This document shows positions 1-64,000 of a DNA stretch of 64,000 bases, in pieces. The stretch spans positions 6,138,001 to 6,202,000 of the forward strand of contig CM035361.1 in NCBI GenBank assembly GCA_020137815.1, written 5' to 3'. The notes beneath the pieces were generated by a model. The model made no database searches. It saw only the letters and a program-made list of their open reading frames with translations, and was not told the origin of the DNA. The DNA is from Hormiphora californensis. Its lineage: Eukaryota > Animalia > Ctenophora. Positions within the stretch are counted from its first letter, which is position 1; each line of letters begins with the position of its first letter. Position numbers and translations under genes: made by a program.

Positions 1-871
1 CTTTGGTCAACTTTAGTAATTTTGGTACCAGAATGTAGAAAAATGTCTAAATTATCGAAAAATGAACAGCTTAGTACAATTATGTATCATAGGAATGAAT
101 AATGACGCATAATATGCTAAAAATGACCGATTTTTGGCGTGGACGTAATGACCATGACGACCGTGACGTTAGGGAAAATCGCTCATAAAATCAGTTATGG
201 TTGTCGTACGACGTAAAAATGGGTATCCAGCGGTAGCTCTCAAAGAGATCTGTCTGATTGGGAAATATGAAAGCATACTTGTAACTAATTTGGATTTAAA
301 TTGCTTTGATAGTGAAAAATGTAATGATTGTAACGACCGTGACATTCGACCGTAACGTAACGGTCGTTAAAAATGTAACGACCATCACGTAACGGTCGTT
401 AAATTTGTAACGTCCGTAACGTTATGGTCGCTACGAAAGTAACGACCATGACGTTATGGACATTACAAAATTCAAGATGTAATGACCGTGACAGACCTTA
501 TAAGGTCATGAATTTGACTCCGCCACAAAGTTATTTGCACAGACATTACACCTGTAACGTCCGTAACGTTATGGACGTTACGAAATAACGACCATCACGT
601 AACGGTCGTTAAATTTGTAACGACCATAGACGTTATGGTCATTACGACCACTTCACATGCAATTGTAATTAAATTGCATTGTAACGTCCATCACGTAACG
701 GTCGTTGCGTAACGTACGCGGCTTTAATTACTCATAATTATTTAATTATGCAATAATTATGAAGTCCACGTATACAGAAATACTAAGTCCATTACGTGCT
801 TTCAGATGATATAAGTTTTATCGAAATCGGACAAGTTTGAAATTTTGGTGTCAATTTCATGAGAATGACCC
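1..871. mobile_element. Right part of a putative non-autonomous DNA transposon with internal GTAACGACCGTGAC-type repeats
   Basis: Many direct and inverted copies of (G)TAACGACCRT(G/C)ACG at 140-720. Terminus-like sequence ...TTTCATGAGAATGACCC at 855-871. The other end is not in the window. Confidence 0.55.
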
Positions 872-1968
872 AAATGCCAATCCAACATTCCACCGAGTCA
901 CTTTCACAGCCGTGCTTCTTCATCGCAAAGGGTGGTACTTCTAGAACCTAAAATAGAAAATTGATCTTGACCTTCTGATCAATTAGATCCCCTGCGGTCC
1001 CCTGGACTCTGGAGAGATCCGTCTACATTCGGACCGCGATAAATACCGGGAACTCCGATTTACCGAGTGGAACCCTTTCCCTCGAGCATCTCGGTAAATC
1101 GAGATCTGATTGTGTTACCAAAAACTATGATCTCCGGAGCTGGTTGAAAAAGGGTTTGAACGAAACAAGTTCAAACCAGGAACCGACCGAATCAGGAAAT
1201 ACTGGTCCCTGATTGGCCGATAACCAGTCACGTGACCTAAATAACGAGTTCTGATTGGTTGTTTACTTGTTTCGGTCGGTTCCTGGTTCAAACTACTCAC
1301 CCCAATCTTCAGGACCTGTCCTTCAAGGTTGTTTGCAAGGCCTATGGGGGCAGATTTTAGTCCGCCAAGAAACGTTACATCTTGGTCCGTTATCTCTAGC
1401 CTAGAAAGTATAAAATATGACGATACACTTTAATTCTGTATTATTATATTTTCAATATCGGTCTATTGAATGTATTTATTTCAATAAATATATGAAAATA
1501 CACTCAATAGACCGATAAAACACTCTTGTTTTGCATTTGTGCACACTCCATACTCTTAAAGGCGATTCAAATAAAGATTCTTCTACCTTCTAACCTTTTA
1601 TTTAGTTTGTTGCTATGCCATGTACCAATCTTGTCAAAATGGTACCCTGACCCTTCATCGACGAAATTCAAAATATTATACGCCGCAACCTGGGTGTTAC
1701 GGGCCTCAGCACTGAAACTGTACGCTCCAGTCACTCCTTGATAAGAGATGTTAGTTAGGTGTTCGAATATGTGTGCTCCCTCGTCAAATCCGGAGCCACC
1801 ACAGCGGGCACCAGAGTGGTCTATTACTGATCCAAGTTCGGTTTCGTGATACTGAAGAACCTAGAGAGAGAGAGAAATGGTTTTTACCGCTCGCAAATGG
1901 TCTAGGGATTAGGGAAACTCCCTCTCGGCATTCTCCCCTCCACCCTATCTTTATTCATTTCCGTATAA

Positions 1969-2028
<60 letters not shown>

Positions 2029-4625
2029 CGTTCCAGCCATCATTACGGCATCGTAAACCATCGCTGTCACTGTAATAATATCTGAATCGTCCAATGAGCC
2101 ACCGGCAAACTCCATCAGATTATTTTTGAACTCCCTGACATTGAAACTCATTAATTAATTAAATTTCAGTTAATTATGTAGTTTAATTAATCAATTTATT
2201 AATTTCTTAAATTCTTATAGTTCTCTTATTTAAGTTTTCTAAGTATTCAGAACAGAATCTACAAGTCTGGGAGTACAGGTATAATTACTTGTAAGGGGGA
2301 GTGGTTGTGTTTATGGAGAGAGACAGCCCAAGTAGTCCGCCTAACCATGCAGGGTAATACCCTGTAGCCCTTCGCTTTGGTTGGAACTTTTCAACCATTA
2401 GCGACTGTGGGGCGCTGGCTATTCCCTCGGTCACAATCCACACGAATGTACTGTCCATTAGCCCAATCTGGTCGGTAAAAAAAATAATTTGGAGGGGTCC
2501 GAATTTGGGGTGTATTTCGGATAAGAAACTTTCGTGCTTACAACTTTACCTAATTAGTTAATTAATCTTAGTTACGATTTTGGATGATAATTTGAGATAC
2601 GCTCAAACTGTCTTTACATTCATCCTTATCGGTGCAATTCTCCAGGAACCGACCGACACAAGTAAACAGCCAATCAGAACTCATTATTTTGGTCACGTGA
2701 CTGGTTATCAGCCAATCAGGGACCAGTATTTCCTGATTCGGTCGGTTCCTGCTTAATTGCAATGCCCTCAGTGCCCTGAATTTTAGAAATCTAAAAAAAT
2801 ATTTCTTTAAGCCTTCAGCTAGGCTGCAAAATTGCCAATGCCACGTACCGCCTGTGCTTTTTCCAAGACAGCCCTAGCGTACAGATCCTCACAGTGAAGA
2901 ATGAAGACACGTTCCAAGTTGCGTTCCACGTTCTTAAGGATATCGGCCAGGTCCAGACGATCCACATCTTCCACGGCATTGAAAAAATACACCTGCAATG
3001 AATTAAACAATGAATTAATGAATATTCATACCATATGGTACTAACCCGGTAAATCGGGGATGCCTGGTATATCGGGGTCCGACTGTACTATACATTAACA
3101 TGATCACAATTACCTCTATATCAAATTCCTCTACAACACCCCCACCCAGTAACAAACACTGCTATTGACTATGTAACTACAGTCGGGCCTCGATTTACCG
3201 GGATGTTCGGGGAAAGGGTTTTGCCCGGTAAATCGGGGATGCCTGGTATATCGGGGTCCGACTGTACTATACATTAACATGATCACAATTACCTCTATAT
3301 CAAATTCCTCTACAACACCCCCACCTAACCACACCTCCACAACCCTAACCAACCCTCTCTACAATTACCTCTATATCAAACTCCTCCACGACGCTATCCT
3401 CTGCAGTAGTCTCAGACAGCAACTGCTGCAGAATCGTGACTCCATGAATTCCGTAGTTGCTATCAGACGCTATGATAGCGAGATCAGTCCACCCATAATG
3501 AGTCAGGATATCTAGTATCACCTCAGCTTGGAACTCGTCGGAAGGCGCCATCATTAACAGCTCGGTCCTATCACCTGGGTTTCGATTGAATACTAGTTCG
3601 GAAAGTTAGGAGAGTTTGTGTGTGGGGGGATTTGGGGACGAATATAAGCGCTGCTGGATTCTCGGAAGATTCAGCAGGAATGCGGGATCCGGGGAACATG
3701 GAACATTAAAAGTGGTGTCCTTAGTGTCATGCAGCAACCGACCAATCAGAACTCGTTATTTAGGTCACGTGACTGGTTATCAGCCAATCAGGGAACATGG
3801 AACATTAAAAGTGGTGTCCTTAGTGTCATATTGTGCTAGAAGGAGGTTCATGAATCTTTCACATGCAGAGCGTCAATTAGCATAAAAATGAAGCTCTTTT
3901 TTTGGAACGATCAAAAGAAGCACCGTGCCCTCTAAAGGTAGAATATAACGGGTTACATATTTAATAATGAAACTTAAATAACATAATATAAACATTTAAA
4001 TACAGATAAAAATAATTACTAGTGATTTTAAACATTTTAAATATTTCACCTGTTTTCAAGTATGGATCCGTTGCACTGGTTGCTATGAAAGGAACTTTAA
4101 TCCGATTAAAAATGTCTGCCTGCAGACCAACATAATCAGAGTTATCTGGGGATATCACCAGAGAGATGTTGTTTTCTAGCAGCTCACATGAACTGGAAAC
4201 GCTATGGAAGAGGGATTGAGCGTTGTAAACTTTGAAATGTGGTTCAACTCGGATAGTAGTAGAGTTTTTGTTTATCTGGTCTGCCGCGTATAAAACTGCT
4301 TGCCTGAAAATATATGTCAGGATTAGTGGTTGACCGTGTATTTAAAGGTCCAAATAACAGTCAACCACTAGTCAAGCTTTAGAACAGCTTTAATTATTGA
4401 ACAAGACTGCAACTTCCCCCGCTAGTTAACTAAAATGAAGGCTCTTCATTCAACTGCAGTTAGTTGTTACTCCACCAAAATGATTCTACAAATTACTAAC
4501 TTGTAAGATTCTAAGTATTTATCAGCACGGTTAATCATAATGCCAATGTTATGTTGTATCAATGCTTCCCCCGTTACCATGGTAACCAACAGCAGAGCCC
4601 CCAGCAACAGCCGTTGTAATGCCAT
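872..4625 (-). CDS. Ionotropic glutamate receptor subunit (signal peptide, LIVBP-like amino-terminal domain, start of S1 ligand-binding segment); 3' part lies left of the window
   Basis: Phase-consistent GT-AG exons 4625-4501 (MALQRLLLGALLLVTMVTG signal peptide), 4303-4050, 3574-3369, 2992-2849, 2467-2289, 2134-2029, 1860-1595, 1400-1301, 947-872. Motifs: VPFIATSATDP, DILTHYGWTDLAII, FVWIV, VYDAV, GVTGAYSF (ANF_receptor/LIVBP fold), then LKIGVLEVPPFAM..C..CWIG (iGluR S1). Confidence 0.9.
1177..1285. mobile_element. hAT-like MITE family A (109 bp)
   Basis: TIR CAGGAACCGACCGAA, 8-bp TSD GTTCAAAC. Confidence 0.92.
2643..2751. mobile_element. MITE family A copy
   Basis: Same sequence in reverse orientation, both TIRs present, TSD not clear. 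Confidence 0.88.
3180..3264. mobile_element. Tc1/mariner-like MITE family B (short copy; partial duplicate at 3045-3085)
   Basis: TA|CAGTCGG...CCGACTG|TA with GATTTACCGG sub-repeats. Confidence 0.8.
3736..3794. mobile_element. Internal fragment of MITE family A between 39-bp direct repeats
   Basis: CCAATCAGAACTCGTTATTTAGGTCACGTGACTGGTTATCAGCCAATCAGGG flanked by GGGAACATGGAACATTAAAAGTGGTGTCCTTAGTGTCAT twice. Confidence 0.75.
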
Positions 4626-5092
4626 GGCTCCCACGAGAGAGAGACTTGTTCACCTGTTGAGATTGTAGGCAACTGAAACTTTTCGGTAAACAACTATATA
4701 ATAGGCTGATCAGTTCCACGACGGAAAATTTATATTTAAAGTAAGTGAACAAAGTTTTTTTCGATAGATATAATATGTAGTTGCTTTTTAAGATGAGAGA
4801 AAGATTTTAATGAAACCGCTCTATTTTTTCAAAAGCAATAATGTGAAATTTCTTCAATGTTTTCTGTGGATTAAGTCGTGGTTTTTCAAAACAAGGAAGT
4901 GGTAATTTAAGTCCAAGCGAACTATTTATGAGACAATTTACCCGAATAGATTTGCTAACATAAAGGAATAGAAGAAATATCTGAGGAATATTAAGTTCAC
5001 ACAAGAAACTGCGAGCAGCATGGGTATTAGAATATGACCAGAAATAACAAGATTAACTAAACACGTGTTCTAGGAAACTGAGATAGATAGCG

Positions 5093-5249
<157 letters not shown>

Positions 5250-6624
5250 AGCAGTTTCAAAAATGGCTAACAATGCGAAATGACGACTGACGAGTACAAA
5301 CGACAGCTGGTCTGCTGACAAGAAACAGAACAGAATATAAACAACAAACCAGGCAGAACTCTAAAACTGCTTTCCAGCCAACATGATAAGGTCATAGCAC
5401 AAGTAGCACAGGGTATAGTATAGGTCTGTGTTTTTGTCTCTCCTTCGACCGTGAAATTTTATTAAGAACAAACGTGTCATCCGTTTTAAACGACCCTACT
5501 AAAATTTAGTTCGACGGTCGATTGATAAACGATTCATTAATGATTGATTTCAATTGTTAATCAATCGTTACTAATCAGAACAGGATGCTCGTTCCACGGT
5601 TCATGCATTTAATACCACTTGCTAACTTGAACTATCACCCTTTTAATCTCCCGCCAACGCCGCCCTTTCAACTAATACCCCGCACGTGTATGTCACGTGA
5701 CCTTTGCACGTGCAGAGTTAGTCGTTCTACCAGTCAGCGTGGCATTCCAATCGATTTGGTGATGTCCTGGCCAATTATCGCCATGGAGAAGAGCATAATG
5801 GGAGATCGTAAAATCGGCACTAAATTCTCATGATCATAGGGTTTACCGTGAGAATCCAAACAAGTCTAGTTACAGTCGGAGGAAAACCGTGGCTATGATA
5901 CTGATAGGCTAATTTCCAATTTCTGCCCTTTATATATCAAGGTTTATTGTACACGTGGTAAGCCAATTATAATATATCGATGCTTTACTTAATATTGTAA
6001 TGAGTATAATGAGTAAAATGGTCTTTTATTGGCATTTTTCTGAGAAACTAGAAAGTAAAACTGGCCTTTTTCTTAGAAGTCGTGCACGTGCGTTTAATTG
6101 CAGTGAACAATAGGCAAGAAGGTGGTTTCTAAACACTTCTTCATCGGAACTGCTGATGAAAGGGCTGTGTGTATGCAGGACTACTTTTACTGGTTTTGTC
6201 ATATAAACACCAGAAATCAGAAATTGAGCGACAATGGCCAGATAATAAAGAAGATCATTACGCGAACATAATGCCGCTATCTTTTGTTCAATAAAAACTC
6301 AGATTATAGTATACCACCGACCACGTACTGGTTTTTGTAAGAGAACAGCTAGGAACATTGTCGAACAATTTCATGATCAGGATATGTATGAAATACACGA
6401 GCTTTTTATCACACACACTTCCATCATTTACAATTAAATTTACAATTAAATTTAGTTCTAATCCAAATCAACTTTTTTCATCTCTTGCCACCCCTCCCTT
6501 TTCCAAAAGGATCGCTTTTCTTTTCTTAAGTGCCGCCCACTTCCAATCCCACTGGCTGCCAAACAATACCCCAGCGAGGGTCTTTGTCGATGAGACCGAC
6601 GTACGTTCACTATTTCCTTTTCAG

Positions 6625-7518
6625 GCATCTAAAACTGGGGGCAGCCCGACGAGAGGAAGTAACTAGCCAACTCCAACAGCATTCCGCAACTGTTTTCGCA
6701 TTCCTGGAGTTTGCAATTGATAATCTGGCGGCCACTGGAACACAAGATATTACATTGAATCACGTGTTTAAATGTTGGGGAAGCTGGCTATTTTTAGGTA
6801 GGTGCTATTTTGGGTATGGAGCCGGAAATAGTTTGAAATGGGAAGTAAATTTTTGGGTATCTGCATTCATGGTCGAATTTAGGCTTCTGGTGGTCCCTGA
6901 AGACTTCACCAGCGTACCAGGACTGAACTACTCCTTCATCAGCGACTCCTGGTACGCTGGTGAAGTCGTCAGGGCCCTGTAGGGACCCCCAGAAGCCAAT
7001 ATAGGCCAATCCGCGAAAATTAATTTCCCGCGAAAATAAATGGTTTTACAGTAATCCATTTTGATATAAGGACTAAAAATTCATACCTATCATCACCCCG
7101 GGCCCATTGGACTGCACACTAGATTTTCGTATAGCTTCTAGTAAAAGAAAAATGGTGAGCAAAAGTTTGGTGAAACTAAAAAGGGCCCTCACAGTGTAAT
7201 ATGGAAATAAGGAAAGCATGAAATGAGAGCGACAGAGATCTTTTAGAAGAATCATAATTTGCACAGAAAGAACAGCTTTTTAAGGTAAAATTTCCCTTTT
7301 TGAATATTCATTTTAGACTCATTTTAGAAGCATGGTCGTTACATGGTGTGGGTGACAAAGATTATGTTTTACCGCGGCATAGAGAATGCCTGAAGAACAG
7401 GAAATGTAAAGAAGGGTGAGAACTGAGAGACTTCCTAAAGACTGGAAGACTTGTCGAAAAGGAAGAGCAAAGATGAATAGTGATTACTCAGCTCTCTCTC
7501 TCTCTCTCTCTCTATCTC

Positions 7519-7571
<53 letters not shown>

Positions 7572-7641
7572 CTCGCTCTCGCTCTCGCTCTCGCTCTCTC
7601 TTGCTCTCTCTTGCTCTCTCTTGCTCCCTCTCTATCTCTCA

Positions 7642-7702
<61 letters not shown>

Positions 7703-10538
7703 TCTCTCGCTCTCTCTCTTCCACTTTCTAAGTTCAGACAATTTATTCAAAATAGTTTACTTCTGCAGAACTTCCACTGGCGATTAGATTAATGTTCGAC
7801 GCCTCTCAAAATAAACCAAGCCGGGAACGCATAGACGCTAACAGATTTGGTTATAATCAACTTAGATTCACCAGAATTTCCGGGAAATTATTTCCCGATT
7901 TATTAATGGCTAGTAAACAAAAATTATTAGAGCCCCGTGATTTTTTTTCGAACTAAACCAGGGTTCAGTTTTTCACGTAAACAATCGGCCAATAACACAC
8001 ATGCTAGGAAAACTACTGATTCAATTAAAAAATACGCATTTTAGCGAAGAATTTTAAGACCTTTTTCTTTTTTAAAGAACAATTAAAAAGAAGAAAAAAC
8101 AACTCTACTTTCCAGGAGAGTTTGATGCCAAGTTGGTGGCTCACGGACGCATTTTACCTCGGATATTTGACATTATCACCACATCAAATCATTCCCACAA
8201 ATGTTACGAAACGGCATCCGATGCCATCTGTTCTGCAACCTACGCAATGGAGGATCTACATTTGAACAGGTAATACTGGTCCCTGATTGGCTGATATCCA
8301 GTCACGTGACCTAAATAACGAGGTCTGATTGGTTGTTTACTTGTTTCGGTCGGTCCCTCCTTAGTGTCTGATATAAATGAAACATCGGATCGGACTAGCT
8401 GCTCCTTTCTTTCATTTGGTTGTTTCCTCCAATTTTCTGATTGGTGCACATTTCAAGAAACTTCAAAACAGTAATATGATTCCTATTTTCCAAGCTAGAC
8501 TGCCCTTCGCACGGGGTTGAACAAAACAAATTCCTATCTTACCCATCATATTCAACCGGGTATTTACAAATCCCCCAAAGTCAACACTCAACCTGTTAAA
8601 TATCTTGCCTTGTTCGACCCCTTTTTTCTCCGCAGAACGTTACAACATAACAAATCGCAACCCCATCACAGGGAACTTGCAAATCAACTTGTACCCCGAC
8701 TCAGCAACTTCCACCAGCCACTTGTAAAGGCACTAAAAGAAGAGGATGCTGATGTGGTCAAGAATATCGTCAGAATTTTAACTGGTAAGAGATGATGATG
8801 CGAGAATGTTTCCTCATAATCCCAGGTCAAAATTGTTGACAATGTAGCAATGCGCTTGCCAGCACATTTTGGTAAACTCCCAGCACATTTTGAAATTTAA
8901 GAGGGAACTATTAAATTGAGTCTGGCGTGCTCCTATTGGTCCATATATTGTCGACATTAGGTGCTATTTTTGATCGATTTTACAGAAAAACTTACTATGC
9001 CAATATATTGGCATAAAGGACGTTTATTAGAGAAATTTGCTTCGCGACCGGTGGTAGAGAGGCCAATATATATATTGGCCTCTCTACCACCGGTCGCGAA
9101 GCAAATTTCTCTAATAAACGTCCTAGGGTGTTCCAATTGGTCTATATTTACTCCTTATAACCGTGGATAGTCGATATATTGAGTCTTAGGGGGTGCTGGC
9201 TGGGTGCTGGCATCCAGCAATGGGGCAGCAATGGATCGATTTTACAGAAAAAGTTACTATGTCAATATAGCCTCTCTGCCACCGGTCGCGAGGCAAATTT
9301 CTCCAATAAACGTCCTAGGGTGTTCCAATTGGTCTATATTTACTCCCTATAACCGTGGATAGTCGATAAATAGAGTTTTAGGGGGTGCTGGCTGGGTGCT
9401 GGGATCCAGCAATGGGGCAGCAATGTAAACGTGTCTCATTGCTGCATATTGCTGGATGCCAGCACCCATTCTTCACCCCCTAAGACTCAATTTATCGACT
9501 ATCCACGGTTATAGGGAGTAAATATAGACCAATTGGAACACCCTAGGACGTTTATTGGAGAAATTTGCCTCGCGACCGGTGACAGAGAGGCCATATTGAC
9601 ACAGTAACTTTTTCTGTAAAATTGATCCATTGCTGCCCCATTGCTGGATGCCAGCACCCATCTTTCACCCCCTAAAACTCAATTTATCGACCATCCACGG
9701 TTATAGGGAGTAAATATAGACCAATCGGAACACCCTAGGACGTTTATTAGAGAAATTGGCTCCGCGACCGGCGGAAGAGAGGCATTATTGACGTCAACGT
9801 GCAATAGCAAAATTCCAGCACTTTTTGAATCCCAAAATTCCAATTGCCAGCACTTTTTCAACAATTTTGACCTGGGCTCATAATTGATATGATGTACATA
9901 AATGTACCAATTTTTAGACGATTTTTGTACAGTCGGACCCCGATTTAGTGGCCCCCGATTTAGTGGCACCCCGATTTAGTGGCAGGATTTTTTCCCCCGA
10001 ATATAGGAAATTAACATTATTTGAACCCGATTTAGTGGACACCCCGATTTAGTGGACAAAACCCTTTCCCCCGAGGATGCCACTAAATCGGGGTCCGACT
10101 GTATTACGAGTTTTTAACATGAAACTTATCTTTCAGAGGCGGGAGAGTCATTGATAAGTCAGTTAACAACAACACCCGGGAAGGATCTGGGAGATCTGAC
10201 GATAGTGTCACTAGTACTAATGGGCATCAAATACCCTGACTATTCGGTGAGCAGTATACTAATCAAATTAGCTAAGTAATTAAATAGATTCAAGATTCAA
10301 GATTCAAAATATGTATTTGAACATAGAAACACATAGTTGCTATAAAGCACTGCTACTGCAGTCAGTACAGAACAACAACAACTGTACTAATTTAGTAGAT
10401 ATATGTCGCTAAACTAAGTTTAGATCAAATTAGTGCAAATGTGCATTGTTGTACAGTTGCATGCGAGATCAACAGTTTACCAAACTGCTAGATATAGGAT
10501 AGGGAGATGTAATGCTAACTTTTCCCTTCTCTCTAGTA

Positions 10539-10622
<84 letters not shown>

Positions 10623-13600
10623 GCCTTCTTTCTACCTCTCTCTCTCGCCTTCTTTCTCCCTCTCTCTGATTTTTGTCGATGCCCATTTCCTGATGAAATT
10701 ACCTCCGACGAAAGACAGCATGAAGGATAATTGTTCAATCAACTATAAAATAGCTTTTCTAATTGTTAGGTCTATATCGTCATGAAATCTGAAATTATGA
10801 TCTCAAAGCAATTAAATAAATATCAGGGGATCGACCCAGAGATTAAATATTAGATCGATTAAATCTTCCCAATTATTTCTGCAGTTTTCGAGATTTATAG
10901 TCCCTAATTCTTTCCTAACAGGTTGCAGAGGTATCCCTAAATTTCTGGTTCCAGCTCGCTGAGCACGTGTACAGAGCACCACATCAGGAGGTTGTCGAGA
11001 CTTTTAAACCCGTCTATATGGAACTTTTAACTGTTATCGTAAGTATAACTTCTCTTTCTGTTATTAACTGTTATCGTAAGTATAACTTTCTCGGTTTACC
11101 GGTAATAAACCGAGGACCGGTAAATCGAGATTTGTCATTGTAACTGAGTAAGAGTTAAATCGGTAAAACACAATTTGAAAAACTCCACTATTTGAAAAAC
11201 TCCACAATTTGAAAAACTCCACCATTTGAAACTCCACCATTTGAAACTCCACAATTTGAAACTCCACCATTTGAAACTCCACAATTTGAAACTACACAAT
11301 TTGAAACTCCACAATTTGAAACTCCACAATTTGGAACTCCACAATTTGAAAAACTCCACAATTTGAAAAACTCCACCATTTGAAACTCCACCATTTGAAA
11401 CTCCACAATTTGAAACTCCACCATTTGAAACTCCACCATTTGAAACTCCACCATTTGAAACTCCACCATTTGAAACTCCACAATTTGAAAAACTCCGCTC
11501 GCCATGGTGATTATATTTTCAGGTAAAGTTATGTGAGATGGGTCCAGAATGTGAAGAAGTTGGTTCTTTTGAGGACGAAGATTTCCATGATTTCAGGGAA
11601 AAATGTTGGGATCTGATGAAGGAAATAGTTTTTGTTGTTGGTGAGTTAGTTCAGTTTCCGTACTACATGACTCCTAAAGAATTACTCTCCCTTTAGTTAA
11701 TGTAACAATCTTTCTTTAGTTCTCTTTAGTAAACACAACGATCTCACTCTGCTCTCTCTTTTTCAGGTATTGTTCCGGTTATATCTTCTCTCGTGACGGA
11801 GGTAGAGACGACTCCAAACGAAAATTGGAAGAAATTGGAGTCGCTTCTCTTTTGTAGTTCGACCATTGTCAAAGTTCTTGACATGTCTGACAAACAAATT
11901 GTTTATAGGTGACTTTAAATTCCTATTTTTTCCCCGCCCGGGTGAATGCCGAAGGCATTCACCCGGATGCCTTTTGTAAAAAGGCATAGGGGTTTAGGAT
12001 TCGACAATTTTAGTTTTACATACTAGTGAGGTGTCACGCTTTGATGTAACGTAACCTCCTGAGTTGCTGTTGGCAACTATCCAGTGCGGAATGCTGTCAC
12101 TTACTGACTGAACACAACAGGAAATTCGCGCGCATGTGCGCGGCGCCTTTATGTTGCACTTGCGATTACAATTGTTCATAGATTTGTCATCGCGCCCTAC
12201 GTCATTGTGCAATGAACATTGTTCTGCATTTGTGATCGGAACTGCGACTTATTATTACTAGGATATCACATAGCTCAGGCAACCCATCAGCTATACCGGC
12301 TCACGTATCAGTGCCCAATTAGAAGCAGGTGTGGCAACTGGCACATGCCAGATCACATGGTTGGCGGGGAAACCAGGCGATATGACATCATATCGCAATT
12401 ATTCTTGTTTATGACGATTATCAATATTGATAGAGATTGAAAGTAATATCTTTTACTTTTAAATGATCAATTAGTTTATTACAAACAAACCAATCAGCCC
12501 GTAATTCGGAAATTTACACTGTAAATTTACCGCAGGACATAGTTCCAGGCGACTCAACTACCCACTTGCAGGTACCTTCACAAGTGTCTGAACACCACAG
12601 AATCCTGCCACATGCACCTTCGTGTAGCTGCCATCAAGTTTACTGGGGAGTGTAGTGAGTGGATTGTTGCAGATACCCACATTCTACCTGCCGCTCTGGC
12701 AAAAATTCTTGAAGGTAATTGCGATGCAGTTTGGTTTTGGTATTGAATCGTTTATCAAATACAGTCGGACCCCGATTTAGGGGCCCCCGATTTAGTGGCA
12801 CCCCGATTTAGGGACAGGATTTTTTCCCCCGATATACGAAAATTAACATTATTTGAACCCGATTTAGTGGACACCCCGATTTAGTGGACAAGAGTCTTTC
12901 CCCCGAGGGTGTCCCTAAATCGGGGTCCGACTGTAGTCAATTCTAGATTTACCATACATTTAAACCCTTCGTTCCCCTAGCTTCAGCCCCATTCTTTATT
13001 ATTATTTATTCCTATAATTCCGTTTTCAGAAATCCCATTCTTTATTATTATTTATTCCTATAATTTTCAGAAATCAGGGTTCCGACATTGTCTAGTCACT
13101 GTATGGTTACACTTGATAAACTGTGCCAGCTTGGAGGTCAACAGTTACAGGTTCGAGCAACCTAACATTACAACACAATAACTTCTCTTATGTGCCCATA
13201 TTAAATTATTAACTGATAATTAATTAGCTGATAATTATTAATTAACGATTAATCGGCTGATAATTATTAATTAACGACTAATCAGCTGATAATTATTTCA
13301 GACCCACCTAGAAGTACTACTTGAGATAGTACAGCACTGTGCTGATGTTCCTCTTGCTACACAGGCTAACTTTATTCAAACTGTTACTGGTATGTTACTA
13401 CTTAATTAATTAATTGATTAATTAATCAATAATTAATCAATTAATTACCCCAACTACACTCCCAGGTGTGATCTGCTACAAGCCGCTTCCTGAACAATCT
13501 GCACTGTTGTTACGCCTCGCAAACAGACCACTCTCATCTCTTGGAGTCCCTTCTGAGAAATCAGTTGTCAAAGATGTAAGTTATTGTCTTGAGTCTTGAC

Positions 13601-16600
13601 CCTCTCTCACATCACGTCCCATGATGGCGGACAAACATTGTAAAAGAAGGGTAAGAACATTGTTAATGAATGCATCGTATTTGTATTATAACAGCCCGAC
13701 CCCCCTCCCAGGTTGACTGTATCAGTAGCATGTTCCGGGGGTACAAAGGGGACGTTGCAGATACAGATCACCACCCCTTGTTAGACTTGTTCAGGAAAGT
13801 GTGGCCCCATCTTCTTACATCAATGACCCTTTGTGCACGATCTGTTAATGATACTGAGCGTGTTTGCAGGTATGTTGTTATCTTATTCTGGATCAGACCT
13901 TACAATTTACATGTGTATTTAAAACCCCACTTACCACTGGTCGTGAAAAGTGCTTTCAGAAAACCTCTATATCATATCGCTTATCAGTTTTGTTGCTCCA
14001 GCTCGCTGCTGATCGCAACCTTTGTTCAACCGATCTTGCTGTTGTACACACTCGAAGCTTTAACACGCGGAGATGGATCGCACCTTCTCTAGTTGGCGAC
14101 CCGGATGCCCAGTTGAAAATGCTACCACAATTGACCTGAAGAGACTAGAAACCTGTATTATTGCCACACTACGTCGTGCCACGGGGTACCATGAACCCCA
14201 CAATGAGGGAAGTGAGTTTGATCCGAGCAAGTTGACGAGCGCCTGCCTGAACAAGCTAGACACCAACAAGAAGATAAAGATAATCGCGGACATGGCTGGT
14301 CTTCTTTGGTACCGATCTCTGCCCCTAGCACGACTGTCAATGAAACATCTAGAAAAGAAGAGAGAGAGGAATGAGGTTGTCGACAACCATGTTCTAGATG
14401 ATCTGAAGTCCACCAGGGATCGTCTTCACGCCACCAAGGATGAACTGTTGGAGCGGGACCGGAAAATTATCACTCTACAGGATGAGGTGAGTGCCCTAAA
14501 AGACTCCATCATCTCCATGAAGGATTCCCTACTGGAGACGAGTGTCAATGCTGTGCAGACAGTAGTGAAGGAGGAGATCCAGAGCTACTCAACTGTTTTG
14601 GAGACTGCTGCCACGGCTGTTAAAGAGACCTGTGTATCTGCTCTTGCCCCCAGCAAGATCCGGACAGCCATTGCCAATGCTTCAGAGGATCGCACCACCA
14701 ACCTGATAGTTTACGGACTACCTGAATCAACAGATAACACCGATCGGGACAAGGTAAAGGGCGTGTTCCAGGAGCTTGGTGAAGCCCCAGTTATGTCGAA
14801 AGTTGAGAGACTTGGGAGGAGTAGTGTGAAAGTGCGACCTGTTCGAGTGGTGCTGAGGACCAGAGAGGCCGCCAGGACAGTTCTTCGTAAATCAGCTCAG
14901 CTGAAAGACTCTGATTTGTATCAGACAGTGTACATTGCCCCTGACAGGACAATTGAGGAGAGAACTGAACGGCGAGCTCTAGTAGCGAGACTGCGAGAAA
15001 GGAGAGAACATGAACCTGAGAAAGTTTGGCGAATTAGAAGAGATTCAATTGTTGAGATTGAGTGTGAGAGGGAGAGCGAGAGAGAGTCGGAGAGCGAGGG
15101 AGAGTCAGAGAGAGAGGGAGAGTCAGAGAGAGAGTCAGAGTCAGAGGGAGAGGGAGAGGGAGAGAGAGTCAGAGTGAGATCCAGATCAGAGTGAGATAGA
15201 GACAGAGTGAGTGCGAGAAAGAGAGAAATCTCTTTTTCTATATATTGCCTATTTTCTTTCCGCTGCATTTGTTTGTAAGGACATGGTGGGTAACGGGATG
15301 GTGTACCATGGTTATATGCACACATAAGACTCCTTGTCTTCGAGCATCTGGCTGTGTTACACCGTCCCGAATCCCCACTTAGTTTGGTCCGTGTGGTTCA
15401 GTTTTCGTTAATATTATATATTTTATTGCGGCTCAGTGCCACTACCCACCGTGGTAGCTTTGATTGATTGATTATACACGGTCAGACCCTTATCTTTATT
15501 TAAATGGTTAGCAGTCGTATAAAATATCCACAGGTGTATAAGGTACTAAACAGCACTAAACAGTTGTATAAATTGAAAATATCCACAGGTGTATAAGGTA
15601 CGCACTTAGAACGGTGGGTCAGCGTGTTCCTGATGTCTTGGAGTCGTTAGCAGCTGGTCTGATTCAACTTTATAACCTTCAGGCACACAGTTGTGTACTG
15701 TATCTTTCAAGGTACTATGATGTCACACTGAATTTTACTGAAGTTGAAAATACAATTGATATTTATCAGTCGTTTTAGTGTTTTGTTGGGGAAGGGGCCA
15801 TTTAATTCAACTCTCTCTCTCTCTTACCACTTTCTCTCTCTCACTCTCTCTCGCCACTACCAACCACTTTTCAGTGTTATTGTCGACGAGTTTAGCTCAC
15901 ACGCAGCCCTGACAGACGGCCTACTGGGATTGTTCAGTAAGTTTTAATAACACGCGTTTAAAACACACCATATTGAATATCAACCAATCACAAGAATTGA
16001 TAGATTTAATACCTGGCATATAGTTCAGCCGTAAGCCACTGAGTTTTAGTACTGTAGCTGCTAAATCGTTGTTATGTTCTAACCTCCTTTACATTTGTGT
16101 TTCGCGAGCGGGGTGCGCAAAACACAGTCTAGCTAGGCAACTAAATCGTTGTTTTCATTAATTTCATCTCTCTGTGCAGGTGCGATGGGACCCAAAACAT
16201 TTGAGATTCTCTCTGCCCAACATGGCCTGGAACGAAATCCTGACACTGTTGACGACTTTTTCCGGCTGTGTTGCCGCTACATGCAACATCTTGGACCTCG
16301 GTAGGTCACTTATGAAACATTTGTTTTTTGCAGATCGGAAAGTTTTACAACATGTATACAAAATGTCAGCCTTTTCTAAGAAATGCATCCCTAAATGCAT
16401 TTCCAGAAGTCTGTCCATGATAACAAACGAACACAGTAGAAAAAAGTGAAAACACAAAGATACACCAAACTTGGGAATGTAACTTACTTATTCTTACACA
16501 AGATGGCTGGACACTGCTCCAGGCCCCATTCTCACATGTCCTAGTCTTGCTTCCCCCGAGCGTTGCAAAGTGGTTGTTGCAGTGAATTGTCACTAATGAT

Positions 16601-19547
16601 CCTGATTTTTGCGTTGTATAATTCCCTTCAATCGAGTGCTCTATTTCAAATCCGTTACAACCTGTTAGGTGAAGTTAGACAACTCCTCTTAGGAATTAAA
16701 AATTTGAGAGGACTGAGTACCGTGCCTTAGGACTTAGGAGAGAAAGGTTTTTGGTCTCAATCAATTGCCATGGTTAAGTGATAATCGAGAGTCTTGAGAC
16801 TTACCTGAAAACGTTGAAAGAACGACTTGTGCAATTTTATCAGCACTTCGGAGTTTTGACTTTTCCACAACACTTTCAGCCCATGTGTCCTTACATTCCT
16901 GAGTTTCATCAAACTTGACAAGCTCAACTTGCGATCCATTGTTAGCGGAAATTTGAAACCTAGTTGGATTGGTTTAGGTCTGTAGACACGCAAAGTGAGA
17001 TTGTTACTTTACGCTCCAGTTGCGCAAAATTGAAACTGACATCAGTTTCAAATTTTGTAGCTGGTCCAGTTGCAAAATTGAAACTGACATCAGTTTCAAA
17101 TTTTGTAGCTGGTATAGTTGCAGAGTTGAAACTGACATCAGTTTCAAATTTTGTAACTGGTCCCTTTACTAGGCGAGAGAAAGTGAGATTGTTACTTTAA
17201 CTAGGCTAAACAAAGTGAGATTGTTACTTTAACTAGGCGAGAGAAAGTGAGATTGTTACTTTAAAACTAGGCTAAAGAAAGTGAGATTGTTACTTTAACC
17301 AAAGAGAACTGAGTTGCAAACATCTCACTTACCCTGTCAATGTCTTCTCAATTCCCCACAGTATATCTACCCCCAGGGGTGGCTGAACGGGGAGACTTGT
17401 TGTTTGTGTAGCGCAACCACTCACAGTATACGTCATTGTATCCCCAAGAATTAATTCCAAAGTTCCGATCATCACTTCTTGTTCATTCAACATTTCAAGT
17501 TGCAGTGAACCTCTTGTAACTGATCCTGTTAGGATCTGTACTTCACCGAACTCGGGAGATAGAATTGGGTTGAGAGTGTCGTATTGGAATGGGTATCCTA
17601 TGAAGCCTGAAAAAAATAGTTGTGTTAGTGGTTAGTTTTCAACAGAAATTTTACTTTTGGTCAACCGTCAAAAATACAGTTAAATTCTTTCGTTGTGGGT
17701 CAACTGCCAACAATGACTTACCGGAAAACTTGATTGACGCTGTATCAAGATTAGTGAATTGAATTTTGTTTGCGTTCTCCCATCGATAACCATCCGCACA
17801 AGATCTCAAGTCCACCTCTTTCAACAGAATACCATTACAGTAGATAGATAACAAGTTATCAATGTTGTCAATTAGCCAATTATTTTCATTTCCATTGAGT
17901 GCCGCCTTGGTGAAGTTTTGGGCCTCACAATTCTCTAACTCGTACGCTTGGAAGTTATCTTCAAATGTAATGCTTATACCACCCGACTTGACGTTTTGTG
18001 TAAACACTTCGAACTGAATCGCCTCTCGGAACTCTCTATGATAGGTCTTGATGTTGTAGAATTGGGATGCTGCCAGTTTTTCCTCTTTTGGGACATCACT
18101 CCAGAGACCTAAAGGTGTGCACAATAATTTGAAACCATCTAGTTGAGTAATGGGTTTGCATTGTAGAAGACCGCTAAAATGTACATTACTTAAATAAGTC
18201 TAGGATGTATCATTTTCACAAATTAACAAAACCTTTACTTACTGTTTATACACAGTGGTGCTGGTTCCCAGTGATCATTTCCAGTACAACTAACAGCTCC
18301 AGTTGATCGATTATAGCCATCTCGACATTCGAAAGTTGCCGTCGAGTAGTTAGCAGTTATCCCAGATGGAGACCCAGCCACTTCCAAATCAGAGCAATCT
18401 GGTATTGGGTTGTTTTAAATACTCTGCTTGTGAAACAATAACAAAAATAGCTGGCCATATCATATCTTAAAGTGGCGATGGAGCTTACATAGGGAAACGT
18501 TAACTACTTACGGTAGTACACAGTGGCCCACGCTTCTACGATCAAAACATTTCGGGGGTTAAGTTTACCATCCCATTCCGTAGTCTCTGTTCCCGCCTCC
18601 ACTCGTACAGAAGTTCCCTTCGCTTCACAGGACCAAGTGTATGTCTGTGCCTCAGCAGAGAGATCGTCGAAATTCGGTTTTATGGTGCCACAATATCGTT
18701 TAAATCCTATGAGTTTTTAAGTCGTAAGTTACACAACTTTACTATTCAAGAGACAGGTTTATAATGAAACAAAAACAGAAAAGTAATGCGAATTTGTCAG
18801 AGGAAAGATTTAATCCATTTTTTACCTTGTTCGTCGATTACGTATATTTGCGCTTCGGACGTCTTATTGAGTACGCTTTGAAAACCATAATTAATCTTTT
18901 GGCATATTTACACAAAGTTTTCTTTGAATAGGCTAGGGTAAGGGTTTTTTTAAAACCCTTTGTCAGGGTCCCGTGAAGTAAAAGTGATCCCCCCGCCTGT
19001 TCATTGGTGATGTTTTCCCCGAAGGTTCTTTATCATTATCAAACATTTTATCTATGCTGTGATATTCGTTATAAATCCCCCCCAGACGTCGGTGGATTTG
19101 GGGGTTCAATTTGGGAAAAAAAGGGTTATCAAAAATTTAAATTTGGGTGTCTTGGGAAAAACCCTAGTTTAAAATTTCCAAATAACGTAAAACTGAATAA
19201 CTTTATTTCAAAGACGGGGGAGATGGTATTGCCCGGGGTAAAAAAGGGGTGACCGGTATGTCGGGGCCCGAATGATTACCTGGTACATCGCCCTGACATT
19301 GAGCAACAAGTAGTACCGCAATCCCCAAAAAAACCCCCTTTTTTCATTATCAATACAAATTTTCCCCCGGGGTTTTTAACCCCTTCCCTTTTTTTTTTTT
19401 TTGGGGGGGTAAAAAAAGGGGGAAAAAAAGGAAAAAAAAAGGGGGGGAAAAAAGGGGAAAAACCCCCCCTTTTTTTTGGGGTTTGGGTTTTTTAAGGAAA
19501 GGGTTTTTTTCCCCCCCCCCCCCCTTTTTTAAAAAAAAACCCCTTTT

Positions 19548-19582
<35 letters not shown>

Positions 19583-19609
19583 CCCCCCCCCCAAAAAATT
19601 TTTTTTTTT

Positions 19610-19640
<31 letters not shown>

Positions 19641-22548
19641 GTTTTTTTTTTAATTTTTTTTTTTCCTCCCCCCCTCTTTTCCCCCCCCCCCCCTTTTTTT
19701 TTTTTTTCCCTTTTTTTTTTTTTTTTCCCCTTTTTTTTTAAAATTTTTTTTTGGGGGGTTGGTTTTTTGGGGGCCCCCCCCCGGGTTTTTTTTTTTTTCC
19801 AAAAGGGGGGGTTTTTTTTAAAAAATTTTTTTTAAAAAAAAACCCAAAATTTTTTTTAAAAAAAGGGAAAATTTTTTTTAAAAAAATTTTTTTTTTAAAA
19901 AAAAAAAAAAGAAAGGGAAAAAAAAAATTAAAAGGGTTTTTTAAAAAATTTTTTTTTTTTTTTTTCCAACCAAATTTTAAATTTTTTTTCCAAAATTTTT
20001 TCCCCAAAAAAAAAATTTTTTTTTTTAAAACCCACCCTTTTTCCCCCCCTTTTTTTTTTCTTTTTTCCCAAAAATTTTTTAAAAATTTTTCTTAAAAATT
20101 TTTTAAAGGGTTTTTGGGGAATTTTTTTTCCCCTTTTTTTTAAAAATTTTTTAAAAATTTAAAAGGCCCCAAAAAAAAAAAAAAAACCCCCCCAAACCCC
20201 CTTTTTTTTTCCCCCGGGGTTTTTCCCCCTTTTTTTTCCCCCCCCAAACCCCCTTTTTTTTTTTCCCCCCTTTTTTTTTTTTTCCCCCCCCTTTTTTTTT
20301 TTGGGGTTTTTTTTTTCCCCCCCCCCCCCCCCCCCTTTTTTTTTTTTTTTTTAAATTTTTTTTCCCTTTCCCCCCCCTTTTTTTTTTTGGGGGGTTTTTT
20401 TTTTTTCCCCCCTTTTTTTTTTTCCCCCCCTTGGGGGGGTTTTTTTTTTTTTTTTCCCCCCCCTTCCCCTTTTTCCCTTTTCCCCCCCCTTTTTTTTTTC
20501 CCGGGTTTTTTTTCCTTTTTTTGGCCCCCCCCTTTTTTTTTTTTTTCCCCCCCCCCTTTTTTTTTTTTTTCCCCCCCCAAAAATTTTTTAAAAAATTTTT
20601 TTTTGGGGGGGGGGGGCCCCCCAAAAACCTTTCCTTAAATTTTTTTAAAAATTTTTTTTTTTTTTTCCCCCCTTTTTTTTCCCCCTTTTTTTCTTAAAAA
20701 AGAAAAAAATTAAAACAAACCGGGGGCCCCCCCAAATTTTTTTCCCCCAAAAAAAAAAATTTTGGGGGAAAAAAAAAAAAAAAAGGGGGGGGGGAAAGGG
20801 GGGAAAAAGGGGGTTTTTTTTAAAAAAAAAAAAACTCCCCCCGTGATTATTCCCCCTTTTAAAAGGGGGATTTCCGGGGGAGGGGGTTTCCAAAATTTGT
20901 GGGCAATCAGAAAATTTGCTTTAAAAGGAGTTTTTTAAATCCAATTTCAATAGTTACCCCTTTGGCGGTACTTGTAAAGGGGGTAAAAAGGGGACTCCCT
21001 AAATTCGTTTTAAAATTTTTCCCCCAAAAGTTAAAAGGGGGGGGCGGGGAAGGGGGAAAAAAAAGGTTTTCCCCCCCCCTTTTTTTTTAAAAAAAAAGGG
21101 GGGGGAAACGGGGGGGGGGGGGCCCCCCCTTTTTTTTTTTTGCCCCCCCCCCGGGGGGGGACCCCCCCCCCTTTTCCAAAGAACCCCCAGCACCCCCCCT
21201 TTTTTTTAGGGGGGCCCCCCCCCAAAAAAAAAACCCCCTTTTTTCCCCCCTTTTTCCCCTTCCCTTTTCCTCTCTTTCTTTTTCCTCTCTTTTCTCTATC
21301 TCCTTCCTTTCCTCTAAAAACTCTCTTTTCCAAAATCTTTTTAAACTATCCCTTACCCCAAAAACTCCGTATCCCTACCTATCCTCTTTTTTATACTTTA
21401 CTCTACCTCCCCATTTTTACCTCTCTTTTTTATAAATAAGAAAATAATAACATACAGACTAACATGAATAACATTACTTGCCCTTTACTATCCCTCCCCC
21501 ATATTGTATTATAATGTACCTCTTGAATAATTAACCCCCACCCCTTTCCTGAATACTCCACACTCCTTTCGGACCCGGGGCACTTGCCAGTGCTATAATA
21601 TATTTGCCTCCATTATTTCACCTTGAGTCCCCTAACACTGTGTCCGTACTAAATTCAACTTTAAACAACCCCTTCCCACTCAGAATTGTAAGCAGTGGTA
21701 TTATGGATACCTTGATCGAGATTGGAACCATGTGCTTGACGCTCCAGAACAAGGAAGCTCAAGGCAGTGCAGTTAAGTTTCTGGATATGGTCCTTCAACG
21801 AACTGCTCAAGAAGGGTAAGGAGATTGAAATGGAAATATGTGTGCAAGTGGGACCCCGATTTACCGTGAACCCAATGGCCAATTCCACCGAGCAGCCCGG
21901 GGTCCGACTTTTTTCTTTCGCAGGCTTTTGTGGATGATTAGGGTTCTGGGATTGTGCGGGTTTAGTTATTAAATGTATTTCTATCCAGATGTGAAACAAG
22001 TAAGGAATTGCTACGGAGACGAGGTCAACAAATTTGTAACAACGTTGTGCTAGGAATTTCAGGCGGAATTCCAGGTATGTACTATGTTCAGTGGTTGAAT
22101 TATTTTAGTACATAATTACCTACTTTTGCCCTCAATTAACCACTTAAATCAATTAATGATTCAGTTAATAGCTCCACGTTTGTTTTCAGGAGTATTTTTA
22201 AAAGATCCGGTTATATTTCTACATGACCTGGTTGTAGTTTTTGGGGAGGAGGGTACTACCTGGCTCCGTTACTCAATGGGAACTATCCCTATTGGTTAGT
22301 ACACAGTCAAACCCTTTAGATTTGTAACCGCACTGAAAACCACTCTAAAACCACCCAAACCTCAAACCTACCAAACCTCAAACCAACCAAGTCTCAAACC
22401 TACCAAACCTCTCAAACCTCACTTTTCCACAGGTGTTTACGTGACTCAAAATCAAGTTGAAGAGCTGTACTCCAAACTATCATCTACTCAAGTTCAAACG
22501 TTTGACCTTGTCATTTTCTGTAAGGAAATCAACCGATGCTTCACTTGA
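6625..22548 (+). CDS. TNPO3: Transportin-3 / transportin-SR (importin-beta family); N-terminal ~180 aa not found in window
   Basis: Exons 6625-6797, 8116-8269, 8672-8784, 10137-10246, 10922-11038, 11523-11640, 11767-11908, 12572-12714, 13071-13150, 13302-13389, 13466-13575, 13712-13869, 15589-15711, 15875-15936, 16180-16300, 21684-21815, 21989-22074, 22190-22294, 22433-22548 (TGA). Splice phases are consistent. Motifs are colinear with TNPO3 as recalled: LKLGAARREEV, VFKCWGSW, TPGKDLGDL, EVSLNFWF, ERVCRCIRYALR, HSCVLYLSSVIVDEF, NPDTVDDFFRL. Confidence 0.93.
6882..6997. repeat. Imperfect hairpin, possible small MITE
   Basis: GGCTTCTGG..GACTTCACCAGCGTACCAGGA / TCCTGGTACGCTGGTGAAGTC..CCAGAAGCC. 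Confidence 0.65.
8266..8356. mobile_element. Truncated MITE family A overlapping the TNPO3 donor site
   Basis: CAGGTAATACTGGTCCCTGATTGG...CGGTCGGTCCC versus consensus CAGGAAATACTGGTCCCTGATTGG. Confidence 0.85.
8821..9876. mobile_element. Foldback DNA element, 1056 bp
   Basis: TIR CCCAGGTCAAAATTGTTGA, 8-bp TSD CTCATAAT. An internal ~190-bp unit occurs in direct and inverted copies, with a perfect ~105-bp hairpin at 9018-9124. Confidence 0.9.
9930..10101. mobile_element. Tc1/mariner-like MITE family B
   Basis: TIR CAGTCGGACCCCGATTTAGTGG, TA TSD. Confidence 0.92.
11169..11496. repeat. 14-17 bp minisatellite AAACTCCAC(C/A)ATTTG in TNPO3 intron
   Basis: About 20 tandem copies. Confidence 0.92.
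12762..12933. mobile_element. Tc1/mariner-like MITE family B
   Basis: TIR CAGTCGGACCCCGATTTAGGG, TA TSD. Confidence 0.92.
13970..15473 (+). mobile_element. ORF1-only non-LTR retroelement with (TTGA)n 3' tail; 5' boundary approximate
   Basis: Intact ORF1, no endonuclease/RT ORF2, ~270 bp 3' region ending TTTGATTGATTGATT at ~15459-15473. Confidence 0.6.
14073..15194 (+). CDS. LINE (CR1/L2-type) ORF1 protein within a TNPO3 intron
   Basis: Coiled coil followed by RRM-like NLIVYGLPES..VERLG..RPVRV..VYIAPDRTIEER, typical of CR1/L2/Jockey-group ORF1p. The C-terminus runs into a GA-rich repeat. Confidence 0.85.
   Translation: MDRTFSSWRPGCPVENATTIDLKRLETCIIATLRRATGYHEPHNEGSEFDPSKLTSACLNKLDTNKKIKIIADMAGLLWYRSLPLARLSMKHLEKKRERNEVVDNHVLDDLKSTRDRLHATKDELLERDRKIITLQDEVSALKDSIISMKDSLLETSVNAVQTVVKEEIQSYSTVLETAATAVKETCVSALAPSKIRTAIANASEDRTTNLIVYGLPESTDNTDRDKVKGVFQELGEAPVMSKVERLGRSSVKVRPVRVVLRTREAARTVLRKSAQLKDSDLYQTVYIAPDRTIEERTERRALVARLRERREHEPEKVWRIRRDSIVEIECERESERESESEGESEREGESERESESEGEGEGERVRVRSRSE
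16366..19323 (-). CDS. Secreted/membrane Sushi (CCP) domain protein, nested antisense in a TNPO3 intron; 5' end degraded by low-quality sequence
   Basis: Exons ~19323-19280 (IAVLLVAQCQG, signal-peptide-like), ..-18826, 18706-18512, 18398-~18240 (CSDLEV..ATFECRDGY..SCTGNDHWEPAPLC, Sushi), 18173-17722, 17606-17333, 16959-16805, 16661-~16366 (VTIHCNNHF..TRTCENGAWSSVQPSC, Sushi; then a hydrophobic stretch). Two ~130-aa beta-rich repeats (W.I...L.I.CNG-like motif) lie between the Sushi domains. Confidence 0.8.
17018..17299. repeat. Two intronic tandem repeats (3x ~48 bp with palindromic TTGAAACTGACATCAGTTTCAA core; 4x ~31 bp)
   Basis: Directly visible. Confidence 0.8.
19325..21300. other. Homopolymer-run block, probable sequencing/assembly artefact
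   Basis: Almost entirely runs of A, C, G or T. Flanking coding sequence degrades gradually into it. Confidence 0.8.
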
Positions 22549-22850
22549 TGACGTCATCAAATTATGACGTCATCATTTCGGATATTTTCAGTAGATATGC
22601 GGCTCCCAATTTTTATTGTTTCTGAAGTTCCAGTCTCTGTTTCCCCCCTGTTTATCCCCTTTGTTTCTGATTTCTCCCCCCCCCCCCTCCCCTGTTTATC
22701 TTTTTGTTCCCCTCTTTTTTAGCCCTTGATTCGCCCCTGTTCCCCCTTTTTTCTCCTCAATCCCCCCCTCTCACAAGTTTTTGTGGGAAGTGTACACTGT
22801 TTTGTATCCCCCTGTATATCCCACCCTCAAATGTGGGGGAAGTGTACCCC

Positions 22851-22950
22851 CAGGAACCGACCGAATCAGGTCCCTGATTGGCTGATAAGCAGTCACGTGA
22901 CCTAAATAACGAGTTCTGATTGGTTGTTTACTTGTGTCGGTTGGTTCCTG
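22851..22950. mobile_element. MITE family A copy (small internal deletion)
   Basis: TIRs present, TSD TGTACCCC. Confidence 0.9.
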
Positions 22951-23348
22951 TGTACCCCCTTCTCACAGGTCTGTGAGAGTCCTCGTTTTACGTATATCGC
23001 TGTAGTACTCATGTGTGTGAGAACACGAGAAAGAGAGTGAGAGAGAAAGAGAGGTAGGAGACGGAATGATAAAAATTATTTTCCGAGTTTTGTTACACAT
23101 TTGCTAAACATTTCGTCTCCTGCCTGAGCGAGTGAGCGAGTGAGCGAGAAATAATAATTGTGAGAAAAAAATGCAGTTTCAGATTTTGCTTCTTTGTGTC
23201 TGAATACCAAACTTTGGAACAAAGAAGCAAAATATAATCTGGAGAGTGAGTAGGATGATACTGAGAATATTTTTTATCAGTGTAGTTATATTAAATCTCC
23301 TCGAGACAAATGAAATCGTGCCATTTGCTTAAATTTCACATAATCATT

Positions 23349-24818
23349 TATGAAACCCGATAGCTGATTTATCAGTCGTTTGAACATTTTGCGCGCACAT
23401 GATATCTGCTAGCTGGGGGATTTAACACCCTGCTCGCGTTTTAACAGTCCAGTTCCCTTTTTCTCGCGTTTCTCTTGATTTGAATAACAGGCGTGTAAAA
23501 TTCCAAGTAATAAAAATGTGTGTAAACACACAGTTCCGTCAACAAGAGAGAGGGGAAACATGTCTGCAACACTTTTCAATGTTATATATCTCATAAAAAG
23601 TCAAAAGAATCGCATTCCTATCTTTCTCTCTCTCATTCCCTCTTTTACTGTTCAATATCTCTCACTGTGTGTATTGACCCCAATCTTGCTCTCTCTCTTA
23701 CTCAAATATGTTAGGAACAGTTGCAACTAGGTGCCAGTTAGTCTACACACAGTTTGGGGACGTCTGTTGACTAATTGCCAGTATTCCTTGTGTGTTTTAC
23801 CTTGTGTTGTGTCTATTATTTGTGTGTAATTACTACCGGGTTTCATAAACTATGAACGTTTGTTAGCCTATCGTGTTATAGGTTTAAATCACCTCCCCCT
23901 CACCCTCGGCTGGCGCCTCGGGATCGGCGTCGGGATTTAAACCAGTTTAATCGCCCTGCCGGGCGATTTAACTCCAGTTGGCTGTCCCCAGCTCGCGCTG
24001 GGAACAGCCAACTTCATAACGCGCCAGTCTACAAACGTTCATAGTTCATTTGATTTCAAAAGAAAATGGAAACATAATTATAATACAAAAGTGTGATAAT
24101 ATTTTGAATTCCTATCTACACAATAAACACATTATGAAACCCGATAGTTGATTTATCAGTCGTTTGAACATTTTACGCGCACTGGTTAACTGCGAGATGG
24201 GGGATTTAACACCCTGCTCGCTCTTTATCAGACCAGTGCCCATTTTCACGCGTTTCTCTTCATTTCCATAACATGCGTGTAAATTTCCAAGTAATGAAAA
24301 TGTGTGTAAACACACAGTTCTGTCAATAACAGAGAGGGGAACACATCTGCAACACTTTTCAATGTTATCTCTCTCATCAAGAGGCAAAATAGTCGCATTC
24401 CATTCGTTTCTCTCTCTCATTCTCTCTTTTACTGTTCAATATCTCTCACTGTGTGTTTTGCCCCTAATCTTTCTCTCTCTTTCTCAAACATGTTAGGAAC
24501 AGTAGACACTAAGTCTACACACATTTTGAGAGTGTCTGTTGACTATTTGCCAGTAGTCCTTGTGTGTTACCCCTTGTGTTGTGTCTCTTATTTGTGTGTA
24601 ATTACTATCGGGTTTCATAAACTATGAACGTTTGTTAGCCTATCGCGTTATAGGTTTAAATCACCTCCCCCTCACCCTCGGCTGGCGCCTCGGGATCGGC
24701 GTCGGGATTTAAACCAGTTTAATCGCCCTGCCGGGCGATTAAACTCCAGTTGGCTGTCCCCAGCTCGCGCTGGGAACAGCCAACTTGATAACGCGCCAGT
24801 CTACAAACGTTCATAGTT
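23349..24818. mobile_element. Two tandem copies (23349-24046, 24132-24818) of a composite inverted-repeat element
   Basis: Each copy has TTATGAAACCCGATAG...CTA(C/T)CGGGTTTCATAA abutting AACTATGAACGTTTGT...ACAAACGTTCATAGTT. Confidence 0.8.
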
Positions 24819-26172
24819 CATGTATCAGCAAGTGGCGCGGTTTTTCTGAGTATTTTGAGAGCGAAAGGGGTGGTTTATCTGCCACCCCTTTCATGTGTTG
24901 TATTGAGTTTTGATGGCTATCTTACACAAGTTTCGTCTGCAAAATTTGCAGCGGAACGTAAGATATTCGTTATCAGAGTATATTTTTGAGTTTTTTTTTT
25001 TGAGTTTTTTTGGGTAATCTATTAACAACGTTTTGTACAGTTAAATAACACTAAATTATTGGAAAAGCACAAACATAAAATCGATCCAAAACACAATCTT
25101 GCTGAGCACAGCATGAGATCTATTGTTCAGTGCAAATGAGATCCGGATCGTTTTTTGCGGCTTTCTCGGATTGAAGGATTGTGAGGATTAAGGTATATCT
25201 CCTCTTTTTTCAATGTTTTTAGCAAATTTTTCTTAATCCATGGAACTGTCTGTGCCTCCCTGAAGTACTAATATATTGGGTGTGTGGTCGTCAAGATGAG
25301 AGAAGAGCAGAGAGAGAGAAGGAGAACAGAGAATAGACGAAGATTGAGAGAAAAGACGATATAGAGAGAGGAGATTTGAGATATTAGTGTTTTATGAGTT
25401 TACACACATGAATTCAAAACAAAAATATTGTGAGTTTTAATTTGGAACGTAAAAGCAACATCGAAATCTCTGCCAAAATCTAAAAACATCGAGAGGTCTA
25501 CGGTACAACTTTATCAGAATCTCCTTCAAACGCCGGCGACGCGCGCATTCGATCTGTGGAAAGTAGCAGTTGTAAGCACTTGCCGCACGACACTTTCTAA
25601 TGTAAAATTAGATATTCTTAGGTACCGATCCATTTCGCCAAAGCATGGTTTCTAATTTCTCGTTCCTTGTTGCTTTATGTTTATCACCCGCTTTGCCTAG
25701 CTAGACTGTGTTTTATTAGAACATAACAACACCCGCTCAGTTTGCCACCAAGATCATAACAAATACTTTTCAAGTGTGTAAATCAAATTAGTAGAACATT
25801 CACAAATTTGTTTGCTAGTTTAACATATTTAATGAAAACAATTTGATTTATTGATTAAGTTAATTAATTAATTAATTAGCAAGCAAAATTCGGTCCCATA
25901 AACAGCTCTGAAATAAAACCACAAATTCAGTTCATAAGGGTGTGACACTGGGGAAGTACGTTTTAGTTTTCTTCGAACCAATGGAATCTTTCTTCTGAAG
26001 CGAGTTGTTAGTTTAGTACACACTAGTTAGTTTAGTACACACTTAGGTTGTGTGAGGGTCGAGCTAGGCAACACTTTAGTTAAACATGCACTAATTATAT
26101 CTTTATCTTAATTTGACAAAAAGTCAGGCAGACTGCAGAGGTAGCTCATAGTTATCAGGGCTCAGAAAATCG

Positions 26173-29100
26173 TCATGGATCCCATAGTACCTATAACTAC
26201 ACTGCCCCCTAATTTTCAATCTAAAAACATACCGATGAATTGGATGATGATGTGTGTTGTTCCCCGTACCGGAATTGTTCCATGATTTTAGCTGACTTTG
26301 GACTCACAGGCCCATGGTGTACACCACTACCCGCTGAAATAGGGATCGGATCACAAATTGGAAAACTTACATATATGGATTAAGAGAGAGAATATAAGGA
26401 TTGTTTACTAGTACTAGGGGTTTATTAGGAGAAAACCAAACTTCATTATCGCTAATATATTGGACCTACCTATTATATTAGTGCTAAAATTAGCTACCCA
26501 TTATTTTTGGGACAGCAGCTAATACTGTATTGTAATACTGTATTTTAATACTGTATTGGACCTACATGAATTAGAGCTGCCCTGAGAGGGCGACTTGTTG
26601 TTACTACCATTGTTCAAAAAAGCAAACGCCTCCCACGATAACCGTCTACTGTCGGCAGTGTATCGCGATCTGCTGGCTCCAGGTCCGATCGTCTGAATTC
26701 CGTTGCCCCGAACCGTTATGTGGTGTTTCGACTTTTTAGCTGATCTGATGTGGTTAGTGGGAGGTTTGTTCTTGGCGTGGTTAGTGGGGGTTTGTTCTTG
26801 GGGTGGTTAGTGGGGGTTTGTTCTTGGCGTGGTTAGTGGGGGTTTGTTCTTGGGGTGGTTAGTGGGGGTTTGTTCTTGGCGGGGTGGTTAGTGGGGGTTT
26901 GTTATTGGGGTGGTTAGTGGGGGTTTGTTCTTGGGGTGGTTAGTGGGGGTTTGTTCTTGGCGTGGTTAGTGGGGGTTTGTTCTTGGGGTGGTTAGTGGGG
27001 GTTTGTTCTTGGGGTGGTTAGTGGGGGTTTGTTCTTGGGGTGGTTAGTGGGGGTTTGTTCTTGGCGTGGTTAGTGGGGGTTTGTTCTTGGGGTGGTTAGT
27101 GGGGGTTTGTTCTTGGGGTGGTTAGTGGGGGTTTGTTCTTGGGGTGGTTAGTGGGGGTTTGTTCTTGGGGTGGTTAGTGGGGGTTTGTTCTTGGGGTGGT
27201 TAGTGGGGGGTTTGTTCTTGGGGTGGTTAGTGGGGGGGTTGTTCTTGGCGTGGTTAGTGGGGGTTTGTTCTTGACGTGGTTAGGGGGGGTTTGTTCTTGG
27301 AGTGGTTAGTGGGGGTTTGCTCTTGGCGTGGTTAGTGGGGGTTTGTTATTGGGGTGGTTAGGGGGGGTTTGTTATTGGCGTGGTTAGTGGGGGTTTGTTC
27401 TTGGCGTGGTTAGTGGGGGTTTGTTCTTGGCGTGGTTAGTGGGGGTTTGTTCTTGGCGTGGTTAGGGGGGGGGGTTTGAAATGCCACAATATTGAGAGGG
27501 TCACAAATGGGATCCCTGATCCCTAGGGCTAGTTTTCGAGCCCAACTAGAGGCCTTGAGAGAGGGAGAGGGAGACACCATCGAACCCAAAACTAGCTAGC
27601 TGTCTACCTGGTACTGCGTCTCAATGGCATGTTCCGGTGTATTCGTGGCTTTAAACTGAACTCTGCGTCTCCCATTAACTCTTCCTCTCGCAATTCATCC
27701 CACCTGAACAGGGGAATATAAAACCCAAACTAAAAGGGCCACCCGAGTGGGGGAAATAGTGATTTATCAAACCCTCTCAAGCTTAGAGCGCTGTGTGAGC
27801 CACACCTCGGTAAAATAGACTGTTGTAAAAACTAAAAAGGCCAACAATTGGATTTTGTGATACGGTCATACCCCCTGATGAATGGAAAATTATAGGAAAA
27901 TTAAAATCATATCGAGTGCAATGTATCAGCACCCCATCATGTCCATTTGGAGGTTAGCATATCGAATTCTTCAACACCCCATGGCCATACCACGGTGATA
28001 CCTCCCCCCCCCCTGGTGAGAGAGACTATAAAAAGTCTTATAGTTCGGAAATCAGTTTCTCGAGTTCGCGAACGTTCGTCTGCACCCCATGGTCACCGAA
28101 CCCTTTGTGCTGTTGAACAATACAACGAACCCCCACAGAGCGTCCTAATTTTGAAATAAAATAACGGCCACACAACCTACTCAAACCTACTCAAATAAAA
28201 TTCGACGGTTTGAGCCACACAACCTACCTGTCAGGTGAGATATGAAGACTCTTCAGTGCGTCAGTGAGACCATCAAACCCAACGCTGCCCCGTAACATTC
28301 TGAGCTGGTAGTGATTAATAGCACCCAAGGATTTCATGTCGTCCAATCGTAATGATCGTAGTAGGGAGACCGTCTCAAATTGTAACTTATACCGGGTCGC
28401 CCATTTCCTGTTAAATATATTTTAGTTTCCTGAAAATGTATATTCTGTGCATATTGGATTTTAGTGAAAGGGTTTGGTAGATCAACACACATAGTCAGAC
28501 TTCAGAGAAGAATCGCTAGAATTTGACTCCTACTTCAACTCTTGGTTACGAAAAAAACTCTCTGGCAAGGGAGGGGTAACTTCTTTACTAACCTGAACTC
28601 ATCATTAGATTCCTCATAAAACTGTATCTCCTACCTGAACTCATCATTAGATTCCTCATAAAACTGTATCTCCTACCTGAACTCATCATTAGATTCCTCA
28701 TAAAACTGTATCTCCTACCTGAACTCATCATTAGATTCCTCATAAAACTGTATCTCCTACCTAAATTCATCATTAGATTCCTCATAAAACTGTATCTCCT
28801 ACCTGAACTCATCATTAGATTCCTCATAAAACTGTATCTCCTACCTGAACTCATCATTAGATTCCTCATAAAACTGTATGTCCTACCTGAACTCATCATT
28901 AGATTCCTCATAAAACTGTATGTCCTACCTGAACTCATCATTAGATTCCTCATAAAACTGTATGTCCTACCTGAACTCATCATTAGATTCCTCATAAAAC
29001 TGTATCTCCTACCTGAACTCATCATTAGATTCCTCATAAAACTGTATCTCCTACCTGAACTCATCATTAGATTCCTCATAAAACTGTATGTCCTACCTGA

Positions 29101-30674
29101 ACTCATCATTAGATTCCTCATAAAACTGTATGTCCTACCTGAACTCATCATTAGATTCCTCATAAAACTGTATCTCCTACCTGAACTCATCATTAGATTC
29201 CTCATAAAACTGTATCTCCTACCTGAATTCATCATTAGATTCCTCATAAAACTGTATGTCCTACCTGAACTCATCATTAGATTCCTCATAAAACTGTATC
29301 TCCTACCTGAACTCATCATTAGATTCCTCATAAAACTGTATGTCCTACCTGAACTCATCATTAGATTCCTCATAAAACTGTATCTCCTACCTGAACTCAT
29401 CATTAGATTCCTCATAAAACTGTATCTCCTACCTGAACTCATCATTAGATTCCTCATAAAACTGTATGTCCTACCTGAACTCATCATTAGATTCCTCATA
29501 AAACTGTATCTCCTACCTGAACTCATCATTAGATTCCTCATAAAACTGTATGTCCTACCTGAACTCATCATTAGATTCCTCATAAAACTGTATCTCCTAC
29601 CTGAATTCATCATTAGATTCCTCATAAAACTGTATCTCCTACCTGAACTCATCATTAGATTCCTCATAAAACTGTATCTCCTACCTGAATTCATCATTAG
29701 ATTCCTCATAAAACTGTATCTCCTACCTGAACTCATCATTAGATTCCTCATAAAACTGTATCTCCTACCTGAACTCATCATTAGATTCCTCATAAAACTG
29801 TATCTCCTACCTGAACTCATCATTAGATTCCTCATAAAACTGTATCCCCTACCTGAACTCATCATTAGATTCCTCATAAAACTGTATGTCCTCATCCCAC
29901 TCTGAAAGTGATGCTGATGAACTGCTAAACTCACTCCATGACACCACCCGGTATAGGTCAGGGGTATCCTGGTGGTGGTGGCTGAAACCCGTTATGGAGT
30001 ACTCGCTGTCCATCCTGGAGAGGGAGGATATGAGGGAGTGGTGAAAATGAGAGGGAGAGGGAGAATGTAAAAAGGGAGAAGCACACTTTGTACTGTGTAG
30101 TACACACTGTGTACTGGACCCATTTCCCACAAGGGAGATAGATGATAGTTGTGTGTTTGTGGCGGAGCTTAAAATATGTAACAAACAAACAAACAAACAA
30201 ACAAACAAACAAACAAACAAACAAACAAACAAACAAACAAACAAACAAACAAACAAACAAACAAACAAACAAACAAACAAACAAACAAACAAACAAACAA
30301 ACAAACGCACCTTGGTGATGTTGAGTACTCGCTACTATCAACACACAGATCCTCAAACAAACAAACAAATAAACAAACAAACAAACAAACAAGCATACCT
30401 TGGTGATGTTGAGTATTCGCTACTATCAACACACAGACAAACAAACAAACAAACAAACAAACAAACGCACCTTGGTGATGTTGAGTATTCGCTACTAACA
30501 ACACAAACAACGCACCTTGGTGATGTTGAATATTCGCTACTATCAACACACACACAAACAAACAAACAAACAAACGCACCTTGGTGATGTTGAGTATTCG
30601 CTACTATCAACACACAAGTCTTCCATCCAATTCAGATGGGACAGACTTCCAGATTCAATATCAGATATTCGGTC
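26173..30674 (-). CDS. Uncharacterised protein with a SAM-like helical domain; upstream exons not resolved
   Basis: Phase-consistent GT-AG exons 30674-30580, 30014-29853, 28407-28228 (FRKWATRYKLQFETVSLLRSLRLDDMKSLGAINHYQLRML, SAM-like pattern by eye), 27703-27608, 26744-26566, 26333-26233, and a possible last exon 26190-26173. Confidence 0.7.
26748..27478. repeat. ~25-bp G-rich minisatellite GTGGTTAGTGGGGGTTTGTTCTTGG
   Basis: About 28 tandem copies, ending at the acceptor of exon 26744. Confidence 0.95.
28591..29891. repeat. 42-bp tandem repeat, 31 copies (exon end plus donor site on minus strand)
   Basis: Unit ACCTGAACTCATCATTAGATTCCTCATAAAACTGTAT(C/G)TCCT; unit starts at 28591 and 29851 are 30x42 apart. 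Confidence 0.97.
30180..30616. repeat. (AAAC)n microsatellite plus 5 copies of a ~40-bp exon-end/donor unit
   Basis: CACCTTGGTGATGTTGA(G/A)TATTCGCTACTA copies at ~30306, 30394, 30466, 30511, 30575. Confidence 0.92.
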
Positions 30675-32664
30675 CTGAGCAATGTAATTGAGGGTTACAT
30701 ATCAGATATTCGGTCCTGAGCAATTGAGGGTTACATATCAGATATTCGGTCCTGAGCAATTGAGGGTTACATATCAGATATTCGGTCCTGAGCAATGTAA
30801 TTGAGGGTTACATATCAGATATTCGGTCCTGAGCAATTGAGGGTTACATATCAGATATTCGGTCCTGAGCAATTGAGGGTTACATATCAGATATTCGGTC
30901 CTGAGCAATGTAATTGAGGGTTACATATCAGATATTCGGTCCTGAGCAATGTATGAGGGTTACATATCAGATATTCGGTCCTGAGCAATTGAGGGTTACA
31001 TATCAGATATTCGGTCCTGAGCAATGTAATTGAGGGTTACATATCAGATATTCGGTCCTGAGCAATGTAATTGAGGGTTACATATCAGATATTCGGTCCT
31101 GAGCAATGTAATTGAGGGTTACATATCAGATATTCGGTCCTGAGCAATTGAGGGTTACATATCAGATATTCGGTCCTGAGCAATTGAGGGTTACATATCA
31201 GATATTCGGTCCTGCAAGCAATGTAATTGAGGGTTACATATCAGATATTCGGTCCTGAGCAATGTAATTGAGGGTTACATATCAGATATTCGGTCCTGAG
31301 CAATTGAGGGTTACATATCAGATATTCGGTCCTGAAGCAATGTAATTGAGGGTTACATATCAGATATTCGGTCCTGAGCAATTGAGGGTTACATATCAGA
31401 TATTCGGTCCTGAGCAATGTAATTGAGGGTTACATATCAGATATTCTGTCCTGAGCAATGTAATTGAGGGTTACATATCAGATATTCGGTCCTGAGCAAT
31501 GTAATTGAGGGTTACATATCAGATATTCTGTCCTGAGCAATTGAGGGTTACATATCAGATATTCGGTCCTGAGAGCAATGTAATTGAGGGTTACATATCA
31601 GATATTCGGTCCTGAGCAATTGAGGGTTACATATCAGATATTCGGTCCTGAGCAATTGAGGGTTACATATCAGATATTCGGTCCTGAGCAATGTAATTGA
31701 GGGTTACATATCAGATATTCGGTCCTGAGAGCAATGTAATTGAGGGTTACATATCAGATATTCGGTCCTGAGCAATGTAATTGAGGGTTACATATCAGAT
31801 ATTCGGTCCTGAGTGCAATGTAATTGAGGGTTACATATCAGATATTCGGTCCTGAGCAATGTAATTGAGGGTTACATATCAGATATTCGGTCCTGAGAGC
31901 AATGTAATTGAGGGTTACATATCAGATATTCGGTCCTGAGCAATTGAGGGTTACATATCAGATATTCGGTCCTGAGTGCAATGTAATTGAGGGTTACATA
32001 TCAGATATTCGGTCCTGAGCAATGTAATTGAGGGTTACATATCAGATATTCGGTCCTGAGCAATTGAGGGTTACATATCAGATATTCGGTCCTGAGCAAT
32101 GTAATTGAGGGTTACATATCAGATATTCGGTCCTGAGCAATTGAGGGTTACATATCAGATATTCGGTCCTGAGCAATTGAGGGTTACATATCAGATATTC
32201 GGTCCTGAGCAATGTAATTGAGGGTTACATATCAGATATTCGGTCCTGAGCAATGTAATTGAGGGTTACATATCAGATATCCGGTCCTGAGCAATGTAAT
32301 TGAGGGTTACATATCAGATATTCGGTCCTGAGCAATGTAATTGAGGGTTACATATCAGATATTCGGTCCTGAGCAATGTAATTGAGGGTTACATATCAGA
32401 TATTCTGTCCTGAGCAATGCAATTGAGGGTTACATATCAGATATTCGGTCCTGAGCAATGCAATTGAGGGTTACATATCAGATATTCGGTCCTGAGCAAT
32501 TGAGGGTTACATATCAGATATTCGGTCCTGAGCAATGTAATTGAGGGTTACATATCAGATATTCGGTCCTGAGCAATTGAGGGTTACATATCAGATATTC
32601 GGTCCTGAGCAATTGAGGGCTACATATCAGATATTCGGTCCTGAGCAATTGAGGGCTACATATC
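30658..32664. repeat. 36/41-bp tandem repeat, ~50 copies (acceptor plus exon start on minus strand)
   Basis: Unit ATATCAGATATTCGGTCCTGAGCAAT(GTAAT)TGAGGGTTAC. Confidence 0.97.
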
Positions 32665-32779
32665 GATTAAAGAAAAGTGGTTAGTTTGAAAACAATTGAA
32701 TTCTCGGCCCAAATATTAGACTGCCTCCAGTCCCCGTTTTTACGTTGCGCTCAGATCGGATAGACCCCCTTAATGGGAA

Positions 32780-35670
32780 ATTCAGAATTTTCCCTTTTTT
32801 GGGGGGTTTTTAAATTAGAAAAAAAAGGGGGGGGGTTTTGGGGGGCCCCAAAAAAAGGGGCCCCCAAAAAAATTTTGGGGAAATTTTTTTTTAAAAAAAT
32901 TTTGGGAAAAAAATTTTTTTTTTTAAAAAAATTTTTTTTTAAAAATTAAAACCCCCAACAAAAAATTTGGGGTTTTTTTTTAAAAAAGGGGGTTTTTTAA
33001 AGGGGGTTTTTTAAAAAAAAGGGGGGTTAAAAAATTTTTTAAACGAAATTTTTTTTTTTTTTAAATTTAAGGGGGAAAATGAAAATTCAAAAATTTTTTG
33101 GGGAAAAAAAAAGGGGGAAATCAAAAAATTAAGGTTTTTTTTGGGGTTTTTTTTGGGGGAAAAAATTTTTTTTTGGGGCCCCCCAAAAAAGGGGGAAAAA
33201 AATTTTTTAAAAAATTTGGGGGAAAAAAATTTAAAAATTTTTTTTTTAAAAAAAAGGGGGTTTTTAAAAAGGGTTTTTGTCCTTTAAAAAAATTTTGGGG
33301 GGGGGGGGGAAAAACCCGGGGGGAAAAAAAAAAAATTTTTTTTTTGGGGCCCCCCCCTTATTTTTTTGGGGGGGGGAAAAACCCCCTTTCAATTTGGGGA
33401 AATTTTAAAAAACCCCCCCCCCCCTTTTGGGAACCCCCCCCCCCCCAAAAGGGGGGTTTTTTTAAAAAAATTTTTTTTAATTTTTCCCCCCCCCCAAAAC
33501 CCCCCCCCAAAATTAAACCCCCCGGGGGTTTTTTTGGGTTTTTTTTGGGCCCCCTTTTTAAACCCCCCCAAATCCCAAAAAAAAAACCCCCCAAAAAAAA
33601 AAGGGGGGGGCCCCAAAAAAAAAGGGGGCCCCCCAAAAAAAAGGGGGGGGGGGAAAGGGGGGGAAAAAAAAAAAGGGGGGAACCCCCCCCAAAAAAACCC
33701 CCGGGGGGGGGGGGGGGGGGGGGGGGCCCCCCCCCCGGGGGGGGGGGGGGGGCCCCCCGGGGGGGGGGGGGTTGGGGGGTTTCCCGGGGGGGGGGGGCCC
33801 CCCAAAAAAGGGGGGGGGGGGTTTGGGGGGAAAACATTTAAAAATTAAAACCCTTTTAAAGGGGGAAATTTTTTAAAAAAAAAAAAAAAACCCCCAAAAA
33901 TTTTTTAAAAACCCCCTTTTTGGGAAAAAAAAAATTTTTGGGAAAAAAGGGGGGGGGGGGCCCCCCCCTGGGTTTTTTTTTTTAAAAAAAAAAAATTTTT
34001 AAAATTGGGAAAAATTTAAAAAAATTTTTTTGGGGAAAAGGAAAAGGGGGGGAGAAAAGGGGGGGTTTTTTTTTTTTTTAAAAAAAAAAATTTTTTAAAA
34101 AAAAAAAAAAATTTTTATAATTTTAAAAAGGGGGGGAAAAAAGGGGGGGTTTTTAAAAAAAAAACTTTTAAAAATTTTTTCCCAAAAAAGGGGGGGGGAA
34201 AAAAAAAAAAAGGGGGGTTTTAAAAATTTTTAAGGGGAATAAAGGGGGGGGTTAGGGGAGAGAAAAACCAAAATTTGGTTTGGTTTTTTAAAAAATTTTG
34301 GGCCCCAAAAAACCCGGGGGAAAAACCCCCCCCGGGGGGGGAAAAGGGGGAAAAAAAAAACCCCGGGGGGGCCGGGGGGTTTTTTTTTGTTTCCCTTTTT
34401 TTTGGGGGGGGGGAAAATTTTTTAAAAAACCCGGGGGAAAAAAAAAATTTTCCCCGGTTAAAACCCCCCTTTTTTTTCCCCAAAAAAATTTTAAAAACCC
34501 CCAAAAATTTTTTAAAAAATTTTTAAACCCCCTTTTTTTTTTGGGAAAAGGGGGCCCTTTTTTTTCCCCCCCCCTTTTTAAAAAAAAAACCCCCGGGGGG
34601 GGGGAAAAAAAACCCCGGGGAAAAATTTTTAAAAAAGAAGAAAAAAAAAGGGGAAACCCCCTTTTTGGGGGAAAAAGGGGAAAAAAAAAGAAAAAAGGGG
34701 GTTTTTTTAAAAAAGGGGGGGGAAAAAAAAAAAAAAAGGGAAAAAAAAAAGGGGGGGGGAGCTAAGGGGGGGGGGGGAAAAGGGCCCCCGGGGGGGGGGG
34801 TTTTTTTTTAAAGGGGAAAAAAAATTTTTTTAAAAAAGGGGGGGGAAAAAAAAAAAAAAAAAAAAAGGGGGGGAGGGAAAAAAAGGGTTTTAAAAAAATT
34901 AAAAAAAAAAAAAGGGGTTTTAAAAAAAAAAAGAAAAAAGGGGGGGGGGGAAAAAAAAAAGGGGGGGGGGGGGGGAAAAAAAAAAAAAGGGGGGGGGGGG
35001 GTTTTAAAAACCAAAGCCAAAAAAGGGAAAAAGGGGAAAAAAAAAAAGAGAGGGGGGGAAAAAGGGGGGAAAAAAAGGGGGGGGGTTTTTTTTAAAAAAG
35101 GGCTAAAAAAGGGGGAAAAAATTTGAAAAAAGGGGGAAAAAAAAAGGGGGTTTTTTAAAAAAAAAAATTTTTCAAGGGTTTCAAAAATTTAAAAAAACCA
35201 AAAAAAAAATTTAAAAAAAAAAAAAATTTTTTTTTTGGGAAAAAAGGTTTCCCCCCTTTTTTAAAAATTTCCCCTTTTTTTTTAAAAAAAAAAAAAAAAA
35301 ACCCCCCTTTAAAAAAAATTTTTTTTTTTTTAATTTTTTTTGGGGGGGGGAAAAAAAAGGGGGGGTTTGGGGTTTTTTTTTTAAAAAGGGGGGGAAAAAA
35401 AAAATTTCCAAAAAGGTTTAAAATTAAAAAAAAACCCCCAAAAAAAAAGGAAAAAGGGGAAAAAAAAAAAAAAGGGAAAAAAAAAAAAATTTTAAAAAAA
35501 AAAAGGGGGGCCCCCGGGGGGGAAAAAAAGGGCCCCCCCCCGGGGGGGAAAAAAAAAAAAAAAAGGGGGGAAAAAGGGGGGAAAAACCCGGGGGGGGGGG
35601 AAAAAAAAAAAGGGGGGGGGGGGGTTTTTTGGGGGGGGGGGGGGGAATTGGGGGGGAAAAAAAAAAGACA
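32780..35670. other. Homopolymer-run block, probable artefact (smaller ones at ~37020-37750, 40930-41300, 48580-49130)
   Basis: Runs of single bases; ORFs consist almost only of K/G/F/P. Confidence 0.8.
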
Positions 35671-37568
35671 AGATGCTAGAGATGAGAGAGCGTGAGGGAT
35701 AGGGGGAAGAGGCTAGATGGAGAAAGGGAGAGATAGGGTATATTATAGAGATGGAGATAAAGAAAGACAAAGATATACTAGAGACTAGAGAGAGAGAGAG
35801 AAAGAGACTAGAGAGAGGAAGGGAGGGAGAGAGACTGACTAGAGAGGGAGGGTCGAGGGATAAAGAGAGACTAGAGAGAGAGAAAGACGAGAGAGGGAGG
35901 GATAAAGAGAGACTAGAGAAAGAGAAAGAGACTAGAGAGAGGAAGGGAGGGAGAGAGACTAAAGAGAGAGATAAAGACTAGAGAGAGAAAGACTAGAGAA
36001 GGAGGGCTAAAGAGAGACTAAAGAGAGAGAGAGATAAAGACTAGAGAGGGACTGAAGGAGAACTAAAGGGGACAATGTGTTGCAGTAGAGAGTTTCAACA
36101 AATAGACGTGAAAAATGTCGAAACATATAGAAACATATAGAAACACCATATGGTACCCTAGGTGTCACACACTTGATACATTCATGAGTGATAAGGCTTC
36201 AAGGACTTTCAGTCGATATCAAATTCAATGCTTCGGATTTTAATCCAGCCAATCCTTGTTTGTGGTTTGGGCTACAATCGATTTACCGCGGACTAAATAA
36301 ATTCCTCCCGGAAAAAGTTACATCACATCACATTTCATGAAAGTTTACAGTCGAGAGAAATTAAAATATAATAAAAAATAATAAAAGAGAGAAAATAAAA
36401 GTGGGTTTTGTAATTGATAAGATGGCTGATTTGGCAGAATATAGTGCTGCTGATTTGATGAGATCTCAGATCTGCATAGATCAGGTACAAGTTACAGCAA
36501 AAAGAGCAATAAAGAGAGACAACTGGGTAGCTCTTCTGCAGTTAAAAAAAGAAAGAGTGAAGGGCGGGGGCAACTTGGGTACGGTGTACCCCCAACTTGG
36601 GTGCACCCCCATCCCGAACTAAACGTAGTGCGCGTGATAACATGAGACTGAGAGAGACAGCGCAGGAGGATAGAAGAAAGAGGGGATATTAAAAAAAGAA
36701 AGAGTGAAGGGCGGGGCGGCAACTAATGGAGAGCTTTTAATAGAATGCAGCGCATGTCAAATTACCTAAACACCCAATTTTTGTGCATTTACATGAGGCG
36801 TGTCCCTGACCGTGACGAGGGCAGACCAAGCCTTGACTGATTCTGCAGAGACTCTTCAAAGTCGACATTATATCTCACGATCATCCCGCATCCGGTCACA
36901 AATAATTGATGCATATTATACAATATTATGCAATAATGCCCAAACCAACGAATAACTGAATAATACTATGTATTAGTAAAGAGTAATTCAAGTTGACGAT
37001 ATGAGTGATTTAACCCGAAAGGGCATCTCCTTTCCCCCGGGTGGTGTAAAGACTTTTAGAGCTATTTGACCGGAAAAAAAGGAAAACCCAAAAAGAAAGG
37101 GAAAAAAAGGAGAGATTAAAAAGGAAAAAAAAGAAAGGAAAAAGGGGGAGATGAGAAAAAGGGCGGGGGGGGGGAAAGAGAGGTTGAAGAGAAGAAGGAA
37201 AAAAGAAAAAGGAGGGGGGGAGAGAGGGGGAGGGAGAAAAAACGAAGGGGAAAAGGAGAAAAAAGAGAAAACAAAAAAAAGCAAAAAAAAAAAGCGGAAG
37301 GAGATTGGGGAGGGGGAGAAGGAAAAGCCGGGGGGGGGGCGAGAGAGAGAGGAAAAAGGGGTGAGAGGGGAGAGTTTTTTGGGGGAAGAGGGGAGAGAGA
37401 GGAGAGAGGGGGGAGGGGGAAGAGAGAGAGAGACCGGGGGAGAGAGAAAAGAAGGGGAGAAGGGGGGGGGAGAGAGAGAAAGGGAGAGAAAAAGAGAGAG
37501 GAGAAGAAAGAGAGGAGGAATGAAAAGGGGGGAATTTTGAGTTTCCTCTCTCTCTCTCTCTCTCTTTT

Positions 37569-37599
<31 letters not shown>

Positions 37600-38115
37600 T
37601 CTCTCTCTCTCCCCTTCTTCTCTTTTTTTTTCTCTCTTCATCCAAAAAACACGGGGTGAAACAGTTGGGGCAGTAATTTTTGTACTAAAAGGGAACCCGA
37701 TCAAAAAAAAAGACAAAAACAAACAAAACCTTTTTTTTAAACAGCTATCCAAGATCTGAAAATCGAGCTAATTTCAAAATTTTCTCCCACTACGATACCG
37801 CACACAGATCAAAAATTTAAAATACGATTCAGGGTTGCAAAAAAATCGACGAATTCCCCCAAGATGAAAAAATTTAAAAATAAATTCGAAATTAAAAGTT
37901 ACAAAAATTTCAACACTATTTTGCCCGCAAAAAAACCACTTTTTTTAAGAACTCTTGGGTTTTTTTAATTTTACTAAATTTTGTAACCTTTTTGAAATTA
38001 AATTTTTAAAATAACCAACTGTGATGGGGGTGGGGGGACAATTTGAGACTCACTGGCTTTTTTCTGTCACATACACACAGAGAGAGACAGAGAGAGAATT
38101 AAACAGTATGAAGGA

Positions 38116-38210
<95 letters not shown>

Positions 38211-39238
38211 TGAGAGAAAAGGGAGAGAGACACAGTTAAACTTCAAGAAGAAGAAGAAAGGGAAAGCGTGAATACCGAGAAATCGAAATTTGCAGTCAAT
38301 TAGTTCGGAAGAACAAGCTGAAAGGAAAATGAATAAAAAAGAAACATACAGCTGAGGTTTATAGGTAGGCTTAAAGAAAGTGCTTAAAGAAACATACACA
38401 GGAGGTTTATAGGTAGGCTTAAAGAAAGTACAAAGAAACATACAGCTGAGGTTTATAGGTAGGCTTAAAGAAAGTGCAAAATCAACGCATAACAATAGTC
38501 TGGCTGCACCTGTCAGAGCATTGGCAGCTGATATAAGCCGGTACCCGATCTGTGCCTGTCAGAGCATTGGCAGCTGATATAAGGCGGCGTGGTACCCGAT
38601 CTGGGCACATAAAATCATGGGGTCTGGTGCCGCCATACAGGCATTCCAAGGGAATATTGAATGAATGTATAGCTGCCAAAATTAAGATAGGATATCCTTG
38701 GTATGAATTTATAGATTCATGCGAGAGATAGGTATTGTATAGGTATTGTATAGGTAGCTCTTAACGACAATTTAATATACCGGGCAAAACCGGAAACCCT
38801 AGTCTCCTGAGGACCCGGGTATATCTGGTTCCGACTGCAGTATATGAAATAAAATTAACAGAAATGCAAAAGAAGACTAGACTCGGTATAGTTATATGCA
38901 GACTATGAGCGGCCATGAATAATTATTCAGGCTCTCCTCAAAGCAAAGAACACACACATGCAGTCGTGCGGGTATTGCACTGCATAGTATAATAATAGAA
39001 CTGCAGGTATTATAGTAATTACAGCGAACGTCGTCCGTCAAACTTAATAGCAACGGTAATCAATATCCACGCAGCACTATAGTTCAGGGAGATTTATATT
39101 TGTTGTAATTATTGCGGGATTTAAAAATAACAATTAATATGTACAGTTCTGTGCAGTATGGAGCTCGTAGATTTATATGATAAAAATTTGTGCCAGTCAA
39201 TTAGACATTTTTGGGGATGGAGGCTGAGAGCTCTAGGC

Positions 39239-39319
<81 letters not shown>

Positions 39320-39846
39320 TAAATACAAAGTTCCTAAGAAAGTGACAGACTTATAAAAGTTATAAAGTATGTCACGCTATATGGAATTACGTGGGAAGGT
39401 CCGAAGCGAAGCGAAATTAATTTACCAAACATTTATTGGGGACAACCAAAAAAAACTTTGATGTAAAATTGTAAATAATCCAATAGCACTAACAAAGAAA
39501 TTTAGTAACTTTTAGTAACTTTTATTTATCGGTATATTGTGATTTCCCCCAGCTCCTCTCAGGAGCTGTCAGAGCATTGGTCTGATCCTATTCTGATCAT
39601 TTGATCTGTGGTCAGAGCATTGTGCTGACAGCTCCGGAGGAGCAACTTGAGTCTACTAACTGGTATTAATCGGTGGAGTGTTTCACGGTATATGTATTGT
39701 GTAACTGTTATAATACATGTTACGGGGGGGGGGGGGGGGGAACTATTTCGTGAATGGATACACATGTGTATCGAGAAGGGGGGCCAATCACCCGATTATA
39801 TACTTGTACTGCAGTCAGAGAGGGAGAGATATAGAGAGATAGAGAG

Positions 39847-40000
<154 letters not shown>

Positions 40001-41886
40001 GAAAGATGCCAGAGAGGTGTATCTAGATGTGGACTCACACTTGCAGTTATATTGGTGTGCTATAAGGTATTCATATCAAGCAAGTACAAACTTCAAACTA
40101 CCAATCAGATGAACACGTGGTACGTGTAAAGCACGTGTGTGGCTGATTACACCTGGTTGGACTTGAGCCAAGAACCGCGTCTTTCAAAGGGAAAAACATA
40201 TGTCCTTCTAAAAGTAAATAAATCCATATTTCAAGGCATGCACAACAAATGTTTCAGTGTATTTACAGAACTCGATCCTCAGGGGAAACTCTAACTGAAT
40301 GGCATTGTAGTTGATGAAAGTTTGAAAGTTGATGGAACATAACTAAATGATTTAAATGAACAATACTTGACCAACAAGCCAGAAAACTGTAGACGCGGCA
40401 AACTCATGAGTATGATTTTTATAACTAACTCCAACTGTCACGGAACATGCCTGATCAACTGATGAATTAATCAATACTCAAACCTACTATAGGATTTATG
40501 GCCCGACTACCCGTCTCTCTCTCTCGCTCTCTCTATCGAACTACGCTGTATATTGCTGTATTTGCAATTGCCTATCTGACGGTGCGGTGTATTCATGTGT
40601 ATAATTAATGTGTGTATTTCTAATTAGCTGTAAAGGAAAACAAAGTACACGCTGAATCAGAATGGAGCCTAAATGCTGCCGTATGACAATTTGAAATCAG
40701 TACAATTATGTAATCTTTTGGGCGAGATCTTTCGAGAACTTTAGTACAAATTCTAGTGCAAATTCTACAAATTCTAGTACAAATTCTAGGGGCGAGATCA
40801 CCGTCAGATTTCAAGCTTTTTAAAAGCTTAAAATCAAACGGCCTCGCCCGTACAATTTGTAGCGGGCGTAGTATTAAAATAAAATACTATAGTGACTCAG
40901 ATCATTTTCTCCCCGCTAATTTTATGCTCATATCCGCCCCCTTTTTTGAGAAAAAATTCTCTCCCCCCCCTTTTTTTTCCCCCCCCCCCCCCCCCTCTAA
41001 AATTTTTTCCCCCCTCTTTCTTTTCTCCTCCTTTTCTTCCCCTTCCTCTCTCCCCTCTCTCTCCCTCCCCCTTTTCTCTTTTCTGTGCAGGACCCCATAG
41101 TTTCCAAAGGGTTGTATTGCTTTATACAAATATCAAGGATCCCCTAAATTTGATAACGTACACAACAGCCCTTATTTCCAGTTAGAATTTGAAATAAATA
41201 TAAATCACATTAGGGCACAACCAGACCAAGACGCCCCACCCCCCCCCCCCCCCCCCCCCCCACAAGACCCTCTCACACATTGCAGAAGACGCCCCCCCCC
41301 CCACCAAGACCCTCTCACACATTGCCCAAACCATGAGTCTCTTTCTCTCACAGAGGTGAGAAAGGGACTTAGCGTCATAGTTTAGTTTTACTCTGTATGG
41401 CGGCGCCATGATTCCCCTATTTGATTCTCACAGACAGTGCGCTCAGAGGGGGTCGCGGCGCCAGACAGGTTTTACTAAAATTACAAATCAAGAAATCTAG
41501 AACTATCGGGGTTTCATCTCTCCAAATTTTCGGATTGTAGCCGATCAACCGAAAGCAAGGAAACTTCAGCTTCTTCGCAGCAAAATTGTAGTTGTAGTCA
41601 AGATAATCACGCAAAGATCACTTTGAGATTAAAATGGCAGAGAACAAAAGAATAGGTTCACACAATGGCCCCCCTTCGAGAAATGGGCTAGCTATATTAC
41701 TGGGAGACTCTATAATGACACTGAGCATGTGTATATAGAGTCTATATACACATGCTGAGGGTGCTTTCTGTCGGAGTCCTTTTGTCTACACATGGTGATT
41801 AAAAGTAGTATGATTATTATAATTGTGTAGTATGTTCTACAGAAATCACGTGGTAGGGAGCACAATTAGTTCAGCTGTGCAGAGGA

Positions 41887-41995
41887 CAGGAACCGACCGA
41901 AACAAGTAAACAACCAATCAGAACTCGTTATTTAGGTCACGTGACTGGTTATCAGCCAATCAGGGACAAGTATTTCCTGATTCGGTCGGTTCCTG
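41887..41995. mobile_element. MITE family A copy
   Basis: TIRs present, TSD GCAGAGGA. Confidence 0.92.
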
Positions 41996-43290
41996 GCAGA
42001 GGACAATGAGGCAGGAATAGGTTAGGAATAAAACTGTTTTATGAAAAAAATGAATAGGCTAGGCAATATACATTGAGTGAATCTATTATTTAAACTGCTT
42101 TAATAAAAGCTAGCGTGTTGGCCAAAAAGTCGTTGGCCTTCATCATTTAATAAAAGCAAAGTAATAATAAGCTCATTTATTTTGCAATATGAGAATAATA
42201 ATAGCTGAATCGATTATCAACATTGTAATAGCTAGCTATATAAAACTCAGAACTGCATAGATCAAGGACGAACGACTAGCCGCTAGAAGAGAGCTCTATA
42301 AAAGATATTATTATAGGGTGACCGTGAAGGAAGGGTGAAATAGAACAAAAGTAGAATGGTAGATAGGTATCAAAAACAAGGGCCTCTTTGAAAACAATAG
42401 TGTCGTAGATATAATAATAGACTTATAGGGCGGTATATCAATCAGTTTAAACGGTTTAAACCCCAAGCTGACAAATTAATACATACCGCGACCGGCAAAT
42501 GGGGGGGGGGGCGAATTTAAGACAAGTTAAATAAGTTCTACAATATGGGTCAGCCTCGGGGAGGGGGGGGGTCAGCCTCGGACATAGATGCGCCTCCTCC
42601 CCTCCACACACAAGGACATTGGACCTGTAATGATGTAACTCAGTGAGATATAGGGGGCTCAATATATTGACCTGATATCGATCAGTATGGACCATCTTTT
42701 TCTGGTAGGGTAGAGAGTTGATCTAGTATCTACCGTGCGGAACCATGTCACAGAGCGTGAAATAAAATGACGGTATGAGCCATTGAGCCACACACAAGGT
42801 GCAGTGAGAGAGGTATGAGACACAAACAAGACGTGAGAGAGGGTGGAGCAATGCACCCTCGCCTACACGTGGATAACAAGCATTATTACCTGCCTTGTTC
42901 AATGTTCAACCCAACCCTCTCTTGCAGGCAAGGGAGGAGACAGGGGTAACGTCTCTCACTGTGCCTTGTTCAACCCCGCCCTCTAGAGAGAGGCCTCTCT
43001 CTCACCGTGCCCCGCGACCTCCGTAGACCCAGACTTTTCAAGATAAGAGAGAATGTATTAGAGACCCATTACTATACTACTACTACAAGGGACTAGAGAC
43101 CCACGTTAAGCTAAAGGAGAACAATTTGTCTTTCCTCTCAGCTATATATAATATATAATATATAAACCCCGCCCTTTGTTGTGCAACCCCCCCCCCCCCT
43201 TATAAACCCGGTTTAAACCCCCTAGCCCCCTCCTATTCTCCTAAATTAATAAATTATAGGAGCCCGGCCTAGTACATGGTGTATGGTAGG

Positions 43291-43639
43291 GTCTGACTGT
43301 GGTCTGAAACCCCCTAGGAGCACAAAGCTTTCGAATCACCTTTTCGAGGACGAATCAACGCAACCGGAATTAGCTTGCTACTCTCCATCGGAAAGTTGGG
43401 CTTAAGCCCAGTCATTTTTGGTCATGTTTCGGTTGCGCGAGCCAAATCAGAGGCCTTATTTCGAAATCTAGATTGATTTGGCTGCGCACCGAAAAATGAC
43501 CCAAAATATGAAGGCACGGTCAAGCCCAAAACTTCCCGATAAGATAGACAAGCTAATTCCGGTTGCGTGGGGATTTCGTCTCGAAAAGGTGATTTAGAAA
43601 AGCTCCGTGCAGTAGGGGGTTTCCAGACCACAGTCAGAC
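43291..43639. mobile_element. Imperfect inverted-repeat element (MITE-like)
   Basis: GTCTGACTGTGGTCTGAAACCCCCTA... / ...TAGGGGGTTTCCAGACCACAGTCAGAC, arms ~130 bp. Confidence 0.7.
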
Positions 43640-45556
43640 ACTAGTGTATGGTATAATAGTACACCATGTAGTCCATCCCTCTTTTATTATGTGGGCAGTA
43701 CAATATGGGGAATGTTTAGTAGACAATTAAGACTCTATTACCATGAATGTATGTCTGCTAGCTACTACTGTTCCCCAATCCATCCCAATTCCCAACCAGC
43801 AAACCCACGAGTTGCCTTTTATTTTGACTTGACTATGAATTAACTGTTAATAATTAAACTGTTAATTTATATCCTGCCTACAATTATACGAATACATCGC
43901 TCAGCTTACCATATTTTACAGGTTTCTCCTCTAGATCCTCACGGCAACCGGCCTCTAGTCACATTGCTACCTAAAAATGGAGTTAGTTAACAGCTTGGAT
44001 ATTACTTCGAGAAGCTTCGAGAAGCAAAAGGGGATTATTTTTCAAAAACCTCAATCACTCAACCATGTGATAGTTATAAGTTATCAAAAAGAATTTTCTG
44101 TCTAGACAAATATTGGCATGAAGATTGAAGAGATGACGGAGAACTGCACTTAGTACTTACTTTATTGACAATGACACAATTGTTGTAAATAGAGATAGGG
44201 AGAGAGAGAGAGAGAGAGAGAGAGAACGATGCAAAGCTGCAGCTATTGATTGGATTTAGTAACCATGAAGCCAATCAATATTGGTAACCTCAAATTGATT
44301 AAAAACATTACAGTGCAAAAACTGTCCAATACTATTATGTATAGTGAACTGTGTGTGATGCGGTACTAGTGTAATACTTTTTGAATAAGGGGTAATTTAT
44401 TAATTTAATACAATGGGAGACGATTATGTATAGAATTACATGTCATATATTATCTCATATGTGTTACAAAGGAGATCAGCTCCACAAAGACGCACTGTCT
44501 GTCAGGGCCTGCACTGGCCACTATGTCAAGACATTGGTATCCAAGACACCTCACACCTCACACTCAGGCCGCTTCGCGGCCTTCGCGGCAAGGGGGGGGG
44601 GGTAACTTCGTTACCAAGTCAAGACACCATGGTGAGCATGGATTGTTTAACAGGGTCGAGCAAAGCTAAGAACGATGATGCCTAACACATGGGATGCTTA
44701 TAGCTACTGTATAATGTATAATACAGGCCCCTAGTATAACAAAGCAAAGTGTTTACCACCATGGGATGGGAAGACTCACATACTTTACATGTTGCTCATA
44801 TGTAGACAAAGGAACACACACTTTCAGACACGTGTGCGTTTACACATGGTAGGACAATGCTGGATTATCAAAGTCGTGAACAATTTATTGTGTTTCAATA
44901 TAATTTCCAACTCTCGAGAAGACTGGCACGTGTCTGAAAGACTGGCACATATGCTTTTCTTTTCGCTTAGAATTACGTCGGATAACATGAAGCATGATAT
45001 GAGCACGGTGCTCCTGAAAGAAGTTTAACCTCGACCAAAAAACCGAGCAAAGCGACCGGTACTGTGCGACCTTGAGGGGACCTTTGGGAACTACGGAGCA
45101 CTGCTGGAAAATGTTTTCATGTCCTTGAGGAGCACCGTGTGATGGAATGGTGGGCACGCCCCTCTATATGTTCGTGTTTTGCCCCTCCCTCACACAGGAT
45201 ATCAGAGGGGCCACAGCCCACAACGCGGCCAAGGCCAAAGAGGAAAGCTAAAGACATGCCTCATGAAACCCGGCCTAAGAAATGGCTTGGCTGCATATTA
45301 GTTTGTTACTTTAACTAAGAGAAACATATTTCTCTTAGCTAAAGTAAGAAACTCTCCTCCGACCATAGGAGACTCCTATAATATATTAATAGGACTAGAA
45401 TGCCCGTTATAGCCCACGAACGTCTAATACTGGCCGAGAGTTCTAATACTGGAGTTTTAAGCAGATGGTGGTGTTAACACACATGGTCAGTAGATCTATT
45501 GTTCTCAACACTAAAAGAGGATGTACGAGAGAGAGAGAGGGGAGTGAGAGAGAGAT

Positions 45557-45624
<68 letters not shown>

Positions 45625-46306
45625 AGAGAGAGAGAAATGTGGAGAAAGAGAGAGAGAGAGAGGGCGAGAGAGAGTGAGAGAGAGGGCCACTGCTAGGAAA
45701 GAGATGAGATAGAGGTGGGGGGAAGAGAAATAGCGATAGAGAGATGGATATTGGATACGGCAGAGCTGCTTAATTTTACCAACAGCTGCCAATAATTAAG
45801 TGGGCGCAGTAAAATGCTGTACAGACGATGCAGCAGATATAGAAATACAAAAACTCCAGTGAGTTCAGCCGAAACGAATGACCGCGTACAAACTTATTTT
45901 ACAGGCAATCACTGCACATGCAGGTTTGTATTGCAGCGAATGGCTTGGTGGCACCGTCACCTCTCTGCCCGCCTGCAGGCTTCGTTTTGGCGCGCGAGTT
46001 GTATTGTTGTAAGGGTGACTGCGTCACCAAGCGAATGGCCTGCTCAAACGGTATGATTCTACCAGCTTGATAGTGATCTGTATAATATACCGGTAGCGGA
46101 ATTGTGAATGTCCTTACTAATGGAATCTTTACACGTCTCCTTACTGTATTTCCATTACGGTAATACGACTACAAGCAGCACTGTTATGGAATCTTTACAC
46201 ACGGCCTGAAATGTGTAGATCGTTCCAACCTTCTCTCAACCCTAGTAGATATGATCGGCTGATTTCTAATCTAAGAAATCTTGATATAGAAATGTTCTAT
46301 AACAAG

Positions 46307-46421
46307 CAGGAACCGACCAAATCTTAATCAGGAAATACTGGTTCCTGATTGGCTGATAACCAGTCACGTGACCTAAATAACGAGTTATGATTGGTTGTTT
46401 ACTTGGTCCGGTCGGTTCCTG
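46307..46421. mobile_element. MITE family A copy
   Basis: TIRs present, imperfect TSD. Confidence 0.85.
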
Positions 46422-46566
46422 CTATCAAGAATGAGAGACGGTTGAGCAAGGCAAGATCCATATTGTTATTTTTTTGATGAGAGACTCTCTTATAGTTATC
46501 GCACCCGGAGGAAGAGGGTTATATTAGAACATACTTATAAAACAAAGCGCCACATATAACAACTCT

Positions 46567-47693
46567 TAGGCTATAACATCGATCGGATGATCAACAGTTA
46601 AAAAAATGAAGTTTTCATGGGTTTTTTATCACATCTCTGCAAAAACTGCAGTGTGCGGAAATTATATTCACGTAGAGCTGGCCCTGACCGCTCTTAGGGT
46701 TTGCATCTGAACGTGTGACATAATCAGTTTAAAAGATGAGTGTGCTCATGGTTTTGACATCATCATCTGCAAAAAACGCAGGTTTCGGACTTATGATCAT
46801 CACTAAAGCTGCCCCGGAGCCGTTCTTAATTGGGTGATGATCAACACCCGTGTGCGCACGTTCTGTCTTTTTATGGGGGCTGCCCGTATCATGTATTGTA
46901 CCACGTGGGACGAATCGCGCGCACTGAGGGTTTTGTCGGGTCACGTGATATGCAACGCCTCCAGACGCGCAAACTAGGCAAGGGGAGTAGCATCATCATC
47001 TGACACCTGGTCATGATGATCATGATCAAGGCAAGTTCCAGCAAGTTGAAACATGGTGAAATTTGGATAAATCAAACTTTCGCACACTATGTTTTATGAT
47101 AATTCAAACTGAACACACTATTGGTTTGAGAACATCATGGCATAAACCTCCATCATGATGATAACCATCATTTGTGCGTTTCTTTGATGGTGACCATCAA
47201 ATCTCCGCACCTGACCGTTATGATCATTCACGATCATATGCTTATAGCCTTAAGTGGATGACCCATCAACACCTAGTGTGTCGCACGTTCTGATTTTATT
47301 CTTATGGAGGCTGCACTGTAAAAAATGTGATATGTACCACGTGGTACGACTTCGCGCGCGCGAGAGGCTGTTGTACAGTCACTGAAAATGCGACAACCTC
47401 TCAGAGCGCGCGACTCGCAAAGGGGGAATAGCATCATCATGCTGACACACTGGTCATGATGATCATGATCAAAGGCAATTCCAACAAGTTGATATGGTTT
47501 ATGATGATCAAACCTGCGCACACTATGGTTTTGATGTCAAACGTTTAACACACTATGGTTTGAGAACATCATGATGCATCAAGCCTCCATCATGATGATA
47601 ACCATCAGTGTGTGCGCTCCTTTGATGGTGACCATCAAAACGTCCGCACACTGACCTGATTATGATCATCACGATCAGTATGCTTATAGCCCT
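46567..47693. mobile_element. Inverted-repeat element with tandemly duplicated right ~430 bp
   Basis: TAGGCTATAA..CAT left end; ATGCTTATAGCC right ends at ~47250 and ~47692; 46826-47251 resembles 47252-47692; rich in ATCATGAT. Confidence 0.6.
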
Positions 47694-50027
47694 ACACTTT
47701 CTGTAATCACGAAATTAACACAAAATATATCGGGCGATATAAAGCACAGAACATGATCAAGATTAGATCGGATGGTGAAGATAAGATGTTACTTTAGCTT
47801 TATAACACGGTCGCTTGTAGTGGGAAAACGGTAATGAAAAACGAAGATACAGTAAGACGACGCGCAACCGGCGCTAGTACGTGCTAGGACACATGAACTT
47901 TTTGCCGCGCGTTATTCAACGTGTGTGTCTCATTACTGTATTTCGCGATACCGTATTTTGACTGCAAGCAGCACTGATCAGCTTGATCTCACCAAGAAAA
48001 AATGACGAATAGAAAAGTGGAACATAAAAAAGAAAAAGTGGAGAATAAACACACGAGTATAAGGCAGCGGATTACGGGGGCCCGGATGAGACGCCCGTCC
48101 ATTCCCCTCCAGTCCCCCTTACATTTGCTTTGCGCTTCGTTTCACCACACTTCACCACAAAAAAACATGTGCGAACGCGCATGTACCTTATTTTGGTGAA
48201 ATTGCAAAACGTAATGCAAAAACAAATTACGGGCGACGGGTACGGGCGATCTATGGGGCGATCTATTCGACCCCCCTAACCCCCCCGTTAATTTCACGTC
48301 TAAAAAAAAAAGATCCCCTAACAATAAATCGGACACTCAAGAACAAAAAGTCATAGACAGCTAACCTATAGACTATTAAAACTATGACTTATTAAATCTT
48401 ATTCTCCGTCAATGACTAAGAGTAAGACTAAGGACAGAGACTCTATAATTCTCTATCGATGTCTTTGTTTAGAGTAAGACTAAAAGTAAAACCTCATACC
48501 GATGTCCGTCAAAAATGCTGAAACAAAAACCTAGAGGCACCAAATTTTGAATTTTGCTCCTTTTCGGAACGTGTTTGTCTAGAATTTGGGGGGGGGGAAA
48601 GTCCCCCCGGGAAGAAATAACAAAAGGTTAAGGTAAAATGGGGAGAAAAGACTTTTTTCTTTTTTTTACCCGGGTTTTGCCCCCCTTTCCCGGCCCTTTG
48701 AAAGAGTTTTGAACCTTTTTCCTTAAATTTTCCCGAAATCTCCTTTTGTTAAAAGGGGGTTTCCGGGGAAAGAAACCGAACGGGTTTTTAACAGCTTAAT
48801 ATACCCCCTTACTGGGTCTTTATGCCTTTTCCATGTTCCCCCTTTTCCCCCTTTTCCCCCTTCCCCCCTTCCTTTCCCTTTTTTCCCCTTTCCCCTTTCC
48901 TAATCCTTTACTCTTTTTCCTTTTAAATTTTGAATTTTGGGGGTCAGCTGTGGGTTTAAAGGGTCCGAGCCCTTTTAACTTAAATGTTGCCCCCTGCCCC
49001 CCGCTCTTTTTCAAATCCCCTCCTTCTCTCTTTTTCCCTTCTTTTCCCCCTCCTCTCCCCCCTCTCCTCTATCTCCTCTCTCTCTTTTTTCTCTCCCCTC
49101 CCCCCCCTTTATCTCTCTGTTTCTCTCTTTGATCGCAGCAGCTGAGCTTTACGTTACGAGGATCACATATTCCAATTAAGAGAGAGAGAAGAGAGGAGGG
49201 GGAGAGAGAGAGAGAGAAGAGGGGAGAGAGAGAGAGAGATAGACAAGAAGAGAGAGAGATAAGCGAGAAGAAGAATAGAGAGAGGAGAGAGGAATAGATA
49301 GAAAAAAACTAAAGGGGCCAAGTTTTTTTTCTTTAGAGAAAGGAACTCCCTATACTACTCCCCCCTCTAATCTCCAATTTCTTGCCTCCTTCTCTTCTCT
49401 CTCCTCTATCTCTCTCTTTTAAATCACTCTCCTCTCTCTCCTCACCCTCTCAAACTCGGCTTTTTCCCCTGTGGGAAATCACGATTCTAAACAAAGAAAA
49501 GAATATAAGAGAGATCGGTAAATAAGCGTGAGACAGAACGTGAGGCAGAGACCGATTCGCATTTCGCTCTTTAATTATGGGAGATATATCTTCCTCTAGG
49601 GGCCTATAGAGGAAGGGGCCGGGGCATCTGCCAGCAGCGAAAAACGTCAAACGATACGAGAGATTTAAAAAAACATTCTTGACATGATAGCTTATATATC
49701 ATTTAACTCAGCCACCAACGACGCAGGTGATTCTGGATTTATTTCGAAGGAATTTGACTGTCAAAAAACTCAAACTTAACTTCGCGATACTTGTCAATTG
49801 TATTTTGTATTAACTCTTAGAGTGGTTACCGACCGGTTTTCAGTTTAGCTAGACACTATATAATATGTAAATGGTGTGAGTAGTACAGGTGCACACACAC
49901 TGCCCCGGCGTAATTTTGCCATATAAGGCGACTCTATATATTTTATAGTGTCAAGCACACTGCACCTCGATCTCTGTCGAGTAGGGGGCCAGAAAGAGAG
50001 ATATGGAGAGAAAGAAGAGGGTAATAT

Positions 50028-50949
50028 GGTAGTTCTGGGCTGAACTTTTTCGACCGCTTTAAAGCGCTTTAAAGCGTTTGAGAAAGCGCTTTATAGCGCT
50101 ATAAAGCGCTTTAAAGCGGTACCGCTTTAAAGCGCTTTTAAAGCGCTAAAAGCGCTTTAAAGCGATTCTTGTCGCGATTTAAAGCGCTTCTGAAAGCGCT
50201 ATAAAGCGCTTTCGCAAGCGCTTTAAAGCGCTACCGCTATAAAGCGCTTTTTTTGTTCAAAATCCAAAAATAAAGCGCTTTAAAGCGCTTTAAAAGCGCT
50301 TTAAAAAGCGCTATAAAGCGCTTTTAAGAACGCTTTATAGCGCTTTAAAAAGCTCTTTTAGCGCTATAAAAAGCGCTTTTTTAGCGCTTTCGAAAGCGCT
50401 TTTAAGCGCTTTTTATAGCGCTTTAAAAAGCGCTTGATAAAGTGCTTTTTAGCGAAAGCGCTTTATAGCGCTACAAAAAGCGCTTTAAAGCGCTATAAAA
50501 AGCGCTTTATAGCGCTTTAAAAAGCGGTTTCAAAAGCGCTAAAAAAAGCGCTTTATAGCGCTATAAAAAGCGCTTTATAGCGCTTTGTAGCGCTTTTAAA
50601 AGCGCTTTCGAAAGCGCTATAAAGCGCTAGAAAGCGCTTTAAAGCGTTTGAGAAAGCGCTTTATAGCGCTTTTTAAAGCGCTTTTAAAGTGCTTTAAAGC
50701 GCTTTATTTTTGGATTTTGAACAAAAAAAGCGCTTTATAGCGGTAGCGCTTTAAAGCGCTTGCGAAAGCGCTTTATAGCGCTTTCGAAAGCGCTTTAAAT
50801 CGCTACAAGAATCGCTTTAAAGCGCTTTTAGCGCTTTAAAAGCGCTTTAAAGCGGTACCGCTTTAAAGCGCTTTATAGCGCTATAAAGCGCTTTCTCAAA
50901 CGCTTTAAAGCGCTTTAAAGCGGTCGAAAATGTTCAGCCCAGAACTACC
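50028..50949. mobile_element. Foldback element built of AAAGCGCTTT palindromic units
   Basis: TIR GGTAGTTCTGGGCTGAAC, near-perfect mirror arms. Confidence 0.88.
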
Positions 50950-52966
50950 ATATATGGTAGTAATATATTACCAAGAAGAGAGATAAAATGATAGAAGAAG
51001 AGAGATAAAATGATAGAAAATACTCCGAGGTGTGTGAGACTGCAATACATAAAAAAGGGAAACCAATTTTCACTTAATGTGGAGAAGATTGGACAGCTGT
51101 CAGCTTGCCTGGCTAGACTGTGTTTCGGGCTCCCCACCTTCCTTTACAAATGTAATGCAATTGATTTGATTGATTGATTTGGAAAAGGATAAAAATTACT
51201 AATTTATACTTATAAGAGCAGCTGTGTGATAACAATCCTATATCAGGAGACCTGCAGGATCCGATCCTGGAGTCAGGACTGATTAGCACTAGCAGCTGGA
51301 ACTGGAAAATACTAAAATGATCAGAAGGATCAGGTTGCCCGATAGATGAATTATGAAATAGTCAAATAAAAATTAAATAGAGATGTACATTGAGGAAAAA
51401 AGAAAACTTTTTCATGTTCACAGAATCCAGTCCACAATATATGAGCACCTGGCACATAAAATTGGTGTGGCAAGAGATTGAGAGAAGAGACTCTCTTAGA
51501 CTCTTAGAGAGGGCCGAGGGGGATTGGGAGACATTCAAGTGAGAGATAGGACTAGGTAGAGTCTGCAAAATGAGGTCAAAATGGGGTGCAAATCTTGTGA
51601 AGATGTAGTGAAAGTGGTTTAGTCTAGCCAACCCGGCCGTGGTGGCCCCAGGAGAGCAAGGACGGGAGAGAAAGAGAGAGAGAAAGAAAGAGAGAGTCCG
51701 ATGCTAGAGCTCTCCTCTCTTCCCACTCTCTCCCTCCTCTCCCTCGCTCCTCTCTCTCTCTCTTTCTCTCGTCTCTCTCTCTCTCTCTCTACTCTCTCTC
51801 TCTCTCTCCCTCTCTCTTCATAGAATACCCCTTACCAAAAAGAATATAATTATGTGAGAGGACTCAGCATCCCGCCCCATAAATTACAAAATGTACCACA
51901 TGAAACTTGGGCATCACACGAAGACAACAAAAAAGGAGGCAGCACTCTGCACTAAGCTCCAACCTATACAATTACAAACTAGAGGACAGGTAGCAATATT
52001 ATAGCCAACCTATTATACAACTACAACCTTTAGCCCAATCTTAACAATTAAACTGAATAGATGCTCAGCAGAGGGAGCAATAAAACGTCAAGACAGAGAG
52101 ATGTAGATGGAGAGAGAGAAAGAATCAAGAGAGAATGAGAGTGAGACTACTATGGGATGCCATTCAGTTAGAGTTTCCCCTTATAGTATAACTTATACAG
52201 GCTAAAATAGTTGACAGATTTTACTGTCGAGTGTCGCCTACTGTGACATACAGTTTGGTTACAGTGGTGCTCTGTCATATATAGTACATAACTCCCTCCC
52301 GCGCGTGCATCTATTCAATAGACGCACTGCAGAGCAGTGCGTCTATTGAGCTGTAATGCACGGGTCCCGAAGGGACCCGTGCGTTACAGCCCTGTAAATC
52401 CCGAGCGTCAGCGAGGGGTTTACAGGTATATCTGCACGTTAGGGAGGGAGTTGTGTTCTATAGACCCCGCTGGCGGGCACCTAGAAGCAAAACAAGCACA
52501 ATTTACGTGGTTCTCAAACATAGAGCTCACACAAAACGGGTCAAATAGTTGGAAATGAAGCTACTAAGTGCCTCTCTACATTCCTACACACTCGTACCAA
52601 TCGTTTTAACAAATCAAAAGGGTGGAATGCTGAGAGAGATAACCGTTAATTGTGGGTCAAGAGGAACAGTTGCCAACAGACTGGCGGGCGCCAAATCTAC
52701 ACAGAGAGCGTAGTTGGTTGTACACACACTCCCTCTTGTGTGTGTGTGTGTGTGTGTGGCTCTAGGTTATAGCGTACCAAACTCTGCCGCACGACAGAAC
52801 GGTGTTGCAACCTGTCATAAAGTCTGTGGTCTGTATGAAAGATAGTAGCTAAAATATCACGCTCAAAATTACACCAAAATCAAACAAAATTTCTCTGATA
52901 TTCTAACTGTTTGTGGTCTGTATTCGGGCACTCTCACGCAAGCTTTATGTCCTGTCAGCTTCTGAG

Positions 52967-53123
52967 TCTGGAACAAGGTAACGTTTTGCCTTTGAGAGAG
53001 TCTTGAGTTTGGTTTAGTCTGGATCAAGGTAACGTTTTGCCTTTGAGAGTGTCTTGAGTTTAGTTTGGTCTGGAACAAGGTAACGTTTTGCCTTTGAGAA
53101 TTTCTTGAGTTTGGGTCTGGAAT
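52967..53123. repeat. 3x 51-bp tandem repeat
   Basis: TCTGGA(A/T)CAAGGTAACGTTTTGCCTTTGAGA...GAGTTT. Confidence 0.85.
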
Positions 53124-53816
53124 CCCGATGTTTACCGTGTTTTGAATAGTAAATTACATTCACAATATAAACTTTACACAATCTGTGAACAGACAATACG
53201 GACAGGTGAACTTACAGAATTTTGATGGATGATTGGTACCGTGATGTTGTTGATGATGAGATGAGAGGTATGTGCATTTCCAGTGGATCGGAGATGAAGA
53301 TAAACAAAAACGATTGAACACAGATAAGGGGTAGGACTGAATGTAGCACCAATATACTGTAAAATGTTCTAGAATACTATGCGGATGGGACAGATAAGAA
53401 CATTTGTTAGTTGTTACACGCGATAAGCGACTTAGTGCACCAAAACACAAGGATTGTCTCTGTAGTGTGGTGTATAGCAATGTCCGCTATATTGGGAGAG
53501 GTGGGTGGGGGAGGGCGGGTGGGGGTGGGGCGGTGGGTAATATTGGCCAAGAATGTAGCTGTAATTTAGTGATGAGACTAGGCCAGGCCCGAGAGACAGT
53601 TCAGTGGTAACTGGGAGTTCATGTGTGCTAGAAATGGGTATTTGAGACGGATTTAAGTTGCATTTTAGTGAGAGGAAGAGCCCTTATTGGTGTCTGAGAC
53701 AAGCAAAAGTGAAACGAACTGCAACGTAACGAACGAGTCACTCCCTCTTGTGTTGTCATGTCATTTTATCGTGTTTCCAGTGATTCTTTGTGATCTTTAC
53801 ACAAATCTGTCACTGA

Positions 53817-54092
53817 GGCGGAAAACAGCCGTACTGAACTGAACTCCAGTTCGACGGCTACTTACTGAGAAAAATACTGGAGTTCGCGCACCAGTACGGC
53901 TATTTACTGAACTGACCTCGAAATCATCGCGCGCTTGATCAGTTCTCTCAGTTCACAAATTTGAGAACTGAGAGATCTGGTGTACTGGAGTACTCGAGTA
54001 CTTACTGGAGTTCTTCCAGTTTTAACAGGTGATTGATAACAATGTTGCAAACGCGAGAGTGAGAGATACTGAGATAGTAAGGGAGAAAGAGA

Positions 54093-54131
<39 letters not shown>

Positions 54132-54845
54132 TGCTACGTCTCGCTGGACGACGCGCGCGCTCATCCCTCGGAGCTCAGCTCCTCGCATCGGACGGCTGCG
54201 TCGGCGCGCCCTCGTAGCCTCTGGGGCCTGCTCTCGCTCGCAGCGCGCTCGCCGCCGTCTGCCGCGCCTCCGCTAGCGTTCGCTCTGCGGGCAGTCGTCC
54301 CGCTCTGAAGAATGTGCGTTGACTCACGAGTTCTTAGTAATTCTGGGGTGTTAAGTCAGACAAGATATCGGATTGTTAAAATACAGACGAAGAAGGCGAG
54401 ATCAGAGATAAAAAGAGGGGTGCGAGAAAAGATAGTGAGGATAGGAGATAGAGAGAGATGAGGAGAGAGATGTGCAGAGAGATGATATCATAAGGCGTAG
54501 GAGAGGTCTCTCCTCTCCTCTCCTTCGTCTCTTCTCTGCGCTTCTCTCTTCTGACTCTTCCCTTGCTCTTCTGCTCTCTTCCTCGTCGTCATTACTCTTA
54601 CGACTTTCGAGAACATCCGTCATGAATACTGATCCTTTTCTTCCTAGTAAGGGGTGTTGCGTACTGGCTCATTTGCGTGTTTCTGCCTCTGTTACATTTA
54701 GATGTGGTAGACGACAATGTCGTAGTCTATCGCCAAACTCGATTTTGCCGTATACTTCATTACGGCTGTTCCTGAAATACTGTTCATTTTCCTTCAGTAA
54801 GTAGTCGGCGTACTGGAGTTCAGTTCAGTACGGCTGTTTTCCGCC
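53817..54845. mobile_element. PIF/Harbinger-like non-autonomous element
   Basis: TIR GGCGGAAAACAGCCGTACTGAACTGAACTCCAGT, 3-bp TSD TGA. Confidence 0.8.
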
Positions 54846-55831
54846 TGACACTGTCACTGACAGTGTCAGAGGGCGTGCGTCTATCGAGACACAAACTCAC
54901 GGCAGTGCACGGCCCAATAGACCAGTGCAAATTGTTTGAGCGCGCCGTGCGTCTATTTGAGCCGGCGGGGTCTATATGTGTGTGTGAGTACCTTTTATCT
55001 GTTTGCGCGCGGCTCAAACGCACGTGCGACTGCTAGCAATGTCGCTGCGTTCTGGCTCTTGTTCAATTTCATATTCCGGTAAAAGATTGCCTAGCTATAA
55101 GACCCTATTTCGCGAGCCCCGCCCGAATGTAAAGGGAGGATAATCCCAGGCTACTGGTCGACAAAGAAGAAAGATAGCTATCTCCGATTTCATCAATTCT
55201 CCGGCCAAATCTGGCCATCATCCAATTGTGAAGAACCATCCCATTCCCAAGTTATCATGTCAAATTGAAACAAGCTGGATAAATAAAGTGAAGTGAAAGT
55301 GTAATAATGAATCTTTAGAAGAACAATAAATACATAAATTAAATACCTCTGAATCCAATTTTTACAGTCTGAATCTCTTTTCTCTAATTCTCTACAGAAA
55401 GAAGAAGGAACTTGAGCACGGGATAACGCTCTCGTGAACTATCAGGCCAATGCTCTGACCTCAGTTCTCGTGTGCTTATTTGAAAGAAATGAGAATAGGT
55501 CAGCCGTCAGGGCAGATCGCGCTAGGCCCCCGGTCTCTGTAGTTGTTGGCAGCAAACGGTCAGGCCAATGCTCTGACAGCTCGTGAACAACAAGAACCAT
55601 GGTGAGAAAGCAAGAGCAGTATAAAACTGCGGATTTTTGTACATATTCTATAGTCTCTCAGTACAGCTCTCTCTCTCTCTCAATCATATTCTTGATATAA
55701 CAACAATCATCAATATGCAATAATATTCTATATGTTTTACGAGATATATCCTTCATAATACTATAAACCGGCCTATTCCTTTCTTTTTTCATATACATCG
55801 CGTCTATATAAATATCAATATCATAGTATAA

Positions 55832-55864
55832 CAGTCGGGCCCCGATTTACCGGGATACCGACTG
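55832..55864. mobile_element. Minimal MITE family B remnant (33 bp)
   Basis: CAGTCGGGCCCCGATTTACCGGGATACCGACTG|TA. Confidence 0.65.
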
Positions 55865-56102
55865 TAGTATAGTATTCACCGCGGGTCAATGGATTTCTCT
55901 CAACAAACCGTAAATCAAGAATTGACTGTTTTACAAATTAATACTCCAACCAAGATAAATTAAATTAACCTCGTTAAAGTTAGATCTATATTCTATATAT
56001 ATATAACCAAATTGTTTACAATTACACACTACCAGTTACGCACTATACCACATTACTATAACAGTTACACATAATTTAGTCACATATTAATTCCTCGAAA
56101 TA

Positions 56103-63337
<7,235 letters not shown>

Positions 63338-63454
63338 CTACAGGGGAAAGGAGGGAGTTGAATTAACAATTAAAACCATATTTAAATGTTATGAAATAAC
63401 TTTTCTCATAACTCCACGCCCTCATTATTTTCTTTCTCTCTATTTCTCTCTTTT

Positions 63455-63550
<96 letters not shown>

Positions 63551-64000
63551 CCCCGCTTTGGACTCTTTCTCTAACGCCACATAGTCCCCCCCTTCTCTCG
63601 CTCTTTCACAACCCAATTCATTACCCAACAAACACACAATACACACACGTGAGGGCGTCCTGGATTGGTCGACCTGGGACAAACTATGAGAATCGACCAA
63701 AGTAGAGGGTAGTAAAAAACTCCTTCATAAACTACTCTAAAGCCCTGACTCCTTCATAAAACACATCATACCTAGATATAGTCGTAGTACCGCAGCGTTT
63801 TCTATACTCTGTACGACTGACGGGACGAAAAACCTGAAAAACAAAACTAAAGTATTGATATATCAATGTAAATTCGGTACTACCCGCATCATCCATAATC
63901 TTAAATCGACAGTGTTTGTGCAGTGTTTGTGCAGTGTTTGTGTAGTGTTTACGCAGTGAATACGCTTCGAATACGCAAGGAATACGCCGTGGTTCTAGAG

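What the first reader, a model, noticed from the sequence alone, without database searches (positions are those of the whole stretch)
28588..29891. 31-copy donor satellite that reads as a chain of 42-nt mini-introns
The minus-strand unit is GTAGGA(G/C)ATACAGTTTTATGAGGAATCTAATGATGAGTTCAG. It consists of 7 nt of donor plus the last 35 nt of the exon (IQFYEESNDEFR). Each unit begins with GT, contains CTAAT and ends TTCAG, so every junction is AG|GT, the recursive-splice/proto-splice motif. An in-frame TAG follows the first junction, so all copies must be removed for the protein to continue. The final copy carries a different donor (GTTAGT), perhaps the ancestral one. This may be tandem-duplication intron gain or recursive splicing caught in progress.
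Basis: partly seen in the sequence, partly recalled or inferred. Interest (0 to 1): 0.82.

Follow-up and report, generated by a model that had tools for sequence, protein, structure and literature searches.

The report
Splice-donor minisatellite on one allele
The last 40 bases of an exon plus its GT splice signal are copied 31 times in a row in one version of an animal gene, probably a comb jelly's, while a second version appears to lack the copies; the cell likely cuts at the first signal and removes the rest as one intron, an arrangement already known from human and lancelet genes.

Summary
The array is real: 31 AG|GT junctions 42 nt apart, 30 complete GT..AG units, an in-frame TAG in each, and a last donor GTTAGT. 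The unit is misread in the finding: it is the last 40 nt of the exon plus GT, so GTAGGA is a chimeric donor. A second haplotype, in the best-matching sample and in a second study, leaves the repeat just upstream of GTTAGT, so it is probably array-free and GTTAGT probably ancestral. The mini-intron reading is weak: the unit's acceptor outscores only 2 of 37 acceptors in the window, the shortest of 33 introns is 76 nt, and 21 of 37 exon ends give AG|GT anyway. No intron is gained; a relative's protein has one copy across the same junction. This is a boundary-spanning minisatellite like human F7 intron 7 and amphioxus 'mirages'; 9 of 74 splice sites in the window have such copies. One-step splicing from the first donor is inferred from those precedents, not shown for this allele. 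The scan has found this kind before: 46 notes in at least 17 other genomes.

The parts
28591..29892 (-). 42-nt minisatellite, 31.0 copies; unit = last 40 nt of the exon + GT. First copy is the coding exon end (29892-29853); 30 further copies lie in the intron
29853..30014 (-). Exon B (162 nt), ends ...EESNDEFR, phase 2
   Evidence: aligns to a relative's protein P0125
29847..29852 (-). First donor, GTAGGG: chimeric (old GT + exon letters); the only donor whose use gives an open frame in one step
   Evidence: score 7.0, above 18 of 36 other donors
28593..29810 (-). 29 further chimeric donors GTAGGA, each preceded by a weak TTCAG/TTTAG acceptor-like end
   Evidence: donor score 9.1, above 28 of 36; acceptor scores 0.5 (26 junctions), -2.4 (3), -5.4 (1)
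28408..28592 (-). Probable ancestral 185-nt intron, donor GTTAGT
   Evidence: second haplotype in two samples aligns through it and stops matching at 28632; RNA joint across it
28228..28407 (-). Exon C (180 nt), KWATRY...SPDR; no Pfam family; weak SAM-like look-alikes only
27608..27703 (-). Exon D (96 nt)
   Evidence: RNA joint 28226/27701
26608..26744 (-). Exon E (137 nt)
   Evidence: RNA loose end at 27608 equals window 26722-26744; aligns to P0125
30580..30674 (-). Exon A (95 nt), the exon upstream
30311..30616 (-). Four extra copies of exon A's end and donor, spaced by (GTTT)n
30658..32664 (-). 36/41-nt minisatellite repeating exon A's acceptor and first 17 nt: 51 acceptor-like junctions

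Best explanation
A 42-base stretch made of the last 40 bases of an exon and the GT of its splice donor is repeated 31 times on one allele of this gene, and the spliceosome likely uses the first donor and removes all the copies with the old intron as one 1,445-base intron, so the protein would be unchanged. Shown: the array, its unit, the stop in each copy, the gene model. Inferred from contigs: a second allele has a single exon end followed by GTTAGT, so the array is a presence/absence polymorphism; the old donor now sits at the far end and the working donor is a new chimera (old GT plus exon letters AGG). Inferred: it grew by slippage or unequal exchange, and probably swapped sequence with coding alleles, since its three recurring variant sites are all third codon positions and one unit has the two changes that the other haplotype carries. 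Inferred from human F7, 6-16 and CBS: the most upstream donor wins, with some leak to the next one or two, whose products carry a premature stop.
For: Unit anatomy and 1,445 vs 185 nt intron sizes. Second haplotype: run X1 record 8 (547 nt, depth 16.5, equal to the window-identical contigs at 16.5-17.8) and run X5 record 11 (1,298 nt) align through the intron to 28632, then run on for 312 and 268 letters without matching the next unit; about 287 letters of unique exon and intron lie upstream of that point in the window. Weak acceptor, above 2 of 37 real acceptors and at the 69th percentile of 396 intronic decoys; real acceptor at 28407 scores 8.4. Shortest intron 76 nt of 33. 9 of 74 splice sites in four genes have a nearby copy, all 9 on the intron side. 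A relative's protein is 46% identical over 228 columns with one copy of the segment, E 3e-58. Precedent: in F7 only the most upstream of identical donors is used, even against stronger downstream sites short of a perfect match (PMC1557585, parts 1 and 3 of 6 read); amphioxus mirages do not interfere with splicing and vary between haplotypes (PMC3087553, passages).
Against: No RNA is known to come from the array allele. The one RNA contig across the junction (X7 record 14, depth 2, marine metagenome) starts 38 nt before it, four letters short of the base that tells exon from unit; it matches the last unit without a difference and differs from the window's exon copy at position 7, but it has 6 other differences downstream and looks like a third haplotype. 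The first donor (7.0) scores below the 29 copies (9.1) and the last donor (9.0). The upstream-first rule was shown in mammalian cells. The letters beyond 28632 in the second haplotype were not displayed, so 'array-free allele' rests on lengths and depth; a paralog is not excluded. Splice scores come from 36-37 hand-annotated sites, and the intron-side position of the 9 copies is partly built in, because I chose the sites that keep the frame open.
Confidence: 0.7

Rival explanations
1. The array allele is a tolerated weak or null allele: the spliceosome often takes the intact old 185-nt intron or one of the stronger GTAGGA copies, the message keeps at least one unit with its TAG, and the product is truncated after ...NDEFR or degraded.
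For: Copies and last donor score above the first donor; exons ending at donors 2 or 3 (204, 246 nt) fall inside the 62-274 nt range of the window's exons; the best-matching sample is heterozygous; 6-16 and CBS use two further donors (PMC1557585 introduction); the RNA contig matches the last unit.
Against: The chimeric junction is also present in a second study (record 12); the exons of the array allele keep an open frame over 223 codons; in F7 the upstream site beat stronger sites.
Confidence: 0.19
2. The AG|GT junctions act as dual-use or recursive sites: the array is removed in steps of 42 nt or multiples, or the old intron goes first and the array follows as a second intron ending at the last TTCAG.
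For: All 31 junctions are AG|GT; a CTAAT lies 12 nt before each unit end; tandem AGGT sites in human UBC give a ladder of spliced forms (PMC10809524, passages); 2 of 37 hand-annotated acceptors score as low as the unit.
Against: No pyrimidine tract; three G in positions -14 to -4 against 0-2 in all 37 real acceptors; an extra AG within 10 nt of the end, found in 1 of 37; donor-to-branch distance 29 nt; 42 nt is below all 33 introns. Known ratchet points are conserved strong sites mostly in long introns (PMC8605326, passages); this array is allele-specific. AG|GT arises automatically at 21 of 37 exon ends.
Confidence: 0.07
3. The array is an assembly artefact, or the 'array-free allele' is a paralogous gene copy.
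For: The assembly has long low-quality homopolymer stretches nearby; the two haplotypes differ by 5-10% and the flanks of an array-bearing haplotype were not seen in run X5.
Against: Depth over the unit is 21-25 times single-haplotype depth; the junction exists in two studies; both haplotypes have equal depth in X1 and are collinear over two exons and two introns. Ctenophores can be highly heterozygous (3.2% in Hormiphora; PMC8527503, passages).
Confidence: 0.04

Closest known systems
Amphioxus 'mirage' minisatellites (Adh3, troponin C, globins BflGb6/BflGb9, PGBD5); PMC3087553 (6 passages read) and PMC3902484 (1 passage read)
   Same: Tandem duplication of an exon-intron boundary, both donor and acceptor sides, in several genes of one genome; copy number differs between haplotypes; units of 10-160 bp; proposed there as a route to intron gain; reported not to disturb splicing.
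   Different: Here probably a ctenophore; 31 copies against apparently one on the other haplotype; only GT of the old donor is copied, so the new donors are chimeric. Splicing of this allele is untested.
Human donor-spanning VNTRs: F7 intron 7 (37 bp x 5-9), 6-16 intron 2 (25 pseudo-sites), CBS intron 13, LMNB2, PDGF intron 4; PMC1557585 (parts 1 and 3 of 6 read)
   Same: One true donor followed by a ladder of near-identical donors; polymorphic length.
   Different: F7's unit is 4 nt of exon plus 33 nt of intron and keeps the old donor first; here the unit is 40 nt of exon plus 2 nt of intron, and the probable old donor ends up last.
Dual-specific AGGT sites in tandem repeats (human UBC, VCX3A); PMC10809524 (12 of 16 passages read)
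   Same: Tandem units delimited by AGGT; unit length a multiple of three; insertion polymorphism in VCX3A.
   Different: UBC units are coding and may be kept; here each kept unit has a stop, and use as an acceptor is not shown and scores poorly.
Rogers-type intron gain by AGGT duplication (ATP2A1, PMC3265369, part 1 of 4 read; potato RdRp, PMC4974935, part 1 of 5 read)
   Same: Duplication across an AG|GT supplies a GT and an AG.
   Different: Those cases create an intron at a new position and supply a pyrimidine tract; here an existing intron is lengthened and there is no tract.
Recursive splicing at ratchet points (Drosophila Ubx, Bx, kuz); PMC8605326 (12 of 19 passages read)
   Same: Juxtaposed AG|GT inside an intron.
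   Different: Ratchet points are conserved and lie mostly in long introns; these are allele-specific, 42 nt apart, with a poor acceptor.

Membership tests
Boundary-spanning minisatellite (mirage / F7 type) | Tandem unit whose first copy spans a real exon-intron boundary | tested here: met
Boundary-spanning minisatellite (mirage / F7 type) | Splice signal reiterated inside the intron | tested here: met
   30 further GT donors scoring within the range of real donors
Boundary-spanning minisatellite (mirage / F7 type) | Length differs between alleles | tested here: met
Boundary-spanning minisatellite (mirage / F7 type) | Normal mRNA is still made from the outermost site | tested here: inconclusive
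   one RNA contig joins the exon end to 28407 but cannot be assigned to a donor or allele
Recursive splicing ratchet point | AG|GT juxtaposition | tested here: met
   31 of 31 junctions; also 21 of 37 ordinary exon ends
Recursive splicing ratchet point | Acceptor of normal strength | tested here: not met
   above 2 of 37 real acceptors with 21-nt and 15-nt windows
Recursive splicing ratchet point | Conserved site in a long intron | tested here: not met
   absent from the second haplotype; intron 1,445 nt with, 185 nt without
Recursive splicing ratchet point | Splicing intermediates or lariats at the site | not testable with these tools
   all 8 listed runs are kept as contigs, none as raw reads
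Intron gain by tandem duplication (Rogers model) | New intron position in formerly continuous coding sequence | tested here: not met
   the second haplotype has an intron at the same place; protein P0127 from another contig starts to match exactly at this junction, which suggests the same intron in a relative
42-nt mini-intron | Length within this genome's intron range | tested here: not met
   shortest of 33 hand-annotated introns is 76 nt; small sample, no genome-wide set

The most novel reading that the evidence does not exclude
The array allele stays functional only because its AG|GT junctions double as acceptors: the old 185-nt intron is cut first and the 1,260-nt array is then removed in one or more hops, so a segregating minisatellite would be a newborn recursive intron whose array-free ancestor sits on the homologous chromosome of the same animal.
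Probability: 0.07. Interest if true: 0.65.

Novelty: new member of a known kind. Interest (0 to 1): 0.22.

Why it matters
As it stands it is an ordinary example of a described class, extended to what is probably a ctenophore (no such report appeared in the listings). Its modest value is as a natural test: one animal seems to carry both alleles, the working donor is new and weaker than 30 competitors, and any wrong choice gives a stop, so allele-specific RNA would show whether the upstream-first rule found in mammalian cells holds in a very distant animal lineage. If stepwise removal were seen, it would be a rare view of recursive splicing arising from a polymorphic repeat.

Tried and rejected
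No whole genome is held, so no genome-wide intron or splice-site set could be built. Exon C protein: nothing among 56 candidates in the longer-protein search, no Pfam family, no significant PDB match (3 rows, E 1.2-1.7), Atlas hits all under 0.9 with three SAM-type clusters at 0.82-0.83, a lead only; 592 pattern matches in metagenome contigs, none confirmed. Of 4 HMMER hits I dropped P0124 and P0126 as repeat proteins matched by summed weak stretches, and kept P0125 and P0127. A transportin exon search found nothing among 11 candidates, so genes were annotated by hand; Pfam named 6 of 9 exons tested to the expected families. Run X8 laid nothing, which proves nothing. Enrichment of duplications at splice sites was tested and not found: 9 of 74 splice sites (6 of 66 outside this gene) against 94 of 400 sampled intronic GT/AG (from 1,382) and 17 of 452 exon-internal ones, 16 of which belong to the same boundary duplications; so these repeats are spill-over from repeat-rich introns. 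Folding of 1-3 units gave weak structures (-3.9 to -16.0 kcal/mol, no shuffle control). No exact microhomology at the GT/AGGA junction by inspection. No earlier notes on this genome. Paper searches added only the papers cited.

Full report
The observation. TRF reports 28591-29892, period 42, 31.0 copies, 98% matches. On the minus strand 31 AG|GT junctions lie exactly 42 nt apart and enclose 30 GT..AG units; the last donor is GTTAGT. Each unit puts one TAG in frame. The donors GTAGGA (29 of 30) and GTAGGG (the first) are chimeras of the old GT and exon letters.

The gene. Five minus-strand exons (30674-30580, 30014-29853, 28407-28228, 27703-27608, 26744-26608) join into 223 codons without a stop and align to protein P0125 from a 1,135-nt contig at 46% identity over 228 columns, E 3e-58, with a single copy of the repeated segment across the F-R-K-W junction. 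RNA contigs in run X7 support three joins: exon end to 28407, 28226 to 27701, and 27608 to 26744. The protein has no Pfam family; a SAM-like fold for exon C is only a lead. A dispersed intronic repeat from this window hits 516 proteins, 119 of the 120 listed named 'eukprot:sb/...'; I recall these as Pleurobrachia gene models, so 'ctenophore' is recalled and comes from no call.

Two alleles. In run X1, from the best-matching sample, contigs identical to the window have depth 16.5-17.8, and a second set of equal depth differs by 5-10%. Its record 8 (547 nt) aligns through the intron to 28632 and then runs on for 312 letters that do not match the next unit; record 11 of run X5, another study, does the same for 268 letters. 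About 287 unique letters of exon and intron lie upstream of that point in the window, which fits a single exon end followed by GTTAGT. Those letters were not displayed, so this is inference. The array is supported by depth of 21-25 times the single-haplotype level in X1 and by a 72-nt X5 contig holding the unit-to-unit junction; I read 72 as 42 plus a 30-letter overlap, which is my inference. The flanks of an array-bearing haplotype were not seen in X5, and I cannot explain that. The three recurring variant sites in the units (7, 37, 40) are all third codon positions, and unit 26 has both changes (37, 40) that the second haplotype carries, which suggests exchange between the array and coding alleles.

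Are the units introns? I hand-annotated 37 exons and 33 introns in four genes, each set joining without stops; Pfam named 6 of 9 exons tested as transportin-3, M16-protease-type or ANF-receptor pieces. The shortest intron is 76 nt. As donors the junctions are normal: 7.0 for the first (above 18 of 36), 9.1 for the copies (28 of 36), 9.0 for GTTAGT (27 of 36). As acceptors they are poor: 0.5, above 2 of 37 and at the 69th percentile of 396 intronic decoys; four junctions score below all 37; the real acceptor at 28407 scores 8.4. AG|GT is the common state of a donor here (21 of 37), so it needs no explanation. The training set is small and the two lowest real acceptors show that weak ones may be used.

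Context. 9 of 74 splice sites have a near copy within 700 nt, 5 acceptors and 4 donors, all on the intron side, three in this gene. This is not enrichment: 94 of 400 sampled intronic GT/AG sites also have copies, while only 1 of 452 exon-internal sites has one unrelated to a boundary duplication. Duplications are common, are absent from exon interiors, and survive across a boundary when the extra copies fall in the intron.

Mechanism. Most likely (0.70) the first donor is used and 1,445 nt leave as one intron. This rests on precedent: in F7 only the most upstream of identical donors is used, even against stronger ones short of perfect, while 6-16 and CBS leak to two more (PMC1557585). Against it, the first donor is the weakest of the 31, the rule was shown in mammalian cells, and the only RNA contig across the junction (depth 2) matches the last unit rather than the window's exon copy, though it stops four letters short of the deciding base and seems to be a third haplotype. 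A weak or null allele gets 0.19, stepwise removal 0.07, artefact or paralog 0.04.

Comparison. It works like, and by three of four tested features is a member of, the boundary-spanning minisatellites called mirages in amphioxus (PMC3087553, PMC3902484); the fourth feature, normal mRNA from this allele, is inconclusive. It fails the tests for a ratchet point (PMC8605326) and for Rogers-type intron gain (PMC3265369, PMC4974935). UBC shows that AGGT arrays can be used both ways (PMC10809524), which keeps the recursive reading open. I found the F7 paper myself; the mirage lead came from earlier notes of this scan, which hold 46 similar findings in at least 17 genomes. No supplements were read. The listings (19 of 22 papers; 15 of 78) showed no ctenophore case; that is weak evidence of absence.

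Verdict: real, polymorphic, new member of a known kind; interest 0.22.

Noticed in passing
window 30658-32664 (-): Mirror-image array at the acceptor of the exon upstream: 51 acceptor-like junctions, units of 36, 41 or 43 nt, each with a strong acceptor (the last scores 11.4) and an in-frame stop; a 5-nt microhomology (GATAT) lies at the unit junction. Fifty strong decoy acceptors may be a harder splicing problem than the donor array.
   Followed up: partly
window 30311-30616 (-): Four extra copies of exon A's end and donor, separated by (GTTT)n; three neighbouring splice sites of this gene are thus multiplied.
   Followed up: partly
window 60545-60906, 61910-62032, 56763-56816 (-): Acceptor-spanning repeats in an insulysin/nardilysin-like gene: an 82-nt array, a 62-nt duplication and a triple acceptor; the 3'-most site keeps the frame.
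   Followed up: partly
window 11028-11092, 13031-13075, 15520-15605 (+): Transportin-3-like gene: one donor duplicated 37 nt downstream, one acceptor duplicated 55 nt upstream, and a looser acceptor duplication near 13031/13071 seen by eye but not counted by the script.
   Followed up: partly
window 3100-3390 (-): ANF-receptor-domain gene: donor at 3369 copied twice into the intron.
   Followed up: partly
window 28429 (-): An alternative acceptor 22 nt upstream of the used one scores higher (10.9 vs 8.4) but is out of frame with a stop; the second haplotype has a 44-nt replacement across it.
   Followed up: partly
window 19300-21260, 32800-35700: Kilobase stretches of mixed homopolymer runs that look like low-quality sequence in the assembly; upstream exons of the focal gene may be lost there.
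   Followed up: no
window 14030-15070 (+): A long open frame inside an intron of the transportin-like gene, resembling a retrotransposon ORF1 (recalled resemblance).
   Followed up: no
window 50055-50922 and 58065-58818: Palindrome-rich repeat tracts (AAAGCGCTTT units; TCATGA units) that look like foldback elements.
   Followed up: no
window 26750-27471, 11169-11490, 61258-61619: Minisatellites of 26, 15 and 11 nt that end just upstream of an acceptor without including it.
   Followed up: no
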